Positions 1 through 64,000 of a stretch of 64,000 nucleotides of DNA are shown here, piece after piece (positions within the stretch are counted from its first letter, which is position 1; every line of letters starts with the position of its first letter). The translations under genes and the position numbers were made by a program. Source of the DNA: Thermoplasmata archaeon (lineage in GTDB: Archaea > Thermoplasmatota > Thermoplasmata > RBG-16-68-12); contig DATEUA010000141.1 of assembly GCA_035283405.1 (NCBI GenBank), positions 8,984-72,983 on the forward strand, read 5' to 3'. Below the pieces are notes generated by a model that was not told the origin of the DNA, ran no database searches, and was given only the letters and a program-made list of their open reading frames with translations.

Positions 1-368
1 CACGACCCGGCCGATCTCCCTGGCGACGCGGAGGGCGTCGGGCCCTCCCGCTTCGAGGACCTCCTTCGCCGTCGGGGCCTCCACGTACTCCATCACGATC
101 CGCGTGTCCTGGAGGTCGATGTCGTAGAGAATCGGCACGGACACCCCAGCCGACCGCGCCTCGGCTATGAGCCTCGTCTCCATTACGATGCGGGCCTTCC
201 GCAGCTCGTCGTCCAGCGCTGCGAGGCGGTACCCTTTCGAGACCCGCGCCTTCTCGACGGCCGCGAGACCGAGGTACGTCGTCGTCCGAAGCTCGGCTTC
301 CGCGCCTCGCTTGAGGAGCATCGTACCGGCGATAGGACTCGTCCTGAAATATCCTCCGAGCGGCGAGG

Positions 369-3300
369 TCACGTCCGTGGGGGCCCCGGCCTGACGCTTT
401 CGCCACACCGACCGCAGAACAACGCACCGATGGGGACGGGGCTCCCGCACCGAGGGCACGCCGTCGACGCGGCTCCCGCTGGGTGGACGACTGCCGGCGA
501 AAGCGGAGCGACCTGCCTTCCGCGGCGACGAAGGACAAGAAGGAGAATCGCGACCGTGGACCCTCCGCTTGCGACGCCGATGACAATCGCGACCCAGACG
601 GTCGGCGGGAGACCGGGGAGCGGAAGGGTGACCTCGAAACCCGCCAAGATTCGTTCGAACATGATATCGACTCGATCGAAGTAGCTTGCGTGGACGGTGA
701 GCCCTAGTATCCAGAAGCGGTCGTGTGGGTCGCTCACGACGATGACAAGCTCCTGTTCGACGCTCGTCGACGCGAAGAAGAGCGTGAAAGCCACGGCTGC
801 GTGGCCCCCGACCACTCGGACCATGATCGACTCGACGAGGTTCGCGTCGGGCCGGGCCGACTGTATTTCGCCGACGACGGCCTCTGCGGTCGAGGTCAGG
901 TAGGACTCCGTCTCCCGGACCGTCACATCAAAGTCCGTATCACCGACGAGCGTCGTCGGGACGGAGTCGTACGTGGGGCCCGTCACGATCAGCTCGATCA
1001 CGGTGTCGTCGCGACGGGAGTCAACTTCCTTCTGCCACGTTTGCGGGACCGGCATGCGGAAACCCGTGGCATGCTCGAACGGTACGAGCCTTGGCGAGAC
1101 GAACAGCTCGGCGGCGCCGATACCGGAGTCCCCGAGATAGTCCGTCACGACGAGCGTTACGATAAACATGCCCTCGAGCGCGTAGGCATGCGTAACGCGC
1201 CTCCCCGAGGCCGTTGACCCGTCGCCAAAGTCCCACGCGTACGACACGACTCGCCCATCCGGATCAACGGATTCGGACGCGTCGAACGTGATTGCCTCTC
1301 CGACCGACGGATCGCTAAGGGATCGAGCGAACCGCGCGATTGGAATCGGCGTGGGCACCGGGTCAATCTTGACCAGGAACGCCTCGGGGGAGATCACGTT
1401 GCGATCAAACGCTCCGGGCGTCGTGATGAAAACGGCCGAGGAAGTATCGCCGGTGAGGTAGGCTGCACCCGCCGGATCGACCGCGACCGCCCAGGCCGCA
1501 TCCCCCGAGTTCCCGCCGAGATACGTCGCATACACGAGGGATCCGACCGCGGGGTCGGCCTTCAGAAGGAAGGCATCGTACGGCTCCCCGAGGACATCCT
1601 GGACGGCCCCTGTCGAGGTTGGGAAATCCGCCGCACTCGTCCACCCGCCGACGAACGCATGGCCGCTCGCATCGATTGCGACGCCATACGCGACGTCGTT
1701 TCCGACCCCGCCGACGTACGACCCGAACAGCAGCAGGTCGCCGCCCCCACTGATCTCGACCAGGAACGCATCGTTCAGCGTGCCGGCGCCGCCCGGATCG
1801 AGATCGCACTGCCCATCGGCGCCGCACGTCGCGTCGAACGCGTTCGCCGTTACAGGCAGGTCGGCCGAGGTCGTTTCGCCCACGATTACGGCACGGCCCG
1901 AGGCGTCGACCGCGATGCCCCGCGCGAACTCCCACCCGGTTCCACCGACGAACGTCGCGTACGTCGGCAAATCGCCCGCCGGGGGCAGCTTCACGACGAA
2001 CGCATCCGTCGCGCCGTTGTGGGTTGTATCGTAGGCTCCCGCGGTCCACGGGAAGCCCGAGGATCCCCCACCCGTGTAGTACGCGTTTCCAGCGGAATCG
2101 ACGGCCACTCCGTAGGCGTGGTCTTCGCCGGCTCCCCCTAGGAACGTAGAGTAGACGAGCGACGACCCGTCCGAAGAGAGCTTCGATGCGAATCCGTCCA
2201 CCAAGGAATCTCCAAAGGACGTGTCGAATGAACCGGCCATCGTGGGGAAGTTCCAGGACCATGTCTCGCCCGCGATGTGAGCATTTCCGGCCGAATCGAC
2301 GGCGACCGCGTACCCGGTATCGAACGTGTCGCCGCCGAGATATGTCGAATAAACGAGAGACGCACCATCCGGCGCGATCTTCGTGACGAACGCGTCCTGG
2401 TTCAGTCCTCGACGGAACGGCTGGTAAGCGCCGGGCGTGACTGGGAAATCCGTGGACCACGTGGAGCCCGTCACGTACGCGTTTCCGAAGCTGTCGACGG
2501 CTATCCCGCCGGGGATGTCCTCCGAGCCACCGCCGAGAATCGTGAAGTAGACGAGGGTCCGGCCATCGGGGCTCACCTTCGCGACGAAAGTGTCGAGGGA
2601 AAGAGTGAAGCCCGCCACGTACGCGTACCCGGAGGCGTCCACGGCGAGCGCCCGTCCCAGGGAACGGTCTCCGAGGAGGGTTGAATAGACGTACGGATCG
2701 AGGACGAGCGTATCGGTTGGATCGTACGGGCCGAGCGCGAAACGCACCGTGTGACCTTCCACGACGTAGGCGACGGGGACGGATGCCCGACCTGAGCGCC
2801 GGTCCTGGAACGCGAACGGCGCCGCATCGACGATATCGCCTGCCTCCGTCCGGAGGACAAGGTCCCCCCGTTCGGCCAGGATTGGGATCGCACCCTCCAC
2901 GTGAACGCGAATCGTCGTGGAATCCGCGAAGGGGGCCACGAGGAAAGCGTACTTGAGCCCCGAGTCGGAAAGCGTGAAGACCAGGTCGATGCCGTCGTAG
3001 AGGGATTCGTAGATGACCTCGTTGTAGCTACGTACACCCACGCGCCATCCGGAGGGAGCAGCCCCAAGGAAGGTGTGGCTCGGGAAGGGCAACTCGCCAC
3101 GACCCCGCGGGACGGCTGGATTCGCGCCGTCGAAGCGAAGACGGAACGATCCTGTGGCGCGCGACGCCCCGAGCGGGTCTCCGCCGGCTCCGAGCGACCC
3201 CGAGGCCTCCGACTCCAGCACGCGCAGGTCGATGTGGCCAGCTGCCAGGGCGATCCCGAGGCCCGACGTCGTCGCGGTGAAGCCCGGCGTGTCCCCGGGC

Positions 3301-3374
3301 GTGCGGCCCGGCTCTTCCGTGAAGAACAGACGCCACGCGGGGAACCCACCCGTGACCGAGGAACGCGGGGACAT
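369..3374 (-). CDS. Large cell-surface protein with beta-propeller (SBBP-like) repeats and a PKD domain, then a C-terminal TM helix and a zinc ribbon
   Basis: Repeated segments of the form YSTYLGG...GYAVAVDSAGNAHIAG look like SBBP-type beta-propeller repeats. A PKD-like stretch (VSYAWDFGDGS...VTLVVTD) follows. The C-terminus has a hydrophobic helix (VWVAIVIGVASGGSTVAILLLVLRRR) and then CPRCGSPV...CGRCG. No signal peptide is visible at the annotated N-terminus, so the start may be upstream or non-ATG. Confidence 0.55.
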   Translation of the reverse strand: MSPRSSVTGGFPAWRLFFTEEPGRTPGDTPGFTATTSGLGIALAAGHIDLRVLESEASGSLGAGGDPLGASRATGSFRLRFDGANPAVPRGRGELPFPSHTFLGAAPSGWRVGVRSYNEVIYESLYDGIDLVFTLSDSGLKYAFLVAPFADSTTIRVHVEGAIPILAERGDLVLRTEAGDIVDAAPFAFQDRRSGRASVPVAYVVEGHTVRFALGPYDPTDTLVLDPYVYSTLLGDRSLGRALAVDASGYAYVAGFTLSLDTFVAKVSPDGRTLVYFTILGGGSEDIPGGIAVDSFGNAYVTGSTWSTDFPVTPGAYQPFRRGLNQDAFVTKIAPDGASLVYSTYLGGDTFDTGYAVAVDSAGNAHIAGETWSWNFPTMAGSFDTSFGDSLVDGFASKLSSDGSSLVYSTFLGGAGEDHAYGVAVDSAGNAYYTGGGSSGFPWTAGAYDTTHNGATDAFVVKLPPAGDLPTYATFVGGTGWEFARGIAVDASGRAVIVGETTSADLPVTANAFDATCGADGQCDLDPGGAGTLNDAFLVEISGGGDLLLFGSYVGGVGNDVAYGVAIDASGHAFVGGWTSAADFPTSTGAVQDVLGEPYDAFLLKADPAVGSLVYATYLGGNSGDAAWAVAVDPAGAAYLTGDTSSAVFITTPGAFDRNVISPEAFLVKIDPVPTPIPIARFARSLSDPSVGEAITFDASESVDPDGRVVSYAWDFGDGSTASGRRVTHAYALEGMFIVTLVVTDYLGDSGIGAAELFVSPRLVPFEHATGFRMPVPQTWQKEVDSRRDDTVIELIVTGPTYDSVPTTLVGDTDFDVTVRETESYLTSTAEAVVGEIQSARPDANLVESIMVRVVGGHAAVAFTLFFASTSVEQELVIVVSDPHDRFWILGLTVHASYFDRVDIMFERILAGFEVTLPLPGLPPTVWVAIVIGVASGGSTVAILLLVLRRRGRQVAPLSPAVVHPAGAASTACPRCGSPVPIGALFCGRCGESVRPGPPRT

Positions 3375-3602
3375 CGAATCCGCTCGAAGGCGGCTGTGTG
3401 GAGCGGGCGAGCCTTTCGAATCGGCTTCGGCGGTCCCCTCAAAGGTCCCCGGCTGGGGGAAAGAGGACAGCGCGTGCAGGAGAACAAGGAACGCAATGAG
3501 TATTGCTGTTACCCGGCCGATCGTGCGGCGACTCCCTCCCGTCGACCGCGGGCAACGGGGGACCGTGTACTAAGGGATTCCGCACATCCGCATGCGCAGG
3601 GG

Positions 3603-5765
3603 TCATTTAACCCCCATCGATGAGCCCCGCGCAGCGGGCACAAGGAACTCGGACACCTCCGCGGCGGGGGCGAGGCTTGCCCGTGGGGCGAAGTCCCCGG
3701 GGAGGTGGCGCGCGTACCTCGGTGTGAGGAGGCGGGCTTCGAGGAGGATAATCGCCGCGCGATCCCGCTCGCTCCGGATCGGCCGTCCGGCGGCCTGGAG
3801 GACCTTGTTCACGGCGGGGAACAAGTACGCGTACGCGTAGCCGCGTTCGGGGCCGAACCGCTTCGCATAGTAATCCTTGAGGGCCTCGACCTCGACGCTC
3901 GGCGGACTCAGGGGGAGGCCCACGACGACGACCGCCGACAGCAGGTTGTTCTCGTAGTCGACGCCCTCGCTCAGAGACCCGCCCTGAACTCCGAGGAGAA
4001 GGGCTCCCCCGTCGTCCCGTGCGATCCGCAACGCCTGCTGGACCGCGTCCCGCCGCGCCTTGTCCCACTCCGGACGCTCGACGATGAGCGGCCTTGCGAC
4101 GACGCCGCGGAGCCGCTCGAGGGACGCGGCCAAGAGCTCGTAGGACGGGAAAAAGGCCGCGACGTTCCCCGGGACCGCGGAAACGATCGAGGCGATCTCC
4201 CGCGCGGTGAGGTCGTGCATCGTTTCGGAGCGCCTCTCGTAGAGGGTCGTGACGTGAGGGTGGACCAGGAGGAGCCGGTTCTCCCTAGGGAACGGGGACG
4301 GGTAGCGCCGGCTTCTTCGCCGGGAGACGGGAAGGCCGAGGAGATCCGCGTACATCTCCGGTGGATGGAGGGTCCCGGACATCAGGATGCTCCCGTGGAC
4401 GCCCGCAAAGATGGGGCCGCTCAGGACGCTTGGATCCAGGAGGCGGAACGCGAACTTGCCCTCGGAGCCGGGAACGAGGAGGCGGAGGATCGCCTCGTCC
4501 CGCTCCCGCCACGTGCGAAGGAAGTCCGCTAGGTCCGGAAGGGCGCCCGCGCGGCCAAGGTGGGCGGCCTCCTCCGCCGCCCAGGCCACCATCTGCGCGA
4601 GGTCCTCGTACGTCCGGTGAGGCCCCGGGAGGCCCCGGAGCGCGTCCTCGACCACATCGACGAACTCTTCCTTCCCCGCGACCCGCTCCGCTCGGAGGGG
4701 CGAGAGATACCGCGTCATCGAGCGAAGGACCGCGGAGAGGCAGTGGGCCGTCTCCGGATCGAAGTCCCGCGCCTCTCGGGCGGCCCGGGCGAGATCCTCA
4801 AGGGACAGGTCCCCGCACAGGTGCGACCGGATGCGATCGGGCAGGTTGTGGGCCTCGTCCACGACGAGGATGAGGTCCTCAAGGGGACGGCCCAGGCGGG
4901 CGAGGAACGGATCGAGGATGTCGCTGAACACGTAGTTGTAGTCACACACGATCACGTGGGCGCCCTCTGCGGCCTCCATCGCGACCTTGTGCGGACAGAC
5001 GCCGCACGCGGTCCCCGCCTGGATCAGCTCCTGCACGTGGAGCGGACGCTGTCGGACCGCGGTCGCGATCGCGCTCGCGTCCTTGCGGAAGAACGTGCAC
5101 GTCCGGTTCCGGACCTTGTCGTCGCAGAAAACGTGGAACGCGCGCCCATGGAGGGGCGCCTCGGGCTGGAGGCACATGAGCTGCTTCGCAATCAGGTCGA
5201 CGACCGCGACGCGGGTACCGAGGGCCTCGAGCCGCTTCAGGGTCTCGATTGCGATCCGATGCTGGCTGTGTCTCGACGTCAGGAAGAGGACGAGCCGGCC
5301 CTGCGCGAGGGCGACCTCGAGGGATGCGACGAGGGCGACGGCCGTCTTCCCGATCCCGGTGGGGGCGTGGGCGAGGAGATGCGTCCCCTCCGAGAGGGCT
5401 CGTCGGGCGTCCTCGAGGAACTCCCGCTGCCCGTCGCGAATCCGATCGAAGGGCCATGGGACGCCCTGGGCGGGTCGCGGGGAAGGCCCCGGCGCCTCGG
5501 TCGGTCGACTCAGTGCCAATCGACACAGTCCAGGGGACCGCCCTATGAAGCCCTGCCGTAGAGGGGACCGCGAAAGTATTCCGTTCGGTCGGATAACCGA
5601 GGGCGCGGTCTTAAGTAACGAGGCGCCGCATCGAACGGCCGTGGCCTCCCCGTGCGGCGTGTGCGGCCTCGCGACGGAGGAGCCCGTGTGTCCGCGATGC
5701 CACACGATCCTCCGTCCGGACCAGGCGATCTGCCCGAAATGCGGGAAGATGTTTCGCGGCTCCAT
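3603..5765 (-). CDS. xpd: XPD/Rad3-family FeS DNA helicase (superfamily 2)
   Basis: Walker A HAPTGIGKT, a four-Cys FeS-type insert (CTFF...CGVCPHK), DEAH box (VVDEAHNL) and a C-terminal motif VI-like GRPIRSERD are all present. The first ~90 aa of the ORF are low-complexity and would overlap the divergent gene at 5545. The real start is probably near 5480-5520 with an unresolved start codon. Confidence 0.7.
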   Translation of the reverse strand: MEPRNIFPHFGQIAWSGRRIVWHRGHTGSSVARPHTPHGEATAVRCGASLLKTAPSVIRPNGILSRSPLRQGFIGRSPGLCRLALSRPTEAPGPSPRPAQGVPWPFDRIRDGQREFLEDARRALSEGTHLLAHAPTGIGKTAVALVASLEVALAQGRLVLFLTSRHSQHRIAIETLKRLEALGTRVAVVDLIAKQLMCLQPEAPLHGRAFHVFCDDKVRNRTCTFFRKDASAIATAVRQRPLHVQELIQAGTACGVCPHKVAMEAAEGAHVIVCDYNYVFSDILDPFLARLGRPLEDLILVVDEAHNLPDRIRSHLCGDLSLEDLARAAREARDFDPETAHCLSAVLRSMTRYLSPLRAERVAGKEEFVDVVEDALRGLPGPHRTYEDLAQMVAWAAEEAAHLGRAGALPDLADFLRTWRERDEAILRLLVPGSEGKFAFRLLDPSVLSGPIFAGVHGSILMSGTLHPPEMYADLLGLPVSRRRSRRYPSPFPRENRLLLVHPHVTTLYERRSETMHDLTAREIASIVSAVPGNVAAFFPSYELLAASLERLRGVVARPLIVERPEWDKARRDAVQQALRIARDDGGALLLGVQGGSLSEGVDYENNLLSAVVVVGLPLSPPSVEVEALKDYYAKRFGPERGYAYAYLFPAVNKVLQAAGRPIRSERDRAAIILLEARLLTPRYARHLPGDFAPRASLAPAAEVSEFLVPAARGSSMGVK

Positions 5766-6492
5766 CGCGGAGTGCGACGCCTGCGGCGCCGCGATGTCGA
5801 CGGGACCGAAGGCCTCGCCAGACGCGGAGGCCGTCCGCGAGTTCGCCTCCGTGCCCGGAATCTCGGAGGACCGGGCGAAACAACTCGTCGCGCGCGGTTA
5901 TCATGAGTTTTCCGACCTCGTGCGGCTCGCCCTCCCGAAGTCTGCGGTCGCGAAAGGCCTCCACCACGCGATCGCTCGCAGGGTGCTCCTTGCGGGGATC
6001 GGATCGAGGGAGGAGGCCGAGAAGGGCACCCCTTGCCCGTCGTGTGGCACCCCGTGGCCCGTGGCGGCGGAGCGCTGCCTCGTGTGCGGGGCCTCTCCGG
6101 ACGATGCCCTCGACGTGGAGTCCCTCGAGGAAAGGCTCCATGCGGTCACGGGCGAGATCGTGGACCTCACCGCGGACCCGGACTTCCAAGAGATGCCCTC
6201 CCGGGTGAAGGACGAACTCCTGCAGGTCTTCGGAGGGGTCGACGAGACGGAACTCCTGAAGGAAGACTGTCGCCGCCAGATCGAGGCGTGGCGCCGGAAG
6301 GGCTTCGACGTCGCGCCCCTCGAGCGGCTCCTCGAGGAGGATCCGCGGGGGTTCCAGGAGCGGAGCGTGAGGCTCATCCGCACTCAGATGCTGAAAAAAG
6401 CGGAAGGGGGCCGTTTCCGGTGCCCGCTGTGCGAGGTCGCCCTGCCCAGTGTCGCCCGGGAGTGCCCGAACTGCGGCGCGCTCTTCGAGTGA
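5545..6492 (+). CDS. Multi-zinc-ribbon protein with a helix-hairpin-helix-like segment
   Basis: There are four CxxC...CxxC zinc-ribbon units (for example CPRCHT...CPKCG and CPLCE...CPNCG) and a central HhH-like stretch (VPGISEDRAKQLVARGYHEFSDLV). The gene is divergent from the helicase. No confident family assignment. Confidence 0.45.
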   Translation: MKPCRRGDRESIPFGRITEGAVLSNEAPHRTAVASPCGVCGLATEEPVCPRCHTILRPDQAICPKCGKMFRGSIAECDACGAAMSTGPKASPDAEAVREFASVPGISEDRAKQLVARGYHEFSDLVRLALPKSAVAKGLHHAIARRVLLAGIGSREEAEKGTPCPSCGTPWPVAAERCLVCGASPDDALDVESLEERLHAVTGEIVDLTADPDFQEMPSRVKDELLQVFGGVDETELLKEDCRRQIEAWRRKGFDVAPLERLLEEDPRGFQERSVRLIRTQMLKKAEGGRFRCPLCEVALPSVARECPNCGALFE

Positions 6493-6541
6493 TAGCGGCG
6501 AGGGTAATCCTAAATACGGTCCGGGCCTCCCCCGGGCTGGC

Positions 6542-7258
6542 ATGCGCGGACGCTGGTCCGACTACGCGGCCCCGCCGGTCTACCTCACCCGCGAACCGCC
6601 GAGATCGGGCGTCCGGTTCAGCCGCGAGGAACTCCGCCAGCTCGCCGTCGCGATTCTCGCGCTGAGCGCCGCGATGACCCTCCTGATCGTGCTCGGATAC
6701 CAGCGGGAGGGCCTCCTCGACCCGGACGCCCTTCCACTTCTCGTCTCCGTCTCCTTCGCGACCTCCCTCGTCGCGGTGGCGACCGGGGTCGGACTCCACG
6801 AGATCGCGCACAAGGTGGTCGCCCAGCGATACGGACACTGGGCGGAGTTCCGCTACAATCCGATGGGGCTCGTCCTCGCGTTCGTCTTCGCGGCGGTCGG
6901 GTTCCTGTACGGCGCACCGGGGGCCACGTGGATCTCCGGCACGGTCACGGACGAACAGAACGGCCGGATCAGCGCGGCGGGCCCTCTGACGAACATCGTC
7001 CTGGGGGTGGGCTTCCTCGGGATCTTGACGACGCTCGGCACGGTCGTCACGCGGCCGGGGCTCGGGGACCTGGCGCGCGCGATCGTGAACTTCGCGACGT
7101 TCGTGAACCTCGTCCTCGCGGGGTTCAACATGATCCCCGTGATGCCGCTCGACGGGGCGAAGGTCTGGGCCTGGAACAAGGTCGCCTACGTCGGCATCTT
7201 GGTGACCGTCGTCGGATTGTTCATCCTCGGATTCGTCTCCGGGGTCCTCCGGGTCTGA
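6542..7258 (+). CDS. M50-family (site-2 protease-like) membrane metalloprotease
   Basis: HExxH motif (LHEIAHKVV) lies inside a TM helix and a downstream LDG motif (PVMPLDGAKVW) is present, in a polytopic membrane protein. Start taken at the ATG of MRGRWSDY. Confidence 0.6.
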   Translation: MRGRWSDYAAPPVYLTREPPRSGVRFSREELRQLAVAILALSAAMTLLIVLGYQREGLLDPDALPLLVSVSFATSLVAVATGVGLHEIAHKVVAQRYGHWAEFRYNPMGLVLAFVFAAVGFLYGAPGATWISGTVTDEQNGRISAAGPLTNIVLGVGFLGILTTLGTVVTRPGLGDLARAIVNFATFVNLVLAGFNMIPVMPLDGAKVWAWNKVAYVGILVTVVGLFILGFVSGVLRV

Positions 7259-7261
7259 GAC

Positions 7262-8008
7262 TCAGCGGTTCATCCGGGCCGCGAGGTAGCCCGCGCCGAA
7301 CCCATTGTCGATGTTCACGACCGCCACCCCGGGCGCACAGGACGTCATCATGCCGAGGAGGGCTGCGAGCCCGTCGAAGCTCGCCCCGTACCCGACGGAC
7401 GTGGGCACGGCGATTACGGGCGCGGCAACGAGACCCGCGACGACGCTGGGCAGGGCGCCCTCCATGCCCGCCACGACCACGATCGCCTTCGCCTTTCGGA
7501 GGAGGGCCCGACGGTCGAGCAGCCGATGGACTCCCGCCACGCCGACGTCGTACAGGCGAGAGACCTTGGCTCCCATGAGCCGTGCGGTGACGGCGGCCTC
7601 CTCCGCGACGGGGATGTCCGAGGTCCCCGCGGTTATCACGAGGATGTGTCCCGTCCGCGCGGCGGGGGCCTTCCCGACGGACACGATCCGCGCGTCCTCG
7701 TGATACGACATGGGCCGCCCTTTGATCGACGATCGCAGGCGACGGAAAATCGCAGGGGTCGCCCGGGTCGCAAGGACGAGTCCGTGGTGCACGCTCATCG
7801 CGCGGACGATCTCAACGACCTGATCGATCGACTTCCCCGGACAGTAGATGACCTCCGGGAAGCCGCGGCGCAGGTCTCGATGCCGATCGATCTTCGCGTA
7901 GCCCAGGTTTTCGTACGGGAGGTCTCTGAGCCGCTCGACCGCGTCGAGGACGCTCAGCTTCCCGGCCCTCAGGTCCGCCAGGACGGCCTTCACACGGCGC
8001 CCGTCCAT
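7262..8008 (-). CDS. larB: LarB-like / PurE-related carboxylase (nickel-pincer cofactor biosynthesis family)
   Basis: An N-terminal region ending in GFPEVIYCPGKS is followed by a PurE-like fold (ILVITAGTSDIPVAEEA and GVAGVHRL...). The length (248 aa) fits LarB. Confidence 0.5.
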   Translation of the reverse strand: MDGRRVKAVLADLRAGKLSVLDAVERLRDLPYENLGYAKIDRHRDLRRGFPEVIYCPGKSIDQVVEIVRAMSVHHGLVLATRATPAIFRRLRSSIKGRPMSYHEDARIVSVGKAPAARTGHILVITAGTSDIPVAEEAAVTARLMGAKVSRLYDVGVAGVHRLLDRRALLRKAKAIVVVAGMEGALPSVVAGLVAAPVIAVPTSVGYGASFDGLAALLGMMTSCAPGVAVVNIDNGFGAGYLAARMNR

Positions 8009-8015
8009 GCCCGCC

Positions 8016-9329
8016 TCACCGGATCTGTTCCCACTTCTCGAGCTCGAGGACGGAACTCAACGTGGCCCCCCGTCGAATCTCCTCCCGGATGCGGTTCTCC
8101 CGCTCGAGGACGTCGAGCGCGCGGTTCGCCATCTCGACGGCCTGTTCCCGAGGCACGACGACGAGTCCCGACTCGTCCCCGACGATCCAGTCCCCCGCGT
8201 GGACGACCTGACCTCCGCACTCGATCTCGCTCCCGATCTCTCCGTGTCCCTTCGGCTCGCCCGCGTGGGGCGCAACGTGTCGGCTGAAACATGGAAAACC
8301 GAGCTCGAGGATTGCGTCGAGGTCCCGCACGGCTCCGTCGATCACGACCCCGGACACGCCCTTCACGAGGCAAGAGTTGCTCGCGAGCTCCCCCCAGACC
8401 GCGGTCGGCCCTCCGCCCGCGTCGATCACGATCACGTCCCCGGGAGTTGCGCGGTCGATCGCCTCGATCGGTTTTGCCCAGTCCCCGTTCGCGGTCTTGA
8501 CCGTGAGTGCGCGCCCGACGAGCTTCGTCCCATGCTTCAGCCGAGGGACCAGGCCGTGGATCACGCCTCGTTTCTGCATCGCGTCCGCCAGGTTCGGGGT
8601 GGACACCTTTCGAAAGGCCTCGCGGACGTCGGGCTCCGAGTACTTCCGGAAAAGACGGGTCGGAACCGGTTTCCTCGCCGCGATGGCCTTCTTGATCCGC
8701 CTCGTCGCGTCCGCGACCTTCTCCGCCTTGATGATCGCGCCTCCGACGATGAGGATCGTCGCGCCGGCCTGGAGGGCCTGCGCCACCGTCTCCGAGTTCA
8801 ACCCGCCGGCCACAGCGATCGGGAGGGAGGTCGCTGCTGCGACCGCCTTCAGTTCGTTGAGGGGGGTCCGTGCGATCATCTGTTCGTCGATCGACACGTG
8901 GAGGTTCAGATAGTCCGCGCCGAGCTTTTCCAGTTGCAGGGCGCGCTTCGGTTTGTCCGCGACCCGCATCAGGTCGACCATGATTTTCGACCCATACCGC
9001 CGGGCCGCCTTGACCGCCTCGGCGATCGTCGCGTCGTCGGTGACGCCCATGACTGTGACGACGTCGGCCCCCGCCTTTGCCGCGATCTCGACCTCGAGAG
9101 CCCCCGTGTCCATCACCTTCAGGTCTGCGACGATCGTCCGCCCGGGGAGCGCCTTGCGAAGCGCGCGGATAGCCTCGACGCCCTCGGACTTGACGAGCGG
9201 CGTCCCCGCCTCGATCCAGTCCGCCCCGCCTTCGACCGCCTCCTTCGCGGCCTGAAGCGCCCGCTTGAGATGCATGAAATCCAACGCGACCTGCAGAATC
9301 GGTTCCATCGCGGACCGAGCTAACGTCAC
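8016..9329 (-). CDS. Bifunctional 3-hexulose-6-phosphate synthase (OMPDC-fold) fused to an RraA-like domain
   Basis: The N-terminal half (ILQVALDF...GADWIEAGTPL...GADVVTVMG...IAVAGGL) is HPS/KGPDC-like. The C-terminal half (PNLADAMQKRG...GDVIVIDAGG...AVWGELA...GVVIDGAVRD) is RraA/MenG-like. The fusion is known from archaeal reverse-RuMP pentose biosynthesis. Confidence 0.6.
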   Translation of the reverse strand: MTLARSAMEPILQVALDFMHLKRALQAAKEAVEGGADWIEAGTPLVKSEGVEAIRALRKALPGRTIVADLKVMDTGALEVEIAAKAGADVVTVMGVTDDATIAEAVKAARRYGSKIMVDLMRVADKPKRALQLEKLGADYLNLHVSIDEQMIARTPLNELKAVAAATSLPIAVAGGLNSETVAQALQAGATILIVGGAIIKAEKVADATRRIKKAIAARKPVPTRLFRKYSEPDVREAFRKVSTPNLADAMQKRGVIHGLVPRLKHGTKLVGRALTVKTANGDWAKPIEAIDRATPGDVIVIDAGGGPTAVWGELASNSCLVKGVSGVVIDGAVRDLDAILELGFPCFSRHVAPHAGEPKGHGEIGSEIECGGQVVHAGDWIVGDESGLVVVPREQAVEMANRALDVLERENRIREEIRRGATLSSVLELEKWEQIR

Positions 9330-9467
9330 CCTGTCGATAAAAACATATCGCGCGACGCCGGGGGGATTCGCGATGCGTCCGACCCATGACGGGCGGCCTC
9401 GTTTCAGAATTGATACTCGTCGCGGTCACCTCATATATCGAGGGTCCGGATAATTCGGACGACGAAG

Positions 9468-10241
9468 ATGCCCGCGAGGGGACCCGAGGACAATGGGAAT
9501 CGTGAGCGGTGCGCCACGGGCATCGAGGGGATCGACCACATCCTGAACGGCGGAATCCCGCGCGGGAACACGGTCCTCGTCGCCGGATCCGTCGGCACGG
9601 GGAAGACCTCGATCTGCATCGAGTTCCTCATCCACGGGGCCCTCAACGCGGAGAACTCCCTGTACATGAGCGTCACGGAGCCCAGCGCGAAGCTACTCCG
9701 AAACCTGATCCCGTTCGACTTCTTCGACGATCGCCTCGTGAAACAGGGAAAGCTCGCATTCGTGGACTTGCCAGGGATCTACGAGAGACTCGGCATCGAC
9801 GAGAAGGCAGAGTTCTCCTTCGACGAGATCAAGCGCCTCGTGGACGCGATTTCGGACCTCGTGGATAAGCACAACGTGAAGCGCTTCGTCCTCGACTCTG
9901 TGACTTCCGTGTCGTACCGGCTCGAGGATCGGGAGCTCATCCGGGAATTCCTCCTTCGGCTCGGGATGGTCCTGAGTGCGAAGAACTGCACGTCCCTCCT
10001 TGTGTCGGAGTTCACGGCGTCCGAAGTAGGATACTCGCGCCTCGGCGTCGCGGAGGCGATCACGGACGGAGTCATCGTCACGGGAAACCTGGAGCGCCGG
10101 GGGGACCTCCTGCGCACCTTGCAGGTCGTCAAGATGCGGGGGACCTCCCACAGCCGGGCGAAGTACGTCCTCGATCTCACGACGAGCGGAATCCTCCTCG
10201 TGCCGCTCCTGAAGGGCGGCAGCATTCCCGGAGGCGGATGA
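9468..10241 (+). CDS. KaiC-like RecA-superfamily ATPase (single domain)
   Basis: GIEGIDHILNGGIPRGNTVLVAGSVGTGKTS (Walker A) and the Walker B-like RFVLDSV are present. A TATA-like catatatcg lies about 30 nt upstream. Confidence 0.7.
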   Translation: MPARGPEDNGNRERCATGIEGIDHILNGGIPRGNTVLVAGSVGTGKTSICIEFLIHGALNAENSLYMSVTEPSAKLLRNLIPFDFFDDRLVKQGKLAFVDLPGIYERLGIDEKAEFSFDEIKRLVDAISDLVDKHNVKRFVLDSVTSVSYRLEDRELIREFLLRLGMVLSAKNCTSLLVSEFTASEVGYSRLGVAEAITDGVIVTGNLERRGDLLRTLQVVKMRGTSHSRAKYVLDLTTSGILLVPLLKGGSIPGGG

Positions 10242-10242
10242 C

Positions 10243-10830
10243 GTGACCGTCACGAGGGAAATCGCGGACAAACTGTCCGCGCTCCCGGAGGCCTCTGCGG
10301 TCTCCCTCCGGCTCGGAACGGACCAGTACTTCGACGCGATCCAAGGGATGCTCGACGTGTTCGCTTCGAAGAACAATCTGGAGGTCTTCTACATCACCTC
10401 GACGATCCCGTCGCAGAGCATCATCAACGCTCTCGAGGTCCTCGAGATCCCCCTCGACCGCATCTGGTTCGTCGACTGCATCAGCCAGATCATGATGTCC
10501 GCCGCGAAGCGGCACACGCATTCGATCGTCGTCGAAAGCCCCACGATGCTCGAGAATCTCATGCTGAAGATCGAGTTCCTGATGCGGAAGCATCCGGAAC
10601 GGAAGGCCCTCGTGGTCTTGGACTCGATCAATTCCCTCGCGATCCACAACAACACGAAGATTCTCAGCGAATTCCTGCACATCTTCGTGAACAATCTACG
10701 CTCCCACGGGGCGTACACAGTGATCTTCTCGATGCAGGAGTACGAGACGGATGAGATTCGTAACATGCTCGTAATCGTCTGCGACGAGACCCTCGAACTG
10801 GGGCACGACCTGAAAGCCCTCGCAGAGTGA
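10243..10830 (+). CDS. KaiC-like paralog lacking a P-loop (probably non-catalytic partner)
   Basis: It sits 1 nt after the upstream KaiC-like gene and has a RecA-like core (KALVVLDSINSLA, Walker B-like) but no GxxxxGKT/S. Local GC is clearly lower than the flanks. Confidence 0.4.
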   Translation: MTVTREIADKLSALPEASAVSLRLGTDQYFDAIQGMLDVFASKNNLEVFYITSTIPSQSIINALEVLEIPLDRIWFVDCISQIMMSAAKRHTHSIVVESPTMLENLMLKIEFLMRKHPERKALVVLDSINSLAIHNNTKILSEFLHIFVNNLRSHGAYTVIFSMQEYETDEIRNMLVIVCDETLELGHDLKALAE

Positions 10831-10979
10831 GAGGTCGTCGGGCGTACGGTCGGCAGGCCCCCGCACCCCTGATTCTCAGCACGGGGAATACACGATTCGT
10901 TCCCTGCTTCAGGGAATCGTTCTCAGGGGGGAGCGGCCGCCGCGCTACCTTTACGCCCTACGAGTCCAACGTCATTCAT

Positions 10980-10993
10980 GCGGCGAAAGCCGC
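10980..10993 (+). promoter_or_regulatory. Conserved 5'-leader hairpin (GCGGC-GAAA-GCCGC, GNRA tetraloop) followed by GGAAGGA and the pilin-1 ATG
   Basis: The same 33-nt leader (gcggcgaaagccgcaggaaggacaaaaccATG) occurs upstream of both pilin paralogs. Confidence 0.5.
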
Positions 10994-11008
10994 AGGAAGG
11001 ACAAAACC

Positions 11009-11464
11009 ATGAGTGCCCTCATCCGGAAGGATGAGCTGGCGGTGTCTCCCGTGATTGCGACGATTTTGATGGTCGCGATCACGGTGGTGCTCGCCGCGGT
11101 GCTGTACGTCATGGTGTCGGGCCTGATTGCCCCACCCGGACTACCGCCGCAGGCGATGGGAGTGAGCATCACCCGTTCCGCGGACGGGACGAACTGGACC
11201 GTCGTGATCGCCCACGTGCCGGTGGGCCTGACGGCGTCCGGGACGACCCTCTCCGTCCAGAACACCGGTGGTGCGATCGCCCTGGCAGCCACGGCGTTTG
11301 AGAGCCTCGCGTACGCGTCCGACGGAGCCGTCTACATCGGCGACGGCGATGCGACGGTCGAGGCCGCCGAACGGCTGCTCATCAGCACCGCGACGTACCC
11401 GACGGGGTACCGTGTGGAGATTTCCGACGGCCGGAACCTCCTCTACGCAGGGAACCTCCAGTAG
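11009..11464 (+). CDS. Archaeal type IV pilin-like protein with a class III signal peptide (Pilin_N type)
   Basis: The N-terminus RKDELAVSPVIATILMVAITVVLAAVLYVMVSG is the hallmark archaeal prepilin signal with a hydrophobic helix. An NWT sequon is present. Confidence 0.75.
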   Translation: MSALIRKDELAVSPVIATILMVAITVVLAAVLYVMVSGLIAPPGLPPQAMGVSITRSADGTNWTVVIAHVPVGLTASGTTLSVQNTGGAIALAATAFESLAYASDGAVYIGDGDATVEAAERLLISTATYPTGYRVEISDGRNLLYAGNLQ

Positions 11465-11505
11465 TCAGGCCGCCTGAACCCTCTTCCCTTTTTTCTTTTT
11501 CTTCG
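11465..11505 (+). terminator. Pyrimidine/T-rich tract downstream of pilin 1 (archaeal oligo-T terminator)
   Basis: ccctcttcccttttttctttttcttcg follows the stop codon immediately. Confidence 0.45.
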
Positions 11506-11727
11506 CGGTGGAGCGGTGGGAATCGCACCGTCATCGTGCGATGACCATCGCGCAGAATCAGAGTCCGGCCAGGGCTCCGAGGCTGCGAGGACCGCCCCCC
11601 GGCGTCGTCATCAGGCGTGATTCCCACGGGAGAGAACTTGATCCGGACGACAACGCTCAAAGAGTCGTTCTCAAATCAGAAAAATCACCGCGAAACGTTT
11701 ATCCCCGTCTCTCCCCCCCTCCTCCAG

Positions 11728-11741
11728 GCGGCGAAAGCCGC
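11728..11741 (+). promoter_or_regulatory. Second copy of the leader hairpin GCGGC-GAAA-GCCGC before pilin 2, with an upstream TATA-like aacgtttat near 11693
   Basis: The leader is identical to 10980-10993. The ATG is at 11757. Confidence 0.5.
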
Positions 11742-11756
11742 AGGAAGGACAAAACC

Positions 11757-12212
11757 ATGAAAGCCATCATCCGAAAGGATGAGCAGGCGGTGTCCCCCGT
11801 GATTGCGACCATCCTGATGGTCGCCATTACGGTGGTGCTCGCCGCGGTGTTGTACGTCATGGTCTCCGGCCTTTTGGTCGGACCAGGCGGCGGCCCGCGG
11901 TCGATGGGCATCAGCATCAGCCGCTCCGCGGATGGTACGAACTGGACCCTCGTGATCGCATCGTCCCCAACGGGACTCACGACGTCCGGGACGAGCCTTA
12001 CCATCCTGAATGCGGGCGGTGCGATTGCCCTAGCATCTGAGGCGTTCAGCAGCCTCGCGTATGCGTCCGACAGAGCAGTCTACATCGGCGACGCCGACAC
12101 GACGGTCGAAGCCTCAGAGCGGCTGCTCGTCAGCACCAGCACCTACCCGACCGGATTCCGCGCTGAGATCTCGGACGGCGCGGGTCTCCTGTTCTCTGGA
12201 ACCCTCCAGTAA
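11757..12212 (+). CDS. Archaeal type IV pilin-like protein, tandem paralog of 11009..11464
   Basis: MKAIIRKDEQAVSPVIATILMVAITVVLAAVLYVMVSG has the same class III signal. It is collinear over its whole length with the upstream paralog (same SADGTNWT sequon and ...LLxSTxTYPTGxRxEISDG...LQ C-terminus). Confidence 0.75.
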   Translation: MKAIIRKDEQAVSPVIATILMVAITVVLAAVLYVMVSGLLVGPGGGPRSMGISISRSADGTNWTLVIASSPTGLTTSGTSLTILNAGGAIALASEAFSSLAYASDRAVYIGDADTTVEASERLLVSTSTYPTGFRAEISDGAGLLFSGTLQ

Positions 12213-12351
12213 GCAGGCGCTGCGAACCTACTTCCCTTTTTCCTTTCTTCTTTCCCTTTCTTCAGCGCACGAACGCTCTCGACACAAGCCGACCCGGCCC
12301 GACCTTGCCTTTATGTTCCCCACGCGGTTAAGGCGCGCGGAGGCGACCCCC

Positions 12352-12789
12352 ATGCCATCCGTGGACGTTGCCGTGGTCTACGCGGACGGGGGTTCCCGAG
12401 GAAACCCGGGCCCCTCGGCGATCGGGGTGGTCGTCGCCGACGAACGAGGGACCGTCCTGCTCGAGCACAAGGAATCGATCGGTCGCGGGACGAACAACGA
12501 AGCCGAATACCGCGCGATCGCCACGGGCCTTGACCTTGCCGGCCGATTCACGCGAAAGGACGTTCGATGCGTCTCCGACAGCGAGCTCGCGGTTCGACAG
12601 CTCACCGGACGGTACGGCCTCGATAGCCCCGGGCTCCAACCTCTGTTCCACCGGGTCAAGCGGCTCGAACGCACGTTCCATCGTGTGAGCTATGAGAGCC
12701 GCCCCCGGCTCACCGGCCTTCTTCGCAGGGCGGACGAACTCGTGAACGAAGCGCTCGACGAGGAGGCCTCCGCGAATCGCCGCGTCTGA
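12352..12789 (+). CDS. rnhA: Ribonuclease HI (type 1 RNase H)
   Basis: The DEDD-type motifs are in order: VYADGGSRGNPGPSAIGVV, TNNEAEYRAIATGL and VRCVSDSELAV. Confidence 0.7.
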   Translation: MPSVDVAVVYADGGSRGNPGPSAIGVVVADERGTVLLEHKESIGRGTNNEAEYRAIATGLDLAGRFTRKDVRCVSDSELAVRQLTGRYGLDSPGLQPLFHRVKRLERTFHRVSYESRPRLTGLLRRADELVNEALDEEASANRRV

Positions 12790-13046
12790 GACGGATCTCG
12801 TAGTCCGGCGCGACGACCGTTGGATTCTCGATGAGACATCCCAGCCGTCGGCCGCCGGTCGGTAGGCCTCGGGCGCGTGGAACCGGCGATGCGGCGGCCC
12901 GCAGTCCACGGCCATCTGGGGTCGGGGCGCGGTTTGCCCGCCACACCAAGTCGAGTGCAGAACTGAGCACGCTCGCAGATTGCCGAGTCCGGAAAGCTTG
13001 ATGGCGTTCCCCGCTGTTCCCTGACCGAACGCTCGGAGAGGCTTCC

Positions 13047-14888
13047 GTGGAGGAACGCGACCGTCGTCCACCGTTCGGCCTGATTCTCGCGGTCGCCGTC
13101 CTGTCGCAAGGTCTTGTCATCACGACCGCCCCGTCCGCAGCGATCCTCCTGGCGCACGACGTCGCGGACACGGAAGGAGTCGCATGGGATCACGGAGTCG
13201 ACCGAGGCCCGGGAACACCGGCCCCCACCGCGAGCGGGGATGGATTCCTTCGCGTCACGACGGGCATCGACCTCCATCCGGAAAGCGGGGTGCCCGGGAA
13301 GATCCTCGTCGACGGAGTCCCTCGGGACGAATGGGGTCTGACGTGGCTGAAGATGGATCCCGGGGCGCACGTCGTCTCCTTCTTGGACGTCCCGGGACTC
13401 GACACCCCGGGCCCCACGGAGGTGACGGTCACCGCAGGGGAGACGTCCTCCGTCGTGGGCGAGTATCGCGCGAGGGGCTGGCTGCGGGTCCTCACGGACC
13501 CTTCGGTTCCCGGGACGATCTCTGTGGACGGGATCCCGCGAAACGATTGGGGCATGTGGATGGCCATACGACCCGGAACCTACAGCGTCTCGTTCGGTGC
13601 CGTTGCGGGGTACCGTCCGCCGGAGCCCATCCCTGTCGAGGTCTTTGCGGATCGGCAGACGACGGTCACCGGGGCGTACGCGCGGGACGACGCGTTTCCG
13701 GGACCGGATCCGGCGACGTTCGGGCTGCTCCGCGTCGAGACGGCCCTTGACGACGGTCGGCCTGGGGTGATGACCCAGATTCTCCTCGACGGAGCGCCGC
13801 GGGACGAGTGGGGGCTCACCTGGGTCAAAGTCCCCCCGGGTACGTACACGCTTTCCGTGACGGACGTGCCGGGCCTCGGGACTCCCGAGGATCAGACCGT
13901 GAGCATCGCTGCGGGTGCAACGACCGTCGTACGGGCAGTCTTCCAGCGCCTCGGCTCGCTGCGCATCCTGACGGATCCGCCCACGCCTGCGACCGTCTCC
14001 GTGGACGGGGTCCGACGGAACGACTGGGGGATGTGGATGTCCGTGCCGCCGGGGACGTACGACGTTTCGTTCGAATCGCTCGTGGATCTTCCCGCGCCCA
14101 CTCCTCAGCGCGTCGCGGTCGCCGCAGGCGAACTCACGCAGGTCGCAGGTTCGTCTGCCCAGCCTGAACGTTCGCTGAACTGGGCGGGATACATCGTCGC
14201 GAGTGACTTCGACCGGCCCGAGCCCATCGTGGATTCCGCGCGTGGCTCCTGGATCGTCCCCGAGGTGCCCCTGACGGAGGACACGAGGTACTCGTCTGTC
14301 TGGGTCGGCATCGGCGGATTCTTTTTCGGGGATCTTTCGCTGATCCAGATCGGGACGGAGGCGGACAGCTCGCGCCTCGAGACCCTGTACGCCGCATGGT
14401 TCGAGCTCCTTCCGGATCCGGCGATCCGGATCACGGACCGCATGACATCGTGCCCATCCGAGACGAACTCGCACGTCTGCGTCGTGAGGCCCGGCGACTT
14501 GATCGACGCGTCCGTCGACCTGGTCGATCCTGCGCAGAATCGATGGACGCTGTCCCTCTCCGACCTCACCCAGGGCTGGCGATTCGACCTCACGACGGGC
14601 TACGCCTCGTCTCGCCTATCCGCGGAGTGGATCGTCGAGCGACCGGTCGTGTGTCGCCCGCAGTTCTGCTACCTGACGAATCTCCCGCTGTTTGGCACGG
14701 CGAGCCTCGGATCCGATGCGACAGGGATTGCCGGCACGAACGTGGCGACGATCGGCGGATTCCGCGCCCCGCTGGGCGCGTTCGCGCGGCGTGAGATCAT
14801 CATGCACGCGTCGGTCACCGTAGTCCTTGCGGATCCGTCGCCGGTCAGCCTGAGCGGGACGAGCTTCTCCGTGCTGCGAATCACGTGA
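13047..14888 (+). CDS. Secreted protein with four PEGA-type repeats and a C-terminal peptidase G1 (eqolisin, glutamic peptidase) domain
   Basis: A signal/TM sequence (FGLILAVAVLSQGLVITTAP) starts the protein. Four repeats of about 95 aa follow (LRVxT...PGxIxVDGxPRxxWGxW...PGTYxVSF), which is PEGA-like. The C-terminal domain reads NWAGYIV...SWIVPEV...SSVWVGIGG...LIQIGTE...YAAWFELLPD...AEWIVERP. That matches the eqolisin layout, with putative catalytic Gln in IQIGT and Glu in EWIVE. The start is GTG. Confidence 0.55.
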   Translation: MEERDRRPPFGLILAVAVLSQGLVITTAPSAAILLAHDVADTEGVAWDHGVDRGPGTPAPTASGDGFLRVTTGIDLHPESGVPGKILVDGVPRDEWGLTWLKMDPGAHVVSFLDVPGLDTPGPTEVTVTAGETSSVVGEYRARGWLRVLTDPSVPGTISVDGIPRNDWGMWMAIRPGTYSVSFGAVAGYRPPEPIPVEVFADRQTTVTGAYARDDAFPGPDPATFGLLRVETALDDGRPGVMTQILLDGAPRDEWGLTWVKVPPGTYTLSVTDVPGLGTPEDQTVSIAAGATTVVRAVFQRLGSLRILTDPPTPATVSVDGVRRNDWGMWMSVPPGTYDVSFESLVDLPAPTPQRVAVAAGELTQVAGSSAQPERSLNWAGYIVASDFDRPEPIVDSARGSWIVPEVPLTEDTRYSSVWVGIGGFFFGDLSLIQIGTEADSSRLETLYAAWFELLPDPAIRITDRMTSCPSETNSHVCVVRPGDLIDASVDLVDPAQNRWTLSLSDLTQGWRFDLTTGYASSRLSAEWIVERPVVCRPQFCYLTNLPLFGTASLGSDATGIAGTNVATIGGFRAPLGAFARREIIMHASVTVVLADPSPVSLSGTSFSVLRIT

Positions 14889-14961
14889 GGGCGCGGCCCC
14901 TCCAGCTACCCAGGCGTCCAAGAGGGATCGAGATTGCGTCTCGGGAGCATGAAGCGGGCGC

Positions 14962-15216
14962 CTACCACGTCCACTTGAACTCTTCGATCGGGAGGGCCAG
15001 GGACGTCGTCGTCTCTGCGACCCGGCCGAACTGGACCATGAAATCCGCCGCGGTGGACGGGTCTGGCGCCTCGAAGATGACGAGGGCATCGGGGTTGCCG
15101 AGGAGGCCCAGGAACTCGTGGACCACGACTTTGTTCGGAAGCTTCGGGTGCCTGAACACCCGAGTCGCCTCCTCGAGTTGTCCCGGGATGACCTTCAACT
15201 GGGTGACGAACAGCAT
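14962..15216 (-). CDS. Small GYD-domain-like protein
   Basis: It is 84 aa with MLFVTQLKV...LGNPDALVIFEAPD...VQFGRVAETTT, the pattern of GYD-family proteins with G-x-D in place of GYD. Confidence 0.35.
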   Translation of the reverse strand: MLFVTQLKVIPGQLEEATRVFRHPKLPNKVVVHEFLGLLGNPDALVIFEAPDPSTAADFMVQFGRVAETTTSLALPIEEFKWTW

Positions 15217-15264
15217 AGGCTCACGACGGCGTCCGCATCCCGCGGCCTCTTATTTAACCGTTGG

Positions 15265-15738
15265 TCATCGCGGCCCGGTCTGCGCCGAGTCCCAGCGGTG
15301 CACACGCACATGCACCAACGAAGACTGCGCGACCGTCGTCCCGAGGACCTTGTCGGACCAGCGCTGCCTCGGATCGCCCTCGACGATCAGCCCTGCGAGG
15401 ACGTCGATGAACGGGAAGGCGAACCAAAAGAGCTTCGGGAAGTTCCGCACGGCCGCCTTTGAGAAGGTCATTGGACCCCGCACGGAGCGGACCTCGAGGC
15501 CCGCGATGTACTTTCCGACCGTCGTCCGCAGGAACGCCTCCGCGAGGGTCGAGTACGTGTACAACACGACCCCGCCCCAGAGCCCGTAGACGATCGGCTG
15601 CCTCTGGCCCAGGTAGTACAGGAAGATCCAGAGGGGGGCGAAGACGAACGCGAGGTCGATCGCGAATCCGATGAACCTCCGGAGCCAGTGGATCTGGAAC
15701 GTCCGGTTCCGGCCCAGGAGGTCGAGGCCGTTCACCAT
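15265..15738 (-). CDS. RDD-family membrane protein
   Basis: HWLRRFIGFAIDLAF carries the R..D..D signature before a hydrophobic segment. A TATA-like ttttatag lies about 30 nt upstream at 15768-15778 on the minus strand. Confidence 0.55.
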   Translation of the reverse strand: MVNGLDLLGRNRTFQIHWLRRFIGFAIDLAFVFAPLWIFLYYLGQRQPIVYGLWGGVVLYTYSTLAEAFLRTTVGKYIAGLEVRSVRGPMTFSKAAVRNFPKLFWFAFPFIDVLAGLIVEGDPRQRWSDKVLGTTVAQSSLVHVRVHRWDSAQTGPR

Positions 15739-15877
15739 GAGTGCATCCCGGGCGTCTTGATGGACCTCTCGCTATAAAAATGTCTGGACCCGACCGACGG
15801 ATTGACAATCGTGGCCACTCAGATCGCCCATCATTCATCACGGATCAGCATCGGTTGCATCATCACGGTGGCGTTCC

Positions 15878-16459
15878 GTGCGTACGGCGCCCGGAGGCAT
15901 CAGGTTTGCGCCCCCGCCCCCCATCCTTAATGGCATCCCATCGGGATGCCCGGCCGTGGCCCGCGTCCGGCTCCTCGTGTACGACGCGAAGCAATGCGAT
16001 CCGAAGCGGTGCACCGCCCGCAAGCTGAGGCGGTTCGGGCTCGTCGTATTCGTCCCGAGACCGAGTGCCCTGCCGCGGGGAGCCATCCTCCTCCGGCCGG
16101 ACGCGACACGGGCCCTGTCCCCCGAGGACGCGCCCGCCGCGGAACGCCATGGCCTCGCGGTCCTCGACGCGTCCTGGCGGGCGGCGGCGTTCCCGCGAGT
16201 CTCACGAGGCGTGGCCCGCGCGTTGCCCTACCTCCTCGCGGCGAACCCCGTGAACTACGGGAAGCCCTTCACCCTCTCGAGCGCGGAGGCGTTCGCGGCG
16301 GCCCTCGTCATCATGGGCCACGAGGACGAAGGGAAGGCCGTCCTCTCGAAGTTCGCGTGGGGGGACCAGTTCCTCGTCCTGAACAGACAGCCCTTGGACG
16401 CGTACCGCGCGGCCGCCGACAGCTCGGAGGTCGTGAAGGCCCAGGCGCTCTTCATTTGA
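15878..16459 (+). CDS. tsr3: Tsr3-like 16S rRNA aminocarboxypropyltransferase (DUF367)
   Basis: LLVYDAKQCDPKRCTARKL...ANPVNYGKPF...SSAEAFAAAL matches the Tsr3 core. The true start is probably downstream of 15878, with the core beginning near 15960. Confidence 0.55.
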   Translation: MRTAPGGIRFAPPPPILNGIPSGCPAVARVRLLVYDAKQCDPKRCTARKLRRFGLVVFVPRPSALPRGAILLRPDATRALSPEDAPAAERHGLAVLDASWRAAAFPRVSRGVARALPYLLAANPVNYGKPFTLSSAEAFAAALVIMGHEDEGKAVLSKFAWGDQFLVLNRQPLDAYRAAADSSEVVKAQALFI

Positions 16460-16640
16460 AGTCGGGCGGGAGAAGGTCCGGAATCCCGTCCTTGATCTCG
16501 TACCGGTGGTTGCACGACTTGCAGTACAGGGTCCCTTCGAGGATCTCGTCCTTCTCGACCTGCACCGAGAGCTCGAGATCGCCCTTGCACACGGGGCAGC
16601 ACAGGATCTCCATCAGGTCGCGCTTCATCGAGGCGGACAA
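16452..16640 (-). CDS. Trm112-like zinc-ribbon protein (DUF343)
   Basis: LMEILCCPVCKGDL...LYCKSCNHRYEIKDGIPDLL matches the family pattern. Confidence 0.6.
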   Translation of the reverse strand: MSASMKRDLMEILCCPVCKGDLELSVQVEKDEILEGTLYCKSCNHRYEIKDGIPDLLPPDFK

Positions 16641-16759
16641 GGGTCGCGTCCGGCTTAAGCGCTTCGCGGCGCGAGGCCTTCGACTGCCGTGCCAAAAACC
16701 TCATCCCCGCCGGCTCTCTCGTCGGGGGACCATGGGCCCGGAGCCTGCGCACCCGCGAC

Positions 16760-16772
16760 CCATATATAGAGG
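16760..16772 (+). promoter_or_regulatory. TATA box (ccatatataga) about 45 nt upstream of the aglB ATG
   Basis: It is the only AT-rich element in this GC-rich intergenic region, and the spacing fits a short-leader archaeal promoter. Confidence 0.45.
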
Positions 16773-16810
16773 ATGTATCATGGGCCACTCCCTGCCCGGT
16801 CGGTGCTCCC

Positions 16811-19800
16811 GTGGATGAGGGTCGTTCTTGGCTTCGTACCCATTGGCGGACAGCCCTCGCCCTTGCCTTGGTCTTCGGGATCGCCCTCTTCCTGCGCTTC
16901 TACTTCGTCTACGGCCTCGCCTTCACGAACCTGCAACAGACGTGCGCGGGCGGCTCGGGGCTCCCCGTGTCGGGCGGGTCCGACTCCTTCTACTGGCATC
17001 GCGCCCTCTGCTACTCGTTCGAGACAGGGAAAGACAAAACCTTCGATCCGATGCTGAATTACGGGCCGGGGCTCTTCAATCCGCGCCCGCCCCTCTTCCC
17101 GTGGTTCTCCCTCCTCGTGGGCCAGCTCCTCGCGCCGCTGTTCGCCAGCCCGTGGCAGGCGGTCCTGTTCACGTTCCTCGCCTCGACGGGCCTGTTCGGC
17201 GCCCTGACCGTCTTCCCGACGTACGCCCTCACGAAGGAGGCGTTCGGCCGGAGGGCGGGTCTCGTCGCCGCATTCCTGTTCGCCGTGAGTTCGGCGCACA
17301 TGCAACGGAGCCAGGCGACGGATGCGGACCACGACGCCCTGACCCTGTTCTTCGTCGTCTCGACGTTCTACTTCTTCCTCCGGGGCCTGCGGACGATGAA
17401 GCCCCGCCGGTGGGTCGAGACCTGGTTCCGCCGGGAGGCGATCCTCGCCGGGACGAAGGCGTTCTTCCGGGAGAACCGGCCGTCCGTCCTGTACGCTCTC
17501 CTCGCGGGCTTGTGCATCGCGGTGATCGCTCTGTCCTGGCAGGGGTGGGCCTACGTCCCCGTGATCCTGCTCGTGTACTTCGTCGTCCAGCTGTTCCTCG
17601 ACCGGGTGAGGAGCCAGGACACGATGGGCGTCACGATCCTCTTCACGATCTCCCTCCTCGTCCCCCTCGTCGTCGCGTTCCCGTGGTACGCGAGCCGCTT
17701 CCAGATCCGCGTGTGGTACGACGTGCCCGCGTACCTGTTCCTCGTCGCTGCGGTCCTCGGCATCGTGTTCACGGTCACGCGGGACTACCCGTGGACCCTC
17801 GTGATCCCCGCGACCTTCGCCGGCGGCGGAGTGACGCTCGGGCTCCTCGTCCTCGTGAACCCCGCCCTCGCGAGCGCGTTCGTGAGCGGCGCGGGGTACT
17901 TCGTCCAGACGAAGGTATACGAGACGATCGCGGAGGCCCAAGCCCCCGGGCTTTCACAGCTCATCCTCAGCTTCGGGTTCTTCACCTTCTACTTCAGCAT
18001 CGCGGGCGTCGCGTACATGCTCTGGCTCATCCCCCGCCGGCACGAGGCCTCCTACACGCTGATCGTCGTGTGGACCTTCGCCGCGATCTTCATGGCGATG
18101 GCCGCCGCGCGATTCATCTTCAACGCGTCCCCCGCGTTCGCGGTCGCCGCCGCATTCGCGGTCGACCTGGTCCTGACCCGGGCCGACTTCACGGGGATGC
18201 GCCGCACCTATCGCTCCCTGGCGCAGGGGAGCTGGCGGAACGCGCTTCGGAAGAGCCTCAAGCTGCGTCACGTCCTGACGGGCCTCGTCCTCGTCGGGGT
18301 GGTCCTCCTCCCGAACGTGTACTGGGGGATCGACTCGGGGATCCCTTTCGAGCTCAAGTCCCAGTATGACCGCCAGCTGAACGAGGTTCTGCCTTCGTTC
18401 CTCCGGGCCCCCGGCTATACGGACGGCCGGAGTTTCTACTTCGGGGCCTTCGGGTACTCGATCCCTCAGCCGACGGAGTACTTCCCCGCGGCGTGGTCCT
18501 GGTTCCGGGCCCAGGACGCGGACCGGCCGCCCGAACAACGGCCGGCTTTCCTGTCGTGGTGGGACTACGGCTTCGAGGCCGTCGACCGGGGCCGGCACCC
18601 GACCGTCGCGGACAACTTCCAGAACGGGTTCAACTTCGCGGGTCAGTTCATCACGGCCCAGGACGAGGCCCAGGCGGTGGCCCTCCTCGCGATCCGGTCC
18701 CTCGAGGGCGACTTCCGGCGGAACCGCGGGGTGTTCAGCGGGGCGACGGAGCGCGTGCTCGAGTCGTTCGCGATGCCGAAGGACGACTTCGCCCGCGGGA
18801 TCGCCCGCCCGCAGGACCTGATCCCTCTCGTCCGGGCGAATCCGGAGACGTACGGACGATGGGACGCGGAAATGCAGCCCTTCAACGCCATGTACATCTT
18901 CCTCGCGAATCAGATCACGGTCCGGCTGGACGCCGCGCGGATCGCGGACTTCTACCACGCGGTGCGGACCGCGACGGGGATCGACATCGGCTACTTCGCG
19001 GTCGACTCGAGGCTCTTCCCCATCAGTGCGTCGAACACGGGGATCTTCTATGCGCCCGTGAAGCTGGCGGACCACCGCGTCGTCGAGCTGCCGGACGGCC
19101 GGACCCTCCCGACGGAGTTCTTCAAGATCTTCGTCGACACGGACCGAGGCACCCACATCGCCCTCGAGGACCTCCAGCCGGGGGACCGGGTGTCGAGCCA
19201 GTCGATCGAATACCAGCCCATGTTCTACGACTCCATGTTCTACCGGGCGTACGTCGGGTACGAGCCGTCGGAGGTCGGGGTCCCGAACGACAAGGGGATC
19301 CCGGGCTTCACCCAGACGATGGTCAACTTCCCGCCCCACCCCGCGTGGAACCTCTCCCACTTCCGCGTCGTGTACCGGACCGCGTACTACAATCCGTTCC
19401 CGGACCCGGGGAACCACACGGACGCGTGGCGAGCGATCAACTTCGACGAGGGCGGGCGGTTCCAGGAAGAGATCGGCGCAGGGACCCGGACGGGCGTCGT
19501 GGACCTGAGCACCCAGGCCACGACGACCAACGGGATCGTGTTCCTCCGCTACTACGACGGCGCCTGGGTCAACGGCACGGTCCTCGCAGGGGGCGCCACG
19601 CCGGTGTCCGGCGTGCGCGTGACCGTGACCGACGAGCTGGGGACCCCGCACGACACCGCGACGTCGGACGCCTCAGGCCGATACAGCGTCCTGGTTCCCT
19701 TCGGCAACGTCACCCTGTCGGCCTCCGTCGGCCAGGTCGCGCCCGGGAGCCTCGTAGGGAGCCGCCTCCTCGGGTCGACGACGTTCCCCGTGAGCCTCGC

Positions 19801-22800
19801 GCAGGCCTTGCGAGAGAACGTGGACGAGGACGGGGACGGGATGCCCGACTGGATCATGGCCCGGGACCTCTCCATACCCGGAAGCACGGTCTCCGGGCGC
19901 GCGTTCTTCGACCTGAGCGGGGACGGGGCCTTCGGCGCCCTCGATGAAGCGGTCCCTGGCGCGGCTCTCACCTTCACCCACCAAGACCTGTCCTTCACGC
20001 ACACCGCGACCGCGGACTCGGAAGGGTCCTTCGGCCTCCCGACGATCCCGACCGGCGCGTACCTCGTGGAGGTGCGGGCGGACGGACACTCCGTCCCAGC
20101 ACAGGACATCGACCTCGCCTCGTCCGACACCCGAAAGGACGTCGCGATCCCGTTCGCCAGCCTCGACGGAATCGCCTCGGGCGCCGCCGGGGGCGTCCCG
20201 GCCGACATCGAAGTCGTGGACGAGACCACGGGCATCGTGGTCCGCGCGGCCGCTGCGGACGACGGCGCGTTCGAGATCCGGCCCCTCCTCGCCGGGAACT
20301 ACACGATCACGGCATCCTCCGGGGACCTCGCCTCGAACCCCGAGCGGGTCCGCGTGACGCAAGGCGTGCAGCCGCTCAACTTGACCCTCGTGGTATCAGG
20401 CCGGGTCGCCGGCACGACGCGCCTCTTCGGGGTCGACGTCCCGTTCGCGTCCGTCGAGTTCCAGAAGGCCTCGGAGGTCCGCCTCGTGCGGACGGTTCGG
20501 TCCGATGCGTCCGCCTCCTTCGACGTCGTCCTGCCGGCAGGCGAATGGAACGTGGCCGGACGGCTCTACCAGGGCACCGCCCTGTACGCGACCCTGGGAC
20601 GGGTGAGCGTCCGGCCCGGCGAGACGACGCCCTACGTGGCGCGGTTCGTGGACGGCGCGAGACTCGAGGGCGACGTGAACGGCACCGCGACGGACAGCGT
20701 GGACGTTCTGGGGCAGGTCGCTTTCCTCGGCGCCTCCGGGGACTGGTGGATCCGCACGGGTGTGCGAGGAGGATACCTCGCCTTCCTCCCGCGGGGGACG
20801 TACGCGTTCCAGGCCTTCACGGCGAACTCCGGGCTCCAGGGGAACGTGACCCTCGTCACGTCCCACCGACTCGACCTCCAGCTCGTCGCGGGGACGTCCG
20901 CGACGGCTCGCGCGTTCCGGGACCTGGACGCGGACGGGGACTTCGACGCAGGGGAGGGGGTCGCGGGAGCCGAGGTCCGCCTCACGGACGACGCGGCCCA
21001 CCGCGTCCTTGCGGTCTCCGACGACACCGGGGTGTTCCAGCTCTTCGGGTTCGCGAACCGTACCTACTCCGGATTCATCACGGCTCCGGGTTTCAACGGG
21101 ACGGCGGTCGGGCCTGCGACCCTCGCAGAGATCCGGTCCACGGCCCGCTTCGAGCTCTTCCCGCGGCGGGTCCAGGTCCACGGAGCCCTCGTCCTCGATG
21201 GCGTCCCGCTCCTGCGGAGCCTCACGATCCAAGCGATGGCCGCCGGGGACGGAGCCCGGACGACGACGGATGAGACGGATTCGAACGGCGGGTTCCTCCT
21301 CGATCTTCTCCCGGGCCGGTACGAGCTGATCGTCGACACGAACGTGTCCGACTCCCGGGATGTCCGGTTCCAGAACCGCGGGATCGACACGCTGACCGTC
21401 CCGGTCGGGAGCGACCGTCTGCTTCGGGACATCGACGTCGTCGTCCGAGTGCGCGTGACGGGGAACGCGACCCGGTCCGGCTCCGCGGTCGCGTCGACGG
21501 TCATCTTCGAGGGTCCCGACGTGCGGACCGTCGCCTCGGGGACGGGAGGGTACGAGGTGTACCTCCAGGCGGGGGACTACTCCGTCCGCGCGGTGCACTC
21601 GGCCCCGCCGAGCGAATTCGGATTCATGGACGATACGACGATCTCGGGCCCTGTCCGGCTCGGCCTCCCCCTCACGCAGGCTGCGAAAGTGTCCGGCCTG
21701 ACCCTGTTCCAGAACGTCGCGGTCCAAGCCTCCATGCCGATCGCCTTGGCCCGATCGGAGGGCGGGTTCCTCGAAGTGGAGAGCACGTCGACCGGCAGCT
21801 ACAGCACGGTCCTCGTCCCTGGGAACTACTCGGTCCGCCTGGAGGCGGAGCGGACGATCCAGGAGGCTGCCCTGACCCGCTTCTACCGGTTCTCGTTCGT
21901 GGGGACCCTCGTCGTCGCACCCGGCGCCTCCGCGATCACGTTCCATCTGGACCTGGCGCGGACCCTCGACAACACGACCGTCGCGGGCCGGACAAGCCGC
22001 TCCGGGATCGGTGTCGACGCGACCCTCGAATTCGTCGCCCGCAGCTCCGGGTCCCTCGGCGCCGCGGGAACGAGTGCCTCGGACGGGTCCTACGCGATCG
22101 GCCTGGCGCCGGGCACGTACGACGTGTACGCCTTCCGGGCGGTGGGGAGCTCCGCGTTCCTTGCGAGCCTGACCGTGCCCCATGCGGACACGATGCCGTT
22201 CGACGTTTCGTTGAAGTCCGGGTTCCTGCTGGGAGGTGTCGTGACGGACGTCGCGGGGGCTCGCACGACGGCGAGCGTGACGGTGGTGGGGGACGCCCGA
22301 TTGGACCGCGCGACAGACGCGCTCGGGGCGTACCAGGTGTTTCTCCCCGAGGGCGCGTATACGGTCACGGCCACGCGGTCCGGGACGGAGCGCGGGATCG
22401 CGGTGGAGTACCGGGCGACGGCGTCCATGGACCTCGCGGCGGACACGGTGCTCAACCTGCGCCTCGCGAAAGTGGAGCGGCGCTCCGTCACCCTGTCGTG
22501 GGACCCGGTCCAGCGAGAATCCGTCTCCCCCGGCGGCACGATCGTCTACTCTGTCACCGTTCGGAACACGGGGAACGTGCGGGACACATACACCCTCTCC
22601 GGCCGTCCGACGGATTGGACGTTCGACTTCGCCCCCGGGTCCACGTCCCTCGATTTCGGGACGACGGGGAGCACGACGTCCGTCGTCGTGACGATCCGCG
22701 TGCCCTCGGATGCCCCCGTGGTCCACGGGCCCGTCACCGTCGTCGCGAGCTCCTCGGACGGATCGACGTCCGGGACCGTGAACGTAGAGGTCGACATCCG

Positions 22801-23305
22801 CCGGGTCTTCGGCCTGACGATGAAAGTCCTCGGGACCGCAGGGACCTTTGACGGGCAGACCCTCGAGTACACCGTGGAGCTCAGGAACACGGGCAACGCG
22901 CAGGACAGCGTGACCGTGTACGTGGCGAACCCGGATGACCTGAGTTCCTCCGGGTGGACGGCCCTCCTCGGCCGCGAGGGCGGCCTCTCGCCCTCGACCG
23001 GGCGCCTGGAACATCTCCCCGTGAACGCGAACTCGACGGCCCGCCTGCGCCTGCAGCTCCAGTCCCCGAAGGGCGCGAGCGGTGCGACGGTCGTCCTCCA
23101 GGCCGTCTCGGACGACGCGCCGTCCGTCACCGCGTCCGCGGTCCACGTCGCCACGCTCCCCAGCCTTTCCGTACCGGGCGGAATCCAGGCGACGGGCCCG
23201 AACGTCGTCCGCGCGCCGGGCACGAACTGGACCCTCGTCAGTGTCGCGGTCGCGGCAGGCGCCGCGGTCGCGGCGGTCCTCTTCCTGACGCGCCGGAGGC
23301 GGTAA
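16811..23305 (+). CDS. aglB: Oligosaccharyltransferase AglB/STT3 (N-terminal about 900 aa) fused to a very long C-terminal extracellular repeat region
   Basis: A polytopic N-terminal TM domain is followed by the STT3 signature WWDYG (FLSWWDYGFEAVD). Downstream are repeated beta-sandwich modules of about 90 aa (GxVxxxxGxPVxGVRVTVTDxxGxxxDTATSDASGRYSV, CarboxypepD_reg-like), a Ca-binding-like DEDGDGMPD, two CARDB/DUF11-like modules (VTVRNTGNVRDTYTLS and ELRNTGNAQDSVTV) and a C-terminal TM plus RRRR anchor. At 2164 aa it is about twice the usual AglB length. Confidence 0.75.
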   Translation: MDEGRSWLRTHWRTALALALVFGIALFLRFYFVYGLAFTNLQQTCAGGSGLPVSGGSDSFYWHRALCYSFETGKDKTFDPMLNYGPGLFNPRPPLFPWFSLLVGQLLAPLFASPWQAVLFTFLASTGLFGALTVFPTYALTKEAFGRRAGLVAAFLFAVSSAHMQRSQATDADHDALTLFFVVSTFYFFLRGLRTMKPRRWVETWFRREAILAGTKAFFRENRPSVLYALLAGLCIAVIALSWQGWAYVPVILLVYFVVQLFLDRVRSQDTMGVTILFTISLLVPLVVAFPWYASRFQIRVWYDVPAYLFLVAAVLGIVFTVTRDYPWTLVIPATFAGGGVTLGLLVLVNPALASAFVSGAGYFVQTKVYETIAEAQAPGLSQLILSFGFFTFYFSIAGVAYMLWLIPRRHEASYTLIVVWTFAAIFMAMAAARFIFNASPAFAVAAAFAVDLVLTRADFTGMRRTYRSLAQGSWRNALRKSLKLRHVLTGLVLVGVVLLPNVYWGIDSGIPFELKSQYDRQLNEVLPSFLRAPGYTDGRSFYFGAFGYSIPQPTEYFPAAWSWFRAQDADRPPEQRPAFLSWWDYGFEAVDRGRHPTVADNFQNGFNFAGQFITAQDEAQAVALLAIRSLEGDFRRNRGVFSGATERVLESFAMPKDDFARGIARPQDLIPLVRANPETYGRWDAEMQPFNAMYIFLANQITVRLDAARIADFYHAVRTATGIDIGYFAVDSRLFPISASNTGIFYAPVKLADHRVVELPDGRTLPTEFFKIFVDTDRGTHIALEDLQPGDRVSSQSIEYQPMFYDSMFYRAYVGYEPSEVGVPNDKGIPGFTQTMVNFPPHPAWNLSHFRVVYRTAYYNPFPDPGNHTDAWRAINFDEGGRFQEEIGAGTRTGVVDLSTQATTTNGIVFLRYYDGAWVNGTVLAGGATPVSGVRVTVTDELGTPHDTATSDASGRYSVLVPFGNVTLSASVGQVAPGSLVGSRLLGSTTFPVSLAQALRENVDEDGDGMPDWIMARDLSIPGSTVSGRAFFDLSGDGAFGALDEAVPGAALTFTHQDLSFTHTATADSEGSFGLPTIPTGAYLVEVRADGHSVPAQDIDLASSDTRKDVAIPFASLDGIASGAAGGVPADIEVVDETTGIVVRAAAADDGAFEIRPLLAGNYTITASSGDLASNPERVRVTQGVQPLNLTLVVSGRVAGTTRLFGVDVPFASVEFQKASEVRLVRTVRSDASASFDVVLPAGEWNVAGRLYQGTALYATLGRVSVRPGETTPYVARFVDGARLEGDVNGTATDSVDVLGQVAFLGASGDWWIRTGVRGGYLAFLPRGTYAFQAFTANSGLQGNVTLVTSHRLDLQLVAGTSATARAFRDLDADGDFDAGEGVAGAEVRLTDDAAHRVLAVSDDTGVFQLFGFANRTYSGFITAPGFNGTAVGPATLAEIRSTARFELFPRRVQVHGALVLDGVPLLRSLTIQAMAAGDGARTTTDETDSNGGFLLDLLPGRYELIVDTNVSDSRDVRFQNRGIDTLTVPVGSDRLLRDIDVVVRVRVTGNATRSGSAVASTVIFEGPDVRTVASGTGGYEVYLQAGDYSVRAVHSAPPSEFGFMDDTTISGPVRLGLPLTQAAKVSGLTLFQNVAVQASMPIALARSEGGFLEVESTSTGSYSTVLVPGNYSVRLEAERTIQEAALTRFYRFSFVGTLVVAPGASAITFHLDLARTLDNTTVAGRTSRSGIGVDATLEFVARSSGSLGAAGTSASDGSYAIGLAPGTYDVYAFRAVGSSAFLASLTVPHADTMPFDVSLKSGFLLGGVVTDVAGARTTASVTVVGDARLDRATDALGAYQVFLPEGAYTVTATRSGTERGIAVEYRATASMDLAADTVLNLRLAKVERRSVTLSWDPVQRESVSPGGTIVYSVTVRNTGNVRDTYTLSGRPTDWTFDFAPGSTSLDFGTTGSTTSVVVTIRVPSDAPVVHGPVTVVASSSDGSTSGTVNVEVDIRRVFGLTMKVLGTAGTFDGQTLEYTVELRNTGNAQDSVTVYVANPDDLSSSGWTALLGREGGLSPSTGRLEHLPVNANSTARLRLQLQSPKGASGATVVLQAVSDDAPSVTASAVHVATLPSLSVPGGIQATGPNVVRAPGTNWTLVSVAVAAGAAVAAVLFLTRRRR

Positions 23306-23306
23306 G

Positions 23307-24074
23307 ATGCGTTCGGTGCTCTTCGCCCTAGCGGTCCTCGTCGCGCTCGCGGCGTTCGTCCCGGTCTCAGGGCGCGTCGACGGCCAGTCCGTCTTCGGGA
23401 GCATCGCGGGCCCGACGGCTCTCGCACCCCGGCAAAGCGCGACGTACAATGTGACGATCATCGGCGGACCGGAGACTCCACCGGTGAACTACAGCCTCGA
23501 CTTCTACCTCGACGGCGCGGACCTCACGGGCGGTTCCCCGACGAAAGCGGCTCCCCAGACGACGTCCGGGAGCCAGACGACGATCCGCATCGACGTGACC
23601 GCGCCGGAGGGGGACCAGGTCGTCATCCTGGTCGTCCGGATCTCCGCGCAATCCGGGGACGTCGTCGTGAAGGGGACCGCGGACCTGTCCATCCAGGTCC
23701 TCACCCCGATCATCCTCCGCGCGACGTTCCGCAATGACGCCTCGACCTCCGCGCTCAACGTGACGGTACGATTCTACGTGGACGACGAGCTCGTCGGGAC
23801 GCGCTCCATCGCGCGCCTCAACGGGTCGGCCTCGCAGACCGTGAACATGAACTACCTGCCGGTAGGGATCGCCGCGGGCGCCCATTCCGTCCGCGTTGAG
23901 GCGGACTTGGATCGAGATGGAGTCATCGACGGGGCTCGGGGGGAGATCGTCCTGTCGGACTTCTTCATCCAGGAGTCTGCATCCCTCAGCGAGGGCTGGA
24001 ACCTGATCATCGGGATCGCGGTGTTCCTGATCGTCTTCGTGATCGCCGCCGCGGCGCGGCGACGACGGACCTGA
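23307..24074 (+). CDS. Secreted protein (signal peptide, C-terminal TM anchor), probably co-transcribed with aglB
   Basis: Its start is 2 nt after the aglB stop. It has MRSVLFALAVLVALAAFVP, NxT/S sequons, CARDB-like beta-rich repeats and a C-terminal LIIGIAVFLIVFVIAAAARRRR. Confidence 0.5.
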   Translation: MRSVLFALAVLVALAAFVPVSGRVDGQSVFGSIAGPTALAPRQSATYNVTIIGGPETPPVNYSLDFYLDGADLTGGSPTKAAPQTTSGSQTTIRIDVTAPEGDQVVILVVRISAQSGDVVVKGTADLSIQVLTPIILRATFRNDASTSALNVTVRFYVDDELVGTRSIARLNGSASQTVNMNYLPVGIAAGAHSVRVEADLDRDGVIDGARGEIVLSDFFIQESASLSEGWNLIIGIAVFLIVFVIAAAARRRRT

Positions 24075-24075
24075 G

Positions 24076-24738
24076 TCACGCAGGCTCGAGGAGCCAGACG
24101 TCCGCGTGGTTCCGCAGGAGCATCCCGAGACGCGTCCTCGAGATCCCCGCGCGCTTCAGGAGCGGGTTGAGCCGGTCGTTCGGCGGGACGGCCTTCTCCC
24201 CGTCGACCCAGACGGACGCGAGGGGCTCGTAGCGGACCGGCTTTCCTCCGACGCGGATCCGCGCGGCGGCGGACTCGCGGAACGTGTGGAGCACGATGTG
24301 CAACGAGGTGACCGCGATAGGTCGGACCTTCGCATTGTAGTACTCCGCCGCTTCGCGGTGGACGGGGGCGAACGCACCGACACGCTTCGCGTATTCCCGC
24401 CAGCCGCGCTCGAAGGGAGAGCGGGGGCTCGCCATGCACCGGTCCGTCACGGGGCGGACTTCCTCGAACGTCGCGAGAATCGACTGCCCGTCCCGGAGGG
24501 CTGCGAGGAATTCGGGCCAGTCCGCATACTCCTCCTCGGGCATGGCCGAGGCGAGGTGCTTCGCCAGGCCCACGAGGTAGTTGTTCAGGCCTGCGACGCC
24601 GACCTTCGCGGCGAGATCCTCGAGGAACAGGTGGGTCGCGATCTCCACGAACGGATTGCTCTCCGGGAGCCGGACCTCCGTCGAGGTCATAGGTCCCCCT
24701 TCAGGTGGGCTCCCCGCATGACGAGGCCGTACACGCAC
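24076..24738 (-). CDS. Uncharacterised protein, paralog A of a pair, last gene of the GTPase operon
   Basis: It aligns block by block with the upstream gene (EYYNAKVRPIAVTSLHIV / EYNENVHDIAVCNFCVF and LLRNHADVWLL / LLRNYECVYGL). No family assigned. Confidence 0.4.
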   Translation of the reverse strand: MRVRPRHAGSPPEGGPMTSTEVRLPESNPFVEIATHLFLEDLAAKVGVAGLNNYLVGLAKHLASAMPEEEYADWPEFLAALRDGQSILATFEEVRPVTDRCMASPRSPFERGWREYAKRVGAFAPVHREAAEYYNAKVRPIAVTSLHIVLHTFRESAAARIRVGGKPVRYEPLASVWVDGEKAVPPNDRLNPLLKRAGISRTRLGMLLRNHADVWLLEPA

Positions 24739-25307
24739 TCGTAGTTCCGCAGGAGCGCCCGGACATGTTGCTCGCTGATGTTGATCTTCTCGAGATTCTT
24801 AGACGAGATCTTCGTCTCGCCCCGCCATCCTTTCGTCGCAAGGAGATAGCACTGGAGCGGGTTCCCAGAGACGAAGATGTTCTTCGCGATCTCCTCCCGA
24901 AAGCGTTCGTGGAAGACGCAGAAGTTGCACACCGCGATGTCGTGGACGTTTTCATTGTACTCCGAGGCCACGGCGACGTCCGCGGGGCTCATCTGGCCGA
25001 CGCTGAACCGGGTCCTCAGGATCGTTGGGACGTAGCAGCACTGACGCATCGCGTAGAGGTATCCCACGATATCCCTGTCCACGTCCGTGATCGCCATGTC
25101 CGTGAGGGGCATGACCTCGCCTTCGATGCTGAACGCGGTCCGGCCCTCCCGGACGGCCACGTTGAACGAGGTCCATCCGAGGTAGCCCTCCTTGCCCATC
25201 CGGCTCGCGAGGTTGTCTCCGACCCGCTGCCAGAACTCGACGACGCCTTCGGATCCGGCCTTGTCGATCATGTCCTCGATGAGGGACGCGAGGGCGACGT
25301 CGAGCAT
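24687..25307 (-). CDS. Uncharacterised Cys-containing protein, paralog B
   Basis: It has conserved Cys pairs (RQCCYVP and VCNFCVF). GC is lower than the flanks. A V4R/Bet3-like fold is a speculation only. Confidence 0.4.
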   Translation of the reverse strand: MLDVALASLIEDMIDKAGSEGVVEFWQRVGDNLASRMGKEGYLGWTSFNVAVREGRTAFSIEGEVMPLTDMAITDVDRDIVGYLYAMRQCCYVPTILRTRFSVGQMSPADVAVASEYNENVHDIAVCNFCVFHERFREEIAKNIFVSGNPLQCYLLATKGWRGETKISSKNLEKINISEQHVRALLRNYECVYGLVMRGAHLKGDL

Positions 25308-25332
25308 GATCAGGGACCTCGGACCATGGGGA

Positions 25333-26121
25333 TCACACGAAGGACGTCAGGACCTGCTTGAGGTGGGCCTTCCATTCTCGTTCCGCCTTCTCCGCAACCG
25401 TGTCCCCGCGCAGGTCGCGGACCCGATCGAGCACGAACGCAAGGAACCGGTCCCAGTGGTTCGGGGTCATGTACGCGGTCGACGTACCGATCTCGTTGAA
25501 CCCTAAGGTGACGATCTCCTCGAGCTGACCCGGCCCGACGAGCGAGCCGATCCTGCCTCGGAGGAACGCCTCGATCTCCTTGTTCTTTCGATACTCCTTC
25601 GTCTCCTCGAACTTCTCGACGAACAGGATGCGGGTAAGCTTCTTGAGCTCGGCCGCAACCGCCTCGTCGTACTTTCCGAGGATCTCTGGCGTGATAGGCC
25701 TCGATTCGAACAGGTGGCGCACGACGATCGACGTCTTCACGATGTTGCTCAGGATTCCCTGCATCTTGGTGAGCTCGACCCGCTTCGTCGTCAGGAACAC
25801 GAGGAAGGCGCGGTCCCCGACCCCGGAGATGACCATCGTGCCCGCCTCGAACTGCTGGACGGACATCATCATGTTCTGACCGCTCAGCTGGCTGCAGATG
25901 TGGCCCAGGTTCCCCTTGAGGAGGTTCAGGAGCCGATACTGGCCCGGATCGAGGGTCTGCGGGATGGACGACGCGAAGATCCGGCCGTCGACCCCGAGGA
26001 ACAGGGCGATGTCGAGGCCGTTCTCCTCCCGGGAGCGGCGCAACTCCGTGTCGAGGAGGTGCTTCAAGTGGCCGACCGTCGCGGCCCCCATCGTCTTGTC
26101 GACCTGGCCCGCGTAGGGCAT
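25333..26121 (-). CDS. Protein with an N-terminal Roadblock/LC7 (MglB-like) domain and a C-terminal domain of unknown function
   Basis: LDIALFLGVDGRIFASSIPQ...MVISGVGDRAFLVFLT fits the Roadblock alpha-beta-beta pattern. The C-terminal ~150 aa are uncharacterised. Confidence 0.45.
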   Translation of the reverse strand: MPYAGQVDKTMGAATVGHLKHLLDTELRRSREENGLDIALFLGVDGRIFASSIPQTLDPGQYRLLNLLKGNLGHICSQLSGQNMMMSVQQFEAGTMVISGVGDRAFLVFLTTKRVELTKMQGILSNIVKTSIVVRHLFESRPITPEILGKYDEAVAAELKKLTRILFVEKFEETKEYRKNKEIEAFLRGRIGSLVGPGQLEEIVTLGFNEIGTSTAYMTPNHWDRFLAFVLDRVRDLRGDTVAEKAEREWKAHLKQVLTSFV

Positions 26122-27045
26122 CTAGCCGCCCCGTCTCAACCCGAACGAGCGGAAGACGATCTCGAGAGCTTCCTCAGGCGAGTAGTCGTAGTCCCAATGG
26201 GCCCGCATCCGCCGGATCTTCTCGATCACCCGCGCGGGGGCCTTCATCGCCTCCGCCGTCTTGATCGCCTCGTCGAACGTCTTCGCGTACGAACGACCGG
26301 CTTCCTCCGGCACGAGGAAGGGGCTCGCGCGGACGACGATGCCGACGCCCCGGGCGAAGATGTACGGATAGACTCCCTCGCCGTGGTGGACGCCGCGCAT
26401 CTTGAGGATCTTGACCGTCCGGTTGAAGGCCCCTCCGATCGGATAGTACTCGAGGTGGATCGCAACGTCGGAGAGGTAGATAGGGAGGAGGATGTCCTCC
26501 CCGATCGTCTCCCCCGGGCGGGCGTGTTCCTCGACCGTGCACAGGACCACGCCGAGCTGCTTCAACGTGTAGAACAGCTTGCCGATGAGTTCGCGCTGCT
26601 CCAACTTGTCCTGGGTCGCCCAGATCACCGGGGTCATCGGATCGATCACGACCCGGGTGGCGATATTGTAGTCCGCGCGCGCCTTCACGAGCTGAGGCAG
26701 CTGCTCCTCGATCATCTTCTTGAAGTTCTTTCCCTTGAGATGGATGAAGAACAGGGACTTCTCGTAGTGCTTTCGCATGTCGAAGCCCATCAGTTCCGCC
26801 TCGCGCATGATCTGTTCGGGCGGCTCCTCTAGGCTGACGTAGAGGCCCTGCTCCCCCTGCTCGATCCCTTCCATAAGGAACTGGATCGCGAATGTCGACT
26901 TCCCGGTCCCGCTCGACCCGAGAATCACGATCGTGGACTTGGGCCAGTAGCCGCCCTCGATGAGGTCGTCAAGGCCTGGAATCCCGCTCGGGACCCGTTC
27001 CGACTTCGCCGATGGTTCCGGTTCCTGTGTCTCCTGAGCCAGCAT
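26122..27045 (-). CDS. KaiC-like RecA-superfamily ATPase
   Basis: GIPGLDDLIEGGYWPKSTIVILGSSGTGKST is the Walker A region. It also has RVVIDPMTP (Walker B-like) and KILKMRG. Confidence 0.7.
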   Translation of the reverse strand: MLAQETQEPEPSAKSERVPSGIPGLDDLIEGGYWPKSTIVILGSSGTGKSTFAIQFLMEGIEQGEQGLYVSLEEPPEQIMREAELMGFDMRKHYEKSLFFIHLKGKNFKKMIEEQLPQLVKARADYNIATRVVIDPMTPVIWATQDKLEQRELIGKLFYTLKQLGVVLCTVEEHARPGETIGEDILLPIYLSDVAIHLEYYPIGGAFNRTVKILKMRGVHHGEGVYPYIFARGVGIVVRASPFLVPEEAGRSYAKTFDEAIKTAEAMKAPARVIEKIRRMRAHWDYDYSPEEALEIVFRSFGLRRGG

Positions 27046-27144
27046 GGGGTGGGAGCCTCCGCTATCGAGGATTCGGCGAACGATGCCATCCGCCTTTTTA
27101 ATAGGGTTCCGACCTGGAAATCTACCCTGATAACGAGACGCATG

Positions 27145-27738
27145 TCACACGAGGACGAGGCCGCCACGCGCCGCGATGGCGAGTGCCAGGGCCCGGAACG
27201 AGGCCTCGACGTTCTCCGCCGTCTTCGCGGAGGTCAGGAAGTGGGATGCGGCGTGGCGGTCCGCGACGTCGCGGAGCCGCTCCGGGTGGATCACGAGGCG
27301 GTCCCTCAAGTCGCATTTGTTCCCGAGGAAGACGACCGGCACGTCCCCGGCCTGGTCCTTCGCGGTCCTCACCCATTCCTCGAGTTCGTCGAGGGTCTCG
27401 TCGCGTGTGATGTCGCACACCGCGAGGACTCCCTGCGCCCCCTGGAAATATGCCTGCTTGAGACTGTCCCGGAGGCTCCGCTGGCCCATGATGTCGTAGA
27501 TGATCAGGGTGATCTCCGAAGGCCCCTCGGAGGTCTCGAGGACGAGGGATTTCTTTGCCACCTTCATGCCCAAGGTCGACAGGTAGCGGTCCGAGAACTG
27601 GTCGTACGCGAACCGATGGAGGAGGGACGACTTGCCGACCTCCATCGGACCGACGAGGCAGATCTTGAACTTGATCGGCTGGTCCGTCCCGCGCCCCGCC
27701 ATGGTCGCCGTAGGAATGACCGAGGCGTCTATTTGCAC
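27145..27738 (-). CDS. Ras-superfamily (Rab/Ras-like) small GTPase
   Basis: All five G motifs are present: G1 GPMEVGKSS, switch-I T (STLG), G3 DIMGQ, G4 NKCD and G5 SAK. The probable start is the internal Met (MAGRG...) near 27702. Confidence 0.7.
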   Translation of the reverse strand: MQIDASVIPTATMAGRGTDQPIKFKICLVGPMEVGKSSLLHRFAYDQFSDRYLSTLGMKVAKKSLVLETSEGPSEITLIIYDIMGQRSLRDSLKQAYFQGAQGVLAVCDITRDETLDELEEWVRTAKDQAGDVPVVFLGNKCDLRDRLVIHPERLRDVADRHAASHFLTSAKTAENVEASFRALALAIAARGGLVLV

Positions 27739-27789
27739 GTTGTCGAGCGGTTATCTTCTCAGATAGGGAGCGTAGACCGTGCTCGATGC

Positions 27790-28479
27790 CTACAGCTTCC
27801 CGCGCACGGCGTCGAGCTTGTCCGCGAGGGCCTGGTTCCTCGCCGCCACGGCGACCTCTCCGCGGGTCTTCTCGATCAGGCTGCGGGCGATGTCCTGCTT
27901 CCGCTTCAGCGCGACGAGGGCCGTCGGATAGTCGAAGCGCATGAGGGCGTCGAGAATTCGCTCCATCTTCTCTAGGAACGCGGAGGACTGGACGATGTCG
28001 CCGCGCCGGAGATGCCCCAGCGCGAACCGGCGGAGCTCTCCCACGACGTCCCCGAGACCGAGCAGGAAGGCGGTGTCCGTCACCCCGAGTTCCTTCGGCA
28101 CCGGAAGCCGATCGGACTCGAGGATCGCGTGCACGAGGAAAGACTCCGCGGCCTCCTGCATCGCATTCTCGACGAGGCCCGCATGGAAGAGGTCCGGGTG
28201 CCCGTCCAGCAGGCTTCTCAGCTTCATGACCTCCTCGCGGGTCTCGCGGAGCGTGCCGTCGACATCCTGCCCGCGGTGCATCCCCTGGATCGCGGTGCCC
28301 GAGAGGCGGGCAATCGTCCGAGAGGACTTGATTGCAAGCTCGCGGACCTCGTCTTTCTCGTCGAGGCGGGCTTCGATGTCCCCGATCACCTCGTCGAGGT
28401 TCTTCACGGGCGCGAGGATGCCCACTCGAGTTATTTGAGGGTTCGCACGCAGCTTCGTAGGGAGGTCAGCGTCCCTCAC
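27790..28479 (-). CDS. Translin-family protein
   Basis: An all-helical ~230-aa protein with the translin C-terminal signature FLLGLGDVVGELRRFAL and an N-terminal RELAIKSSRTIARLSGTAI...HR block. Confidence 0.5.
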   Translation of the reverse strand: MRDADLPTKLRANPQITRVGILAPVKNLDEVIGDIEARLDEKDEVRELAIKSSRTIARLSGTAIQGMHRGQDVDGTLRETREEVMKLRSLLDGHPDLFHAGLVENAMQEAAESFLVHAILESDRLPVPKELGVTDTAFLLGLGDVVGELRRFALGHLRRGDIVQSSAFLEKMERILDALMRFDYPTALVALKRKQDIARSLIEKTRGEVAVAARNQALADKLDAVRGKL

Positions 28480-29791
28480 GAATCAGGCGCATTCGCTCGA
28501 CCTTCCCCTGGACGACCTCGGGCTTGCCGATATCCCGCCTCGCGTAGAACGTCCCCGACACGAATGCCAGGGCTTCCTCCGCGATCGATTCCGCGGATCC
28601 GAGGTCCTCTGCCAGGCCTACGACGGCGAGGGATCGGGACGTCGTCGTGTACAGGTGGTCCCCCTTTCGGTCCACCGCCGCGTAGAACAACTTTGCCCCC
28701 GCGCGGCGGACGCTCTCTTCGTCGACCTTCAGGACCTCGCCGGCCCTCGGATGGGAGCCGTAGCCGGTAGGGACGACGTACTTGCAGACGGTGGCCAATC
28801 GAGCGAAGGAGATCGTGTCCGGAAGCCGTCCCTCCGTGAGGCGGACGCACAGGTCCGCGAAGTCGTCCTCGAGAATCGGCAGGACGTTCATCGACTCCGG
28901 ATCCGCGAACCGGACGTTGTACTCGAGGAGTTTCGGGCCGTCCCGCGTGACCATGAACCCGCCGTACAGAACTCCCCGGAAGGGGGCGCCCCGAGACTTC
29001 ATCGCCTCGACGGTCTTCCTCATTGTGGTGGCGGCCTGGTCGTAGTCCTGCGAGGTGACGAAGGGAAGTCGGTGGTCTGCGTCGCTGTACGATCCCATGC
29101 CCCCGGTGTTGGGGCCTCTGTCCCCCTCGTAGGCCCGTTTGTGGTCTTGCGCAAGCGGGCAGAAGAGAAGCCGTTCCCCGTCGCAGAGAGCCTGTAGGGA
29201 GAACTCCTCCCCCGTGACTTTCTCCTCGACGAGGAACCGGGCGGCGCCTCCGATCTGCTTCTCCAGGATCTCCTTCCCGTAGGCGAGGGCCTCCCCTTTC
29301 GTCCTGAAGTGGTCGCCCCAGACCCGGACTCCTTTGCCGCCCGTCAGCCCGAGTGGTTTGATCACGAACTCCGTGTCCGCGTCGTTCACCCACTCCTCGA
29401 ACGGCCCGAACGCGTCGAAGGTCCAGAACTGGGGGAGGCCAGGGATCCCCTCCTCCCGCATGAGGTCCCGCGTGAACTCCTTGTTCGCCTCGAGCTGCGC
29501 GGCCGCACGATTCGGGCCCACGGTCGGGATCTCCGAGGCCTCGAGCCGGTCGACAATTCCCTCGGCCAGAGGCGCCTCCGGACCGATCACCGCAAGCTCC
29601 GCGCCTCGATCCTTCGCCCACGCGGCGATCCGGTCGACCGCGGACACATCGCCCAGGAGGACATCCTTCGCCACCCGTCGGATCCCCGGATTCTGATTGG
29701 ACATCGCGGCGAAGATCTCCGCCTCGCTCCGGTGGAGAGCCTCCACGATGCAGTGTTCGCGGCCTCCCCCGCCCACGACGAGCACCCGCAT
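28466..29791 (-). CDS. purD: Phosphoribosylamine--glycine ligase
   Basis: MRVLVVGGGGREH begins a full-length ATP-grasp GARS architecture of 441 aa. Confidence 0.85.
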   Translation of the reverse strand: MRVLVVGGGGREHCIVEALHRSEAEIFAAMSNQNPGIRRVAKDVLLGDVSAVDRIAAWAKDRGAELAVIGPEAPLAEGIVDRLEASEIPTVGPNRAAAQLEANKEFTRDLMREEGIPGLPQFWTFDAFGPFEEWVNDADTEFVIKPLGLTGGKGVRVWGDHFRTKGEALAYGKEILEKQIGGAARFLVEEKVTGEEFSLQALCDGERLLFCPLAQDHKRAYEGDRGPNTGGMGSYSDADHRLPFVTSQDYDQAATTMRKTVEAMKSRGAPFRGVLYGGFMVTRDGPKLLEYNVRFADPESMNVLPILEDDFADLCVRLTEGRLPDTISFARLATVCKYVVPTGYGSHPRAGEVLKVDEESVRRAGAKLFYAAVDRKGDHLYTTTSRSLAVVGLAEDLGSAESIAEEALAFVSGTFYARRDIGKPEVVQGKVERMRLIREGR

Positions 29792-29836
29792 GGCTGACGG
29801 GGTCGAGAACGGAGGCAGGCGATTTGAGCTTTCGGC

Positions 29837-30718
29837 TCAGTGGCCCACCGCAAGCTCCGCGGCGTACACCGTGTTCGAGAGAAGCATCGCGATGGTCATC
29901 GGCCCGACGCCCCCGGGGACCGGGGTGATCGCCCTGGCCTTCGCCCGGACCGCCTCGAAGTCTACGTCGCCCACCGTCCGGTAGCCGCCTTTCGCGCTCG
30001 GATCCGGCACGCGGTTGATCCCGACGTCGATCACGACGGTGCCCTCACGGACCATGTCCGCGGTGATGGTCTTCGGAGAACCGACCGCGGATATCAGGAT
30101 GTCCGCTCGACGCGTGTGGGCTGCGAGGTCCCTCGTCGCGCTGTGGGCGATCGTCACGGTCGCGTTCGCGCCTCGGGTCTTCTGGATGAGGAGGGCCGCC
30201 AGCGGCTTTCCCACGATGTTGCTTCTCCCGACGATCACGACGTGCTTCCCGTCCGGCTCGTGTCCGCTGCGGACGAGGAGTTCGACGACCCCCGCGGGCG
30301 TCGCCGGCGCGAACCTCGGGGTGCCGATCAGGACGAGTCCGACGTTCGCGGGATGGAAGCAGTCGACGTCCTTCCTCGGGTCGACGGCGGAGACCGCCTC
30401 GAGCGTCCGGATCTGCCTCGGGAGCGGTTGCTGCACGAGAATCCCGTGGACCTTCGGATCGCGGTTGAGGTGAACGACCTCGTCGAGGACCTTGGCCTCT
30501 GGGGTCGCTTCGGGCAGCTCGATCGTCCAGTGGGGCAGGCCCATCTCCGCGCAGGCTTTGCCTTTCATCCGCACGTACAGGCGCGAGGCGGGATTGTCGC
30601 CGACGAGGACCGCCGCGAGCCCCGGTGCGGTTCCCGCGGCCGACAGGCGCTCGATCCTCGGCCGGAGATCCGCGCGGACCTCCTCCGCAATCCGCTTCCC
30701 GTCGATCAGGTCGCCCAC
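29837..30718 (-). CDS. folD: Bifunctional methylene-THF dehydrogenase / methenyl-THF cyclohydrolase
   Basis: DGKRIAEEVR...AVLVGDNPASRLYVRMKGKAC...VVIVGRSNIVGKPLAALL are FolD motifs. Confidence 0.85.
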   Translation of the reverse strand: MGDLIDGKRIAEEVRADLRPRIERLSAAGTAPGLAAVLVGDNPASRLYVRMKGKACAEMGLPHWTIELPEATPEAKVLDEVVHLNRDPKVHGILVQQPLPRQIRTLEAVSAVDPRKDVDCFHPANVGLVLIGTPRFAPATPAGVVELLVRSGHEPDGKHVVIVGRSNIVGKPLAALLIQKTRGANATVTIAHSATRDLAAHTRRADILISAVGSPKTITADMVREGTVVIDVGINRVPDPSAKGGYRTVGDVDFEAVRAKARAITPVPGGVGPMTIAMLLSNTVYAAELAVGH

Positions 30719-30802
30719 GGCGTCGCCTCCCCGGCAGGTAACGGGACGACTCCTTTAAGGACTTGAGCGCCCGAACTCCGCCGCTTCGCCCCGTGTGGCA
30801 GC

Positions 30803-30877
30803 CGTTTGTACGACCGAAGAGTCGTTTGTCTGACACTTTTGTCAAGGAGGAAAACGCTTAAGATGTCTGACGTTTGT
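30803..30877 (+). promoter_or_regulatory. Divergent folD/regulator intergenic region with three CGTTTGT(A/C) repeats and a TGACA-N4-TGTCA palindrome
   Basis: The repeats are at 30803, 30823 and 30871. The palindrome tgacacttttgtca is at 30831-30844, followed by aggagg. This is the lowest-GC stretch in the area. Confidence 0.45.
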
Positions 30878-30890
30878 CACCTCCACGCGG

Positions 30891-31427
30891 ATGCACTCGA
30901 ACGATTGGTCTCGTTCCCTTACGGAACGTCAGCGCGAGGTCCTCGCAATCGTCGTCGAGAACAAGGTGTACAAGAACCGCGACTCGAAGATCACGGACCT
31001 CGCGGTCCAGATGGGCATTGCGCCTTCGGCCGTCGCGAAGCACCTCCTGGAAATCGAGAAGACCGCTCTCCTCAACGTGACGGTGACTCCGTCCGAGCAG
31101 GGGAAGCGCGTGTACGAGCGGCTCCAGTTCGAGCCGCGGCCCGAGCGGCGACAGACGTCCGAGGTCCTGGGGCCTGACAAGGTCGACGTCCTGCACTTCC
31201 TCCGGGACCATCCCGACGCGACGGCAACGGAGGTGTCGCTGGAACTGACCCTGTCCGAGTACACCGCGTTGAACAGCCTGAGGGTTCTGACGGCGGTGAG
31301 CCTCGTCACGAAACAGAGGGGCCCCGCGATCCGACGGGGCGTGCCTCCGTACGTGTATCGTTTGACGCCTCACGGCCAGGCCGTGCACGACCGGCTCCAG
31401 ACCACGGAAGCCGTAAGGGAGATGTAG
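30891..31427 (+). CDS. Transcriptional regulator with two winged-helix domains (TrmB/MarR-like)
   Basis: LTERQREVLAIVVEN...ITDLAVQMGIAPSAVAKHL is HTH-like. A second winged helix (VLHFLRDHPDATATEVSLELTLSEYTALNSLRVL) follows. Confidence 0.55.
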   Translation: MHSNDWSRSLTERQREVLAIVVENKVYKNRDSKITDLAVQMGIAPSAVAKHLLEIEKTALLNVTVTPSEQGKRVYERLQFEPRPERRQTSEVLGPDKVDVLHFLRDHPDATATEVSLELTLSEYTALNSLRVLTAVSLVTKQRGPAIRRGVPPYVYRLTPHGQAVHDRLQTTEAVREM

Positions 31428-31451
31428 CGCTCCAGCCCTTGGCCGCACGAC

Positions 31452-32603
31452 GTGTACGATGCGCTCGTGGTGGGCGCGGGACCTGCTGGAGGCATGGCCG
31501 CGCGGGAACTCGCCCGGGCGGGCCATCGAACCCTGATCGTCGACAAGAAGAAGGTCCTCGGGGAACCTGTCCAGTGCGCGGAAGGAGTGAGCCGGTTCGG
31601 GCTCGAGTCGAACGGAATCCGGCCCCGGGACGAGTGGGTGGCCCAGAGCATCGCCGGCGCGCGGTGCGTCCTCCCGAACGGCACGTCGTTCCTCATCACG
31701 CAGCAGCCCGGGTATGCGATCGATCGGCCGCGCTTCGACCGGTGGATCGTCCAACAAGCGGTCGACGACGGGGCCGAGCTCCGGACCTCGACGAAGGTGA
31801 CGGAGATTGCTCCGCACGACGGCGGGTGGCGGGTCCAGACCAACGGGACGTCGGTCGACACGCGAATCGTGATCGCCGCGGACGGCCCGACGACCGGTCT
31901 CGCGAAGGCGCTCGGCCTCGTAGGCCGGCATGAACTGATCCGGGCGTACGAGTTCCGGTTCCGGCGGACGGACGTGCGCCTCGACGACCCCGAGCGGTTC
32001 CTTCTGTTCGTCGGCAAGAGGTACGATGGCGGCTACGCCTGGGTCTTCCCGAAGGGCGACGCGGTGAACGTCGGGGCGGGCGGGCATGTCGACGCGCACG
32101 CAGCCGCCGTGGCCTTCTGCCGACACCAGGGGTACGACCCGGCGCTCCGGGATGCGACGATCGCCGGCACGATCCCGTACCGCTTCGAGTTGTCCTCGTA
32201 TGCGGTCCCGGGATTCGCGGTCGCAGGCGACGCCGCGGGGGTGACGAACTCGATGAATGGCGCCGGAATCCATCCGGGCCTGTTTTCCGGTCGGCTCGCG
32301 GGGTTCTACGCCGGGGTCGCACTCGCCACGGAGGACCCCGCGGCGATCGTGGGCTACGACCGAGTGCTCCGGGCCTCGCCGTTTCTCGATCCGCTACTCT
32401 TCTGGATGATCGAGCGGATCCGGACCTGGGACGATCGCCTCCTCAACGCGGTGGGGGAGGAAATTGACGGGCTCTCTTGGCGAGCGGTCGACCTCCGTCT
32501 TGCGCTTTCGACGATCCTGCGGCACCCGAGCCTTGCGCTCCACGCGCGCGAATTCTACCGCATGTTCCGTGCCCTCGAACTGTGCGAGCGGTACGGCTGG
32601 TGA
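31452..32603 (+). CDS. Geranylgeranyl reductase family FAD-dependent oxidoreductase (archaeal lipid saturation)
   Basis: YDALVVGAGPAGGMAARELARAG is a Rossmann GxGxxG motif. The remaining 383 aa are GGR-like. Confidence 0.8.
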   Translation: MYDALVVGAGPAGGMAARELARAGHRTLIVDKKKVLGEPVQCAEGVSRFGLESNGIRPRDEWVAQSIAGARCVLPNGTSFLITQQPGYAIDRPRFDRWIVQQAVDDGAELRTSTKVTEIAPHDGGWRVQTNGTSVDTRIVIAADGPTTGLAKALGLVGRHELIRAYEFRFRRTDVRLDDPERFLLFVGKRYDGGYAWVFPKGDAVNVGAGGHVDAHAAAVAFCRHQGYDPALRDATIAGTIPYRFELSSYAVPGFAVAGDAAGVTNSMNGAGIHPGLFSGRLAGFYAGVALATEDPAAIVGYDRVLRASPFLDPLLFWMIERIRTWDDRLLNAVGEEIDGLSWRAVDLRLALSTILRHPSLALHAREFYRMFRALELCERYGW

Positions 32604-32695
32604 CGCTCGGACGACATTGTCGTCCAGAGGCTGCAGTCCGAAACCCTGCGTCTCGGGAAACGCTAAATAACCTCGCGGCGTCCCCGAGCCGGTCT

Positions 32696-33649
32696 ATGGT
32701 CTCCGGGGGGAAGTCGCTTCGAGTCGGCAGCCGGCTCGAATGGGTTTTGGAGAACGGCTACTTCGCCGTGACGACGGAAATCGCCCCGCCCGCATCCGCG
32801 AGCCCGGACGACATCCGTGCGTTCGCCGCCTTGTTCCGGGGGGTCGCCGACGCGGTCAACGTGACGGACTGCCAGCGGGCCCTCGTCAAGATCTCGTCGT
32901 TCGCCGGCTCCATCCTCGCGATGCAGGAAGGCGTCGAACCGATCATGCAGATGGTGCTCCGCGATCGGAACCGGATCGCGCTCCAGGCGGACCTCCTCGG
33001 GGCCGCGGCTCTGGGCGTCCGCGCGATCCTCTGCCTCCGGGGGGACGATCCGAAGGTGGGCAACGAGAAGGACGCGACCGGGGTGTTCGACCTGAATACG
33101 GAGGAGATGATCGGGATGTTTCGGACCCTGCGGGACACGGGGACCCTTCGGGGAGGCGACAAGGTGGACGTTCCCCCGAATTTCCTCATCGGTGCGGCGG
33201 CGAACCCCCTCGGCGGGAACCTCGAGCAGTCCTTCGCGAACCTCCGGGGGAAAGTCACCGCCGGAGCGGACTTCATCCAGACGCAGGCGATCTACGACGT
33301 GGACGCGTTCGAGGAGTGGATGCGTCTCGTCCGGAAGGAGTGGCTCCACGAGAAGGTCCACATCCTCGCAGGGGTGATCCCGCTCCGGTCCCCGAAGATG
33401 GCCCATTTCCTCGCGGAGAAAGTGCCGGGGATCGTGATCCCCAAGTTCATCATGGAGCGCATGGAGACCGCGCCGGATCCGAAGGCGGAAGGCATGAGCA
33501 TCGCCCTTCGAACGATCAAAGCACTCCGGAAGGTGGAGGGCGTCCGGGGCGTGCACATCATGGCGATCAACTGGGACGAGATCGTCCCGATCCTCGCCAA
33601 GGAGGCGGGGCTTCTCCCGCGACCCGCGATGCCCCCGAGCCCCCTGTAG
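32696..33649 (+). CDS. metF: Methylenetetrahydrofolate reductase-like protein (MetF family)
   Basis: A TIM-barrel MTHFR-like sequence (VTTEIAPP...DAVNVTDCQRA...ADFIQTQAIYD). It lies among other folate/purine genes. Confidence 0.6.
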   Translation: MVSGGKSLRVGSRLEWVLENGYFAVTTEIAPPASASPDDIRAFAALFRGVADAVNVTDCQRALVKISSFAGSILAMQEGVEPIMQMVLRDRNRIALQADLLGAAALGVRAILCLRGDDPKVGNEKDATGVFDLNTEEMIGMFRTLRDTGTLRGGDKVDVPPNFLIGAAANPLGGNLEQSFANLRGKVTAGADFIQTQAIYDVDAFEEWMRLVRKEWLHEKVHILAGVIPLRSPKMAHFLAEKVPGIVIPKFIMERMETAPDPKAEGMSIALRTIKALRKVEGVRGVHIMAINWDEIVPILAKEAGLLPRPAMPPSPL

Positions 33650-33725
33650 ACGGCCGAGACGCGGCGCACGAGACACCCCGGCGCAAGTTTAATCCGACAC
33701 GACCGATACGGACGCGGTAACACGG

Positions 33726-35261
33726 ATGGTTTCCGCGGGCCGGGCCCTCCTCAGCGTCGCCGACAAGGAAGGCCTCGTCGACTTCGCGCGAGGCCTGCAC
33801 GACCACGGCCACGAGCTCATCGCGACAGAGGGGACGGCGAGCCTTCTGCAGGAGGCCGGGATCCCCGTCACGACGGTCGCGGATTACACGGGCTTGCACG
33901 AAGGTCTCGGGGGACGCGTGAAGACCCTTCATCCAAGAATCTTCGCAGGAATCCTCGCGCCGCGGGGCGATGAGAGCGAGCTCAAGGATCTCGGTGCGAA
34001 GGCGATCGACTTCGTCGTCGCGAACCTCTATCCCTTCGAGTCTGTCGTCGCGAAACCTCGAATCGATCACGCGGACGCGATCGAGAACATCGACATCGGC
34101 GGCGTCTCCCTGATCCGGGCCGCGGCGAAGAACTCCGCCCGGGTGACCGTCGTCGTCCGGCCCTCCAGGTATGTGGGCGTGCTCGACGCCCTCAAAGAGT
34201 TCGGACAGGTCCCTCCGAAACTGCGCGAAGGACTGGCCCTCGAGGCGTTCGAGTACACCTCCCGCTACGACGCGGCGATCTACAACTACCTCGCAGGGCG
34301 ATCCGGTCGCGGCTTCCCTCCGGCACTCCGTCTCGCGTACGAGAAGGTGACGGACCTGCGGTACGGGGAGAACCCATACCAGGAGGCGGCCCTCTACCGC
34401 GAACCCTTCCCCCACGCGTCCGCTGCGACCGCGGAGAAGCTGCAGGGGAAGGATCTGTCGTACAACAACCTCATCGACCTGGATGCGGCGCTCCGAGTCG
34501 TGTCCCAGTTCGAGGGTCCCGCCGCGGTCGTGATCAAGCACACGAACCCATGCGGGGCCGCCCTCGGCAGAACCCTGGCGGGCGCCTATCGGGCCGCGCA
34601 CGACGCGGATCCCATCTCTGCGTACGGGGGGGTCGTGGGGCTGAATCGGCCGGTCGACGTCGAGACAGCGAAAGGGATGAAAGGGGACGCCCTCGACGCG
34701 GTGATCGCTCCGGAGTACGACCCGGCAGCGCTCGACATCCTGAAGGCGAAGAAGAAGGGCGCGTTCCTCATCCTTCGCACGCGCGGGGACCTCGTGCGGG
34801 ACCACGGGACCGACATGGTCCGGGTCCTCGGCGGGCTCCTGCTCCAGACCACGGAGTTCCCGACGCCCGACCCGAAGTCGTTCCGCGTCGTCACGAAGGC
34901 GGTGCCGACCGACGCGCAGACTCGAGACATCCTCTTCGGAATCCGATTGTCCCGGTTCGTGAAGTCGAACTCGATCGTCCTCGTCCACGAGGGAGGGACC
35001 GTGGGCATCGGCGCGGGACAGATGAGCCGGGTCGACGCGTGCGCGATTGCGGCCCAGAAGGCGGGGGTCCGAGCACGCGGAAGCGTCGCGGTGAGCGACG
35101 CGTACTTCCCCTTCCGGGACGGACTCGATACGCTCGCCAGGGCCGGGGTTGCGGTCGTTGCGCAGCCGGGCGGGTCGATGCGAGATGCGGAGGTCATCGC
35201 CTCAGCCGAGGAACACGGGGTTTCGATGGTCTTCACCGGGACGCGCCTCTTCCGCCATTGA
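33726..35261 (+). CDS. purH: Bifunctional AICAR transformylase / IMP cyclohydrolase
   Basis: ALLSVADKEGLVDFA...GGVKTLHPRIFAGILA opens the MGS-like domain. A C-terminal AICARFT domain follows. Confidence 0.85.
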   Translation: MVSAGRALLSVADKEGLVDFARGLHDHGHELIATEGTASLLQEAGIPVTTVADYTGLHEGLGGRVKTLHPRIFAGILAPRGDESELKDLGAKAIDFVVANLYPFESVVAKPRIDHADAIENIDIGGVSLIRAAAKNSARVTVVVRPSRYVGVLDALKEFGQVPPKLREGLALEAFEYTSRYDAAIYNYLAGRSGRGFPPALRLAYEKVTDLRYGENPYQEAALYREPFPHASAATAEKLQGKDLSYNNLIDLDAALRVVSQFEGPAAVVIKHTNPCGAALGRTLAGAYRAAHDADPISAYGGVVGLNRPVDVETAKGMKGDALDAVIAPEYDPAALDILKAKKKGAFLILRTRGDLVRDHGTDMVRVLGGLLLQTTEFPTPDPKSFRVVTKAVPTDAQTRDILFGIRLSRFVKSNSIVLVHEGGTVGIGAGQMSRVDACAIAAQKAGVRARGSVAVSDAYFPFRDGLDTLARAGVAVVAQPGGSMRDAEVIASAEEHGVSMVFTGTRLFRH

Positions 35262-35268
35262 GGGGGAC

Positions 35269-35911
35269 GATGTCTCGCCTCCGCGTCGGGGTGCTCGCCT
35301 CGGGTCGAGGAACGGACTTCCAGAGCCTCGTCGACGCGCGTGACCGGAAGGAGTTGAACGTCGATCTCGCAGTCCTGGTGTGCAACGTGCCCGGGGCGCC
35401 CGTGCTCGAGCGGGCGAGCCGAGCCGAGGTTCCCGCCTTCGTCATCGACCACCGACCCTTCGGCAAGGATCGCGTGGGTTTCGAGAAGGAGGTCGTCCGG
35501 GTCCTACGCGCCGAGCGCACCGATCTCGTCGTGTTCGCAGGCTTCATGCGCCTCGTGACGGAGTACTTCGTGAGCGAGTTCCCGTGGCGGGTCATCAACA
35601 TCCACCCGTCCCTGCTGCCCTCCTTCCCGGGGACGAACGCGCAGAGGGATGCGATCGAGTACGGGGCGAAGGTGTCCGGGTGCACGGTCCATTTCGTGGA
35701 CACCTCCGTGGACGGCGGGCCGATCCTCCTCCAGAGGGCCGTCCCGGTCAACGACGACGACACGGAGGAGACCCTCGCCGCGCGAATCCTCGACGAGGAA
35801 CATGTCGCGCTTCCCCTCGCGGTCCGACTCTTCGCGGAGGGACGCGTCAGAATCGAAGGACGGCGCGTTCGGATCGACACCAAGGACTTGGACGTCCCCG
35901 GGGTCGGCTGA
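35269..35911 (+). CDS. purN: Phosphoribosylglycinamide formyltransferase
   Basis: LRVGVLASGRGTDFQSL...VINIHPSLLPSFPG...HFVDTSVDGGPIL are formyltransferase motifs. Confidence 0.8.
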
Positions 35912-35955
35912 TTCGCAAGGGTTCCTGACAAAGCGCGAAGAAGAGAAAAAGGGTA

Positions 35956-35992
35956 AGGCCGTCCCCTCGGAAGCAAAACACCGAGGGACGGC
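35956..35992 (+). terminator. Strong stem-loop (12-13 bp, one bulge) downstream of purN
   Basis: ggccgtcccctcgg-aagcaaaacac-cgagggacggcc lies about 45 nt after the purN stop. Confidence 0.4.
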
Positions 35993-36173
35993 CTCGTTGT
36001 GGAGGGATGCTTGAACCTCGAAAACGGGCCGTGGTATTTCAAGGTTCGTTAAAGGGGCTGGCAACGTGCCGTTCCGACAAGATTCGGACCGACCGGAGCC
36101 CGGGAACCGCCGTCCGAGAGAGAATTCCGCAAACCTTATGTCGCGGTCGTCCGGTTCGACGGACCGGCTTCGG

Positions 36174-36671
36174 ATGAAAGGGGTCGGCAAGTTCGGGGAA
36201 GTCCTCGCGGCGGAGAAGGGGAAGGTGAGCTACGACGAGCTTGCCGTGCGTCTCGAGAAGATCATCCGCTCCGGTAGCCGGCGAAAGGCGATCATGGAGT
36301 TCGTGTGCCGCGAGCTCCGGAAGGTGCCGCACTACTCCTGGGTGGGCATCTACGCCGTGGAGGGTACGGACCTCGTCCTCGAGGCGTGGTCGGGCCCGAG
36401 CGCGACACAACACACGCGGATTCCGTCGGGAGAGGGGATCTGCGGCGCTGCGGTCGAGGAAAAGTCCACAATCGTCGTGCCCGACGTGAGCAAGGACCCA
36501 AGATATCTGCCATGCTTCCTCAACACGCAGTCCGAAATTGTCGTCCCCGTGATGAAAGACGGGTCGGCGGTCGCGGAGATTGACATCGACTCGGAGCGAC
36601 TCGACGCGTTCAGCCCGACGGACCGCGCGTTCCTCGAGAGCGTATCGGAAGAGCTCGCCTCGATCGTGTGA
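36174..36671 (+). CDS. GAF-domain protein (free Met-R-sulfoxide reductase-like)
   Basis: SWVGIYAVEG...EGICGAAVEEKSTIVVPDV...NTQSEIVVPV fits a GAF fold with a conserved Cys. Confidence 0.55.
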   Translation: MKGVGKFGEVLAAEKGKVSYDELAVRLEKIIRSGSRRKAIMEFVCRELRKVPHYSWVGIYAVEGTDLVLEAWSGPSATQHTRIPSGEGICGAAVEEKSTIVVPDVSKDPRYLPCFLNTQSEIVVPVMKDGSAVAEIDIDSERLDAFSPTDRAFLESVSEELASIV

Positions 36672-36764
36672 TGGTACCTTTTCGACGAATGTCCAACAAC
36701 CCTTATCCCCACACGAGGGTCGTCCGGTGATTACTCGAATGTCGCGAGGAGGTGCGAAGAGACA

Positions 36765-37028
36765 ATGGAGAAAACGGCTTGGATGGGCGTGATCGCCTCG
36801 GTCCTCGTCCTCGGAACTGCTGCGGGCGCCGGAGTGCCAGCGCTTCTCGGCGCCGATGCGAGCGGCCATCCGTCCCACGAGATGAACGGAGTGCCTCCGG
36901 GCCCTCCGGCATGGCTCGGCGACGAAGCGCCGTACGGTCCCGCGGAGTGGCTCAACGAGTCCGCTCCGTACGGACCGCCGACGTGGCTCGAGCTGCCGAA
37001 CGCCACCGAAGACGGCGACGCCCCATAA
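36765..37028 (+). CDS. Small secreted protein with APYGP(A/P)EWL repeats
   Basis: It has a signal peptide (MGVIASVLVLGTAAGAG) and repeats of P-x-WL-x-E/D-x-APYGP. No homology assignment. Confidence 0.3.
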   Translation: MEKTAWMGVIASVLVLGTAAGAGVPALLGADASGHPSHEMNGVPPGPPAWLGDEAPYGPAEWLNESAPYGPPTWLELPNATEDGDAP

Positions 37029-37073
37029 TCCGGGACGCGCCGTCCTTTCCTTCTTTTGAGGGTCCTCTTCTGG

Positions 37074-37628
37074 TCAAACCCGGAACTCGCCCCACACCCG
37101 AATGAACGTATCCACCTGGTCGGCCGTCGCGAGCTCATACGTGGTCATGAGTCGAGCGACGGCTTTGGGGTCGCCGACCTTGTAACCGCGATCGGCCCCT
37201 TCGACCCGCTCGAGGACCCCCGTCGCATGCATCTTCTTGAGGTGGTGGGACAGGGTCGAAGGGGACACCGGGACCTTCGTCAGGATCTCCTTGTGCGTCG
37301 CGGATTCTCGTTCCATGAGGAACGCAAGGATCTTTAGGGGCACCGGCTGCCGGAGGAACGCAAGGAGTCTCTTCTGGACGTCCGTGAGGGCCGGCTTCGC
37401 GTCGACGTCTCCCGGCAAGGATCGAGGATAGTATCTCTTGTACTCCCCGTCCATCGTTGCGGAGAGCAGGTCGTGCTTCTCGAGGAACCGAAGGTGGTAG
37501 TCCGCGAGGGTGATCGACAGATCGAGAGCGCGCGCGATCTCCCGAAGGTGGAATCCCGGGTTTCTCCGCACGAACTCGTAGAGACTTCGCCGCGTCGTGA
37601 CGGCCAGGACGTCCTCGTCCATGGGCAT
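37074..37628 (-). CDS. Two-winged-helix transcriptional regulator (ArsR/TrmB-like)
   Basis: Two HTH-like blocks: SLYEFVRRNPGFHLREIARALDLSITLADYHLRFL and ATHKEILTKVPVSPSTLSHHLKKM. Start taken at MPMDEDVL. Confidence 0.5.
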   Translation of the reverse strand: MPMDEDVLAVTTRRSLYEFVRRNPGFHLREIARALDLSITLADYHLRFLEKHDLLSATMDGEYKRYYPRSLPGDVDAKPALTDVQKRLLAFLRQPVPLKILAFLMERESATHKEILTKVPVSPSTLSHHLKKMHATGVLERVEGADRGYKVGDPKAVARLMTTYELATADQVDTFIRVWGEFRV

Positions 37629-37638
37629 CCCGCGGCGC

Positions 37639-37905
37639 TCAGCGCCGCAGCGTGAACCCGTAGAACAGGACGAGGATCGCGAGGTCGAAGGCACCCCAGA
37701 CGACGATAAGGGTCGAGAGAGCGATGGGAGGGAAAAAGAGGGCCGCAATGAGGACGAGAGCCTTCACAAAGAAAATCCCGAACGCGATTCCCAGGAATAC
37801 GAGTTGCACGTCTCGGGTGCGACGCCACGCGAGCGTCGCGATGAACGTCAGGGTCAGGGCGAGGACCATGACCGCAGCGACGATCACGTTCTCGACGGCG
37901 ACCAC
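37639..37905 (-). CDS. Small two/three-TM membrane protein, probably co-transcribed with the downstream regulator
   Basis: 88 aa, entirely hydrophobic helices. Its stop is 8 nt before the regulator start. Confidence 0.35.
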   Translation of the reverse strand: MVAVENVIVAAVMVLALTLTFIATLAWRRTRDVQLVFLGIAFGIFFVKALVLIAALFFPPIALSTLIVVWGAFDLAILVLFYGFTLRR

Positions 37906-37951
37906 GGAATCACCGGGGCCCGGTAACGGGCGGCGATGTTAAGGTTTCCCC

Positions 37952-39034
37952 TCAGTCCTTTCGCCGCCGTCGCTTCGCGAGGATCATCGACGCGCCGACA
38001 ATCGTCGCGACCGCGACAAACGACGACACGAATACGACAGCGTCGCCAAGGGGGACCGGCGGCCGGATCAGGTCCTTGAAGGCCTGGCTCACGACTCCCA
38101 ACGTGGACACGTGGTAGACTGTCTGCTCCCTCGTGAGCCCGGCGGGGTACATCATGTACATCCGGTAAGGCCCCTGGGCGCCCTCGGGGACCGTCATGTT
38201 CGTCAAGCCCTGCGTACCGTTCACCGTGGCCTCGTTTGCCCACGAGAAGAACACAGTCGAGGGAGTCCCGGCGGGGCCGCCGGTCACGTTAATCCAACTC
38301 TCGTCGACGCTGAACCTGTTTCTCACGTCCCAGGGCAGGCCGCCGAAGATCATGTTATCGTCCGTGTCGACGGCGAGCTCGAGGCCCACCCGCGCCTCCG
38401 TGGAGGACAGCGTGTGGTTCGCCCAGAGGTCGAGTTTCACTTCCATGGGCGTCAGGATCTTGTCCTGCGCGACACGGAGGAACCGCTGCGCAACCACGAG
38501 GGTCAGCGTAACGCCACCGTCGTTGCTTCGAATCCGGAACCCGGCGACGTTCCCGCCGTCGGCGCTCGACGCGTTCCATCCTTCCACGGGCCTCGCGCCG
38601 AATCCACCGGAGCCAAGTGTGAGGACTGGAGTCACTTCCCCCGGGTCGACTGCACCGTTCTGAACGGAATCGCGCCACTCCACCAGGTTCATGATTTCGA
38701 GGGAATAGCGGGCTGCGACGCGCCCGGACGACGCGACCGGATAGTACTCCACGTCGAACTCGCCCTCCTCGTATCGGACGCGGAACTTGTCGTCGACCTC
38801 CGCACCGACGGACTGACTCGTGACGGAAAGACTGAACGGCGGGCTTGGGGGCTTGGGGAATGTCACGATGTCCAGGGTGCGTGCCGTCGCGTCTTCGATC
38901 TCATCCGGGATCTCATCCCCGTCCGAATCCCCCGCGATCGCGGTGCCCGACGCGAACACGAGCGCGGAGGCGGCCGTGACGGCGAAGAGCCAAGGGCGGA
39001 CCCGGAGGCGGAGGAAGCGGAGGCGCAACGGCAT
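37952..39034 (-). CDS. Secreted, heavily sequon-decorated surface protein with a C-terminal TM anchor
   Basis: It has a signal peptide, at least six N-x-S/T sequons (NAS, NHT, NVT, NGT, NMT, NVT) and a C-terminal VFVSSFVAVATIVGASMILAKRRRRKD. A TATA-like element is immediately upstream. Confidence 0.5.
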   Translation of the reverse strand: MPLRLRFLRLRVRPWLFAVTAASALVFASGTAIAGDSDGDEIPDEIEDATARTLDIVTFPKPPSPPFSLSVTSQSVGAEVDDKFRVRYEEGEFDVEYYPVASSGRVAARYSLEIMNLVEWRDSVQNGAVDPGEVTPVLTLGSGGFGARPVEGWNASSADGGNVAGFRIRSNDGGVTLTLVVAQRFLRVAQDKILTPMEVKLDLWANHTLSSTEARVGLELAVDTDDNMIFGGLPWDVRNRFSVDESWINVTGGPAGTPSTVFFSWANEATVNGTQGLTNMTVPEGAQGPYRMYMMYPAGLTREQTVYHVSTLGVVSQAFKDLIRPPVPLGDAVVFVSSFVAVATIVGASMILAKRRRRKD

Positions 39035-39143
39035 TCGATTTCGAGGACCCTATAAAGACGTTATTCTACGCTTTTCGAAGCTCGGGAGCCCCCGGGGCCG
39101 AGCCTGACCCCTCGGCGGCGGTTCCGTGAATAGCGACGCACCG

Positions 39144-39377
39144 TCACTCGCGCACGACTTCGGCGAAGGCCATACGACGGTGAACGCGGGTGATCCGGAC
39201 CTTCACCTGATCGCCGATCTTGGTTCCCGGCACGAACACGACAAAGTTCTGGATCCGCGCCAGTCCGTCGCCCTCCCGCCCGATGTCCTCAATCTTGGCC
39301 TCGTAGACCTTCCCCTCTTCGACGGGGGTGCTCGACGGTCGGAAGCCAGAGCCGCTGTACGACATCCGCTGCTCCAT
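39144..39377 (-). CDS. Stand-alone TRAM-domain protein
   Basis: GREGDGLARIQNFVVFVPGTKIGDQVKVRITRV is a TRAM OB-fold signature. Start taken at MEQRMSY. Confidence 0.6.
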   Translation of the reverse strand: MEQRMSYSGSGFRPSSTPVEEGKVYEAKIEDIGREGDGLARIQNFVVFVPGTKIGDQVKVRITRVHRRMAFAEVVRE

Positions 39378-39444
39378 CCGGCGACCGCGCGTCGCCGACA
39401 CGGTTCGAATCCAAGTGTGCGTATTTAATGATGAGGGCTGGCCG

Positions 39445-39879
39445 CTAGGTCCCCTTAGGCGTCCCGACGTCATAGTCCGGCTCGACGGCGCGCGTGAGCC
39501 GCAGGGACAGAATCAGCATCACGATCCCGACGATGAGGACGATGAGGCCCACCGCGGAGACGAGTCGGTTCACCGAGCCGAACACTTCAAACGCGGTGAA
39601 CTCCTGGAACGGGATGCGAAGCACGTCGTGGACCCACGAGCCCAGGGCGATGCCGGGTCCACCGAAGAAGATGAGCGCGACACCCGCGTAGAACAAGATC
39701 TTCTCGCGGAACCCCCGCTTCTTTGCAACGGGCTTCTCCGGTTCCTTGGCGGGAACCTCGACCTCGGTCGTCTCCGCGGAGAACATCTCCCCGCAGCGCG
39801 GGCACTCCGTCGCTTCGAGAGAGACCTCGGCGCCGCAGCTCGGGCACTCCGCGATCGTCGCGGGCTCCTGAATCTGCAT
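39445..39879 (-). CDS. Zinc-ribbon membrane protein
   Basis: An N-terminal CPSCG...CPRCG is followed by two TM helices. Confidence 0.4.
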   Translation of the reverse strand: MQIQEPATIAECPSCGAEVSLEATECPRCGEMFSAETTEVEVPAKEPEKPVAKKRGFREKILFYAGVALIFFGGPGIALGSWVHDVLRIPFQEFTAFEVFGSVNRLVSAVGLIVLIVGIVMLILSLRLTRAVEPDYDVGTPKGT

Positions 39880-39994
39880 CGTCGGGTACCGTGCGCCCTC
39901 CCGCGCATATAGTCGTTTTGGCTTCCTTATCTGATCTGAAAACGAGGTCTGTCGGGTGACCTCGGCCTGCGGACTACGGCTGGGTTCCCAGGGC

Positions 39995-40285
39995 TCACAC
40001 GGCCGTCTTCGGCTTCACGAGCCAGGGGACGTGAACCTGACCCACGAGGTCGCGCCACTCCGCGGGCAAGGGCTTGCCCTCGTCGTCGCGGCGGTACCAG
40101 TCGTGGACGTGGTCGATCTTCACGTCCTTGCCCGTGACCGTGACCATGAGCGCGTTGCGGACGCTCGCGGCGGCTTCCGCGGCCACCTCGTTCTCGAAGA
40201 CCGCGGCGTACGGAGTCTGGGACATCCACCAGAGCACGAGGTAGTACGTCTTCTTCGCGGCTGCCCGTGTCCGCTTCGGCTTCAT
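39995..40285 (-). CDS. Hypothetical small protein
   Basis: A 96-aa ORF with a non-repetitive sequence. No recognisable motif. Confidence 0.25.
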   Translation of the reverse strand: MKPKRTRAAAKKTYYLVLWWMSQTPYAAVFENEVAAEAAASVRNALMVTVTGKDVKIDHVHDWYRRDDEGKPLPAEWRDLVGQVHVPWLVKPKTAV

Positions 40286-40388
40286 CTCGATGCGGGTTGC
40301 CTCTGCCGGATTCCCGGCGAGATGTTACGACGAGGCTCGAAGGATAAAGGACTTCTCGGACGGTTCTCGGAAACGAGAATTAAGTACT

Positions 40389-41030
40389 TCAGTCTTCGAA
40401 CCAGACCCCGCACGCGCAGCGCAGGGCATCCGAGGACACGGGAGACCCGCAGCGGGGACACGAATAGCTCAGATGGGGCGATTCCTCGAAGCGCACTCCG
40501 CACACGGGACAGGCCCTGTCGAGGGTGGGGACGCGGGAGTCGCACTCGGGGCAGGGGAACGTCGCCTCGGACGCCGCGAACCGAACGCCGCACGCACAGC
40601 TGCGGGCGTCTTCCTCGACGAATCGGCCGCACGAGGGACATTGGAACATGGTCGTCTGGGCGGGGTCGAGCTGCAGGCGCTGGACGCTCGTCGAGATGTC
40701 GTGAACGCGGCCGAGATCGCGGAGGAGATCCGCAAGGGTCCGGGACGGGGTCGCGCTCGTCTCGAGGGGAGTCCTTCGCCGCGGAGCCGTGCTTATCCGG
40801 CTGATTGAGTACTCGCCGCCCGTGCCGCCCGCGAAGGCGGCGCCGCAGTTCTGGCATCGGTCCTCCGAGTAGGGGGTCATGCGGCGGCAACTCCAGCAGA
40901 GGATGCCCGGGGCCGGTCGGTCCGTGGAACGCGTCTCGCGGACCGGTGCGGCCACGCCTTGTCCTTCCGGCAACGGGACACTCCCTGATTGGTCCCGCAT
41001 ATGGAGTCCGCGCCGAATAAGCGATATCAC
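40389..41030 (-). CDS. Protein with four zinc-ribbon modules
   Basis: Repeated CxxC...CxCG units (CWSC...CQNCG, CPSCG...CACG, CPECD...CPVCG, CPRCG...CACG). Confidence 0.4.
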   Translation of the reverse strand: MISLIRRGLHMRDQSGSVPLPEGQGVAAPVRETRSTDRPAPGILCWSCRRMTPYSEDRCQNCGAAFAGGTGGEYSISRISTAPRRRTPLETSATPSRTLADLLRDLGRVHDISTSVQRLQLDPAQTTMFQCPSCGRFVEEDARSCACGVRFAASEATFPCPECDSRVPTLDRACPVCGVRFEESPHLSYSCPRCGSPVSSDALRCACGVWFED

Positions 41031-41136
41031 GAAACTGGTCGGGCCTGATAATCAACCCTGAGAGACCCCGGCCCGGAAGGACCTGTGGAAAACCTCGAAT
41101 GGTTTAAGTGAACCAGCCCCTTGCGTGCCGTCCGCG

Positions 41137-43272
41137 ATGGCCCGCATCCTTGTGTGCGTCGCTTGGCCGTACGCCTCCGGACCGAGGCACATCGGTCACG
41201 CCGCCGCGACGTTCATCCCCGCGGACGTGTGCGCCCGCTACCACCGGCTGAAGGGCGACGAGGTCCTCGTCGTCGGCGGGACCGACATGCACGGGACCCC
41301 GACGATGGTCCGGGCGGACGAGGAGGGGGTCCCTGTGAGCGCCGTCTCGGAACGCTACCACGCCCTCCACGCGAAGAACATCGAACGGCTCGGGGTGCGG
41401 TACGACTTGTACTGGAACACGGCGGACCCCAGGCACAAGGCGTGGGTCCAGGAGATCTTCCAAACCCTTCACGCGAAAGGGCACATCTACGAGGCCACGA
41501 TGGTGTCCCCGTACTGCGCGACGGGGGAGCACTTCCTCCCGGACCGGTACGTCGAGGGCCGCTGTCCGAACTGCGGGAACCCTCGTGCGCGCGGCGATCA
41601 GTGCGATGCGTGCGGCCGCCTCTGGGACCCCTTCGAGCTAATCGAGCCCCGCTGCCGGGTCCACGGAACCCCGCCCGCGCCGAAAGAGACGAACCACGCG
41701 TTCTTCCGGCTCAGCGCGTTCCAAGAGCGCCTCGCCCGATGGATGGCAAGCGGCAAGGATCACTGGCGCCACCCCGTCGTCGGCGAGGCGAGCCGCTGGC
41801 TCAAGGAAGGCCTCCGAGACCGGCCCGTCACGAGGGACCTTGACTGGGGCATCGAGGTTCCTCTTCCCGGGTTCGAGACGAAACGGATCTACGTGTGGTT
41901 CGAAGCGGTCATGGGGTACTTGACCGCCACGAAGGAGTGGTATCGCCGCGCGGGCAAGCCGGACGGCTGGAAGGACTTCTGGCACGACCCCGAGGCCCGC
42001 CACTACTATTTCATCGGGAAGGACAACATCGTGTGGCACTGCATCGTCTGGCCCGCGATCCTGATGGGCACGGACGAGAACCTGACCCTGCCGTACGATG
42101 TACCGGCGACGCAGTTCATGAACATCTCCGGGGAGCGGATGAGCGCGGGACACGGTCGGGGCGTCTGGCTTCCCGACCTCCTCGAGCGGTTCGATTCGGA
42201 CCAGATCCGGTACTATTGCCTTGCGACGATGCCCGAGGCGAAAGACACGGAGTTCGCCTGGGAGGACTTCGCGAAGCGGAACAACAGCGAACTCCTCGCG
42301 GTGTACGGAAACTTCGCGCATCGCGCCCTCACGTTCGCGGAGAAGAACTTCGGTTCGCGGGTGCCGCCGCCGGGATTCCTCGATGCGACGGACCGCGCGA
42401 TGATCCGCGGAATCGAGGACCAGTGGAATAAGGTCGGCCAGAACCTCGAGTACGTCCATCTCAAGGACGCCGTGCGGGAGGCGATCCACCTCGCGCGACT
42501 CGGGAACCAGTACTTCGACCAGAAGGCGCCGTGGGATCTGCTGAAAAAGGACCGGGCCGCGTGCGGGACGGCGATCCACGTCGCCCTTCGGGTCTCGAGA
42601 GCCCTTGCGATCCTCATGGCGCCGTTCCTCCCGGCGAGTTCCGCACGGCTCTGGTTCGCGCTCGGCTACGACACGGACACCCAGGACGCCCGGTGGTCCG
42701 ACGCGCTCGAGGATCTCCCGGAAGGTCAAACGCTCCGGGTCGGGAAGCCCCTGTTCGCGAAGATCGACCTCGACGCAGGGGGCGCGGGCCCCGCGGACCG
42801 GTTCGATGTCCGCGTCGCGAGGATCGTGGACGTGAAGGAGCACCCGAACGCGGACAAGCTGTACGTCCTCCAGGTGGACCTCGGGGACGAGCGGCGCCAG
42901 ATCGTCGCCGGAATCCGGGAACAATACAGCGCCTCCGACTTGGTCGGCCGGGGAGTCGCGCTCCTCGTGAACCTGGAACCCGCGATGCTTCGGGGAATCC
43001 CGAGCGCGGGCATGTTGCTCGCGGGCGAGGACGAAAAGGACGTCGGACTCGTGCTCGTGCCCCACGACGCGGTCCTTGGGAGCCAGATCCTCGGCGTGCG
43101 AGGGGCCGCGAGGCTGCCGTTCTCCGAGTTCCAGAAATTCCGACTCCAGGTCGGCCAGGGCGGTGTCGTATGGTTCCTCGGAACCTCCGGCGAGGTCCGG
43201 ATCCCTCTTCGGGCGGGAGCCGCAGACCTCACGGTCGACAAAGGACTGAAGGAAGGCACTCGGGTCCACTGA
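41137..43272 (+). CDS. metG: Methionyl-tRNA synthetase with a C-terminal EMAP/Trbp111-like tRNA-binding domain
   Basis: It has a class-I HIGH-like HIGHAA, a zinc knuckle (CPNCG...CDACG), KMSKS-like ISGERMSAG and a C-terminal OB domain. A TATA-like gtttaagtg lies about 30 nt upstream. Confidence 0.9.
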   Translation: MARILVCVAWPYASGPRHIGHAAATFIPADVCARYHRLKGDEVLVVGGTDMHGTPTMVRADEEGVPVSAVSERYHALHAKNIERLGVRYDLYWNTADPRHKAWVQEIFQTLHAKGHIYEATMVSPYCATGEHFLPDRYVEGRCPNCGNPRARGDQCDACGRLWDPFELIEPRCRVHGTPPAPKETNHAFFRLSAFQERLARWMASGKDHWRHPVVGEASRWLKEGLRDRPVTRDLDWGIEVPLPGFETKRIYVWFEAVMGYLTATKEWYRRAGKPDGWKDFWHDPEARHYYFIGKDNIVWHCIVWPAILMGTDENLTLPYDVPATQFMNISGERMSAGHGRGVWLPDLLERFDSDQIRYYCLATMPEAKDTEFAWEDFAKRNNSELLAVYGNFAHRALTFAEKNFGSRVPPPGFLDATDRAMIRGIEDQWNKVGQNLEYVHLKDAVREAIHLARLGNQYFDQKAPWDLLKKDRAACGTAIHVALRVSRALAILMAPFLPASSARLWFALGYDTDTQDARWSDALEDLPEGQTLRVGKPLFAKIDLDAGGAGPADRFDVRVARIVDVKEHPNADKLYVLQVDLGDERRQIVAGIREQYSASDLVGRGVALLVNLEPAMLRGIPSAGMLLAGEDEKDVGLVLVPHDAVLGSQILGVRGAARLPFSEFQKFRLQVGQGGVVWFLGTSGEVRIPLRAGAADLTVDKGLKEGTRVH

Positions 43273-43273
43273 G

Positions 43274-43708
43274 TCATCCGCCCGCGGCGACCGCCACCCC
43301 GAACGCGACGACGCGGAGCGCGAGGGCCAGAACGAGCGCACGGGCGATCGGTTCGAGATCCGCCATCACGTCGTCCAGCCGAACACCGCTCATCGTCGGG
43401 GTCCCGGAGGCGACGATCCTCGTCCCCTCCGTGATCGTGAAGTGGCCCCATAACATACGCCCGACGGCATACCGCCGCCCCCTCCACTCAAAGGATGTCC
43501 TCCTCCATCGGAACCTGATGTCGAGGGTCCCGTCGATCGTCACGACGGAGATCCGGTCCCGCAGCCCGTCGTAGAGGACCCGTCCCACTTCGGACCCCCC
43601 GGGCAGGGGGAGGGAACGCCATCCGCCGCTCTCCCGCCGAACCGCGATCGGTATCCCTCGGTCGAGGACGGTGTCCCGCAGGAGTCCGATGCGGGCTTCG
43701 AGGACCAT
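43274..43708 (-). CDS. Hypothetical protein with a C-terminal hydrophobic segment
   Basis: ORF only. No motif recognised. Confidence 0.25.
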   Translation of the reverse strand: MVLEARIGLLRDTVLDRGIPIAVRRESGGWRSLPLPGGSEVGRVLYDGLRDRISVVTIDGTLDIRFRWRRTSFEWRGRRYAVGRMLWGHFTITEGTRIVASGTPTMSGVRLDDVMADLEPIARALVLALALRVVAFGVAVAAGG

Positions 43709-43797
43709 CTGGACCGCAACGGCCCCAGGGACGTCAAGCCGTCGTCGGGCCGCCGCCGCAAGACTTTAGAACGAGGGGCCTTTCTGCGAGCGCTTTC

Positions 43798-44460
43798 ATG
43801 CGCCTCGACCTGCACAGCCACACGAAATTCAGCCCCGACTCTCGGACCGAGCCGCGGGAGCTCGTCGCCGCCGCACGCCGGCTCGGGCTCGATGGACTTG
43901 CCATCACGGACCACAATGCGGTGGCGGGAATCGAGGCCGCCCGTGACGCCGCCGCGCCGGGCTTCCTCCTCATTCCCGGCACGGAGGTCTCGACACACGA
44001 TGGCCATGTCCTCGCCCTCGGGGTCCGAGAGACGGTCCCGCGGAGCCTGCCCGTCTCAGAGACAATCGATCGCATCGTCGCGCTCGGCGGCGTACCGGTT
44101 GCGGCCCATCCGTACCGGTTCTGGTCCGGCCTCGGGGAGGCATCCACGATCCGCGCGCGCTTCCCGGCCTACGAGACCGCGAACGCGCGGACCCTCCGGC
44201 GGGGGAACGTCCGAGCGCAAATCCTCGCGCAGGCCCAAATCGTTGGGGTGACCGGCGGGAGCGATGCACATTTCCTCGACGAAATCGGGGGCGCAATCAC
44301 GTTCATCGACGAGGGCGTGACGGACGTCGACTCGGTATTGGAGGCCATCGTGCACGCGAGGACGCGAGCGCAGGGGTCCGGTCGAGGAGCAGGGGGGACG
44401 GTCCGATACGTCACGAAGTGCGTCGGAGAATGGTTCCTCCGCGGCATGCGTCGGATTTGA
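43798..44460 (+). CDS. PHP-domain phosphoesterase
   Basis: MRLDLHSHTKFSPDS...GLDGLAITDHN...IPGTEVST...HDGHVLALG matches the PHP His/Asp motifs. Confidence 0.7.
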   Translation: MRLDLHSHTKFSPDSRTEPRELVAAARRLGLDGLAITDHNAVAGIEAARDAAAPGFLLIPGTEVSTHDGHVLALGVRETVPRSLPVSETIDRIVALGGVPVAAHPYRFWSGLGEASTIRARFPAYETANARTLRRGNVRAQILAQAQIVGVTGGSDAHFLDEIGGAITFIDEGVTDVDSVLEAIVHARTRAQGSGRGAGGTVRYVTKCVGEWFLRGMRRI

Positions 44461-44461
44461 C

Positions 44462-44821
44462 CTAGAGGTATTCCTCAATCCGTCTCGCGTACTTCTCCAG
44501 GTTCTGTCGTAGTTGGACGAGGTCCTTGTCCTTGGGGGTGCGGACGACGAAGAGGGCCTTCGAGCCGTGGTTGATGATGACGAGCCGACTCGTCTCCATG
44601 TTGATGACGACGCTGTCGAGGCGCTCCTTGAGCTCGGACCGAGCGGTCTCTGCCGCCCCCAGGATGATCGCGAACATCGCGACGAAGGTGTCCGAATGAG
44701 CACCCTGCGGGACGTTCCCTGCGATGTGCGCGCCGCTGTGCGACACCAAGACGACGTCGTCGACGCCGGCGTCCTTCTCGATCTCGTGGAGGATGGACTC
44801 GATCGCAACGGGGTCCGACAT
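44462..44821 (-). CDS. Roadblock/LC7-domain protein
   Basis: VVLVSHSGAHIAGN...LVIINHGSKALFVVRTP fits a single Roadblock domain (119 aa). Confidence 0.55.
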   Translation of the reverse strand: MSDPVAIESILHEIEKDAGVDDVVLVSHSGAHIAGNVPQGAHSDTFVAMFAIILGAAETARSELKERLDSVVINMETSRLVIINHGSKALFVVRTPKDKDLVQLRQNLEKYARRIEEYL

Positions 44822-44919
44822 GGTTGGTTCCTGACCTCTGGAAGAAGGCGGGTCGCCCCTATTGCATGGAAGCGGAATTAATACCTTTCCGTCCGAGTGC
44901 CCGCATCGGAGAACCGGAC

Positions 44920-45327
44920 TCAGAGACCTTTCATGAGTTCGTACATCGCGACGACCGAATCCACGGCGCGGGCCGCGTTGCGGATCCGTTCGATCGCCTG
45001 CTCGTCCGTTACGCCTGGCCCCGTGATCCCGAGCCCGACAGGCTTCGATTCCCTCAATCCGAGTTCCAGCAAGGCAGGGCAGACGGCGGCCATGATCGCC
45101 TCGTCGTGCAGGGTCTCCCCTTTAATCACCGCGCCGATCGCGACCACGGCGTCCACATCGTCCCGCCGAAGGAGTGCCTGGACCGCGAGCGGAATCTCGA
45201 ACGCCCCCGGGACGCGGACGACCGTCGAGACGCGGACGTTCCGATCCTTCGCCTGCTCGAGCGCGCTTTCCACCATCCGATCCGTGACCTCGGCGTTGAA
45301 CTGGGCGGCGACGATCGCGAGCCTCAT
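44920..45327 (-). CDS. ribH: 6,7-dimethyl-8-ribityllumazine synthase
   Basis: MRLAIVAAQFNAEVTDRMVE...VVRVPGAFEIPLA...AIGAVIKGETLHDE. The start ATG overlaps the ribC stop (ATGA). Confidence 0.75.
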   Translation of the reverse strand: MRLAIVAAQFNAEVTDRMVESALEQAKDRNVRVSTVVRVPGAFEIPLAVQALLRRDDVDAVVAIGAVIKGETLHDEAIMAAVCPALLELGLRESKPVGLGITGPGVTDEQAIERIRNAARAVDSVVAMYELMKGL

Positions 45328-45797
45328 ACCACCCGCTCCTTCAGGGGCCCCGCGTCGGGGAAGCCTTCCCTCTGTCCCGTGCCCGCGCGCGCCCGAATCG
45401 CCTCCGGCCGGAAGAGGAGATCGTACGCGTTCATCGCGTGCTCGCGTGTCCGCCGATCGAAGAGCCATGCGAGTCGAGGCTCGTCGTCGGCCTCCTCCTC
45501 ATGGACCATCACCCCGAGGATGTGCCTTCCCACCCGAGCCTGCACGGACTGGAGACCGAAGTCGGCGGCGAGGGCACAGTCCTTGTCCACTTTCTCCCGA
45601 CCGACCATGCCGAGGGCGATCACGAGGTCGCACCCGCGGTCGAAAAGGATCCGCGCGCCCGCGGCAAGGTCCTTGATTCCCGGGACTGTGTACCGGTCCA
45701 CCGTGAAGCCGCCCCCCTGCGCCCGCAGTTCGTCGATGGCCGCCGCGGCCATGTCGTAGCGCGCGAAGCTCGTGTCGACGATCCCGATCCGTTTCAG
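45324..45797 (-). CDS. ribC: Archaeal-type riboflavin synthase
   Basis: KRIGIVDTSFARYDMAAAAIDEL...DLVIALGMVG matches the archaeal riboflavin synthase family. No canonical start codon at the expected N-terminus, so the start is uncertain. Confidence 0.55.
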   Translation of the reverse strand: MKRIGIVDTSFARYDMAAAAIDELRAQGGGFTVDRYTVPGIKDLAAGARILFDRGCDLVIALGMVGREKVDKDCALAADFGLQSVQARVGRHILGVMVHEEEADDEPRLAWLFDRRTREHAMNAYDLLFRPEAIRARAGTGQREGFPDAGPLKERVV

Positions 45798-46288
45798 CGG
45801 CGTCGCGCCGGTCCGACGCGCCTTCCCCCGCGCGTGGGACGCCGCCGCGCCGCGGCGGGCCTCTCTTGCTCTCGGAGCCACTCCCCGACCCTCCTCACGA
45901 TCTTCCGCGTCCCGTCCAGGTCCCCCTCGAACCTCGGAAGCCGGACGATCTTGATCCGGAGGCCACGCTTCCGAGCCTCGTCCTGGATGTGGTCCTCGTT
46001 GTGGGCCTGGTCGAATCCGAGGACGATGACGTCCGGCCGGAGCTCCGGAAGGATGTCGTAGATGTTCCCCTCGAGGCCGAGGATCGCCCGGTCGACAGAC
46101 TTGAGCGCGGCAACCATCTTGACGCGGGAGGCCTCGGAGTTGATCGGTTCGTGCTTGACCCGCCGGGCCGTGCTGTCCCGCGCCACGACAACGACGAGCT
46201 CGTCCCCAAGTTTCCGCGCCTCCGAGAGGAAGGAGACGTGACCGGGATGAAGGAGATCGAAGACCCCCGTCGCCATTACCCGGACCAT
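45794..46288 (-). CDS. ribL: FAD synthetase, archaeal CTP-dependent type (nucleotidyltransferase)
   Basis: VMATGVFDLLHPGHVSFLSEARKLGDELVVVVARD is a cytidylyltransferase (H/T)xGH signature. Confidence 0.65.
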   Translation of the reverse strand: MVRVMATGVFDLLHPGHVSFLSEARKLGDELVVVVARDSTARRVKHEPINSEASRVKMVAALKSVDRAILGLEGNIYDILPELRPDVIVLGFDQAHNEDHIQDEARKRGLRIKIVRLPRFEGDLDGTRKIVRRVGEWLREQERPAAARRRPTRGGRRVGPARRR

Positions 46289-46974
46289 GCGCGCCACGCT
46301 CGGACGATGTCCTGCCCTTCGAGGAAGACGAGATTTCGCGCGCGCGCATATGCCTTTGCATCTTCCTTCGAGCGGGCGCGGCCGTCGTCCGACATCATCT
46401 CGCACAGCGTGACGCTCGGGACGAGCCGCGCAAGGATTGCAAGGGCCGTGCCCAGTTCTGTGTGTCCGCGGCGGGCTTCGAGGAGCGGCTCCGCCGAGTT
46501 CAGGAGGGGCACGTGCCCGGGCGAACGGAACTCCTGCGCGAACGCCCGTGACGCCCATCCGTTCTCGCGGCGCAGCGCCTCTCGCGCGAGGGTCGCGAAC
46601 CGTCCGATCGTCAGGGCTCGGTCCCGGTCCGTCACACCGGTGAACGTGTCCCGGTGGTTGATCGAAATCGAGAACGCGCTGTGCCGATCGTATCGCAGGT
46701 CCTCCCGGGACACATCGAGGAGGAGGGGGTGCTCGCGGGCCGCGGACTTCAGGATGTCCGCCATGAACGGGAGACCGAGTCGCTCGCGGACGGTCCCGGC
46801 GACCGTCGTGCAGATGAGACCGCCCGCGTCCTTGCGCATCGTCCGGACCGCCTCGGGGGTCATGAACTCGCTCGCGACGACGAGATCGGTCTCTTCCTCC
46901 CGGCCGTCCGCGTCGTAGAGGAGCACGAACTCCCCGCGCCGGATGGACTCCATCGCCCGGGTCAGGTCATCCAC
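46276..46974 (-). CDS. ribB: 3,4-dihydroxy-2-butanone 4-phosphate synthase
   Basis: RGEFVLLYDADGREEETDLVVASEFMTPEAV...GHTEL are DHBP synthase motifs. Confidence 0.8.
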   Translation of the reverse strand: MDDLTRAMESIRRGEFVLLYDADGREEETDLVVASEFMTPEAVRTMRKDAGGLICTTVAGTVRERLGLPFMADILKSAAREHPLLLDVSREDLRYDRHSAFSISINHRDTFTGVTDRDRALTIGRFATLAREALRRENGWASRAFAQEFRSPGHVPLLNSAEPLLEARRGHTELGTALAILARLVPSVTLCEMMSDDGRARSKEDAKAYARARNLVFLEGQDIVRAWRAWSG

Positions 46975-47067
46975 GGGAACGGGGACGGGTCCGAATTATT
47001 TCAACGTTTTTGTAGTTACCAATTTCATGGTTATCGTTCGCGCGCAGACGGCTGTGTCGGAGGGCTT

Positions 47068-48135
47068 ATGGAGGCCTGCTTCTTTCCGAGCCCGTTGCTC
47101 GAGCCGGAGGCGGTCGCTCGCATGGACCCGGGGGGGATGCGCGACATCATCAGGTCGCTTCCGGAGCAGCTTGCGGAGGGAGCTCGCCGCGCTCTGGGGA
47201 CGCCCGCGGAACTCCGCGGGGCGCAGCGGATCTTCCTCGCGGGCATGGGCGGATCCGCGATCGCCGCGGACATCTTCGCGGCGTGGGTCGCGGAGCGGGC
47301 CCGCCTCCCGCTCCGGATCGTGCGCGACTACCGTCTGCCTCCGTCCGCGCAGGCGGGCGACGTCCTCGTGTCGATCAGCTACTCCGGGGACACGGAGGAG
47401 ACGCTCGCCGCGACGTCGCACGGGCTCAAGTTGGGGTGCCGGCTCATCGCGATCACGTCGGGCGGTTCGCTCGCGAAGATCGCGCACGACGCGGGCGCCC
47501 AAGTCCTCGACGTGCCGACAGGATTGCCGCCGCGCGGCGCCTTCGGACATCTCTTCGGCGTGCTCCCGGGCGTCGCGGAGGACTGGATCTACGGCGACCT
47601 GCGAGGTGAGCTCGAGATGGCGATCGTTCACCTGAAAGCCCTCCGTGAGCAGTTCCGTCCCGAGGTCGGCCATCGGAAGAACCGGGCGAAACTCCTCGCG
47701 TCGAAGCTCCGGGGACGCGTGCCGATCGTGTACGGGGCCGGGCCCATGGCATCCGTCGCGATGCGGTGGCAGACCCAACTCAACGAGAACGCGAAGGTCC
47801 TCGCCTTCTCCTCCTCCTTTCCGGAGGCGGACCACAACGAGCTCGTCGGCTGGTGCAGCGACCCCCGGGCGAGGCGATTCGCGCCGGTCCTGCTCCGCGA
47901 GGCGGGCGAGAGTCCCGCCCTGAGACACCGCCTCGATGCGACCGCCGCGATGATGAGCTCGTACACGACGGTCCATCAAGTGACCGACGAGGACGACGCG
48001 CCGCTGGATCGCATGCTCGGGCTGTTGTATCTCGGGGACTACGTGAGTCTGTACCTGGCGGCCCTGCTCGGGGTCGACCCGCTGCCCGTCAGACCGATCG
48101 AGGAGCTCAAGGCGCGACTCGCGAGCCGACCGTGA
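47068..48135 (+). CDS. Bifunctional phosphoglucose/phosphomannose isomerase (SIS domain, archaeal type)
   Basis: The SIS motifs FLAGMGGSAIAADI and SISYSGDTEETL are present, with a PGI/PMI-like C-terminal half. Confidence 0.6.
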   Translation: MEACFFPSPLLEPEAVARMDPGGMRDIIRSLPEQLAEGARRALGTPAELRGAQRIFLAGMGGSAIAADIFAAWVAERARLPLRIVRDYRLPPSAQAGDVLVSISYSGDTEETLAATSHGLKLGCRLIAITSGGSLAKIAHDAGAQVLDVPTGLPPRGAFGHLFGVLPGVAEDWIYGDLRGELEMAIVHLKALREQFRPEVGHRKNRAKLLASKLRGRVPIVYGAGPMASVAMRWQTQLNENAKVLAFSSSFPEADHNELVGWCSDPRARRFAPVLLREAGESPALRHRLDATAAMMSSYTTVHQVTDEDDAPLDRMLGLLYLGDYVSLYLAALLGVDPLPVRPIEELKARLASRP

Positions 48136-48145
48136 AAAGGCGGAG

Positions 48146-48229
48146 CGCCGCGGGGGAGATTTGAACTCCCGAGGCCTCGCGGCCACCAGCTCTCCAGGCT
48201 GGCGCCCTACCGGGCTAGGCGACCGCGGC
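48146..48229 (-). tRNA. tRNA-Ser (anticodon GGA) with a long variable arm
   Basis: The minus-strand sequence GCCGCGG-TC-GCCTAGCCCGGTAGGGC-G-CCAGC-CTGGAGA-GCTGG-TGGCCGCGAGGCC-TCGGG... folds with a 7-bp acceptor stem, D-arm, anticodon loop CUGGAGA, a 13-nt variable arm and a T-arm GGGAG-TTCAAAT-CTCCC. No encoded CCA. Confidence 0.8.
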
Positions 48230-48254
48230 AACGAGTATCCGCGCGATTCTTTGC

Positions 48255-48270
48255 GGCGTATTAAACGTTG
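48255..48270 (-). promoter_or_regulatory. TATA box (tttaatac on the minus strand) about 33 nt upstream of the tRNA 5' end
   Basis: A classical archaeal tRNA promoter spacing. Confidence 0.5.
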
Positions 48271-48301
48271 GCCGGCCGAAACCGGAGGACGCGAGGTCGT
48301 C

Positions 48302-49447
48302 TCACGACGCGGCGAACGCTCGTGCGGCCTCGACCCGCTCTCGCCCCGAGGGATGACTGTAAAGCAGCCACACCTCCCATCGCGTCGGGTGGGCCACCCC
48401 GAGGTTCTTGTCGTGGAGCTTCGCAATCGCGGACGCGAACGCGGCGGGCTTCGTCGTGAGCTCGAGCGCGAAGCGGTCCGCACGTCGCTCGCGACGCCGC
48501 GACCACCAAAGATCGATCGGGCTCGTTGCGAGGGAGAGGAGCCCGGCCCACAGGGCGAGGACGGGCAGTCCGCCGAGGTTCGTCCGGGATGCGAGCAGGA
48601 ACGTACGGAACGTCAGGGCGTACAGGATGCCGACGGCGGCTGCCACACCGAGCGACACGGTCACCGTGTACACGAGGCCCGTGAACGGGTCGCGGAACTT
48701 CTCGTGGCCGAGTTCGTGGGCGAGAACCGCGTCGATCTCGTCATGACTGTAGTCCGACAGGAGCGTGTCTGTGACGACGATTCGGCGCGTCCGGCCGTGG
48801 CCCATGACGCCCGCGTTCGAGCGCCGGGTCTTCGCCGAGGCACCGAGTTCGTACACCCCGACGACCGGCACCCCGGCGGCGGTCGCGAGGGCCTCGATCC
48901 GAGAACGGAGGGAAGGATCCTGCACGGGCCTCGACCGGAAGAACATGGGCACGAGGAGGACCGGCGCCAGGATGCTGAGTCCGAACGCCGTGAGCGCGCC
49001 GAGGGCCCACGCCGCGAGCCACCACCAGTCGGGGGAGGTCGCGAGGAGCCAGAGAAGGACCTCGCCGCCGAGGACCGTTGCCCCGAGGCCCAGCACGAAC
49101 CCCTTCCCCTGGTCTCGGAGCCAGGAGCCGCGCGTCCGGGACGACAGATCCGCTTCCACCTCCCAGCGGTACCCACTCACGTAGGCGAAGGGGAGCAGGA
49201 GGCCCGATCCGACGGAGTACAAGATCGTGATGAACGCGGCCGTCCGAGCCCAGGATGGCGCGGGGACTCCTTCAACCCAGGAATCCAGCATGCGGGAGCC
49301 TCCCGCGAGCAAGGCGACGAGGAAGCCGGCGAGGAGCGAGGCGCGGGCCCCGGCAAGCCACCGTCGCCGGGTCCGCAGTCGACGCGCGAAAGCCTGACGT
49401 TCCTGGTCGAACCCCCAGGCGTCCACGCCCACGAGGCTCACTTCCAC
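48302..49447 (-). CDS. M48-family zinc metalloprotease (HtpX/Ste24-like), polytopic membrane protein
   Basis: HExxH motif HELGHE lies within multiple TM helices. Confidence 0.7.
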   Translation of the reverse strand: MEVSLVGVDAWGFDQERQAFARRLRTRRRWLAGARASLLAGFLVALLAGGSRMLDSWVEGVPAPSWARTAAFITILYSVGSGLLLPFAYVSGYRWEVEADLSSRTRGSWLRDQGKGFVLGLGATVLGGEVLLWLLATSPDWWWLAAWALGALTAFGLSILAPVLLVPMFFRSRPVQDPSLRSRIEALATAAGVPVVGVYELGASAKTRRSNAGVMGHGRTRRIVVTDTLLSDYSHDEIDAVLAHELGHEKFRDPFTGLVYTVTVSLGVAAAVGILYALTFRTFLLASRTNLGGLPVLALWAGLLSLATSPIDLWWSRRRERRADRFALELTTKPAAFASAIAKLHDKNLGVAHPTRWEVWLLYSHPSGRERVEAARAFAAS

Positions 49448-50394
49448 AGCTTCGGGTACGTGCCCGGGTCCATGAGGACGCGGACCGTGTCCGCGGCGAC
49501 GCCGGACTTGCCGACGACGATCTCGTCAGAGGTCATCGTCGCTTCGGCAAGGGCGACAGCCTCCTCCTTCCCCGTAAAGACGCCCACTCGCTGCGACCGG
49601 CGAATCCCGGGGGAGAGCTTCGCCACGCCCGGCACGGCGAGGTTCGCGCCGTGGCAGATCGCGTCGACCGCGGTGTCCTTCACGACGATTCGCGGAAGGT
49701 GGCCGAGGAGCCGCTCGTGCGGGACGAGGACCCGACGAATCTCGTCCTCGTCGCCGTTCTCTTTCCAGTACGCGAGCGCGTCGCGGAAGACCTGGAGCGG
49801 GCGCGCCTCCGCTTCCGTGAAAGTCGCGGCTCGAGTGCGCCGGAGGTCCACCAGGTTCGCACCGACTCCGAGGGCATCCCCGAGATCCACCGCGAGGGTC
49901 CTCACGTAGGTGCCCGATTCGCATCGGACACGGAACAGGACGTTCCGCCCCGATATCTCGAGAGGATCGAAATCGAATATGCGCCGCGTCCGTTGCTCGC
50001 GTTTCACGGCCGCCCGGACGGGCGGGGTCTGGTAGATCTCCCCGACGAAACGGGCGATCATGGCTCGGACCTTTCTCTCTTCGACGTCCTGGTGGAGCTG
50101 CATCACCCCGACGTACTCCTTGTCTCCCGACAGGACCGCCTCGATCCCCCTCGTCGCGTTCGCGAGGGCGACCGGAAGGACGCCCGTCACCCTCGGATCG
50201 AGCGTACCCGAATGCCCCGCGCGGGGAACGGCGAACATCTCCCGGACCCAGGCGCTCACCTGATGGGACGTCGGGCCCTGGGGCTTGTCGACGACTGCCA
50301 CGCCAAGCCGGATTCGCGCCTCGATCGAACGTTCCTCAGGCCTCGTGCCATGCTTCGAGTCGCGGGTCTCGTGCAGGACGATGAGGTCGCTCAT
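49438..50394 (-). CDS. cbf5: H/ACA RNP pseudouridine synthase Cbf5 (TruB family with PUA domain)
   Basis: VVVDKPQGPTSHQV...GHSGTLDPRVTGVLPV is the TruB catalytic Asp motif. A C-terminal PUA-like region follows. Confidence 0.8.
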   Translation of the reverse strand: MSDLIVLHETRDSKHGTRPEERSIEARIRLGVAVVDKPQGPTSHQVSAWVREMFAVPRAGHSGTLDPRVTGVLPVALANATRGIEAVLSGDKEYVGVMQLHQDVEERKVRAMIARFVGEIYQTPPVRAAVKREQRTRRIFDFDPLEISGRNVLFRVRCESGTYVRTLAVDLGDALGVGANLVDLRRTRAATFTEAEARPLQVFRDALAYWKENGDEDEIRRVLVPHERLLGHLPRIVVKDTAVDAICHGANLAVPGVAKLSPGIRRSQRVGVFTGKEEAVALAEATMTSDEIVVGKSGVAADTVRVLMDPGTYPKLWK

Positions 50395-50930
50395 GCGGCA
50401 ACCCGCGACCACACGAGCTCGACGATGTCCTCCGGCGCCTTTCCCGCCGAATCGACCACGAGATCGTAGGCGTTCGTATCACGCACCTCGATTCCGTAGA
50501 TCGCCAGGTATCGGGTCCGCTCGGACCGCTCCCGGAAGGAAATCTCGGTTCGGGCCTCGTCGACCGTCTTCCCGTCCCGTCCCGCGACCCGATCCGCGCG
50601 GAGGTCCGCGGGCGCATCGATCCAGACCTTCAGGCACGGGACCCCGCGAAGGGCGAGGAGATGGCCTTGGATCCGACCGTCGACGATCACGTCCGACCCA
50701 AACGTGTCGTGTCGGAGCACGTCTTCGAGCACGCGGCGGTCCAGCTCGCGATCGATCGAGTGGTCACGCTCCGCCTCGCCGGAATACGCGACGATGTCCT
50801 TCCCGTGCGCGGCGGCCATCTGACGGAACATCGCGCCCGCCGACACGAGCACGTAGCCGTACCTCTCCGCGAATCGCTCCGCGACGGTCGTCTTCCCGCT
50901 CCCTGGCGTGCCTCCGATCACGACGATCAT
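50391..50930 (-). CDS. cmk: Cytidylate kinase (archaeal type)
   Basis: MIVVIGGTPGSGKTTVAERFAERYGYVLVSAGAMFR is a P-loop NMP kinase start. The length (179 aa) fits archaeal Cmk. Confidence 0.75.
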   Translation of the reverse strand: MIVVIGGTPGSGKTTVAERFAERYGYVLVSAGAMFRQMAAAHGKDIVAYSGEAERDHSIDRELDRRVLEDVLRHDTFGSDVIVDGRIQGHLLALRGVPCLKVWIDAPADLRADRVAGRDGKTVDEARTEISFRERSERTRYLAIYGIEVRDTNAYDLVVDSAGKAPEDIVELVWSRVAA

Positions 50931-50939
50931 GGAGGGTCC

Positions 50940-51566
50940 TCAGGCCGCGTCGCCCGCCCCCGGGTGGAGGGACAGGCCCATGTCCTGGAGCTTCCTGCGG
51001 AAGCTCACGAACTTGAGGACGCGGGCGACGATCTGGCCGAACGGGATGGCGAGGAGGGAGTACAGCAGGAGCCACGACGGAAACACGTAGACGTCCGTAA
51101 GCAGCGTGTTTGAGGACCACGGGACCGCGATCCAATGGTTTCCGAGCTGCGCGAGACTCTGCTCGACGAATACCCGGACCCAGTTGAACACCACGATGAA
51201 CATGAACCAGGTGAGGGCCATCGACTTCATCGGAGCGAACTGGAGATCCATCAGCTCCTTCTGCGACCCCCGATACATGTCCTGGAGCTTCTCCAGTTTC
51301 GCCTTGTTCCCCTTGCGGACCGCATCGAGGCGCTCTCTCTGCCACGCACGGAGCCACTTCTGGGTCCGGGCCTGGCGCACCCAGTCCGTGAAGTAGTGAC
51401 GCAGGACCGACGAGATCGTCGTCGTCAGGAGGCCCGCGAGGAGGATCGTCAGCACGGGGAAGCCGCCGCCGAAGCCAATCACGGGCGCGAAGACGACGTT
51501 CGCCGCGACCGCGAAGCCCGCGGAGAGTCCCGGGTCGAACATCGTCCACAGCGCGAGGAGGAACAG
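50940..51566 (-). CDS. DUF106 / archaeal YidC-Oxa1-like membrane insertase homolog
   Basis: It has three TM segments and the conserved amphipathic loop QKELMDLQFAPMKSMALT. The ORF track extends this gene upstream with Arg-rich junk. Confidence 0.5.
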   Translation of the reverse strand: MFLLALWTMFDPGLSAGFAVAANVVFAPVIGFGGGFPVLTILLAGLLTTTISSVLRHYFTDWVRQARTQKWLRAWQRERLDAVRKGNKAKLEKLQDMYRGSQKELMDLQFAPMKSMALTWFMFIVVFNWVRVFVEQSLAQLGNHWIAVPWSSNTLLTDVYVFPSWLLLYSLLAIPFGQIVARVLKFVSFRRKLQDMGLSLHPGAGDAA

Positions 51567-51703
51567 GAAAATCATGATGAAACGGGACACGCTGGGCGTC
51601 TGCACGGTCGGTCGAGGCGCCTCCGTCGTCGCCGTTTCGTCCGCCACGGCTTCGCCAATGGGGCCGTTCCTATAAGAGTTTGTCAGCCGGGCGCGGCACG
51701 CGT

Positions 51704-52069
51704 TCAGCCGCCTTGGGGTGCGGAGGGTCCGCCGAGGGCGCTCTGGATCTTCTCTCCGAGACCTTCGTACTTCTCGGTGAGAGACTTCTCCTGCTTCTGC
51801 AGGGATTTCACGCGGATCGTCAGCGTCTCCTGGTGCTCCTCGAGCTCCTTCTTCAGGCTCTCGCGGTCGTCCTGCCGGACGAGGAGCATCCCGATGCTCT
51901 TGTACACGGGGGTCTTGGCTTCGATCTTGCCGAGCTCTTCGAGGGTGCCTTGGACCTCTCGGAGTTTCGCCTCGAGCTGGAGCCTCTGGCTCCCCAAGAC
52001 CTGGAGCTGCTGCTGCAGGTTCTGATACTGGGCGATCTGGTTCTGGAGCTGCGGGGAGATCTCCTTCAT
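51704..52069 (-). CDS. pfdB: Prefoldin beta subunit
   Basis: MKEISPQLQNQIAQYQNLQQQLQ is coiled-coil-beta hairpin-coiled-coil. The ATG overlaps the pcc1 stop. Confidence 0.8.
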   Translation of the reverse strand: MKEISPQLQNQIAQYQNLQQQLQVLGSQRLQLEAKLREVQGTLEELGKIEAKTPVYKSIGMLLVRQDDRESLKKELEEHQETLTIRVKSLQKQEKSLTEKYEGLGEKIQSALGGPSAPQGG

Positions 52070-52302
52070 GCCTTCGCCTCGGAATGGACGCGGGCCGCCA
52101 CATCCGCCCATCGGAGGTACGAGTTGACGGCCGCCCGGAGGGCGCTCGTGTCCTCCGCCTCGATCTCGATGGACACCCGCCCGGCGCGGCCCCGCAACGC
52201 GACGCGGGCCTTCGGGACGTCTCGCCCCGCCTCGGGGCTCAAGGCCTGTCGAACGACGTCCGCCTGCGGGCCCTCCAATGTGATCGTCGCCCGATGCGTC
52301 AT
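52066..52302 (-). CDS. pcc1: KEOPS subunit Pcc1-like protein
   Basis: MTHRATITLEGPQADVVRQALSPE...IEAEDTSALRAAVNSYLRW is 78 aa. The position between rpoP and pfdB is typical of Pcc1. Confidence 0.55.
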   Translation of the reverse strand: MTHRATITLEGPQADVVRQALSPEAGRDVPKARVALRGRAGRVSIEIEAEDTSALRAAVNSYLRWADVAARVHSEAKA

Positions 52303-52433
52303 CGGGACTTCACGACCTTCTTCACGTTCGGGCGTTCCTTGTAGAAAATCTTCGAACCGCAACGCTCGCACTGAATCCCGACCGTGTTGATGTTCGTCCG
52401 GATCGGCTCGTAACAGACTCCGCACTTGTACAC
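52299..52433 (-). CDS. rpoP: DNA-directed RNA polymerase subunit Rpo12 (RpoP)
   Basis: A 44-aa zinc ribbon, VYKCGVCYEPIRTNINTVGIQCERCGSKIFYKERPNVKKVVKSR, with a GTG start 1 nt after the rpl37ae stop. It is too short for the ORF track. Its stop overlaps the pcc1 ATG. Confidence 0.6.
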   Translation of the reverse strand: MYKCGVCYEPIRTNINTVGIQCERCGSKIFYKERPNVKKVVKSR

Positions 52434-52434
52434 G

Positions 52435-52728
52435 TCAGGCCTCCTCCGGCTCCTTCGCTTCTTCGCCCGCCTCCTCGACGAGCGGGACCTCTCGCTTGAA
52501 GCTCGTCGTCACGACGGGCCGGTACGCGCCGCCGGCGAACACGGCGCCGCAATGGCGACATGCCCACACCCCCGACGAGCGCCTCTTCACGGCGACGTGC
52601 TGGCACGTCGGGCACACATACTTCTGTCTCAGACCCTCCTCGATCTCCTGGACGCGGCGCCGAATCCGCACGCCGTACCGAGGCCCGAAGCGGGCGACGA
52701 CACCGACCTTTCGCGTGCGACGTGCCAT
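52435..52728 (-). CDS. rpl37ae: Ribosomal protein eL43 (L37Ae)
   Basis: [19 protein letters not shown]...KYVCPTCQ...[18 protein letters not shown]. Confidence 0.85.
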
Positions 52729-52736
52729 GAGAATCC

Positions 52737-53513
52737 TCAGGGGTGAAGCAACGGGCGGATCGACGCTCCGACCTGCTGGCTGGTCTCGATAATCCTCTTG
52801 ACTTCGTCGTAAGTGAAGCTTCCACTTAAGCCTTTTTGCATCGCGCGGATGTCTCCGTTCTCGTCCGTCGTCACGGTGAGCCGCGCGTCGGCCATCCGCT
52901 CCTCGTCGAGGCTCGGGTCCACGAGGAGCAGGTCCTTGATCTTCGCGGTCGTCACGCTCACGGGCCAGTGTTCCACGGGGAGTGCGAAGTCGTCCCCGAG
53001 TCCGTGCGTCTTCGCAGGCACGACCGTCGTCCCGAGGGCCGCCACGGCCCCGTACGACGCCGCATCGAACAGGTTCCCGTCGTAGTCGAGCACGTGGATG
53101 TCGATGAACATGATCCAGACCTTCTCCTTTGGGGTCACGACCAGCTTCGAGACATCGACCATCTTAGACTCCCGGATCCCGCGGTCGACGACCCGGGCGA
53201 TTTCGATCGAGTCCGGCCTCGGCGGACCCGCCTCGAACGTCGGGCTCGCCATCGGGATCAGCTCGACGCTCGTGGACAAGACCCCGGAGTTCGGGGTGTC
53301 AGGATAGGGCACGCCGGGAGCCATCTTGACGCCCACGAGGACCTCCGTCGTGCCGAACTTCACGCGGGCACTCCCCTCCGCGGTCTTCACGTATCCCGTC
53401 TGGACGGAAAGTGGACGCGGCTCCGCAAGGGCCCGTCCGTCCGCGCGCTGCCCCGCCTTCGCGAGCCGGTACACGTACTGGCGCATGAGCTCCGAGACGA
53501 TCTCTTCGCTCAT
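52737..53513 (-). CDS. rrp42: Exosome complex component Rrp42 (RNase PH-like, inactive subunit)
   Basis: It has an RNase PH fold ([18 protein letters not shown]...) and an operon position after rrp41. Confidence 0.85.
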
Positions 53514-54355
53514 GGGCCACCCGCCCCCCCGAGATCCATGTCGAACTCCGAATCGATCGAATCCGTCGACCCCTCCGGGCGCCCTTGCGCGGGGGCCACC
53601 GGCTCCTTGAGAATCTCCTCGAGGGTCGTCGAGTACCGCCGCTGCAGGGCGTCCCGCTGCATCTCGTAGATCTTCCGGGTCGCGTCGAGGGACAACCCCA
53701 TCGCCTTCTGGAATTCGGCGTACGTCAGGTGGCCGTCCATCTGGAGCAGGACGAGGTCCCCCGTGCGCGGGACGACGGCCATGGGGCAGTCCGCCTCGCC
53801 GAAGTTGTCCTCATCCTTGTTCAGGTCGAGGGCGACGACGCCGCCGATCTTGCCACTGGCACACGAGGTCACGAGGCCCTTCATCGGAACGCCGGCGTCC
53901 GCGAGGGCGACGGAGGCCGCGGTCAGGCCCGCGCACCGGGTCCCGGCGTCTGCCTGGAGGACCTCGATGAAAATGTCCACCGACGTCCGGGGGAATTGTT
54001 CCTTGATCACGACCGCGGAGAAGGCCTCCGAGATGATCTTGGAGATCTCGACGGACCGTCGGTCGGGTCCCGGCCGCTTCCGGTCCGAGACGCTGAATGG
54101 CGCCATGTTGTAGCGGCACTGGACGAGGGCCCGCGCGGGGTCCTGGAGGTGCCTTGGATGGGCCTCCCGGGGCCCGTACACGGCGGCGAGGACCTTGTTC
54201 CCACCCCACTCGATGTACGCGGAGCCGTCCGCACGTCCGAGGACGCCCGCCTCGATCCGGATCGGTCGCAGTTCGTCGAACCGACGGCCGTCCAATCGGA
54301 CGCCCTTCTCATCGATCAGCTTCACTTTCTTCGGGATGTGTTCTACGTCTTCCAT
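53510..54355 (-). CDS. rrp41: Exosome complex exonuclease Rrp41 (RNase PH-like, catalytic)
   Basis: [20 protein letters not shown]...[21 protein letters not shown]. It has an acidic C-terminal tail. Confidence 0.85.
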
Positions 54356-54383
54356 AGATATCCGACCATGTGGCCTGGGCCCG

Positions 54384-55064
54384 TCATCCGCCTCGCCGGG
54401 CGCGGGACAGGAAGTCCTTCACGAGCTCCGTGAGTCCCACCGCCTGGGCCCTCTGTTCGACGAGTTTGATCGCGCGCACCGCGAGGGCGATATCCTCGTC
54501 CCGGCCGTCGAGCCAGATCCGCCCGTTCTGGCCCACGTAGACCCCGCAGCGGGTCCCTTCCTTGATCAGGCTGATCATGCTCCCCTGCCGGCCGATGACC
54601 CGCGGAACCTTCATCGGCTCAATCTCGAGGAGCTGACCGCCTTGGACCCTGCGGGCCTCGCGGTCCTGCATCGTGAGCTGGACGCGGTTCGCCTCGTCCA
54701 CGCTGAGGACGTGACACAGGAGGACGTCCCCGACGTTCAGATAGCGACGCGTGTCGCCGAACTCGACATGCCACGGGGATTCCGTCGCGTGGAGGGGCGC
54801 GGGATACGGGGAGTTGATGTCCACGAGCCAGTGGGACGCGCCGAGATCGACGATCTCGCCGACGACCGCGTCACCCGGCTGGGGAATGTATCGGCCGGCG
54901 AGGGGCACTACGGAGACGAGGCCGTCCCGCTCGTCCACCACGCCGAGGTGTGCCGCGTAGATTTGACCGCCGTCGCTGAATGTCCCAGGCCCGGGTTTCA
55001 ACCCACGGCCGCCCACGCTCTCACCAGGAATGACGATCTGGCGAGTCGGGCCACTGCTGTCCAT
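54384..55064 (-). CDS. rrp4: Exosome RNA-binding cap subunit Rrp4 (N-terminal, S1 and KH domains)
   Basis: IVIPGESVG...[12 protein letters not shown]...VGDVLLCHV (S1) and [30 protein letters not shown] (KH). Confidence 0.8.
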
Positions 55065-55487
55065 CGAGTTCTCTCTCTCACGTCGACCGCGTCGAAAAGG
55101 AACGGCCTACTTGAGGTTTTGGGTCGACCGCGGAGTGAGATTCGAGGCGGAGGCTTCGAATCAGATTCCTGAGCCGGAACGAGTCGACTCCCGGGCTCCC
55201 GTTCCACGTTCACGAGGTACGTCCCGAGGACGGATACTGCCGTCCAGGACGGCAGGTCCCGCGCGAGCCGATCGCCTTCGTCGGAGCCGATATCGAGTCG
55301 ACCGTCTGCCATGCGATCAGCGAACGCGAGGAGCGTCGGACCTTTGAAAGCCCATAGGAACACCACAATCGCGAGCAGGAGGGCTCGAGGAATCTTGATG
55401 TGCCTCGCTCGGCGTGAGATCGGCCGGGCCCGAAGGTCCGAGGGTCCGGCCGTCGAGGGGCCCCACCGAGTCCGGAGAGGGCACCCG

Positions 55488-56228
55488 TCAGAGCCTCTGG
55501 TCCGGCTTCAGAATGCGCGACTCCACATTCCCCTTCGTCTTCGCGTTCAGCCGCTCGAGAAACTCCGTCTGCATCCCCGCGGGCATCTCGACGACTCCAA
55601 TCCACGCACCGGAGGGCTGCCACTCCTCCCGCACAATGGACCCGAAGGCCTTCAGGTCGCCGTAACACTTCGCGCCGTCTTCCGCGCTCAGCTTGACGGC
55701 GATCCGGACCTTCTCGAACCGGATCGGGATGAGCGGGCGTAACGCGTCGAGGACATCCTTCACCTGCTCCTCGAGGCTCTTGAACGGGTCCACGTGGACC
55801 TTCGCCTCTTCCATCGCGATTTCGATTCGCTGCGCGGGGTGCGGCCCGCCGGTTTGCGGGTTGATGGCGTTCGCCGCGATGTAATGGACGATCTGCTTCC
55901 GCTTTGCCTCCTGCATGTCGCGCCGCTGCTCCGTCGTGAGCTGGATCTCCCCACGCTTGATGATCTGTTTCGCGACGTCGAGGACCGCGGTCGTTCCGAA
56001 GATCTCCACCATCTTGTCCTCCGACGCCTTCGAGCCCTTGTGGGCGTCGCGGAAGATTTCGTCGATCGCGAGTTCCTTGAGCAGGTCGACCTCTTTCCCG
56101 TCTCGCAGCCTCTGGACCGCCTCGGGTTTCACGAGGACTTCGAACTTCTCGCCCGATTTCTCGATGCGGGCTATCACGAACTCGCTGAACAGGTCATCCC
56201 GGCGGTCCGAACGGAGCTCCTTGGGCAT
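55488..56228 (-). CDS. sdo1: SBDS-family ribosome maturation protein Sdo1
   Basis: An SBDS N-terminal FYSH-like domain ([19 protein letters not shown]) is followed by the central and C-terminal domains. Confidence 0.8.
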
Positions 56229-56236
56229 ACGCGCCC

Positions 56237-56959
56237 CTAGGAGGCGGGCAGCCGGCGGAGGTAGTCGGCCACTTCCTGCTCGGAGAGTCGCCGGAACCTC
56301 TGGCCTTCGAGGACGACGCCGACCTCGATCGCGCGGGAGTCGAGCTTCTCTCCCTCAGACGCTTTCTGGAGGGCCTCGAGCCCTAGGAGGACCGCATCGT
56401 CCTGGGCCATTTCGTCCCGGTACTTCTCCTCGAAAAGCTCCATGACCGCGTTGCGTCCTGCTCCGATGCACCCGGCCTTGTACGAGACGAGGGCCCCGCT
56501 CGGGTCCGTCTCGAACAGATGCGTCCCCATGTCGTCAACGCCAGCGACGAGAAGGGCTGTGCCGAACGGCCTCACGCCCCCGTATTGGGTGTAGTTCTGC
56601 TTGTAGTCGCAGATCCGCTTCACGAGGAGGTCCACGCCGATCTTCTCGTTGTACGTGACCTTGTTGATCTGCGCGACGACGCGAGCGTAGTCCACGAGGA
56701 CGCGTGCGTCCGCAACGAGACCGGAGGTCGCCGCACCGACGTGCTCGTCGATCTGGAAGATCTTCTCGATGGAAGACGTTTCGACGAGCCTCGATCCGAT
56801 CTTCTTGTCCGCCATCAGGACGATCCCGTTCTTGAACTTCAGGCCCGCGGTCGTGTTCCCTCGCGTCACGGCGACGCGGGCGTATTCGACCTGGAAGAGA
56901 CGCCCATCCGGGCTGAAGACGGTGATTGCCCGGTCATATGCCATTTGGCCCGGCTGCAT
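56237..56959 (-). CDS. psmA: Proteasome alpha subunit
   Basis: [27 protein letters not shown] is the canonical alpha-subunit N-terminus. The ORF track adds 7 codons upstream. Confidence 0.85.
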
Positions 56960-57040
56960 AAGCGACCCTCGGTTCGGCATCTAATATTGCGGTCGCTTAT
57001 AAGGCTTGGTTCAGAAGTCTCAGACAAGGGACGAGGGCCG

Positions 57041-57325
57041 TCAACGGAGATACTTCTCCGTCGCCCGCCGAATCGTTCCCGACGTCCCCAGGGTCGTCAC
57101 GCGGACCGCTTGGCCGGCGACGCGGTCGATGGAGACGAGAGCGCGAATCGTCTCGTCCTTCTCGAAGTTCGTACAGCGGACGAGGCCCTTCGTCGCGTGG
57201 AACTCGACGAGGGACGCGCGCCCGAGGCAGGCCCGGAGCGCGTCGACGACGTCATCGCGCCGGAACGAGCTGGATCCCTCGATCCAGAACGCGACGTACC
57301 GGTACCGCGGAGGCCGGGGGCTCAC
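57041..57325 (-). CDS. rnp2: RNase P protein component Pop5/Rpp14-like
   Basis: RYRYVAFWIEG...LGTSGTIRRATEKY matches the Pop5 family. It sits first in the exosome/proteasome superoperon, as in other archaea. Confidence 0.55.
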   Translation of the reverse strand: MSPRPPRYRYVAFWIEGSSSFRRDDVVDALRACLGRASLVEFHATKGLVRCTNFEKDETIRALVSIDRVAGQAVRVTTLGTSGTIRRATEKYLR

Positions 57326-57378
57326 ACTCGCACCGTAAGGAACGAAAGAGGAAAAGGGTTGGGAAAAGGGGGAGGAGG

Positions 57379-58530
57379 TCAGCGGACTTCGTCGACATCG
57401 CTCGATGTCGCCACGGGGCCCGTGTAGACCTCCTTGCCGAGCAAGGACTTCGACTTGACCCCCGTGATCACGATCAGCACGCGTACCGTGTTCGCGAGCT
57501 TGTCCTCGACGGAACAGCCCCAGATGATCCGGGCCTGCGGGTTGACCTTCTCGCCGACGATCTCGGCTGCGCGCTCCGCCTCGGAGACCGTGAGGTCGGG
57601 TCCGCCGACGACGCGCACAAGGGCGCCTCGCGCGTGGGTGAGGTCGACTTCGCCGAGGAGGGGCGACTCGAGGGCCTCGTTGATCGCGTATTCGATCCGA
57701 TCCCGCTCTTCCTCGCTCTCGCCGATTCCGATCATCGCGACGCCACCGCCCTTCATGATCGTCATCAGGTCCGCGTAGTCGAGGTTCACGAGCCCGGGCT
57801 TCGTGATGATCTCCGTCATGCCCTTGATCGACTGCATCAGGATCTCGTCGGCGACCTTGAACGCGGCGTTGATCGGCAGGCGGGGCACGAGCTCGAGGAG
57901 CTTGTCGTTGTAGATCACGATCGTCGTATCGCAGAACTTGCGGAGCTTGTCCAGGCCGGACTGGGCGTTCTCCATGCGGATCTTGCCCTCGGACTTGAAG
58001 GGCATCGTGACGACGCCCATCACGAGGGCGCCCTCCTCCTTCGACACCCGCGCGACGTACTGCGCAGATCCCGTGCCGGTCCCGCCGCCCAAGCCCGCCG
58101 TGATGAAGACCACGTGGGCGCCGCGGATGAACTCGCGGATCTCCTCTTCGCTCTCACGGGCCGCCTGCTCGCCGACCTCCGGAAGGGCGCCTGCGCCGAG
58201 CCCCTTCGTGAGACGCTTCCCGATGAGGATCTTCTTCGGTGCGTGGACCGCGAGGAGATGCTTCGCGTCCGTGTTCACGGCGGCCATCTGGGCACCCGAG
58301 ATCCCGGCCTCGCTGCACCGGTGGATCGTGTTCGAGCCGCCGCCGCCGCATCCGACGATCTTAATCGAGACGTTGATCGATTCGACGATCTTCTCGATTT
58401 CTTCGTCCTCGTTCGTCTTCGCCGCCTTCGTCCCCTTCGACGGCGCGGGCTTCTCCTGTTCCTTCGCCTCTTCTTGATGACGGGCCAAGGCCTCGTTCAG
58501 AATGGACTTTACCATGTCATCCCATCCCAT
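57379..58530 (-). CDS. ftsZ: Cell division GTPase FtsZ
   Basis: [12 protein letters not shown], the tubulin signature GGGTGTG and NTDAKHL are all present. A TATA-like ttttaaatag lies about 35 nt upstream. Confidence 0.9.
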
Positions 58531-58639
58531 CGGGTTCTGACGGCCGGGAGAATCAGGGTGGCTCTATTTAAAACTAGTCATACGTTCGTCTGACACGCTC
58601 CAGGGACGGAGCCGCCCTTCGATTCGCGCGGCCCCTTCG

Positions 58640-59422
58640 CTACGACGGGGTCCTAGAGTCGCCGTTCGCGACGTGCACCGTGACGCCCGCGTTCGTGATG
58701 TCGAACGGATACACGAACTCCTCGTGGCTGGAGCCCTTGTACTTCTCCACGGAGATGAACCGCTTGATCCCCGAGTCGTCCCGGAGCTTGTGGAGCCGGA
58801 CCTCGCCCCGGGCGAGGAACGCCTCCGGCGGGGCCTCCCCTTCCTCCGGGAGCTCGAGGGTCAGGATCGACGTAAGCCCGGCTTCCGTGAGGAACCGGAT
58901 GAAGGACTGGGTCGTGAGGGTCTCCTCGAACTCCCGCATGCAGAAGTACTTCAGTGCCGTCATCGAGTCGACGACGATGCGGTGGTATTTCCGCTTCACG
59001 AACAGCTTCTTGAGCAGCTGCAGGAGCGAGTGCACGCTGACCTCCTGGCTCTCGAAGTCCGGGGTCTTGCGGATCCCTTCCCCGACGGCCCGCATCTTCA
59101 CGGGTTCCGTCTCCGTGGAGATCTCCATGATCGGGGTCGGCTCGAACCGTCGGATGTCCGAGATCGCGTCGAGCACGTCGAGATCGTCCAGGTTCCAGCG
59201 GAACGGACGCAGGTTGATCTTGAGCTCGTTGGGGGGCTCTTCGAGCGCGATGAACAGACATCGTTCCCCGCCCTCGAGACCCTCCCGCAGGAATTGGATC
59301 GAGAGGATGGTCTTCCCGGATCCGGGCGGGCCCGACACGATGTACGGCCGGCCCGGGACGAGCCCCCCGTGAAGCATCTTGTCCAGTCCGAGCACGCCCG
59401 TGCGGATCTTCGCCAATCCCAT
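58640..59422 (-). CDS. KaiC-like ATPase with an internal insert, tandem paralog 2
   Basis: GLDKMLHGGLVPGRPYIVSGPPGSGKT is the Walker A region. It also has RIVVDSMTALKYF and KYKGS. Confidence 0.65.
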   Translation of the reverse strand: MGLAKIRTGVLGLDKMLHGGLVPGRPYIVSGPPGSGKTILSIQFLREGLEGGERCLFIALEEPPNELKINLRPFRWNLDDLDVLDAISDIRRFEPTPIMEISTETEPVKMRAVGEGIRKTPDFESQEVSVHSLLQLLKKLFVKRKYHRIVVDSMTALKYFCMREFEETLTTQSFIRFLTEAGLTSILTLELPEEGEAPPEAFLARGEVRLHKLRDDSGIKRFISVEKYKGSSHEEFVYPFDITNAGVTVHVANGDSRTPS

Positions 59423-60510
59423 CTATCGCGCCACCCCCGGGGGCAGGGGCAGCTCCGTCGGCGGAGGAGGCGGCGGCGAGTCGCCGAGCCGTTGGCGCAG
59501 AAGGGAGTCGCAGGCGAGAGCCTGCTTCAGCGCCTTCTGATAGTTCCGTCGCTGGAAGTGGACCATCGCGCGCGACACGGCGACCTCGACGTCCTTCACG
59601 GCGATCTGCTTGCGGTGGGCCTCGTCGATCTGATGCAGGACGCCGTCGAGGACCGAGGAGACCTCCGCGATGATCCGTGACTCGAGGAACGACTCGCCCA
59701 CTCGGAGGCTTACCGCCCCGGACCGGAAGCTCGTCTGCCCGTTCGGCTGGACGACGATCCCGGTCCCGCCGATCGACAACGGGCGGACATGATCGTCAAA
59801 CCGGGTCCCCCGGAACTTCTCGATGGACACCGCACGGCGGATCACGTTCCCGTCGAGCCACTTGTGGAGCCGGATCTCGCCGCGGCTGAGGAAGAACTCG
59901 GTCTCGATCGTCGTCCGGTTGAGGCGCTCCGAGACGAGCAGGCACGTCGCCTCGATCTCAGAGAGGAACCGCATGAACGACTGGATCAGGATGCGGCTGT
60001 CCTCCCCCTGCATCGAGAACATCTTCAACGCCGTCAGGGAGTCGACGACGATGCGCCGGTACCGCTCCTTCGCCTTCTCGAGGCGGTGGGAGAACTCCTG
60101 CTTGATCATCTTCTGCACGCTGTGCACGCTCACCTCGAGGGCGTGAATCTGGGAGGACTGCCGCACTCCCTGGACGTCCTCCATGTCCCGCACGTCAAGG
60201 GCCGTCCCGACGTCGATGACGGATCGCGTCCGCCTGTGCGCCCGGATGTCCGGGGTCGCGTCGAGGATCTTGAGCCGGTCCAGGTTCCAGCCGAAGATGC
60301 CCATGTTCGCCTTCACCTCGCTTGGCGGTTCGTCGAGCGTCACCAGGAGGCAGGGTTCCCCGCGGCGGAGCCCGTCGAGGAGGAATTGGGCCGCGAGGAT
60401 CGTCTTCCCGCTCCCCGTCGGTCCGGAGACCACGTAAGGCCGGGCGGGAAGCAGCCCGCCGCTCAGCATCACATCGAGTCCTTCGACCCCGGTGCTCACG
60501 CGGTCCGACA
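59423..60510 (-). CDS. KaiC-like ATPase with a ~120-aa helical/Pro-rich C-terminal extension, tandem paralog 1
   Basis: GLDVMLSGGLLPARPYVVSGPTGSGKT, RIVVDSLTALKMF, and a C-terminal ...RQRLGDSPPPPPPTELPLPP. Start taken at MSDRVSTGVEGLD. Confidence 0.65.
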
Positions 60511-60842
60511 TGGGACGGGAACATGAAGCGACCCTGCGGTTCGACGATAAAGGTTCCGACGTGAGAATCACGGGGGCGCCGCGCGTGTCGACGGCCGACG
60601 AAACCGCCCTCCCGGGCGCGCGACCCGATAGCGGGGGATGGACTTCCAGAGACGGAGGCTCGACCTCGCGTCCTTTTGAACCATCGATCTCCGGGTCTCT
60701 CTCCGGGGACCTGGGCGTCCCGGGCTATGAGCCCGACGGGATATCCTGGCTACCCCACCCCGCTGCCTCGGAGGACGCGGCCCTGAGAGGGCGGTGCCGT
60801 CCGCATCCGCGCGGGGCGCATAAAGGTATCGCGGGCCGTCGT

Positions 60843-61172
60843 TCAGAAGAACTTGCGGAATCGCGCCAGGTCCTCGAGGTTCCCCTTCAGCCGGATTTTT
60901 CCCATCGCGTACGCCTTCCAGGGACCGATCTCCCGGAGGAGCAGCCCGCGGAGGGTGTCCGTGTCCGTGATGATCGCCACGTCCGGATGCTCGACTCCGC
61001 CATCCTGGACCCCGGACAGCTTCGAATCCTTCAGGACGAAGTGGTACTTCGTGCCATCCTTGAGCTCGATCAGGACGGTCTTCGTGACGCCGACGAGTTC
61101 GTCGCGTAGGCCCGCGTCCCCGTCGACCTTCGCGTTGAATTTCGCGACGAGGCCGTCCAAGAGGTCCTTCAT
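60843..61172 (-). CDS. SCP2 sterol-carrier-like domain protein
   Basis: KDGTKYHFVLKDSK...AYAMGKIRLKGNLEDLARFRKFF matches the SCP2 C-terminal pattern. The start overlaps the rnhB stop. Confidence 0.55.
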   Translation of the reverse strand: MKDLLDGLVAKFNAKVDGDAGLRDELVGVTKTVLIELKDGTKYHFVLKDSKLSGVQDGGVEHPDVAIITDTDTLRGLLLREIGPWKAYAMGKIRLKGNLEDLARFRKFF

Positions 61173-61822
61173 CAGCGTTCCCCGAACGCGTCGAGCTTGC
61201 GGATCTTCGACTCCGCGAGCAGACGCCTCGCGGTGTCCCACGAGGCGCGGGTGTGGGGCGGGAGAGATCCCTTCTCCCGTATCCATTTTTCCAGGAACCG
61301 GATCGTGTCCGGGTCCGATGGGTAGCCCGAGCCGACGGGTTCGCCGAACTCGCATTCGATCGCACGGACCTCCGCGTCCCGGCGGACCTTCGCCAGGATC
61401 GACGCGGCCCCGACGACGGGGAAGAGGTCGTCCGCCTTGTGCTGGGAGATGATCTCCACGTCGCAGCTGACCTCCCTCAGGATCGCGCGCTTGAACTCGA
61501 TTTCATTGACGTCTGCCGCGTCCACGTACGCGGTCTCCGGATGCAGCTCCGAGATGATCGTCGCGAACAGCCTCGCCTCGAAGTCGTTCAGGCTCATCTC
61601 CGCCCGCATCACGTCGATCTCCTCGGCCGGGACGACGACGAGGTGGCACCTCGCGATCCTCTCGATCTCGGGGGCGAGAGTCTCGCGTCGGTCCGGTGCC
61701 AGCTTCTTCGAGTCGCGCACCCCGAGGCGCCGGAAAGGGGCGTCCGATTCGACCGCGACCCCGGCGACCACTAGAGGACCGATCACGGGCCCGCGGCCCG
61801 CCTCATCGACGCCGCAGATCAC
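61172..61822 (-). CDS. rnhB: Ribonuclease HII
   Basis: MICGVDEAGRGPVIGPLVVAGV is the RNase HII DEDD N-terminal motif. Confidence 0.85.
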   Translation of the reverse strand: MICGVDEAGRGPVIGPLVVAGVAVESDAPFRRLGVRDSKKLAPDRRETLAPEIERIARCHLVVVPAEEIDVMRAEMSLNDFEARLFATIISELHPETAYVDAADVNEIEFKRAILREVSCDVEIISQHKADDLFPVVGAASILAKVRRDAEVRAIECEFGEPVGSGYPSDPDTIRFLEKWIREKGSLPPHTRASWDTARRLLAESKIRKLDAFGER

Positions 61823-61825
61823 GGT

Positions 61826-63136
61826 TCATGCCTCGAAAAGCTCCCGCGCGGTCTCCTGCGCGAGCGCGATGACCTCTTCTTCATCCACGCTTCGGACCAC
61901 GCCGTCCGCCATGAGGACACGTCCGTCCACGATTGTCGCCAGGACATCGCTGCCGCGGCAGGCGTAGACGAGATGGCGGATGACCCTCTCGGGATAAAAA
62001 GGAGTCGCGTGAGGGCCGCGGAGGGAGACGACCGTCAGGTCCGCGCGCTTCCCGACTTCGATGGAGCCCAGATCCGCCTCCCGCCCGAGGGCGCGGGCGC
62101 CTCCGATCGTCGCGAGGTCAAGGACCGTCTGGGCGGGCATCACCCGCGCGTCCCATCGGGAGGATTTGTGCAACAGCGCGGCGGTCTTCATGTCCCCGAA
62201 CATGTCCATCCCGTTGTTCGAGATCGGAGAGTCCGTCCCGAGGGAGACCGTGACGCCCTCCTGGAGCATCTCGGGGACCGGCGCGACCCCGCCGGACGCG
62301 AGCTTCATGTTCGACACGGGGCAGTGGGCGACGCTCACCCCGTGACGCGCGAGAATCCGGACTTCGCCCAGGGTGAGCCAGACGCAGTGCGCCGCGGTGA
62401 GTCGAGGCCCGAGGAAGCCAATCTTCTCGAGCCATTCGACGGGACGCAGGCCCGTCTTGTCGACGTGGCCGTACACCTCCCCGCGGGTCTCCGACAGGTG
62501 CGTGTGGAGGCGGACGCCATGCCGCTCGGCGACGGCGCGGGCCGCCGCGTACGTTTCCTCCGAGGTCACGTAGACGCCCTGGACCCCGACGGACGGGGTG
62601 ACGAGGGGATCGTCCTTGTGCCTTGCGACGAACTGGTCCGCGTTCTTCGCGGGATTCCCGCGCTGCGTCGTGTGTGCCTCGTCCAGCGTGTTCCACGAGA
62701 GGAAGCCGCGGATCCCGGATTCGCGGACGGCGCGGGCCACCTCATCCTCCCAGTAGAACAGGTCGTGGAAGCTCGTCGTGCCGGAGCGAATCATCTCGAG
62801 GCAGCCGAGGAGGGCACCGAGCTGCACGTCCCGCCGTGTGAGAAGCGCATCGATCGCGAACGACTTCTCGAGCATCTCCTCGAGTGGCACGTCGTCCGCG
62901 ACACCGCGAAGCAGCGTGTTCGCGACGTGATGGTGCGTGTTGATGAGGCCCGGGAGGACCGCGCACCGGGAACAGTCCAGGACTTCGTCGGCGGACGCAT
63001 CGACGCGGCCCACTCCTGCGATGAGGCCCTCCTCGACGAGGACGTCTCCCGGGAGGACCCGGCGCTCCGCATCCTGCGTGACGAGCAGCCCACCGCGGAG
63101 GAGGAGCGACATGCCCACGGCGCCGATGCGGGGCAC
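61826..63136 (-). CDS. mtaD: Amidohydrolase-family nucleoside deaminase (MTA/SAH or 5'-deoxyadenosine deaminase-like)
   Basis: LPGLINTHHHV is the metal-binding HxH. ...HLSET... and ...TDSPISNNGMDMF are also present. 436 aa. Confidence 0.75.
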   Translation of the reverse strand: MPRIGAVGMSLLLRGGLLVTQDAERRVLPGDVLVEEGLIAGVGRVDASADEVLDCSRCAVLPGLINTHHHVANTLLRGVADDVPLEEMLEKSFAIDALLTRRDVQLGALLGCLEMIRSGTTSFHDLFYWEDEVARAVRESGIRGFLSWNTLDEAHTTQRGNPAKNADQFVARHKDDPLVTPSVGVQGVYVTSEETYAAARAVAERHGVRLHTHLSETRGEVYGHVDKTGLRPVEWLEKIGFLGPRLTAAHCVWLTLGEVRILARHGVSVAHCPVSNMKLASGGVAPVPEMLQEGVTVSLGTDSPISNNGMDMFGDMKTAALLHKSSRWDARVMPAQTVLDLATIGGARALGREADLGSIEVGKRADLTVVSLRGPHATPFYPERVIRHLVYACRGSDVLATIVDGRVLMADGVVRSVDEEEVIALAQETARELFEA

Positions 63137-64000
63137 GCTAGAAAGGTTTTGCGGGGACGACGCGTTGTGGCCTTCCGTGGCCGCGACCTTCCAAGACGCG
63201 CTGGCCCGGTGCCTCGAGTCGATCCCCCGGGGACGCGTGGCGACGTGCGGCGCGGTCGGTCGGGCCCTCGGGGACGTCCGCGCGGCGAGGGCGGTCTGGT
63301 CCTTCGTCCGCGATCACCCGGAGATGCCCGGAGTCCACCGGATCGTCCGCGCGGATGGCGGCCCCGTTTCGAGGGACGCGGCGGATCGGTTGCGAGGGGA
63401 CGGCGTGGCCTTGACGGGCGGTCGTGTCCCCGCCTCCCGGTTCCTCGAGCCGCTCGAACCGGACGGATACCTGCTCTCCCTTCGCGCCGGGCAGAGACGC
63501 CTCTCGAAGCGGGTCATCAACCGAGACGATTTTGCCGGGCCCGATGTCGTCGGGGGCGTGGACGCGGCGTACCTGGATGAGGTAGCGTACGTGGCCGGGA
63601 CGACGTTCGACCGCCGGTTGGACCCCATCCAGGTCGTCGGAACGTCGGTGGCGGTCGACTTTCCCTACATCCCGACGTACCTTGCGTTCCGGGAGCTGCC
63701 TGCGATCGAAGCGGCCGTGAAGCGACTCGAGCCGCGGCCGGACGTCCTTCTCATCGACGGCCACGGCCGGCTTCATCCGGAGCGATTCGGTATCGCCTGT
63801 CATGCGGGTGTCGTCCTGGACATCCCGACGATTGGCGTCGCAAAGCGTCCCCTCGCGGGCCGTGTGCGGCCGGGGGGGAGGCGACACTCCGCATCACTCG
63901 TCGAAATCGACGGGGTGGCGGAAGGATACGCGTGGACTCCCCCCGGCTGCTCGCGGTCTCTCTTCGTCTCGGCGGGGCATCGCGTCGGCCTGGAGACCGC
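63126..64000 (+). CDS. nfi: Fusion of an alkyltransferase-like (MGMT DNA-binding domain without acceptor Cys) domain to endonuclease V; partial, runs off the window
   Basis: N-terminus: TFQDALARCLESIPRGRVATCGAVGRALGDVRAARAVWSF...PGVHRIVRADG. This is the MGMT C-terminal HTH domain with PCHRV replaced by GVHRIV. The endonuclease V part then follows: VGGVDAAYLDE...YIPTYLAFRELP...IDGHGRLHPERFGIACHAGVVLDIPTIGVAKRPL. The ORF track misses it because it has no stop inside the window. Confidence 0.7.
   Translation, partial: MRGTLERFCGDDALWPSVAATFQDALARCLESIPRGRVATCGAVGRALGDVRAARAVWSFVRDHPEMPGVHRIVRADGGPVSRDAADRLRGDGVALTGGRVPASRFLEPLEPDGYLLSLRAGQRRLSKRVINRDDFAGPDVVGGVDAAYLDEVAYVAGTTFDRRLDPIQVVGTSVAVDFPYIPTYLAFRELPAIEAAVKRLEPRPDVLLIDGHGRLHPERFGIACHAGVVLDIPTIGVAKRPLAGRVRPGGRRHSASLVEIDGVAEGYAWTPPGCSRSLFVSAGHRVGLET

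Follow-up and report, generated by a model that had tools for sequence, protein, structure and literature searches.

A conserved hairpin leader of archaeal type IV pilin genes and its possible role at the 5' end of the mRNA

Two pilin genes stand in direct repeat in a 64,000-nucleotide stretch of DNA from a Thermoplasmata archaeon (the window), and both are preceded by the same short leader, in which a hairpin abuts a ribosome-binding-like site. The locus raises the question of whether this leader is a leftover of the duplication or an mRNA element under selection, and what such an element would do. To our knowledge, few conserved cis-acting mRNA structures have been described in archaea, and next to nothing is known of how archaeal type IV pilins are controlled after transcription. 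The two genes were as follows.

11009..11464, + strand: pilin gene 1, 151 aa, archaeal type IV pilin (Pfam PF07790, TIGR02537, N-W-T sequon)
11757..12212, + strand: pilin gene 2, 151 aa (Pfam PF07790, TIGR02537, N-W-T sequon)

The products of genes 1 and 2 scored 38.6 and 34.1 bits against Pfam Pilin_N PF07790 (gathering cut-off 25.2) and 38.5 and 50.2 bits against TIGR02537 (cut-off 20). Profile searches found relatives among solved filament structures, namely 8gi2 (Natrinema PilA2, 3.7e-10), 8fj5, 9myg and 8rey (residues 12-117), and a protein recorded as 'type IV pilin [Thermoplasmata archaeon]' was 100% identical to the product of gene 1. Scores above cut-off and homology to structurally solved pilins assign both genes, on sequence grounds, to the archaeal type IV pilin family. 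An earlier note on this DNA had described class-III-signal pilin genes in direct repeat, each with an NWT sequon. The model matches, a repeat period of 748 nt (indel-free from about 10909 to 11498) and an N-W-T in both proteins agreed with this description, but the two pilins proved 75% identical in protein rather than the roughly 80% it had given. DNA identity between the repeat copies was 76-85%, depending on segment. No further pilin genes or copies of the leader motif were found elsewhere in the 64-kb window, and a scan of 17 window ORFs near the pilins gave no pilus-assembly gene of the PilB/PilC type. The conserved neighbours of pilin loci are KaiC-like ATPases, which are not known RNA binders.

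Each leader consists of a hairpin (HP1) followed by a Shine-Dalgarno (SD)-like block and an A-rich spacer.

10980..10993, + strand: HP1 copy 1, GCGGC-GAAA-GCCGC, predicted mRNA 5' terminus (fold; covariance model (CM) match 49.4 bits; family covariation)
11728..11741, + strand: HP1 copy 2 (CM match 48.0 bits)
10994..11008, + strand: SD-like AGGAAGGAC and A-rich spacer AAAACC, copy 1 (unpaired in MFE and consensus folds)
11742..11756, + strand: SD-like AGGAAGGAC and spacer, copy 2 (leader identity, fold)

The window contained just two copies of the 32-nt sequence GCGGCGAAAGCCGCAGGAAGGACAAAACCATG (10980-11011 and 11728-11759), and the identity claimed earlier extended over 33 nt overall; no occurrence was expected in shuffled window sequence. 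The 5-bp stem with a GAAA loop that had been noticed beside the RBS-like GGAAGGA folded with all 5 bp at -9.2 kcal/mol. Folding of the leader RNA, a check proposed at the same time, left the SD and the AUG unpaired, and no alternative pairing of the leader with the SD was predicted.

Such identity between paralogous leaders could be a functionless by-product of recent duplication or gene conversion. Leaders were identical between paralogues in several genomes (the window, L017, L018, L043 and L065), and in the relative L171 both paralogous leaders shared one derived A-to-C change, so that either gene conversion or a trans-acting partner contributes to identity within a genome. However, the copies in the window agreed at 29/29 leader positions, against 64% of 4-fold-degenerate sites, 46% of the 26-nt spacer from the TATA box to the hairpin and 53% of positions -110 to -56. 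The chance of a 29/29 match at the neutral rate was about 2e-6. The earlier note had named the neutral flanks as the comparison on which its reading would stand or fall, and their divergence favours selection. Its statement that the spacer had diverged applied to the stretch between TATA box and hairpin; it did not apply to the promoter as a whole, where a BRE/TATA-like element and the motif GTTCTCA were kept at equal spacing. The same tandem pair was present in a syntenic relative. The pair is older than a species split and, given the 64% identity at 4-fold sites beside the 29/29 leader match, is not a recent duplication. The motif was also conserved, with compensatory changes, between loci that share as little as 35-60% pilin identity. 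We therefore give next to no credence to a functionless by-product, and duplication or gene conversion as the sole explanation was refuted by the family-wide matches, the covariation and the neutral-site divergence. Same-species population variants (L161-L170), with identities of 99.5% or more, were uninformative on constraint; the only SNP near the leader among them was 11727 G>C, just outside the stem.

A search for the leader motif in other genomes, which had also been proposed, found the hairpin and SD before pilin genes in about 145 loci. We searched both strands of 596 kb of Thermoplasmata and Methanomassiliicoccales DNA with the covariance model and obtained 146 matches, all of them on the pilin strand. 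All except one (145/146) lay directly upstream of a pilin ORF and ended at its start codon. The matches came from various species of the Thermoplasmata and Methanomassiliicoccales and from metagenomes; leaders of Methanomassiliicoccales relatives read GUAGG-GNRA-CCUAC. Within the 64-kb window, searched with filters off, the two pilin leaders stood alone at 49 and 48 bits, the next match reaching 9 bits.

Every HP1 stem cell (100%) was paired in the CM alignment, which covered 63 distinct leaders, compared with 15-75% in slid controls. Three of the five pairs showed compensatory changes (CG/UA/UG; AU/GC/GU; GC/CG/AU/UA), pairs 1 and 4 were invariant G-C, and G-U was tolerated (UG in 5 sequences, GU in 6). 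The covariation score was 0.544 versus 0.226 ± 0.021 in shuffles, a comparison to be read with the fitting of the alignment to the model and the inflation of shuffle-based statistics by sequence kinship in mind. A first MAFFT alignment (A3, 37 leaders) had misaligned stems of unequal length and was superseded by an 18-sequence seed (A4) and the CM-based alignment. The same HP1 was recovered by a structure-blind hairpin finder and by RNAalifold on a plain MAFFT alignment. Structure rather than sequence was thus conserved, though two pairs did not vary.

Stem length ranged from 5 to 8 bp and loop length from 3 to 10 nt across the family. A tetraloop was present in 87 of 122 distinct leaders and was of the GNRA type in 66 of these 87, an enrichment seen on the sense strand only; variants included GAAA, GCAA, GUAA, AAAA and AUGU as well as loops of 5-10 nt. 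The GNRA loop described earlier is therefore correct for both window copies (GAAA) but holds for only about half of the family. Following the hairpin, GGAGG/GAC was conserved across family leaders and the GAC after the SD was nearly invariant. HP1 ended 0-3 nt before (A)GGAGG in most leaders, and in some lineages the SD core lay 3-4 nt from the stem (AGUGAGGAC, AGCGAGGAC). No 16S rRNA was found in the window or in the collected loci. The compensatory stem changes over about 145 loci bear out the earlier proposal of a selected cis-acting RNA element, and together these sequence comparisons show that the leader is a real, pilin-specific mRNA element and not a duplication remnant.

A second hairpin (HP2), which the earlier note had missed, lies within the coding region.

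11018..11035, + strand: HP2 copy 1, CTCATCC-GGAA-GGATGAG, codons 4-9 (L-I-R-K-D-E) (fold, family covariation)
11767..11782, + strand: HP2 copy 2, TCATCC-GAAA-GGATGA (fold, family covariation)

HP2 was located 9-18 nt after the start codon and covaried in the family, with Ile ATC paired to Asp GAT and Val GTC to Asp GAC. It is a clean example of RNA structure limiting synonymous codon and amino-acid choice together.

The boundaries of the transcription units were read from the following elements.

10919..10925, + strand: conserved motif GTTCTCA, copy 1, candidate transcription-factor site (equal position in copy 2 and relatives)
11667..11673, + strand: conserved motif GTTCTCA, copy 2, candidate transcription-factor site (equal position in copy 1)
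10941..10956, + strand: BRE/TATA-like element of pilin gene 1, CGCGCTAC-CTTTACGC (TTTA 30 nt before the first stem G)
11691..11704, + strand: BRE/TATA-like element of pilin gene 2, CGAAAC-GTTTATCC (TTTA 30 nt before HP1)
11465..11504, + strand: gene 1, 3' region with a short hairpin (TCAGG-ccg-CCTGA) ahead of a C/T tract containing T6 and T5, putative oligo-U terminator (sequence, homologue enrichment)
12213..12263, + strand: gene 2, 3' region with a hairpin (GCAG-gcg-CTGC) ahead of a C/T tract containing T5, putative terminator (sequence, homologue enrichment)

The position of GTTCTCA was kept in relatives L001, L002, L017-L019 and L171B. A further TTCTCA was found at 10873-10878; the window held 14 TTCTCA sites, 4 of them within 10661-11673 and 3 of these 4 in pilin upstream regions. 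Over the 63 distinct homologous leaders the AT fraction peaked at 0.95-0.98 at -30/-29, and TTTA began 30-33 nt before the first stem G in 52 of the 63. The dinucleotide at -1/+1 was TG in 54 of 122 leaders, which fits the archaeal Inr, T(A/G) (PMC7289017). Among pilin genes no more than 60 nt behind another pilin gene, 0/23 carried HP1, whereas 127/185 free-standing genes did (Fisher 4e-11). The operon-internal genes kept the SD, and HP2 was also kept in the close paralogues inspected (L020, L125). With TATA at a fixed distance of about 31 nt and HP1 absent from operon-internal cistrons, HP1 most likely forms the 5' terminus of the primary transcript, a position that favours mRNA protection over processing. 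The transcription start, as read from promoter geometry, may lie a few nucleotides off or elsewhere. Contig ends were considered as a stand-in for transcript ends and set aside as having no evidence value, only one contig (L115) beginning at the hairpin. The neighbouring genes had TATA-like boxes only about 30-40 nt before their start codons and so look leaderless or short-leadered.

Poly-U termination has been described in archaea (PMC7289017), and Haloferax pilin transcripts have 3' ends at poly(U) stretches (bioRxiv 10.1101/2019.12.18.880849). The T-rich terminators reported in the earlier note were present after both stop codons (T6 and T5 at 11489-11500, T5 at 12237-12241), so that both pilin genes have the oligo-T soon after the stop codon that marks archaeal intrinsic terminators. 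Of 177 homologous genes, 77 had a T5+ run no more than 80 nt from the stop, compared with 3.2% of random windows.

We propose, with moderate confidence and from sequence comparison, that HP1 stabilises the mRNA from its 5' terminus and that HP1 and HP2 together frame an open landing pad for SD and AUG, each pilin gene having its own transcription unit. Each unit would carry a dedicated structured 29-nt leader. Transcription from the BRE/TATA promoter would start no more than about 3 nt from the first G in the 5-8-bp HP1, usually with a stable tetraloop, so that the 5' end of the message would be base-paired. A strong SD, the A-rich spacer, the start codon and then HP2, 9-18 nt into the coding sequence, would follow, and an oligo-U tract would end the transcript. 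HP1 would shield the 5' end against RNase J or aCPSF2-type 5'-to-3' exonucleases and so prolong the life of a message that encodes an abundant secreted filament subunit. Between them, the two hairpins would flank a single-stranded segment of about 30 nt with the SD and the AUG, which in this GC-rich genome would keep the ribosome-binding site open and the start site fixed. HP2 would need a role apart from 5'-end protection, because internal cistrons keep it. We infer these effects on mRNA stability and translation; for stabilisation there are bacterial precedents. In bacterial mRNAs, 5' secondary structure stabilises against RNase E/RppH, and in Bacillus a 5' hairpin or a near-5' ribosome-binding site stabilises downstream mRNA against RNase J, an activity of which RNase J-like forms occur in all archaea (PMC3997798, which also lists the ompA, papA pilin and aprE leader studies). 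The 5'-end-dependent nucleases need an unpaired 5' end (PMC3997798 and its refs 92-95).

The hairpins might instead act on translation initiation only, which we hold to be unlikely. HP1 would lie against the SD:anti-SD helix or stack on it, and HP2 would help to keep the initiation region unstructured, so that initiation would be boosted and fixed, weak non-AUG start codons included, and mRNA decay would be unaffected. The short distance from HP1 to (A)GGAGG in most leaders, the open SD and AUG in both single-sequence and consensus folds, the GTG, TTG, CTG or ACG starts found in relatives at canonical distance from the SD, and the placing of HP2 just past the start codon, also in internal cistrons, would all suit such a role. 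However, HP1 was absent from all 23 internal genes despite their SD, and it therefore tracks the transcript end and not the ribosome-binding site, while the wider spacing in some lineages speaks against strict adjacency. Since adjacency is not universal, coaxial stacking of HP1 on the SD helix was not retained as a stand-alone reading but kept within this one. A role in translation is compatible with the stabiliser role, and the two are not mutually exclusive. That the palindrome is a DNA operator, bound by a dimeric transcription factor and overlapping the transcription start, would suit its fixed TATA distance and the G/C invariant at two positions per arm, but is very improbable, because covarying rather than conserved arms, a loop of 3-10 nt, tolerated G-U (G-T) pairs and sense-strand GNRA enrichment are features of RNA.

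Both hairpins could also be sites for a pilin-specific trans-acting regulator, protein or small RNA, that gates translation next to the SD and AUG and, for example, couples synthesis to assembly or secretion; we consider this clearly unlikely. The invariant pairs 1 and 4 and the near-invariant GAC exceed the needs of a purely structural shield and hint at a specific partner. Covariation elsewhere in the stem beside these fixed pairs and the GGAGGAC block, the strictly pilin-only association, the two hairpins flanking the start site at short range, the persistence of HP2 in internal cistrons and the shared substitution in the L171 leaders, as expected with a common partner, point the same way. 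Against it, loop sequence and length and stem sequence vary widely, which is unusual for a sequence-specific protein site, the loops are enriched for thermodynamically stable GNRA types, pilin cistrons without HP1 inside operons would escape control, and the conserved neighbours offer no candidate. A fuller version, in which HP1, the SD block and HP2 form a pilin-mRNA control module read by an archaeal trans-acting factor, so that translation or the survival of the mRNA follows the state of pilus assembly or secretion, seems rather improbable. If true, it would parallel in archaea the flagellin CsrA/FliW checkpoint and be the first gene-family-specific post-transcriptional regulon described in Thermoplasmata.

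The pilin leader is so far uncatalogued. A scan of the window against Rfam 15 at gathering level gave one match, a tRNA, and a scan of 10900-12300 at E<=10 gave nothing meaningful. Our literature search found no published leader hairpins of pilins or Thermoplasmata, and the hairpin was not among the motifs of a 104-motif survey. A riboswitch or other ligand-sensing leader was rejected: the leader has 29 nt, one 5-8-bp hairpin with a variable loop and no predicted alternative SD pairing, and does not form a multi-helix aptamer. The element is short, very specific and widespread (about 145 instances in Thermoplasmata and Methanomassiliicoccales), with clear covariation support, and it stands out because neighbouring genes appear leaderless. 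It offers a ready test case for whether 5'-terminal pairing protects archaeal mRNAs from RNase J/aCPSF2-type decay, as in bacteria. The organisms carrying it are uncultured MAGs, in which an HP1 leader can show which pilin gene is promoter-proximal, and probably major, and at which codon it truly starts, non-AUG starts included.

Several known systems resemble parts of this arrangement. Archaeal BRE/TATA promoters and oligo-U terminators share with it the A-rich BRE, the TTTA(T/A)(A/G) box, the T-G initiator and T5-T6 after the stop (PMC7289017), but they account for the boundaries of the unit and not for the hairpin leader. The Bacillus subtilis hag (flagellin) leader, under CsrA/FliW, is likewise a filament-subunit leader with a hairpin site and an SD site and would couple synthesis to assembly; the loops here vary and are not GGA motifs, so the analogy is functional only. 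CsrA is, as far as we know, missing from archaea. [quoted passage not shown] These stabilisers are bacterial, are not gene-family-specific and have no counterpart of the covarying HP2 inside the coding sequence; for these pilin loci, Rfam 15 catalogues no archaeal example of this type. In the E. coli ompA (5' UTR hp1) and papA mRNAs, as predicted here, a short hairpin lies at the 5' terminus of a message that encodes an abundant envelope or filament protein, and papA too is a pilin message, that of the P-pilus major pilin. They are bacterial, act against RNase E/RppH, have longer leaders and show no sequence relationship, and the papA 5' end is a product of papBA processing, whereas the pilin genes here have their own TATA at a fixed distance. 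The stabilising effect is established for ompA and papA, and for the pilin leader we propose it.

The two tandem pilin genes both encode 151-aa ORFs that match TIGR02537 and score above the gathering cut-off of Pfam Pilin_N. The pilin family profile also matched solved archaeal pilins (8gi2, 8fj5, 9myg, 8rey), and the gene 1 protein was 100% identical to the NCBI entry 'type IV pilin [Thermoplasmata archaeon]'. Both genes lie in a direct repeat, as the earlier note had proposed; the repeat has a period of 748 nt and no indels. The note's figure of about 80% identity did not hold for the protein (75%; DNA 76-85% by segment).

Features of the pilin genes and their leaders (HP, hairpin)
10919-10925 and 11667-11673, + strand: GTTCTCA motif, about 25 nt before each TATA box (a further TTCTCA at 10873-10878)
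10980-10993 and 11728-11741, + strand: HP1, directly 5' of the Shine-Dalgarno-like element (SD)
11009-11464, + strand: pilin gene 1
11018-11035, + strand: HP2 copy 1, CTCATCC-GGAA-GGATGAG, folding of gene 1 codons 4-9
11465-11477, + strand: short hairpin TCAGG-ccg-CCTGA, between gene 1 stop codon and C/T tract
11757-12212, + strand: pilin gene 2
11767-11782, + strand: HP2 copy 2, TCATCC-GAAA-GGATGA, folding of gene 2 codons 4-9
12213-12223, + strand: short hairpin GCAG-gcg-CTGC, between gene 2 stop codon and C/T tract

The leader GCGGCGAAAGCCGCAGGAAGGACAAAACCATG occurred exactly twice, with starts at 10980 and 11728, and the suggested folding returned a 5-bp hairpin with a GAAA loop (-9.2 kcal/mol) that left the SD and AUG unpaired. 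All 29 leader positions before the ATG were identical between the copies (29/29), versus 46% identity over the 26 nt from TATA to hairpin, 53% from -110 to -56 and 64% at 4-fold-degenerate sites of the two genes. The leader was therefore kept while the spacer diverged, as previously claimed, and the flanks were not equally identical; a mere duplication remnant is effectively excluded. L171, a syntenic relative, showed the same gene order as the window (KaiC-like ATPase, 195-aa gene, pilin A, pilin B, RNase H), and more distant relatives carried only one pilin in this neighbourhood. Since L171 shares the tandem pair and neutral sites are 46-64% identical, the duplication is of sufficient age for divergence at neutral positions. 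The two L171 leaders (1244-1272 and 1972-2000) were identical to each other and differed from window 10980-11008 and 11728-11756 at one shared position only, with C in place of A at -6 in both copies (GACCAAACC), despite retained 1-to-A and 2-to-B orthology of the coding regions. This shared change indicates that some concerted evolution, or a shared constraint, acts within genomes: the cause is a gene-conversion tract of very small size or else co-variation of both leaders with one partner.

We collected 160 loci by scanning GTDB species representatives and JGI metagenomes under protein guidance. When these were inspected with no structure model imposed, most pilin genes carried a hairpin just 5' of (A)GGAGG-GAC-A-rich-ATG, with stems such as GCGGC/GCCGC, GCAGG/CCUGC, GUAGG/CCUAC, GGGCC/GGUCC and AGCCC/GGGCU, among others. 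A covariance model (CM) seeded with 18 leaders and run with filters off singled out the two pilin leaders from the whole window (49.4 and 48.0 bits; next match 9.4 bits, E=0.62). A search of both strands over 596 kb of loci gave 146 matches, all on the pilin strand; 141 had a class-III-signal ORF directly downstream by automatic verification, 4 more preceded pilin ORFs with CTG or ACG in the start position, and the remaining weak match (E=0.56) is likely a false positive. The search of other genomes proposed earlier thus placed 145 matches before pilin ORFs.

In the CM alignment, which is biased towards its own model though structure-blind analyses agree with it, 100% of HP1 stem cells paired, with compensatory changes in 3 of 5 pairs; slid controls paired in 15-75% of cells. 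The covariation score was 0.544 versus 0.226 ± 0.021 in shuffles (0/500), and the shuffle statistics, here and for HP2, are inflated by relatedness of the sequences. For 35 close relatives in a plain MAFFT alignment, RNAalifold predicted exactly HP1 and HP2, with SD and AUG open. HP1 stems were 5-8 bp long, and tetraloops were found in 87 of 122 distinct leaders (66 of the 87 GNRA), making loop composition a property of the sense-strand RNA. The compensatory changes and the occurrence of the leader before 145 pilin ORFs support the earlier view of a cis-acting RNA element; a DNA operator is effectively excluded, as the stem arms covary and the GNRA loops lie on the sense strand.

For 63 distinct upstream regions, the first stem G of HP1 served as the anchor of an alignment. 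The consensus showed an A-rich BRE and a TTTA(T/A)(A/G) box (AT fraction 0.95-0.98 at -30/-29), with TTTA starting 30-33 nt upstream of that G in 52 regions. Archaeal TATA boxes are usually centred about 26-27 bp before the transcription start, so that transcription should start on the first stem G or no more than about 3 nt away from it; the spacing is observed, the exact site inferred. These BRE/TATA elements are as described for archaeal promoters, and TG at -1/+1, present in 54 of 122 distinct leaders, fits the archaeal Inr T(A/G) (PMC7289017). HP1 was present in 127 of 185 free-standing pilin genes and in none of 23 located ≤60 nt downstream of another pilin gene (Fisher 4e-11). These internal genes retained the SD and, at least in the inspected close paralogues L020 and L125, HP2. 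Because HP1 is absent there although the SD is kept, it appears to track the transcript 5' end rather than the ribosome-binding site. In L115, a 1018-nt metagenome contig, position 1 was exactly the first G of HP1, possibly by chance or through an assembly break at the hairpin. On inspection, most genes of the neighbourhood (window 3603-16628, gene calls from L176), among them eight non-pilin genes, lacked an SD and had a TATA-like box as close as about 30-40 nt to the start codon. Such genes look leaderless or carry a short leader, and the pilin leader is therefore a special addition.

HP2 occupies the codons for [L/I]-I-R-K-D-E. We aligned 101 distinct N-termini, anchored on codons, without gaps and blind to structure; in this alignment 79% of cells paired versus 71% in shuffles, and the covariation score was 0.196 versus 0.090 ± 0.008 (0/500; slid controls 0.04-0.08). 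The clearest signal in these codons is an amino-acid change coupled to a synonymous change: Ile ATC occurred with Asp GAT 68 times and Val GTC with Asp GAC 10 times, against 3 ATC + GAC and 0 GTC + GAT (Fisher 1.5e-10). The Val/GAC class spanned at least 8 different N-terminal contexts. Of 71 sequences with Ile (ATC), 68 had GAT at the Asp codon; elsewhere in the same genes GAT made up 20% (GAC 252, GAT 62). Further pairings were GTT with AAC, ATT with AAT and TTC with GAA. HP2 was restricted to the [IV]-R-K-D-type subfamily and missing in AT-rich lineages.

The terminators noted earlier after both genes were present as C/T tracts with T5-T6 runs, and 77 of 177 homologues had a T5+ run in the 80 nt that follow the stop codon, versus 3.2% of random windows. 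Such runs fit both oligo-U termination in archaea (PMC7289017) and the way a Haloferax pilin transcript behaves (bioRxiv 10.1101/2019.12.18.880849). The post-stop hairpins, replaced in relatives by GAGGGCC-nnnn-GGCCCTC, may be 3'-end protective or terminator-assisting structures.

GTTCTCA, also kept in L001, L002, L017-L019 and L171, may be a transcription-factor site of the pilin promoter; its reverse complement GAGAA(C/T) lay about 13 nt upstream of TATA in L007-L010, L065, L068 and L078. GTG, TTG, CTG and even ACG replaced the window's ATG at canonical SD distance in relatives (L171 at 1273; L007, L009, L010, L039, L051, L071, L078, L129, L155; L004, L008; L026, L048). This suggests that initiation is SD-driven and tolerates a weak start codon, and that some of these pilins are mis-started by gene callers.

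Neighbouring genes
9468-10241: KaiC-like ATPase, upstream of pilin
10243-10830: degenerate KaiC-like gene, 195 aa, directly upstream of pilin
13047-14888: Peptidase_A4 and CarboxypepD_reg-like repeat protein, 613 aa, secreted-looking, downstream of the pilins and RNase H gene
16811-23305: AglB/STT3 oligosaccharyltransferase fused to many CarboxypepD_reg-like repeats, 2164 aa

The KaiC-like pair with pilin recurred in L171, L174 and L175 (single-copy pilin in the latter two) and may have a functional tie to the pilus; we know of no RNA-binding role for it. The AglB/STT3 fusion, which L175 and L176 also carry close to the pilin, is of interest because of the pilin N-W-T sequon. Some relatives have N-W-[IV] or N-F-I at that position, so glycosylation of this Asn is not universal.

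All of the evidence is computational and comes from MAGs. With structure conservation, pilin specificity and absence from internal cistrons observed, we somewhat favour a 5'-terminal protective hairpin combined with a strong SD: HP1 at the mRNA 5' terminus would shield the message from 5'-end-dependent decay, the SD would be joined directly to it, and HP2 would bound the far side of an open landing pad of about 30 nt. Effects on half-life and translation are the inferred steps. That the leader hairpins act on translation only is unlikely. A pilin-specific trans-acting regulator reading the leader would suit the two invariant G-C pairs of HP1, the concerted A-to-C change in L171 and a GGAGGAC block that hardly varies, and we regard it as likewise unlikely.

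The leader region matched no Rfam family and we found no description of such a pilin leader in the literature searched; the covarying, pilin-specific, class-wide archaeal leader with a coding-region partner hairpin is absent from both. As a kind of element, the 5' stem-loop leader is already known in bacteria. Bacillus messages are guarded against RNase J by a 5' hairpin or by a ribosome-binding site close to the 5' end, and RNase J-like enzymes occur in all archaea (PMC3997798). The protective reading has its direct bacterial precedent in the ompA and papA pilin mRNAs, where 5' secondary structure blocks 5'-end-dependent decay (PMC3997798).

What the first reader, a model, noticed from the sequence alone, without database searches (positions are those of the whole stretch)
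13047..14888. Secreted protein combining four PEGA repeats with a peptidase-G1 (eqolisin) glutamic-protease domain
- The C-terminal 200 aa carry the hallmark eqolisin blocks W-x-G-Y, SW-x-VP, S-x-WVGIGG, IQIGT (catalytic Gln) and EWIVE (catalytic Glu). Glutamic peptidases are rare in archaea and are acid-active enzymes.
- The N-terminal half is four copies of an ~95-aa repeat fitting the PEGA domain of S-layer proteins.
- The combination suggests a cell-surface-tethered acid protease. The start is GTG.
Basis: partly seen in the sequence, partly recalled or inferred. Interest (0 to 1): 0.6.

Follow-up and report, generated by a model that had tools for sequence, protein, structure and literature searches.

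The report
Archaeal glutamic protease with PEGA-like repeats
This gene encodes a secreted archaeal protease of the known "glutamic peptidase" (G1/eqolisin) family that carries four copies of a small PEGA-like beta-sandwich domain in front of the enzyme; the enzyme part is ordinary for uncultured archaea, and only the fusion is unusual.

Summary
The ORF 13047-14888 (+, GTG, 613 aa) is real. Its last 241 aa are a bona fide G1 (eqolisin) domain. Pfam PF01828 scores 52-56 bits against a cut-off of 22.3. A family profile hits aspergilloglutamic (E 4.5e-23) and scytalidoglutamic peptidase (E 2.6e-15). The catalytic Gln/Glu align to Q434 and E531, both invariant in 49 relatives. A confident model (pLDDT 90.8) matches the two solved eqolisins best (TM 0.84-0.86).

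Residues 66-372 are four real repeats with an A-B-A'-B' pattern and a period of 77-82 aa, not ~95. They model as seven-stranded beta-sandwiches. Pfam PEGA does not match them, but it does match the same repeats in ~50%-identical homologues, so "PEGA-like" holds by transitive homology.

"Rare in archaea" is outdated: at least 522 loci occur among GTDB species representatives. The fusion itself is rare, forming one 50%-identity cluster among 1.84 billion. The four-repeat cassette is shared by hundreds of secreted proteins with other enzyme domains.

Surface tethering and acid activity are not shown. The N-terminus looks like a cleavable signal peptide. The host is a high-GC RBG-16-type Thermoplasmata relative with no sign of acidophily. 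This is a new member of a known family and of modest interest.

The parts
13035..13041 (+). Shine-Dalgarno-like GGAGAGG, 5 nt upstream of the GTG start
   Evidence: Read directly from the sequence. GTG is the only possible start in the first 80 codons.
13047..13142 (+). Putative Sec signal peptide (aa 1-32): basic n-region ERDRR, a hydrophobic core beginning at F10, and a candidate cleavage site APSAA|ILLAHD
   Evidence: Hydropathy peaks at about 2.0 over aa 8-18. Orthologues have non-conserved but hydrophobic N-termini. Cassette-first homologues have AxA signal peptides directly before the cassette. This is heuristic only; no signal-peptide predictor was available.
13143..13241 (+). Low-complexity, disordered linker (aa 33-65)
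   Evidence: AF2 pLDDT is below 50 for aa 1-53. The region is poorly conserved in orthologues.
13242..13475 (+). Repeat 1 (A-type, aa 66-143), PEGA-like seven-stranded beta-sandwich with a 6-residue insertion in the first hairpin
   Evidence: Self-comparison of A vs A' gives E = 2e-25. AF2 strands span 66-142 with pLDDT above 90. The insertion is seen by comparison with the cassette consensus.
13476..13685 (+). Repeat 2 (B-type, aa 144-213)
   Evidence: B vs B' gives E = 1e-23. AF2 strands span 144-210.
13722..13952 (+). Repeat 3 (A'-type, aa 226-302). It is the only repeat with weak Pfam hits (CarboxypepD_reg, DUF2846, fn3_3).
13953..14162 (+). Repeat 4 (B'-type, aa 303-372)
14163..14885 (+). 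G1 (eqolisin, Pfam Peptidase_A4) glutamic endopeptidase domain, aa 373-613
   Evidence: PF01828 scores 52-56 bits against GA 22.3. The profile hits 1y43_B (E = 4.5e-23) and 1s2b_A (E = 2.6e-15). The AF2 model has pLDDT 90.8. The Foldseek top hits are 2ifw, 2ifr, 1s2b, 3trs and 1y43.
14346..14348 (+). Codon CAG for Q434, the predicted catalytic Gln (equivalent to SGP Q53 and AGP Q24)
   Evidence: Residue counting in the hmmsearch alignments. Invariant in 5 orthologues and 49 domain homologues. Codon checked.
14637..14639 (+). Codon GAG for E531, the predicted catalytic Glu (equivalent to SGP E136 and AGP E110)
14451..14480 (+). Clade-specific loop insertion flanked by C469 and C478. Together with C536/C541 (14652-14669) it gives two candidate disulfides.
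   Evidence: The four Cys are invariant in the 5 orthologues. They are shared by the stand-alone G1 P0261 and absent from the Bathyarchaeia-type consensus. Model confidence is lower here, with pLDDT 68-74. Disulfide formation is inferred.

Best explanation
The gene encodes a secreted, multi-domain glutamic endopeptidase of MEROPS family G1 from an uncultured high-GC Thermoplasmata-related archaeon.

Proposed sequence of events:
1. An N-terminal Sec-type signal peptide exports the protein (inferred).
2. A disordered linker of about 30 residues follows, then a cassette of four PEGA-like beta-sandwich domains (A-B-A'-B').
3. The cassette directly precedes a complete eqolisin beta-sandwich domain.
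4. In that domain E531 acts as the general acid/base and Q434 assists, as in scytalidoglutamic and aspergilloglutamic peptidase. The residue equivalence is shown; the catalysis is inferred.

The catalytic domain belongs to a large, mostly archaeal clade of G1 enzymes. These normally consist of a signal peptide plus the catalytic domain only, with no long prosegment. In this lineage the four-domain cassette has been inserted between the signal peptide and the enzyme.

The same cassette is attached, usually at the C-terminus, to hundreds of other secreted enzymes: PKD proteins, glycosidases, trypsin- and subtilisin-like proteases, PQQ dehydrogenases and others. It therefore most likely acts as a generic extracellular scaffold, spacer or attachment module and is not part of the catalytic mechanism (inferred).

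The likely role is extracellular protein degradation for nutrient acquisition (inferred).
For: - G1 membership. PF01828 matches above the gathering score. A profile of 49 homologues hits the AGP heavy chain (E = 4.5e-23) and SGP (E = 2.6e-15), with Q24/E110 and Q53/E136 aligned to Q434/E531. The dyad is invariant.
- Other conserved residues. SGP G41, G44, G55, W67 and P72 correspond to G421, G424, G436, W451 and P456, all present. Their importance is described in PMC6154417.
- Fold. The AF2 model has pLDDT 90.8 and pTM 0.88. Foldseek ranks the eqolisins first, with TM 0.82-0.86 relative to the target and rmsd 2.7-3.0 Å.
- Cassette. Four repeats show E-values of 1e-14 to 2e-25. The model gives four seven-stranded sandwiches with pLDDT above 90. 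PDB matches are tandem CnaB/prealbumin-like domains of surface proteins. PEGA hits fall on the equivalent repeats in homologues.
- The fusion is real and conserved. The identical protein occurs on contigs from 4 samples. Four further orthologue clusters at 51-55% alignment identity come from different sources.
- Modularity. Only one of 1.84 billion representatives covers both halves. There are 336 representatives at E <= 1e-30, nearly all matching the cassette only. The cassette is C-terminal in 54 of 95 cases.
- Stand-alone relatives. P0261 (54% identity, same Cys pairs) and the L006 protein (46%) are signal peptide plus G1 only.
- An NCBI record already names orthologue P0002 'G1 family glutamic endopeptidase'.
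Against: - No biochemical data exist for any member of this archaeal clade.
- SGP Asp43, whose D43A mutant keeps only about 20% activity (PMC6154417), is Gly423 here and Gly in at least 90% of the archaeal clade.
- All characterised G1 enzymes work at acidic pH (PMC3009609, PMC6154417). This organism's closest named relatives are MAGs of a clade reported from aquifer sediment and soils.
- The signal peptide was judged heuristically only.
- Single-sequence phmmer against PDB found nothing, and NCBIfam has no hit. The assignment therefore rests on profile-level and fold-level similarity, with about 20% identity to solved structures.
Confidence: 0.78

Rival explanations
1. This is the first reader's version: a cell-surface-tethered acid protease. 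The PEGA cassette, or an uncleaved N-terminal signal anchor, holds the enzyme on the S-layer or membrane, and it works at low pH.
For: - PEGA was defined in archaeal and bacterial cell-surface proteins (PMC2447325).
- The cassette lies next to the N-terminal hydrophobic segment.
- In a few homologues the cassette is followed by a C-terminal hydrophobic helix with a basic tail (P0246, P0252), as expected for a membrane-proximal stalk.
- The PDB fold matches are surface-anchored pilins and adhesins.
- All characterised G1 enzymes are acid-active.
Against: - In 54 of 95 homologues the cassette ends the protein with nothing after it.
- Cassette-first homologues have classic cleavable AxA signal peptides, and the window has a similar SAA|I site.
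- The protein has no C-terminal anchor or sorting signal; it ends in ...SFSVLRIT.
- The closest named MetRS relatives are RBG_16-type Thermoplasmata MAGs, a clade reported from aquifer sediment and soils. No evidence of acidophily was found.
Confidence: 0.3
2. The cassette acts as a large prodomain or intramolecular chaperone. The G1 domain cleaves itself off at the short linker (aa about 369-376), and the active enzyme is the free 241-aa domain.
For: - Fungal eqolisins are made as preproenzymes of about 55 residues that self-activate (PMC6154417).
- The cassette occupies exactly the position of the prosegment. It ends about 5 residues before the conserved SLNWAGY start of the mature-type domain.
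Against: - Stand-alone archaeal G1s have no prosegment to speak of, only about 10 residues between the signal peptide and the domain.
- The cassette is not specific to proteases. It is usually C-terminal on unrelated enzymes, which argues against a dedicated inhibitor or prodomain role.
Confidence: 0.12
3. The C-terminal domain is a non-catalytic, lectin-like binding domain that only retains the eqolisin (concanavalin-like) fold.
For: - The fold is a lectin-like beta-sandwich, and legume lectins appear among weak Foldseek hits.
- Asp43 of SGP is replaced by Gly.
- The habitat may not be acidic.
Against: - The Gln/Glu dyad is strictly invariant in 49 diverse homologues.
- The active-site Gly, Trp and Pro positions are also conserved. 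This is the pattern expected under selection for catalysis.
- Eqolisins outrank lectins by about 10 orders of magnitude in Foldseek E-value.
Confidence: 0.05
4. The fusion is an assembly or gene-calling artefact that joins two separate genes.
For: None beyond the fact that both halves also occur separately elsewhere.
Against: - The reading frame is continuous with no internal start codon in the first 80 codons.
- The identical protein occurs on independent contigs from four metagenomes.
- Four diverged orthologue clusters from JGI, NCBI, ENA and Logan share the same architecture end to end.
Confidence: 0.01

Closest known systems
Scytalidoglutamic peptidase (SGP/SCP-B, PDB 1S2B/2IFW) and aspergilloglutamic peptidase (AGP, PDB 1Y43), the founding members of MEROPS G1 (eqolisins)
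   Same: - Same Pfam family (PF01828).
- Same beta-sandwich fold, with TM 0.82-0.86 relative to the target.
- The catalytic Gln and Glu align (Q434/E531), and the active-site Gly, Trp and Pro positions are conserved.
   Different: - Only about 18-24% identity.
- No basic prosegment of about 55 residues; a 300-aa four-domain cassette sits there instead.
- SGP Asp43 is Gly here.
- The fungal disulfides are absent, and two different Cys pairs are present.
- The host is archaeal and the habitat is probably not acidic.
- AGP's two-chain processing is not indicated.
pepG1 of Alicyclobacillus sp. DSM 15716, the first characterised prokaryotic G1 peptidase (PMC3009609)
   Same: It is a prokaryotic G1 with the conserved dyad and motifs. 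It clusters with bacterial and archaeal homologues apart from the fungal ones, and it lacks the fungal cysteines.
   Different: pepG1 is a single-domain enzyme from an acidophile-type genus with an acidic optimum. The window protein has the cassette and comes from a Thermoplasmata-related MAG lineage.
Stand-alone archaeal 'G1 family glutamic endopeptidase' proteins (Bathyarchaeia, Micrarchaeota, Nitrososphaeria, Thermoprotei; e.g. P0168, P0203, the L006 protein, P0261)
   Same: - 36-54% identity over the whole 241-aa domain.
- Same GIGG motif in place of GIDG.
- Same domain start (SLNWAGY) and end.
- P0261 also shares both Cys pairs.
   Different: They are proteins of about 260-300 aa made of signal peptide plus domain only. 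None of them carries the four-repeat cassette.
PEGA domain (Pfam PF08308; Adindla et al. 2004, PMC2447325) and the related CarboxypepD_reg / prealbumin-like beta-sandwich families
   Same: - Beta-sandwich units of about 70 aa, in tandem, in secreted or surface proteins.
- PF08308 matches the equivalent A-type repeats over the full profile in homologues at 25-35 bits.
- The window's repeat 3 gives weak CarboxypepD_reg, DUF2846 and fn3_3 hits.
   Different: - The window's own repeats do not reach PF08308 at any reported threshold.
- The A-type copies carry 5-6-residue insertions in the first hairpin.
- The cassette is inherited as a fixed four-domain A-B-A'-B' unit with conserved W-G-(L/M)-W motifs. 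This has not been described for PEGA in the papers searched here.

Membership tests
MEROPS G1 / eqolisin (Pfam PF01828 Peptidase_A4) | Significant match to the family profile above the curated cut-off | tested here: met
   PF01828 scores 52 bits on the full protein and 55.9 bits on the domain alone, against a gathering score of 22.3. The match covers aa 378-553 and HMM positions 2-161 of 206.
MEROPS G1 / eqolisin (Pfam PF01828 Peptidase_A4) | Catalytic Gln/Glu dyad at positions equivalent to SGP Q53/E136 (AGP Q24/E110) | tested here: met
   In the profile-to-PDB alignments the dyad residues align with Q434 and E531. Both are invariant in 5 orthologues and 49 domain homologues.
MEROPS G1 / eqolisin (Pfam PF01828 Peptidase_A4) | Eqolisin fold (two-sheet antiparallel beta-sandwich) | tested here: met
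   The AF2 model (pLDDT 90.8, pTM 0.88) is all-beta. The Foldseek top five are SGP and AGP entries, with E-values from 6e-13 to 1e-8 and TM 0.82-0.86 relative to the target.
MEROPS G1 / eqolisin (Pfam PF01828 Peptidase_A4) | Highly conserved non-catalytic active-site residues (SGP G41, G44, G55, W67, P72; PMC6154417) | tested here: met
   They correspond to G421, G424, G436, W451 and P456 in the alignment. Codons were checked.
MEROPS G1 / eqolisin (Pfam PF01828 Peptidase_A4) | Asp43 of SGP (supporting residue; the D43A mutant keeps about 20% activity) | tested here: not met
   The equivalent residue is Gly423 (GIGG instead of GIDG). It is Gly in at least 90% of the archaeal clade. This is a supporting residue and does not define the family.
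MEROPS G1 / eqolisin (Pfam PF01828 Peptidase_A4) | Synthesis as a preproenzyme with a basic prosegment of about 55 residues in total | tested here: not met
   No such segment exists. Between the signal peptide and the domain lie a linker and the 307-aa cassette. Stand-alone archaeal relatives have only about 10 residues there.
MEROPS G1 / eqolisin (Pfam PF01828 Peptidase_A4) | Endopeptidase activity with an acidic pH optimum and insensitivity to pepstatin | not testable with these tools
   This needs biochemistry. These properties are known only for fungal enzymes and pepG1.
MEROPS G1 / eqolisin (Pfam PF01828 Peptidase_A4) | Three-dimensional juxtaposition of the Gln and Glu side chains in the cleft | not testable with these tools
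   Model coordinates are not exposed, and only global superposition scores are available.
PEGA domain (Pfam PF08308) | Match to PF08308 above its gathering score (20.8 bits) | tested here: not met
   There was no PF08308 hit for the full protein (E <= 1), for single repeats or the whole cassette (E <= 10), or for aa 1-372.
PEGA domain (Pfam PF08308) | Homology to sequences that are PF08308 members | tested here: met
   Six cassette-bearing proteins, including homologues about 50% identical to the window cassette (P0023, P0056, P0094, P0098, P0106, P0111), score 25-35 bits over profile positions 2-69 of 71 on the repeats equivalent to the window's A-type repeats. That is 6 of the 42 sequences scanned.
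PEGA domain (Pfam PF08308) | Beta-sandwich domain of about 70 aa | tested here: met
   The model shows four units of 67-78 aa, each with seven strands and pLDDT above 90. PEGA is described as a 70-aa domain in PMC2447325.
PEGA domain (Pfam PF08308) | Location in S-layer or cell-surface proteins | not testable with these tools
   Only a secretion signal can be inferred. Localisation needs an experiment.
Sec-secreted protein | Cleavable N-terminal signal peptide (n-, h- and c-regions with small residues at -3 and -1) | tested here: inconclusive
   The n-region ERDRR, a hydrophobic core from F10, and an SAA|I site were found by a manual hydropathy scan and by analogy with homologues. No dedicated predictor was available, and the h-region is long (about 27 aa), so a signal anchor is not excluded.

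The most novel reading that the evidence does not exclude
Two linked possibilities are not excluded by the evidence.

(a) The four-domain PEGA-like A-B-A'-B' cassette may be a previously undescribed, lineage-specific cell-envelope attachment or display module of high-GC soil and sediment Thermoplasmata-type archaea. It would be used as a common handle by hundreds of different secreted enzymes. On this reading the G1 protease is one cargo that happens to carry the handle at the N-terminal side.

(b) The large archaeal GIGG clade of G1 peptidases, found mainly in MAGs from uncultured archaea whose habitat pH was not established here, may work at near-neutral pH. That would break the rule that glutamic peptidases are acid enzymes.
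Probability: 0.25. Interest if true: 0.55.

Novelty: new member of a known kind. Interest (0 to 1): 0.3.

Why it matters
The catalytic domain adds nothing new in mechanism. An NCBI record already names the orthologue a G1 family glutamic endopeptidase, and hundreds of archaeal homologues exist. Two points give modest value:

1. No archaeal G1 peptidase appeared as biochemically characterised in the papers searched here. The clade is very common in uncultured archaea (Bathyarchaeia, Thermoplasmata relatives) that are discussed as protein degraders in sediments and soils. Its pH profile would show whether "acid-only" really defines glutamic peptidases.
2. The four-repeat cassette is a recurrent building block of this lineage's secretome and has no Pfam model that recognises it reliably. 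Knowing what it binds would annotate hundreds of proteins at once.

Tried and rejected
- Single-sequence phmmer of the full protein against PDB found only chance hits to light-harvesting peptides. The profile search was needed.
- NCBIfam gave no G1 hit, only a chance TIGR03769 match at E = 0.14.
- PF08308 (PEGA) was looked for on the full protein, on each repeat and on the cassette at permissive thresholds, and was never reported.
- tblastn of both modules against the whole window found no paralogue, only the internal repeat.
- The sigma-70 promoter and intrinsic-terminator scan found nothing relevant, and it does not apply to archaea anyway.
- A literature look-up of the JGI sample numbers and the SAW39 isolate name gave nothing useful, so habitat pH could not be established.
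- The Thermoplasmata CuMMO paper mentions neither PEGA nor this protease.
- The long antisense ORF 12690..14474 (-) of 594 aa was rejected as a high-GC artefact. The + strand frame carries all the homology.
- The idea that short tails after the cassette are always membrane anchors was rejected. Most tails are Ala/Ser/Pro-rich linkers, and only two clear helix-plus-basic tails were seen.
Full report
**1. The observation**

The window contains an ORF at 13047..14888 on the + strand that starts with GTG and encodes 613 aa. GTG is the only ATG/GTG/TTG codon within the first 80 codons. A GGAGAGG motif sits 5 nt upstream of it, at 13035-13041.

The long antisense ORF 12690..14474 (-) is a by-product of 66% G+C. 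All homology lies in the + frame.

All five quoted eqolisin blocks are present: NWAGY 378-382, SWIVPEVP 401-408, SSVWVGIGG 416-424, IQIGT 433-437 and EWIVE 527-531. They fall in columns that are invariant or nearly so among orthologues.

The N-terminal half contains four repeats that are far beyond chance, with pairwise BLASTP E-values from 1e-14 to 2e-25. Two details needed correcting:
- The repeats start at about aa 66, 144, 226 and 303, so the period is 77-82 aa, not ~95.
- Repeat 1 is most like repeat 3, and repeat 2 is most like repeat 4. The array is a duplicated two-domain unit, A-B-A'-B'.

**2. The C-terminal domain is a G1 (eqolisin) peptidase domain**

Pfam PF01828 (Peptidase_A4) matches aa 378-553 at 52 bits, or 55.9 bits for the isolated domain, against a gathering score of 22.3. 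Single-sequence phmmer against PDB found nothing, and NCBIfam has no hit.

A profile of the window domain plus 48 homologues (A2) hits two solved eqolisins:
- the heavy chain of aspergilloglutamic peptidase (1y43_B, E = 4.5e-23);
- scytalidoglutamic peptidase (1s2b_A, E = 2.6e-15).

Counting residues in the printed alignments gives the following equivalences:
- AGP Q24 and SGP Q53 align with the Q of LIQIGTE, which is Q434.
- AGP E110 and SGP E136 align with the second E of EWIVE, which is E531. The first E is E527.

Both residues are invariant in the five full-length orthologues and in all 49 sequences of A2.

Residues reported as more than 95% conserved and functionally important in eqolisins are SGP G41, G44, G55, W67 and P72 (PMC6154417). 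They correspond to G421, G424, G436, W451 and P456, all present.

The one departure is SGP Asp43, whose D43A mutant retains about 20% activity. It is Gly423 here, giving GIGG rather than GIDG. It is Gly in at least 90% of the archaeal clade.

An AlphaFold2 model of aa 373-613 is confident (pLDDT 90.8, pTM 0.88) and all-beta. Foldseek against PDB ranks 2ifw, 2ifr and 1s2b (SGP) and 3trs and 1y43 (AGP) first. Their E-values run from 6e-13 to 1e-8, with TM 0.82-0.86 relative to the target and rmsd 2.7-3.0 Å. Neprosin (G3), YncM-like proteins and lectins follow far behind.

**3. The N-terminal repeats**

An AF2 model of aa 1-372, built with 41 homologues, has pLDDT above 90 over aa 66-370. It shows four seven-stranded beta-sandwiches. 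Residues 1-53 are unstructured.

The PDB matches are strings of CnaB/prealbumin-like domains in surface proteins: the B. anthracis TIE protein, Gram-positive pilins, SpyCEP, and the regulatory domain of carboxypeptidase D. Global TM-scores are low, as expected for a flexible four-domain string.

Pfam PEGA (PF08308) never matches the window protein. This holds for the full length at E <= 1, single repeats and the cassette at E <= 10, and aa 1-372. Only repeat 3 gives weak CarboxypepD_reg, DUF2846 and fn3_3 hits.

In other cassette-bearing proteins, including homologues about 50% identical to the window cassette, PF08308 does match. It scores 25-35 bits against a cut-off of 20.8, covers profile positions 2-69 of 71, and lands on the repeats equivalent to the window's A-type copies (P0023, P0056, P0094, P0098, P0106, P0111). 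That is 6 of the 42 sequences scanned.

The window's A-type copies carry 5-6 extra residues in the first hairpin. Compare LRVTTGIDLHPESGVPGKILVDG with the consensus LRVTTNPAVPGKIxVDG. This is a plausible reason for the miss.

"PEGA-like" is therefore justified by transitive homology and by fold. Strict membership by the Pfam model is not met for this sequence.

**4. Distribution**

Searching with the full protein found the identical protein (P0001, JGI) and four orthologue clusters (P0002-P0005). These are 54-58% identical by BLASTP (51-55% in the alignment) and share the same architecture end to end. NCBI names P0002 'G1 family glutamic endopeptidase, partial [Methanobacteriota archaeon]'.

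All other hits share only the cassette, at 43-64% identity. Their partner domains vary widely: PKD, NosD-like beta-helix, glycoside hydrolases, PQQ-dependent sugar dehydrogenase, trypsin, subtilase, M15 peptidase, Kelch, ice-binding-like and cupredoxin.

An exhaustive phmmer scan of 1.84 billion 50%-identity representatives gave the following:
- 3899 hits at E <= 1e-3 and 336 at E <= 1e-30.
- Only one hit, P0002, covers both halves (aa 53-612).
- P0261 (267 aa) matches only the G1 domain, at 54% identity.

Of 95 representatives that match the whole cassette in one stretch, 54 have it at the extreme C-terminus and 10 have it directly after an N-terminal signal peptide. The rest are internal or are followed by short tails.

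Most of those tails are Ala/Ser/Pro-rich. Two, P0246 and P0252, end in a hydrophobic helix plus basic residues, like a membrane anchor.

The G1 domain alone retrieves 459 clusters at 37-47% identity over the full domain. Most are proteins of 226-390 aa, and several are named G1 family endopeptidase in Bathyarchaeia.

A scan of one genome per GTDB species found at least 522 confirmed loci from only two peptide patterns. Those listed are mostly Bathyarchaeia, Micrarchaeota, Nitrososphaeria and Thermoprotei, with a few bacteria.

In 2010 only two archaeal homologues were known (PMC3009609). "Rare in archaea" reflects that older picture.

The typical archaeal form, for example the L006 protein of 264 aa, has a signal peptide, about 10 residues, and then SLNWAGY.... 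There is no long prosegment. P0261 shares with the window domain a loop insertion bracketed by C469/C478 and a second pair, C536/C541.

The simplest history is that a stand-alone G1 gene of this subclade acquired the lineage's common cassette between its signal peptide and catalytic domain. This is an inference.

**5. Secretion, anchoring, organism and pH**

The N-terminus has a basic n-region (ERDRR) and a hydrophobic stretch from F10, with Kyte-Doolittle values up to 2.0. It has a possible cleavage site, APSAA|ILLAHD.

Orthologues have different but equally hydrophobic N-termini. Cassette-first homologues have textbook AxA signal peptides immediately before the cassette, for example ...TPAQA|ILQPGEGMLRV.

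No C-terminal anchor is present. Export is therefore likely, but covalent or transmembrane tethering is not indicated. Any surface retention would have to come from the cassette itself, which is untested.

The gene is flanked by unrelated genes:
- upstream: two archaeal type IV pilin-like genes and an RNase H gene;
- downstream, convergent: GYD and RDD genes;
- further downstream: Tsr3-like and Trm112 genes, and a 2164-aa STT3/AglB gene.

The same neighbours occur on the contigs from four JGI samples. No operon partner is apparent.

The window is chromosomal, carrying MetRS, PurD, PurH and an XPD-like helicase. Its MetRS is 73-75% identical to proteins named Thermoplasmata archaeon and Euryarchaeota archaeon RBG_16_67_27 / RBG_16_68_13. 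PMC9038741 traces the high-GC RBG-16 Thermoplasmatota clade to Rifle aquifer sediments and soils.

Nothing found here indicates acidophily. The sample metadata could not be retrieved. Acid activity is thus an extrapolation from characterised fungal and bacterial G1 enzymes.

**6. Verdict**

The finding is largely correct about what the domains are. It overreaches on rarity, tethering and acidity.

The protein is a new member of the G1 family. Its accessory-domain architecture is unusual, forming one 50%-identity cluster in the searched universe. Its catalytic machinery is standard.

The more interesting by-product is the four-domain PEGA-like cassette. It is a promiscuous unit of this lineage's secretome that current Pfam models recognise poorly.

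Overall interest is about 0.3.

Noticed in passing
window 13242-14162 (aa 66-372) and homologues P0006-P0120, P0241-P0352: The four-repeat A-B-A'-B' cassette is inherited as a fixed unit in hundreds of secreted proteins with unrelated enzyme domains. There are 336 cluster representatives at E <= 1e-30. The cassette is mostly at the extreme C-terminus (54 of 95), sometimes right after a signal peptide (10 of 95). Pfam recognises it only sporadically, as PEGA or CarboxypepD_reg. At least four such proteins (P0029, P0041, P0075, P0103) lie on one 2,297,018-bp contig; P0034 lies on a 2,296,691-bp contig.
   Followed up: partly
window 14451-14480 and 14652-14669 (C469, C478, C536, C541): Two Cys pairs are invariant in the fusion clade and in the stand-alone relative P0261, but absent from the Bathyarchaeia-type G1 consensus. 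The first pair brackets a loop insertion with lower model confidence. They may form disulfides that differ from those of fungal eqolisins.
   Followed up: partly
window 14313-14315 (G423): The position of SGP Asp43 (GIDG), reported as important for activity, is Gly (GIGG) here and in at least 90% of the archaeal G1 clade. The consequence for activity or pH profile is unknown.
   Followed up: partly
window 11009-11464 and 11757-12212 (+): Two tandem paralogous genes of 151 aa each match the archaeal type IV pilin N-terminal domain (PF07790). They lie just upstream of an RNase H gene and the protease gene, and are conserved in that order on contigs from four samples.
   Followed up: partly
window 16811-23305 (+): A giant 2164-aa protein has an N-terminal STT3/AglB oligosaccharyltransferase domain followed by many CarboxypepD_reg/prealbumin-like repeats and a C-terminal hydrophobic segment. 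It is unusually long for an AglB.
   Followed up: partly
window 369-3374 (-): A 1001-aa protein with DUF7948, SBBP beta-propeller repeats and a PKD domain. It is another large, probably secreted protein in the same window.
   Followed up: no
window 13047-14888: The 613-aa protein has only 3 Lys, none of them in the G1 domain, against 40 Arg. It has a pI of about 4.5. It has no N-x-S/T sequon (about 1.2 expected from 7 Asn), although the AglB gene lies 2 kb away. These features are probably compositional effects of 66% G+C.
   Followed up: partly
window 12690-14474 (-): A 594-aa antisense ORF overlaps most of the protease gene. It has no homology support and is a typical spurious ORF of high-GC DNA.
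   Followed up: partly
(tool behaviour): The search with the isolated G1 domain did not list P0001-P0005, although they contain the query at 100% or 51-58% identity. Its top hit was only 43-45% identical. Counts from that call are therefore lower bounds.
   Followed up: no
homologues P0023, P0059, P0112: Some cassette-bearing proteins are attributed to bacterial MAGs (Acidobacteriota, Burkholderiales, Acidimicrobiia). This could reflect lateral transfer of the cassette or mis-binning; it was not resolved.
   Followed up: no

Follow-up and report, generated by a model that had tools for sequence, protein, structure and literature searches.

A conserved KaiC-like ATPase operon of Thermoplasmata encoding a Roadblock-fold protein and two paralogs of predicted V4R/Bet3-like fold, with a Rab-like GTPase gene beside it

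Archaeal paralogs of KaiC have been proposed to act as hubs of signal-transduction modules (Makarova, Galperin and Koonin 2017, as cited in PMC5847659 and PMC4858521). Few of their partners are known. The DNA analysed here is a stretch of 64,000 nucleotides, called the window, in which a KaiC-like ATPase gene is followed by the gene of a two-domain protein, RB262, and by two paralogous genes, parB and parA (Table 1). As in the archaeal KaiC modules outlined in these papers, the operon combines a KaiC-family ATPase of one domain with small partner proteins that are not enzymes, winged-helix (wHTH) proteins occur in the operon of a distant clade, and the window's genome carries several KaiC paralogs together with an inactivated KaiC-like gene. 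Unlike in the modules as cited there, the partners, which now form a defined and conserved set, are a Roadblock-helical protein and two paralogs from a rare family of sensor fold that bears Cys and His residues and that neither Pfam nor NCBIfam contains. KaiB-like, Death-like, MEDS and REC partners were not detected in the operon. Set against the 2017 modules in the form given by the citing papers, the four-gene operon appears to be undescribed. On balance, we read this operon, with a probable promoter of its own, as the conserved unit of a KaiC-centred sensory module, next to which the GTPase gene was inserted later.

Roadblock domains are general regulators of, and platforms for, NTPases. 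From MglA/MglB the locus differs in that its GTPase is Rab-like and not MglA-like by best matches, and from the actinobacterial conservon (CvnA-D) in that a histidine kinase and CvnC/DUF742 are absent from the six genes according to Pfam and NCBIfam. In contrast to both systems, the GTPase is missing from almost all related loci and RB262 has an extra C-terminal helical domain. The locus also resembles the TRAPP core (Bet3/Trs31/Trs33 with the longin-fold Bet5/Trs23/Trs20): the two paralogs match Bet3-family structures by fold, their candidate Cys ligands recall the Zn site of Thor-TRAPPC3 (PMC10933270), and they are encoded with a Roadblock/longin-class protein and, in this lineage, a Rab-like GTPase. 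However, sequence homology to TRAPP is absent, and the constant partner is KaiC, not a GTPase. Unlike for the Asgard TRAPPC3 and Roadblock proteins (PMC10933270), the host belongs to the Thermoplasmata.

Table 1. Features of the locus, numbered by position in the window
Feature	Coordinates	Strand	Description
parA	24076..24690	-	204 aa; paralog of parB; last gene of the conserved operon
parB	24687..25307	-	206 aa; predicted V4R/Bet3/BcsD/H-NOX-like fold; invariant Cys4-His set
RB262	25333..26121	-	262 aa; Roadblock/LC7-fold N-terminal domain (~aa 14-140), C-terminal helical bundle (~aa 145-259)
KaiC-like ATPase	26122..27045	-	single-domain, RecA superfamily; first gene of the conserved operon
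KaiC operon promoter/operator (putative)	27093..27134	-	near-palindrome and TATA-like box
Rab-like small GTPase	27145..27702	-	Ras superfamily; 185 aa from ATG; apparent lineage-specific insertion
Element upstream of the GTPase gene	27729..27766	-	kept in the window, L007 and L050
Translin-family protein	27790..28407	-	205 aa from GTG at 28407; syntenic neighbour

The four-gene operon and its putative promoter

The ORF listing with its translations contains six co-directional minus-strand genes in the order described earlier from the letters, that is translin-like protein, small GTPase, KaiC-like ATPase, RB262, parB and parA. An alternative GTG start at 27738 is possible for the GTPase; the translin-like frame can be extended to 28479, and the 205-aa start agrees with the homologs. 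All six genes had been described as tightly packed. This holds for the last four, spaced by 0, 25 and -4 nt with the ATG of parA overlapping the stop of parB (ATGA), an arrangement compatible with translational coupling of the four core genes. It does not hold upstream, where gaps of 87 nt (translin-GTPase) and 99 nt (GTPase-KaiC) each contain a conserved promoter-like element.

Profile searches bore out the KaiC-like and translin-like assignments. The ATPase matched PF06745 with an E-value of 7.5e-45 (153.5 bits, cut-off 26.6), and Walker A (GSSGTGKST), the SLEE catalytic pair and Walker B (VVIDP) could be read in its sequence. It is not a circadian KaiC by NF006799 / TIGR02655, having a single domain and scores of 124 bits vs 408 and 79 bits vs 546, and it scores under the cut-off of KaiC_arch_3 (NCBIfam). 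Three further KaiC genes and one DUF7504 gene are found in the window, so this genome has an expanded KaiC family. The translin-like protein matched PF01997 (4.6e-7, 30.5 bits, gathering score 25.9) and an NCBIfam model of the PRK14562 type (2e-56, under the equivalog cut-off). Its gene adjoins purD in the close clade, is set apart by divergently oriented genes in L006, and does not occur beside the core in the distant-clade loci (L001-L003, L041-L045). The synteny of translin with the operon is limited to one clade, and the gene does not belong to the conserved module.

The six genes had been expected to be conserved together. In 42 of 47 related Thermoplasmata loci, KaiC, RB262, parB and parA indeed stand in the same order and on the same strand, the remaining five being interrupted by contig ends; the GTPase and translin genes do not share this conservation. 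The ATPase is 56-90% identical across the 47 loci, while identity to RB262 falls to 36%. In every related locus that is complete, the ortholog of parA (47-82% identical) comes directly after parB.

In the gap that separates the KaiC ATG from the stop codon of the GTPase gene, the window contains the element GTTATCA-N5-GATTTCC-AGGTC-GGAA-N5-TATTAAAAAGG, for which the consensus in relatives is CGTTATCA-N5-GATTCC-N4-GTCGGAAT-N4-TTTAAAAAG. The pattern has a single match in the window vs 0.01 expected. In at least 20 related loci it occurs once, immediately 5' of KaiC, whatever the upstream content. From this conserved placement, we infer that the element may serve as promoter/operator of the KaiC operon.

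In the distant clade, the operon comprises the same core plus a canonical V4R protein (Pfam 3e-6), several wHTH proteins, a coiled-coil protein and a GNAT-like protein. This composition points to a transcriptional output. In the window's clade, a DNA-binding output is not encoded in the operon.

RB262 and the par paralogs

Searches of Pfam, NCBIfam and the PDB, with single sequences and with profiles, returned nothing for parA, parB or RB262; for parA, PADLOC was also without match. RB262 had been read as a Roadblock/LC7 fusion protein. By sequence this could not be recovered, the Roadblock domain being without match in the same searches and none of 27 family members matching PF03259 with E up to 10. 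By fold comparison it stood: the N-terminal domain has an a-b-b-a-b-b-b(-a) fold superposable on MglB or Roadblock structures, and nearer to Roadblock than to longin domains.

The paralogy of the two terminal genes was confirmed (29% identity, E 4e-20), as was the statement that they belong to no recognisable family. Conserved Cys residues, claimed for both, are a property of parB, in which C90, C127, C130, H133 and C191 are invariant in 41 loci. This set is not present in parA according to the alignment of the loci; parA keeps a single Cys, C85 (37/39), along with H111 (39/39), H131 and H135. Zn sites made of Cys are documented in PoxR and Thor-TRAPPC3 (PMC10933270; PMC5847659) and, by this precedent, the Cys4-His set of parB is a probable structural Zn site.

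The guess of a V4R/Bet3-like fold was borne out at the level of predicted fold. The par domain is predicted as a two-layer a/b fold, superposable on the V4R / Bet3 / H-NOX / BcsD group; the top match is BcsD, and V4R sensor domains score equal to Bet3. From the V4R domains of PoxR/MopR/DmpR and archaeal V4R proteins (PF02830; MJ1460), the par family differs in its Cys pattern (CPF ... PFCxxHQxxR ... C(C)Y) and in that 26 of its members gave no match to the V4R profile at E up to 10. When compared by hhalign with the V4R proteins encoded in the operon of the distant clade, the par family reached a probability of 0.2%, with shallow alignments.

Three par proteins provide links beyond adjacency in the operon: P0392 is a KaiC-par fusion, P0386 is a wHTH-par fusion, and the gene of the divergent member P0351 is flanked by an inactivated KaiC-like gene (DUF7504) on one side and by a DUF7343 gene on the other. 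A Hodarchaeota (Asgard) protein with a terminal par domain adjoins the gene of a TrmB-Ras GTPase fusion. As a separate observation, made by eye and without tool support, the N-terminal 300 aa of Hodarchaeota P0408 look like a degenerate GTPase plus a Roadblock-like domain.

The Rab-like GTPase

The sequence-only reading had attributed to the GTPase a complete Ras/Rab G1-G5 set including DxxGQ. All five motifs were read (G1 GPMEVGKS, G2 T, G3 DIMGQ, G4 NKCD, G5 SAK), and the protein matched Pfam Ras (PF00071) at 1.8e-34 (119.1 bits, cut-off 21.6) and Pfam Roc at 8e-26. In the PDB search, Rab1 and Rab8 are the closest solved structures (E 3e-28). RabF motifs are partly kept when compared by eye (YFQGA vs YYRGA, AVCDIT vs LVYDIT), the F1-F3 positions poorly. 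A C-terminal Cys prenylation motif is absent from the protein, which ends in ...AIAARGGLVLV; other archaeal Rab-like proteins likewise lack the C-terminal Cys (PMC4915359). The supposition that such GTPases are uncommon outside Asgard archaea was not supported, as Rab-like GTPases of non-Asgard archaea, Thermoplasmatales included, were reported earlier (PMC4915359) and related small GTPases form more than 60 clusters in the protein database. The few source-named ones are mostly from Thermoplasmata or Methanomassiliicoccales. Orthologs of at least 77% identity make up four clusters only, the next relatives being ~50% identical.

The idea of a self-contained GTPase switch module failed on co-conservation. 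Adjacency of GTPase and Roadblock genes in a single genome is not evidence of a module until its conservation is checked, and here the GTPase is present in one (L007) of the 32 related loci holding both translin and KaiC, and additionally in L050 only. On the same count, a TRAPP-like co-occurrence of Bet3-fold, longin/Roadblock-fold and Rab proteins is rare. Elsewhere, the slot between translin and the KaiC promoter holds a DNA methyltransferase gene (L008, L020), a membrane protein gene (L014-L016, L032) or nothing (L021, L023, L024, L039). The GTPase gene is located upstream of the KaiC operon's own conserved element, and it is preceded by another one, CTATC-N6-GATAACCGC..CAACG.G.AAATAG, which persists in the three loci while the flanks diverge and is probably the promoter region of the GTPase. 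Relatives of ~47% identity stand alone in unrelated contexts, and Roadblock, par or KaiC neighbours were not found beside them. Taken by its distribution, the Rab-like GTPase is a recent, lineage-specific add-on confined to the closest relatives.

Acquisition had been suggested on the basis of a local GC of 55-60%. The measured values are 62-69% per gene (window 0.664), and GC3 of the genes is 0.87-0.91 as compared to a window mean of 0.83 (sd 0.05), with 0.909 for the GTPase. The dip sits at codon position 2 (GC2 0.37-0.41 in these genes), and therefore reflects amino-acid composition, not foreign origin. A horizontally acquired island is not supported, GC3 being native and the core syntenic with purD, folD and AglB across the clade.

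Proposed function and alternatives

In the reading that we favour, parB and parA would form a ligand sensor of the V4R/Bet3 type, most likely as a heterodimer, with parB holding a structural Zn site like those of PoxR and Thor-TRAPPC3. RB262 would be a dimeric Roadblock adaptor, and the three proteins may pass a signal to the KaiC-like ATPase or, conversely, read out its state. The module does not require a cis-encoded GTPase. The latter, separately promoted, would have been inserted later in the variable slot between translin and the operon promoter, and was perhaps recruited as an added switch on which the Roadblock protein acts. A GTPase gene co-oriented with the Roadblock gene beside it is also what a functional GTPase-Roadblock pairing would lead one to expect. 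With its fusions and candidate operator, the partner set offers concrete targets for biochemistry.

Alternatively, the GTPase may be functionally unrelated to the operon, a chance arrival in an intergenic slot that tolerates insertions, and may act alone. We regard this as possible, though doubtful. The varied occupancy of the slot, the separate conserved upstream element and the stand-alone relatives in unrelated contexts all suit it. However, the gene shares the orientation of the module, persists, with fully native GC3 and 77-81% identity, in three or more of the relatives sampled, and adjoins the gene of a Roadblock-fold protein, a class that is the classic partner of small GTPases.

A proto-TRAPP or Ragulator-like platform, in which RB262 and the Bet3-fold paralogs would be GEF/GAP for the Rab-like GTPase, encoded in cis in the window's lineage and in trans elsewhere, with KaiC as an accessory, appears unlikely. 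Bet3-fold subunits with subunits of the longin/Roadblock fold class do echo the TRAPP core, MglB and the conservon protein CvnB are known Roadblock regulators of GTPases (PMC4316618), the inserted GTPase is closest to Rab1/Rab8 and co-oriented, and the Hodarchaeota par-ending protein adjoins a GTPase fusion gene. The numerous related small GTPases, mostly of Thermoplasmata and Methanomassiliicoccales where named, would make a partner in trans possible. Against this, 31 of the 32 related loci spanning the translin-KaiC interval are without the GTPase. The GTPase gene has its own upstream element and lies outside the operon promoter, and its relatives elsewhere do not have Roadblock, KaiC or par genes beside them. 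The par domain is constantly partnered by KaiC, direct fusion included, BcsD tops the fold matches with V4R sensor domains scoring as well as Bet3, and RB262 is nearer to Roadblock than to longin. Still, this non-Asgard locus places the gene of a Roadblock-fold protein next to those of two proteins with the Bet3/V4R fold, joined in one sublineage by the gene of a Rab-like GTPase, which bears on the pre-eukaryotic combination of the building blocks of GTPase-regulating complexes. If, improbably, RB262 and parA/parB were a prokaryotic, non-Asgard TRAPP/Ragulator-type platform coupled to KaiC, with the adjacent GTPase as substrate, a partnership of Bet3-fold, Roadblock and small GTPase would predate, and extend beyond, the Asgard-eukaryote lineage.

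A role in N-glycosylation or cell-surface biogenesis is very unlikely. In the window, parA is indeed directly followed by a CARDB gene and that of a giant AglB/STT3 oligosaccharyltransferase, an arrangement shared by nearly all close loci as well as by L001 of the distant clade. However, this pair is convergent to the operon and thus not co-transcribed with it, L002, L003 and L041-L045 retain the core without this synteny, and divergent par members adjoin KaiC-like or wHTH genes, not glycosylation genes. A defence system was also rejected, PADLOC being without match except a weak P-loop one, the synteny vertical and the neighbours housekeeping genes.

Gene content and conservation of the operon

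Six co-directional genes occupy the minus strand between 24076 and 28479, in the order translin-like, GTPase, KaiC-like ATPase, RB262 (a 262-aa protein), parB (206 aa) and parA (204 aa), as the sequence-only reading had described. Pfam matches bear out the KaiC-like and translin-like assignments. The KaiC-like protein has one domain with Walker A, an EE pair and Walker B. The tight packing claimed for all six genes applies to the last four, which are spaced by 0 nt and 25 nt and finally overlap by 4 nt (ATGA); it does not extend to the translin-GTPase (87 nt) and GTPase-KaiC (99 nt) gaps. The host belongs to an uncultured, RBG-16-type Thermoplasmata lineage (soil and sediment).

Coordinates of features in the window and in related or comparison loci (L numbers)
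Locus	Positions	Strand	Feature	Remarks
Window	27790-28407	-	Translin-like	Pfam Translin 4.6e-7; ORF extendable to 28479, 205-aa form fits homologs
Window	27145-27702	-	GTPase	Pfam Ras 1.8e-34
Window	26122-27045	-	KaiC-like ATPase	Pfam KaiC 7.5e-45
Window	25333-26121	-	RB262	No match in Pfam, NCBIfam, PDB sequences
Window	24687-25307	-	parB	No match in Pfam, NCBIfam, PDB sequences
Window	24076-24690	-	parA	No match in Pfam, NCBIfam
Window	27093-27134		KaiC upstream element
Window	27729-27766		GTPase upstream element
Window	9468-10241	+	Second KaiC-family ATPase	Pfam 1e-52
Window	10243-10830	+	Inactivated KaiC-like/DUF7504 protein
Window	11009-11464	+	Archaeal type IV pilin
Window	16811-24074	+	AglB/STT3 oligosaccharyltransferase, then CARDB-domain membrane protein	AglB 2164 aa
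Window	30891-31427	+	HTH protein	178 aa; HTH_10, MarR_2
Window	48145-48229	-	tRNA-Ser(GGA)	Sole Rfam or ARAGORN match within window
Window	57379-58530	-	FtsZ
Window	58640-59422	-	KaiC-family protein	Tandem pair
Window	59423-60571	-	KaiC-family protein	Tandem pair
Window	61172-61822		RNase HII
L014	1603-2079		Predicted membrane protein	Translin-KaiC slot
L015	816-1337		Predicted membrane protein	Translin-KaiC slot
L016	1099-1713		Predicted membrane protein	Translin-KaiC slot
L032	2825-3292		Predicted membrane protein	Translin-KaiC slot
L008	5532-6716		DNA methyltransferase-like ORF	Translin-KaiC slot
L020	5577-6716		DNA methyltransferase-like ORF	Translin-KaiC slot
L051	707-4244		P0408 and adjoining fusion gene	Asgard MAG
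L052	29-1315		P0392

The comparison drew on 47 related loci: exact-protein look-ups supplied 6, and the other 41 came from scanning a single genome for each species. All genes in these 47 loci were located with tblastn. KaiC, RB262, parB and parA are found together, in one order and on one strand, in 42 of them; the remaining five are interrupted by contig ends. The lowest identities were 36% for RB262, 53% for parB and 47% for parA. Translin adjoins this module in the close clade only, as a syntenic neighbour. In distant Thermoplasmata (L001-L003, L006, L041-L045), the same core lies within a larger operon, with an HVO_A0114-type wHTH gene nearby. There, KaiC and RB262 are preceded by a 172-176 aa protein with a wHTH at its end and by one of ~300 aa carrying a genuine V4R domain (Pfam 3e-6 to 7e-5); behind them come a coiled-coil protein of 426-866 aa that gives wHTH-like matches, parB, parA and a GNAT-like protein.

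Every single domain type in the locus is already known. The four-gene module, the par family defined by the two paralogs and the operator appear to be undescribed; neither Pfam 2025 nor NCBIfam 2026 contains the family, and full-text literature searches gave no description of module, family or operator.

On the other side of parA, the AglB-CARDB pair is convergent with it, with 1 nt between stops. This arrangement is kept in most related loci, also in the distant L001, and looks like plain synteny. The C-terminal part of the giant AglB is a long array of CarboxypepD_reg-like repeats. Long antisense ORFs, such as the one of 1021 aa opposite AglB (20396-23461, minus strand), were rejected as genes; their codon-position GC pattern is inverted, showing that they are artefacts of high GC content.

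Upstream elements and the GTPase

Immediately 5′ of KaiC, one copy of the element CGTTATCA-N5-GATTCC-N4-GTCGGAAT-N4-TTTAAAAAG was found in at least 20 loci. It consists of the palindrome GATTCC-N6-GGAATC directly joined to a TATA-like box; the TATTAAAAAG box belongs to the putative promoter of the KaiC operon. The window copy, located after the GTPase stop and before the KaiC start, is the sole match within 64 kb as compared to 0.01 expected, and we infer that the element acts as a promoter. It keeps its place beside KaiC regardless of upstream content. Upstream of the GTPase lies another, different conserved element, which L007 and L050 share. A constant KaiC element and a GTPase with an element of its own thus mark the GTPase as a separate unit placed into a variable slot.

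This slot, with translin on one side and the KaiC promoter on the other, is an insertion hot spot. It is empty in L021, L023, L024 and L039 and elsewhere holds a predicted membrane protein of roughly 155-204 aa or a DNA methyltransferase-like ORF. The protein with two HTH/wHTH domains, encoded some 2.4 kb away from the module past purD and folD and kept in position in L005, is a candidate binder of the operon palindrome; further candidates are the wHTH proteins encoded in the larger operon of distant Thermoplasmata, together with their orthologs.

The G1-G5 set claimed for the GTPase is indeed complete, including DIMGQ, and the closest solved structures are Rab1 and Rab8 (E 3e-28). The C-terminal Cys is absent and the RabF motifs are kept in part only. 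Rab-like GTPases were already reported from Thermoplasmatales (PMC4915359). The sequence-only reading had proposed a self-contained GTPase switch, to be abandoned if its genes were not co-conserved. Among the 32 loci holding both translin and KaiC, only L007, the nearest relative, has the GTPase; it also occurs in L050, a locus fetched via the GTPase itself. Being absent from nearly all related loci, the GTPase thus does not belong to the conserved module. Orthologs with at least 77% identity form four clusters only, and the next relatives, ~50% identical, stand alone in unrelated contexts, with no Roadblock, par or KaiC neighbours there. Most simply, the GTPase is a lineage-specific addition, which the Roadblock protein may regulate.

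A local GC content of roughly 55-60 % had also been claimed. The six genes measure 62-69% as compared to 66.4% for the window, and their GC3 (0.87-0.91) is at the top of the window range (mean 0.83, sd 0.05). The dip is modest, sits at codon position 2 (GC2 0.37-0.41) and therefore reflects amino-acid composition. Nothing in the composition (GC, GC3 per gene) indicates acquisition from a foreign source.

Folds of RB262 and of the par family

RB262 was modelled with AlphaFold2 from 27 homologs (pLDDT 79). The model shows an a-b-b-a-b-b-b-a domain over residues 14-140, with a helical bundle after it. The Roadblock assignment is therefore correct at the fold level only, sequence searches having returned no match.

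The two par proteins are paralogous to each other, at 29% identity (E 4e-20). The V4R/Bet3-like fold suggested for them as a speculation is supported for parB as a distant structural similarity, since two methods agree. The parB model has a pLDDT of 89.7, and its best 41 Foldseek matches all belong to this one fold group (best E 6e-3, probability up to 0.98). At the sequence level, Pfam gave no V4R match among 26 par members, and a comparison by hhalign between the par family and the V4R family found in related loci came out at a probability of 0.2%. Conserved cysteines had been noted in both paralogs. This stands for parB, where C90, C127, C130, H133 and C191 do not vary over 41 loci, but not for parA, which retains a single conserved Cys, C85, plus several His. 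Because Cys-based Zn sites are documented for PoxR and Thor-TRAPPC3 (PMC10933270), it is plausible that parB carries one.

When the par profile was run with HMMER against the complete set of 1.84 billion representative proteins, only 107 clusters were retrieved; some divergent members are bacterial. The full-length divergent members have in common C-P-F ... PFC-x2-H-Q-x2-R ... C(C)Y. In P0392 a KaiC ATPase is fused to the par domain, in P0386 a wHTH (DUF7347) is, and P0351 has a DUF7343 gene on one side and an inactivated KaiC-like (DUF7504) gene on the other. These architectures link the par domain, independently, with both KaiC-family proteins and DNA-binding outputs. The context of P0408 (492 aa, C-terminal par domain; Hodarchaeota, MAG JBHLKG010000244) points the opposite way, its gene being convergent with an adjoining gene for a 593-aa TrmB-wHTH and Ras GTPase fusion. 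By eye, the N-terminal 300 aa of P0408 resemble a degenerate GTPase combined with a Roadblock domain, a likeness that no tool supported.

A KaiC-centred reading and other KaiC genes of the window

Overall, the locus is best read as a KaiC-centred sensory module. The two V4R/Bet3-fold paralogs, one of them putatively metal-bearing, would probably form a heterodimeric sensor, which the Roadblock-helical adaptor and the KaiC-like ATPase would complete under a regulated promoter. This reading fits the proposal, cited in PMC5847659 and PMC4858521, that in archaea KaiC paralogs serve as signalling hubs, as well as the window's total of four KaiC genes plus one DUF7504 gene. That the locus is instead a TRAPP-like GTPase regulator is unlikely: the partner that stays constant is KaiC rather than a GTPase, and the defining co-occurrence with the GTPase does not hold.

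Elsewhere in the window, the tandem KaiC-family pair lies directly upstream of the FtsZ gene, with RNase HII near this cluster. The second KaiC-family gene, directly followed by the DUF7504 gene and then by the pilin gene, looks like part of a separate KaiC-based module, which possibly regulates pili.
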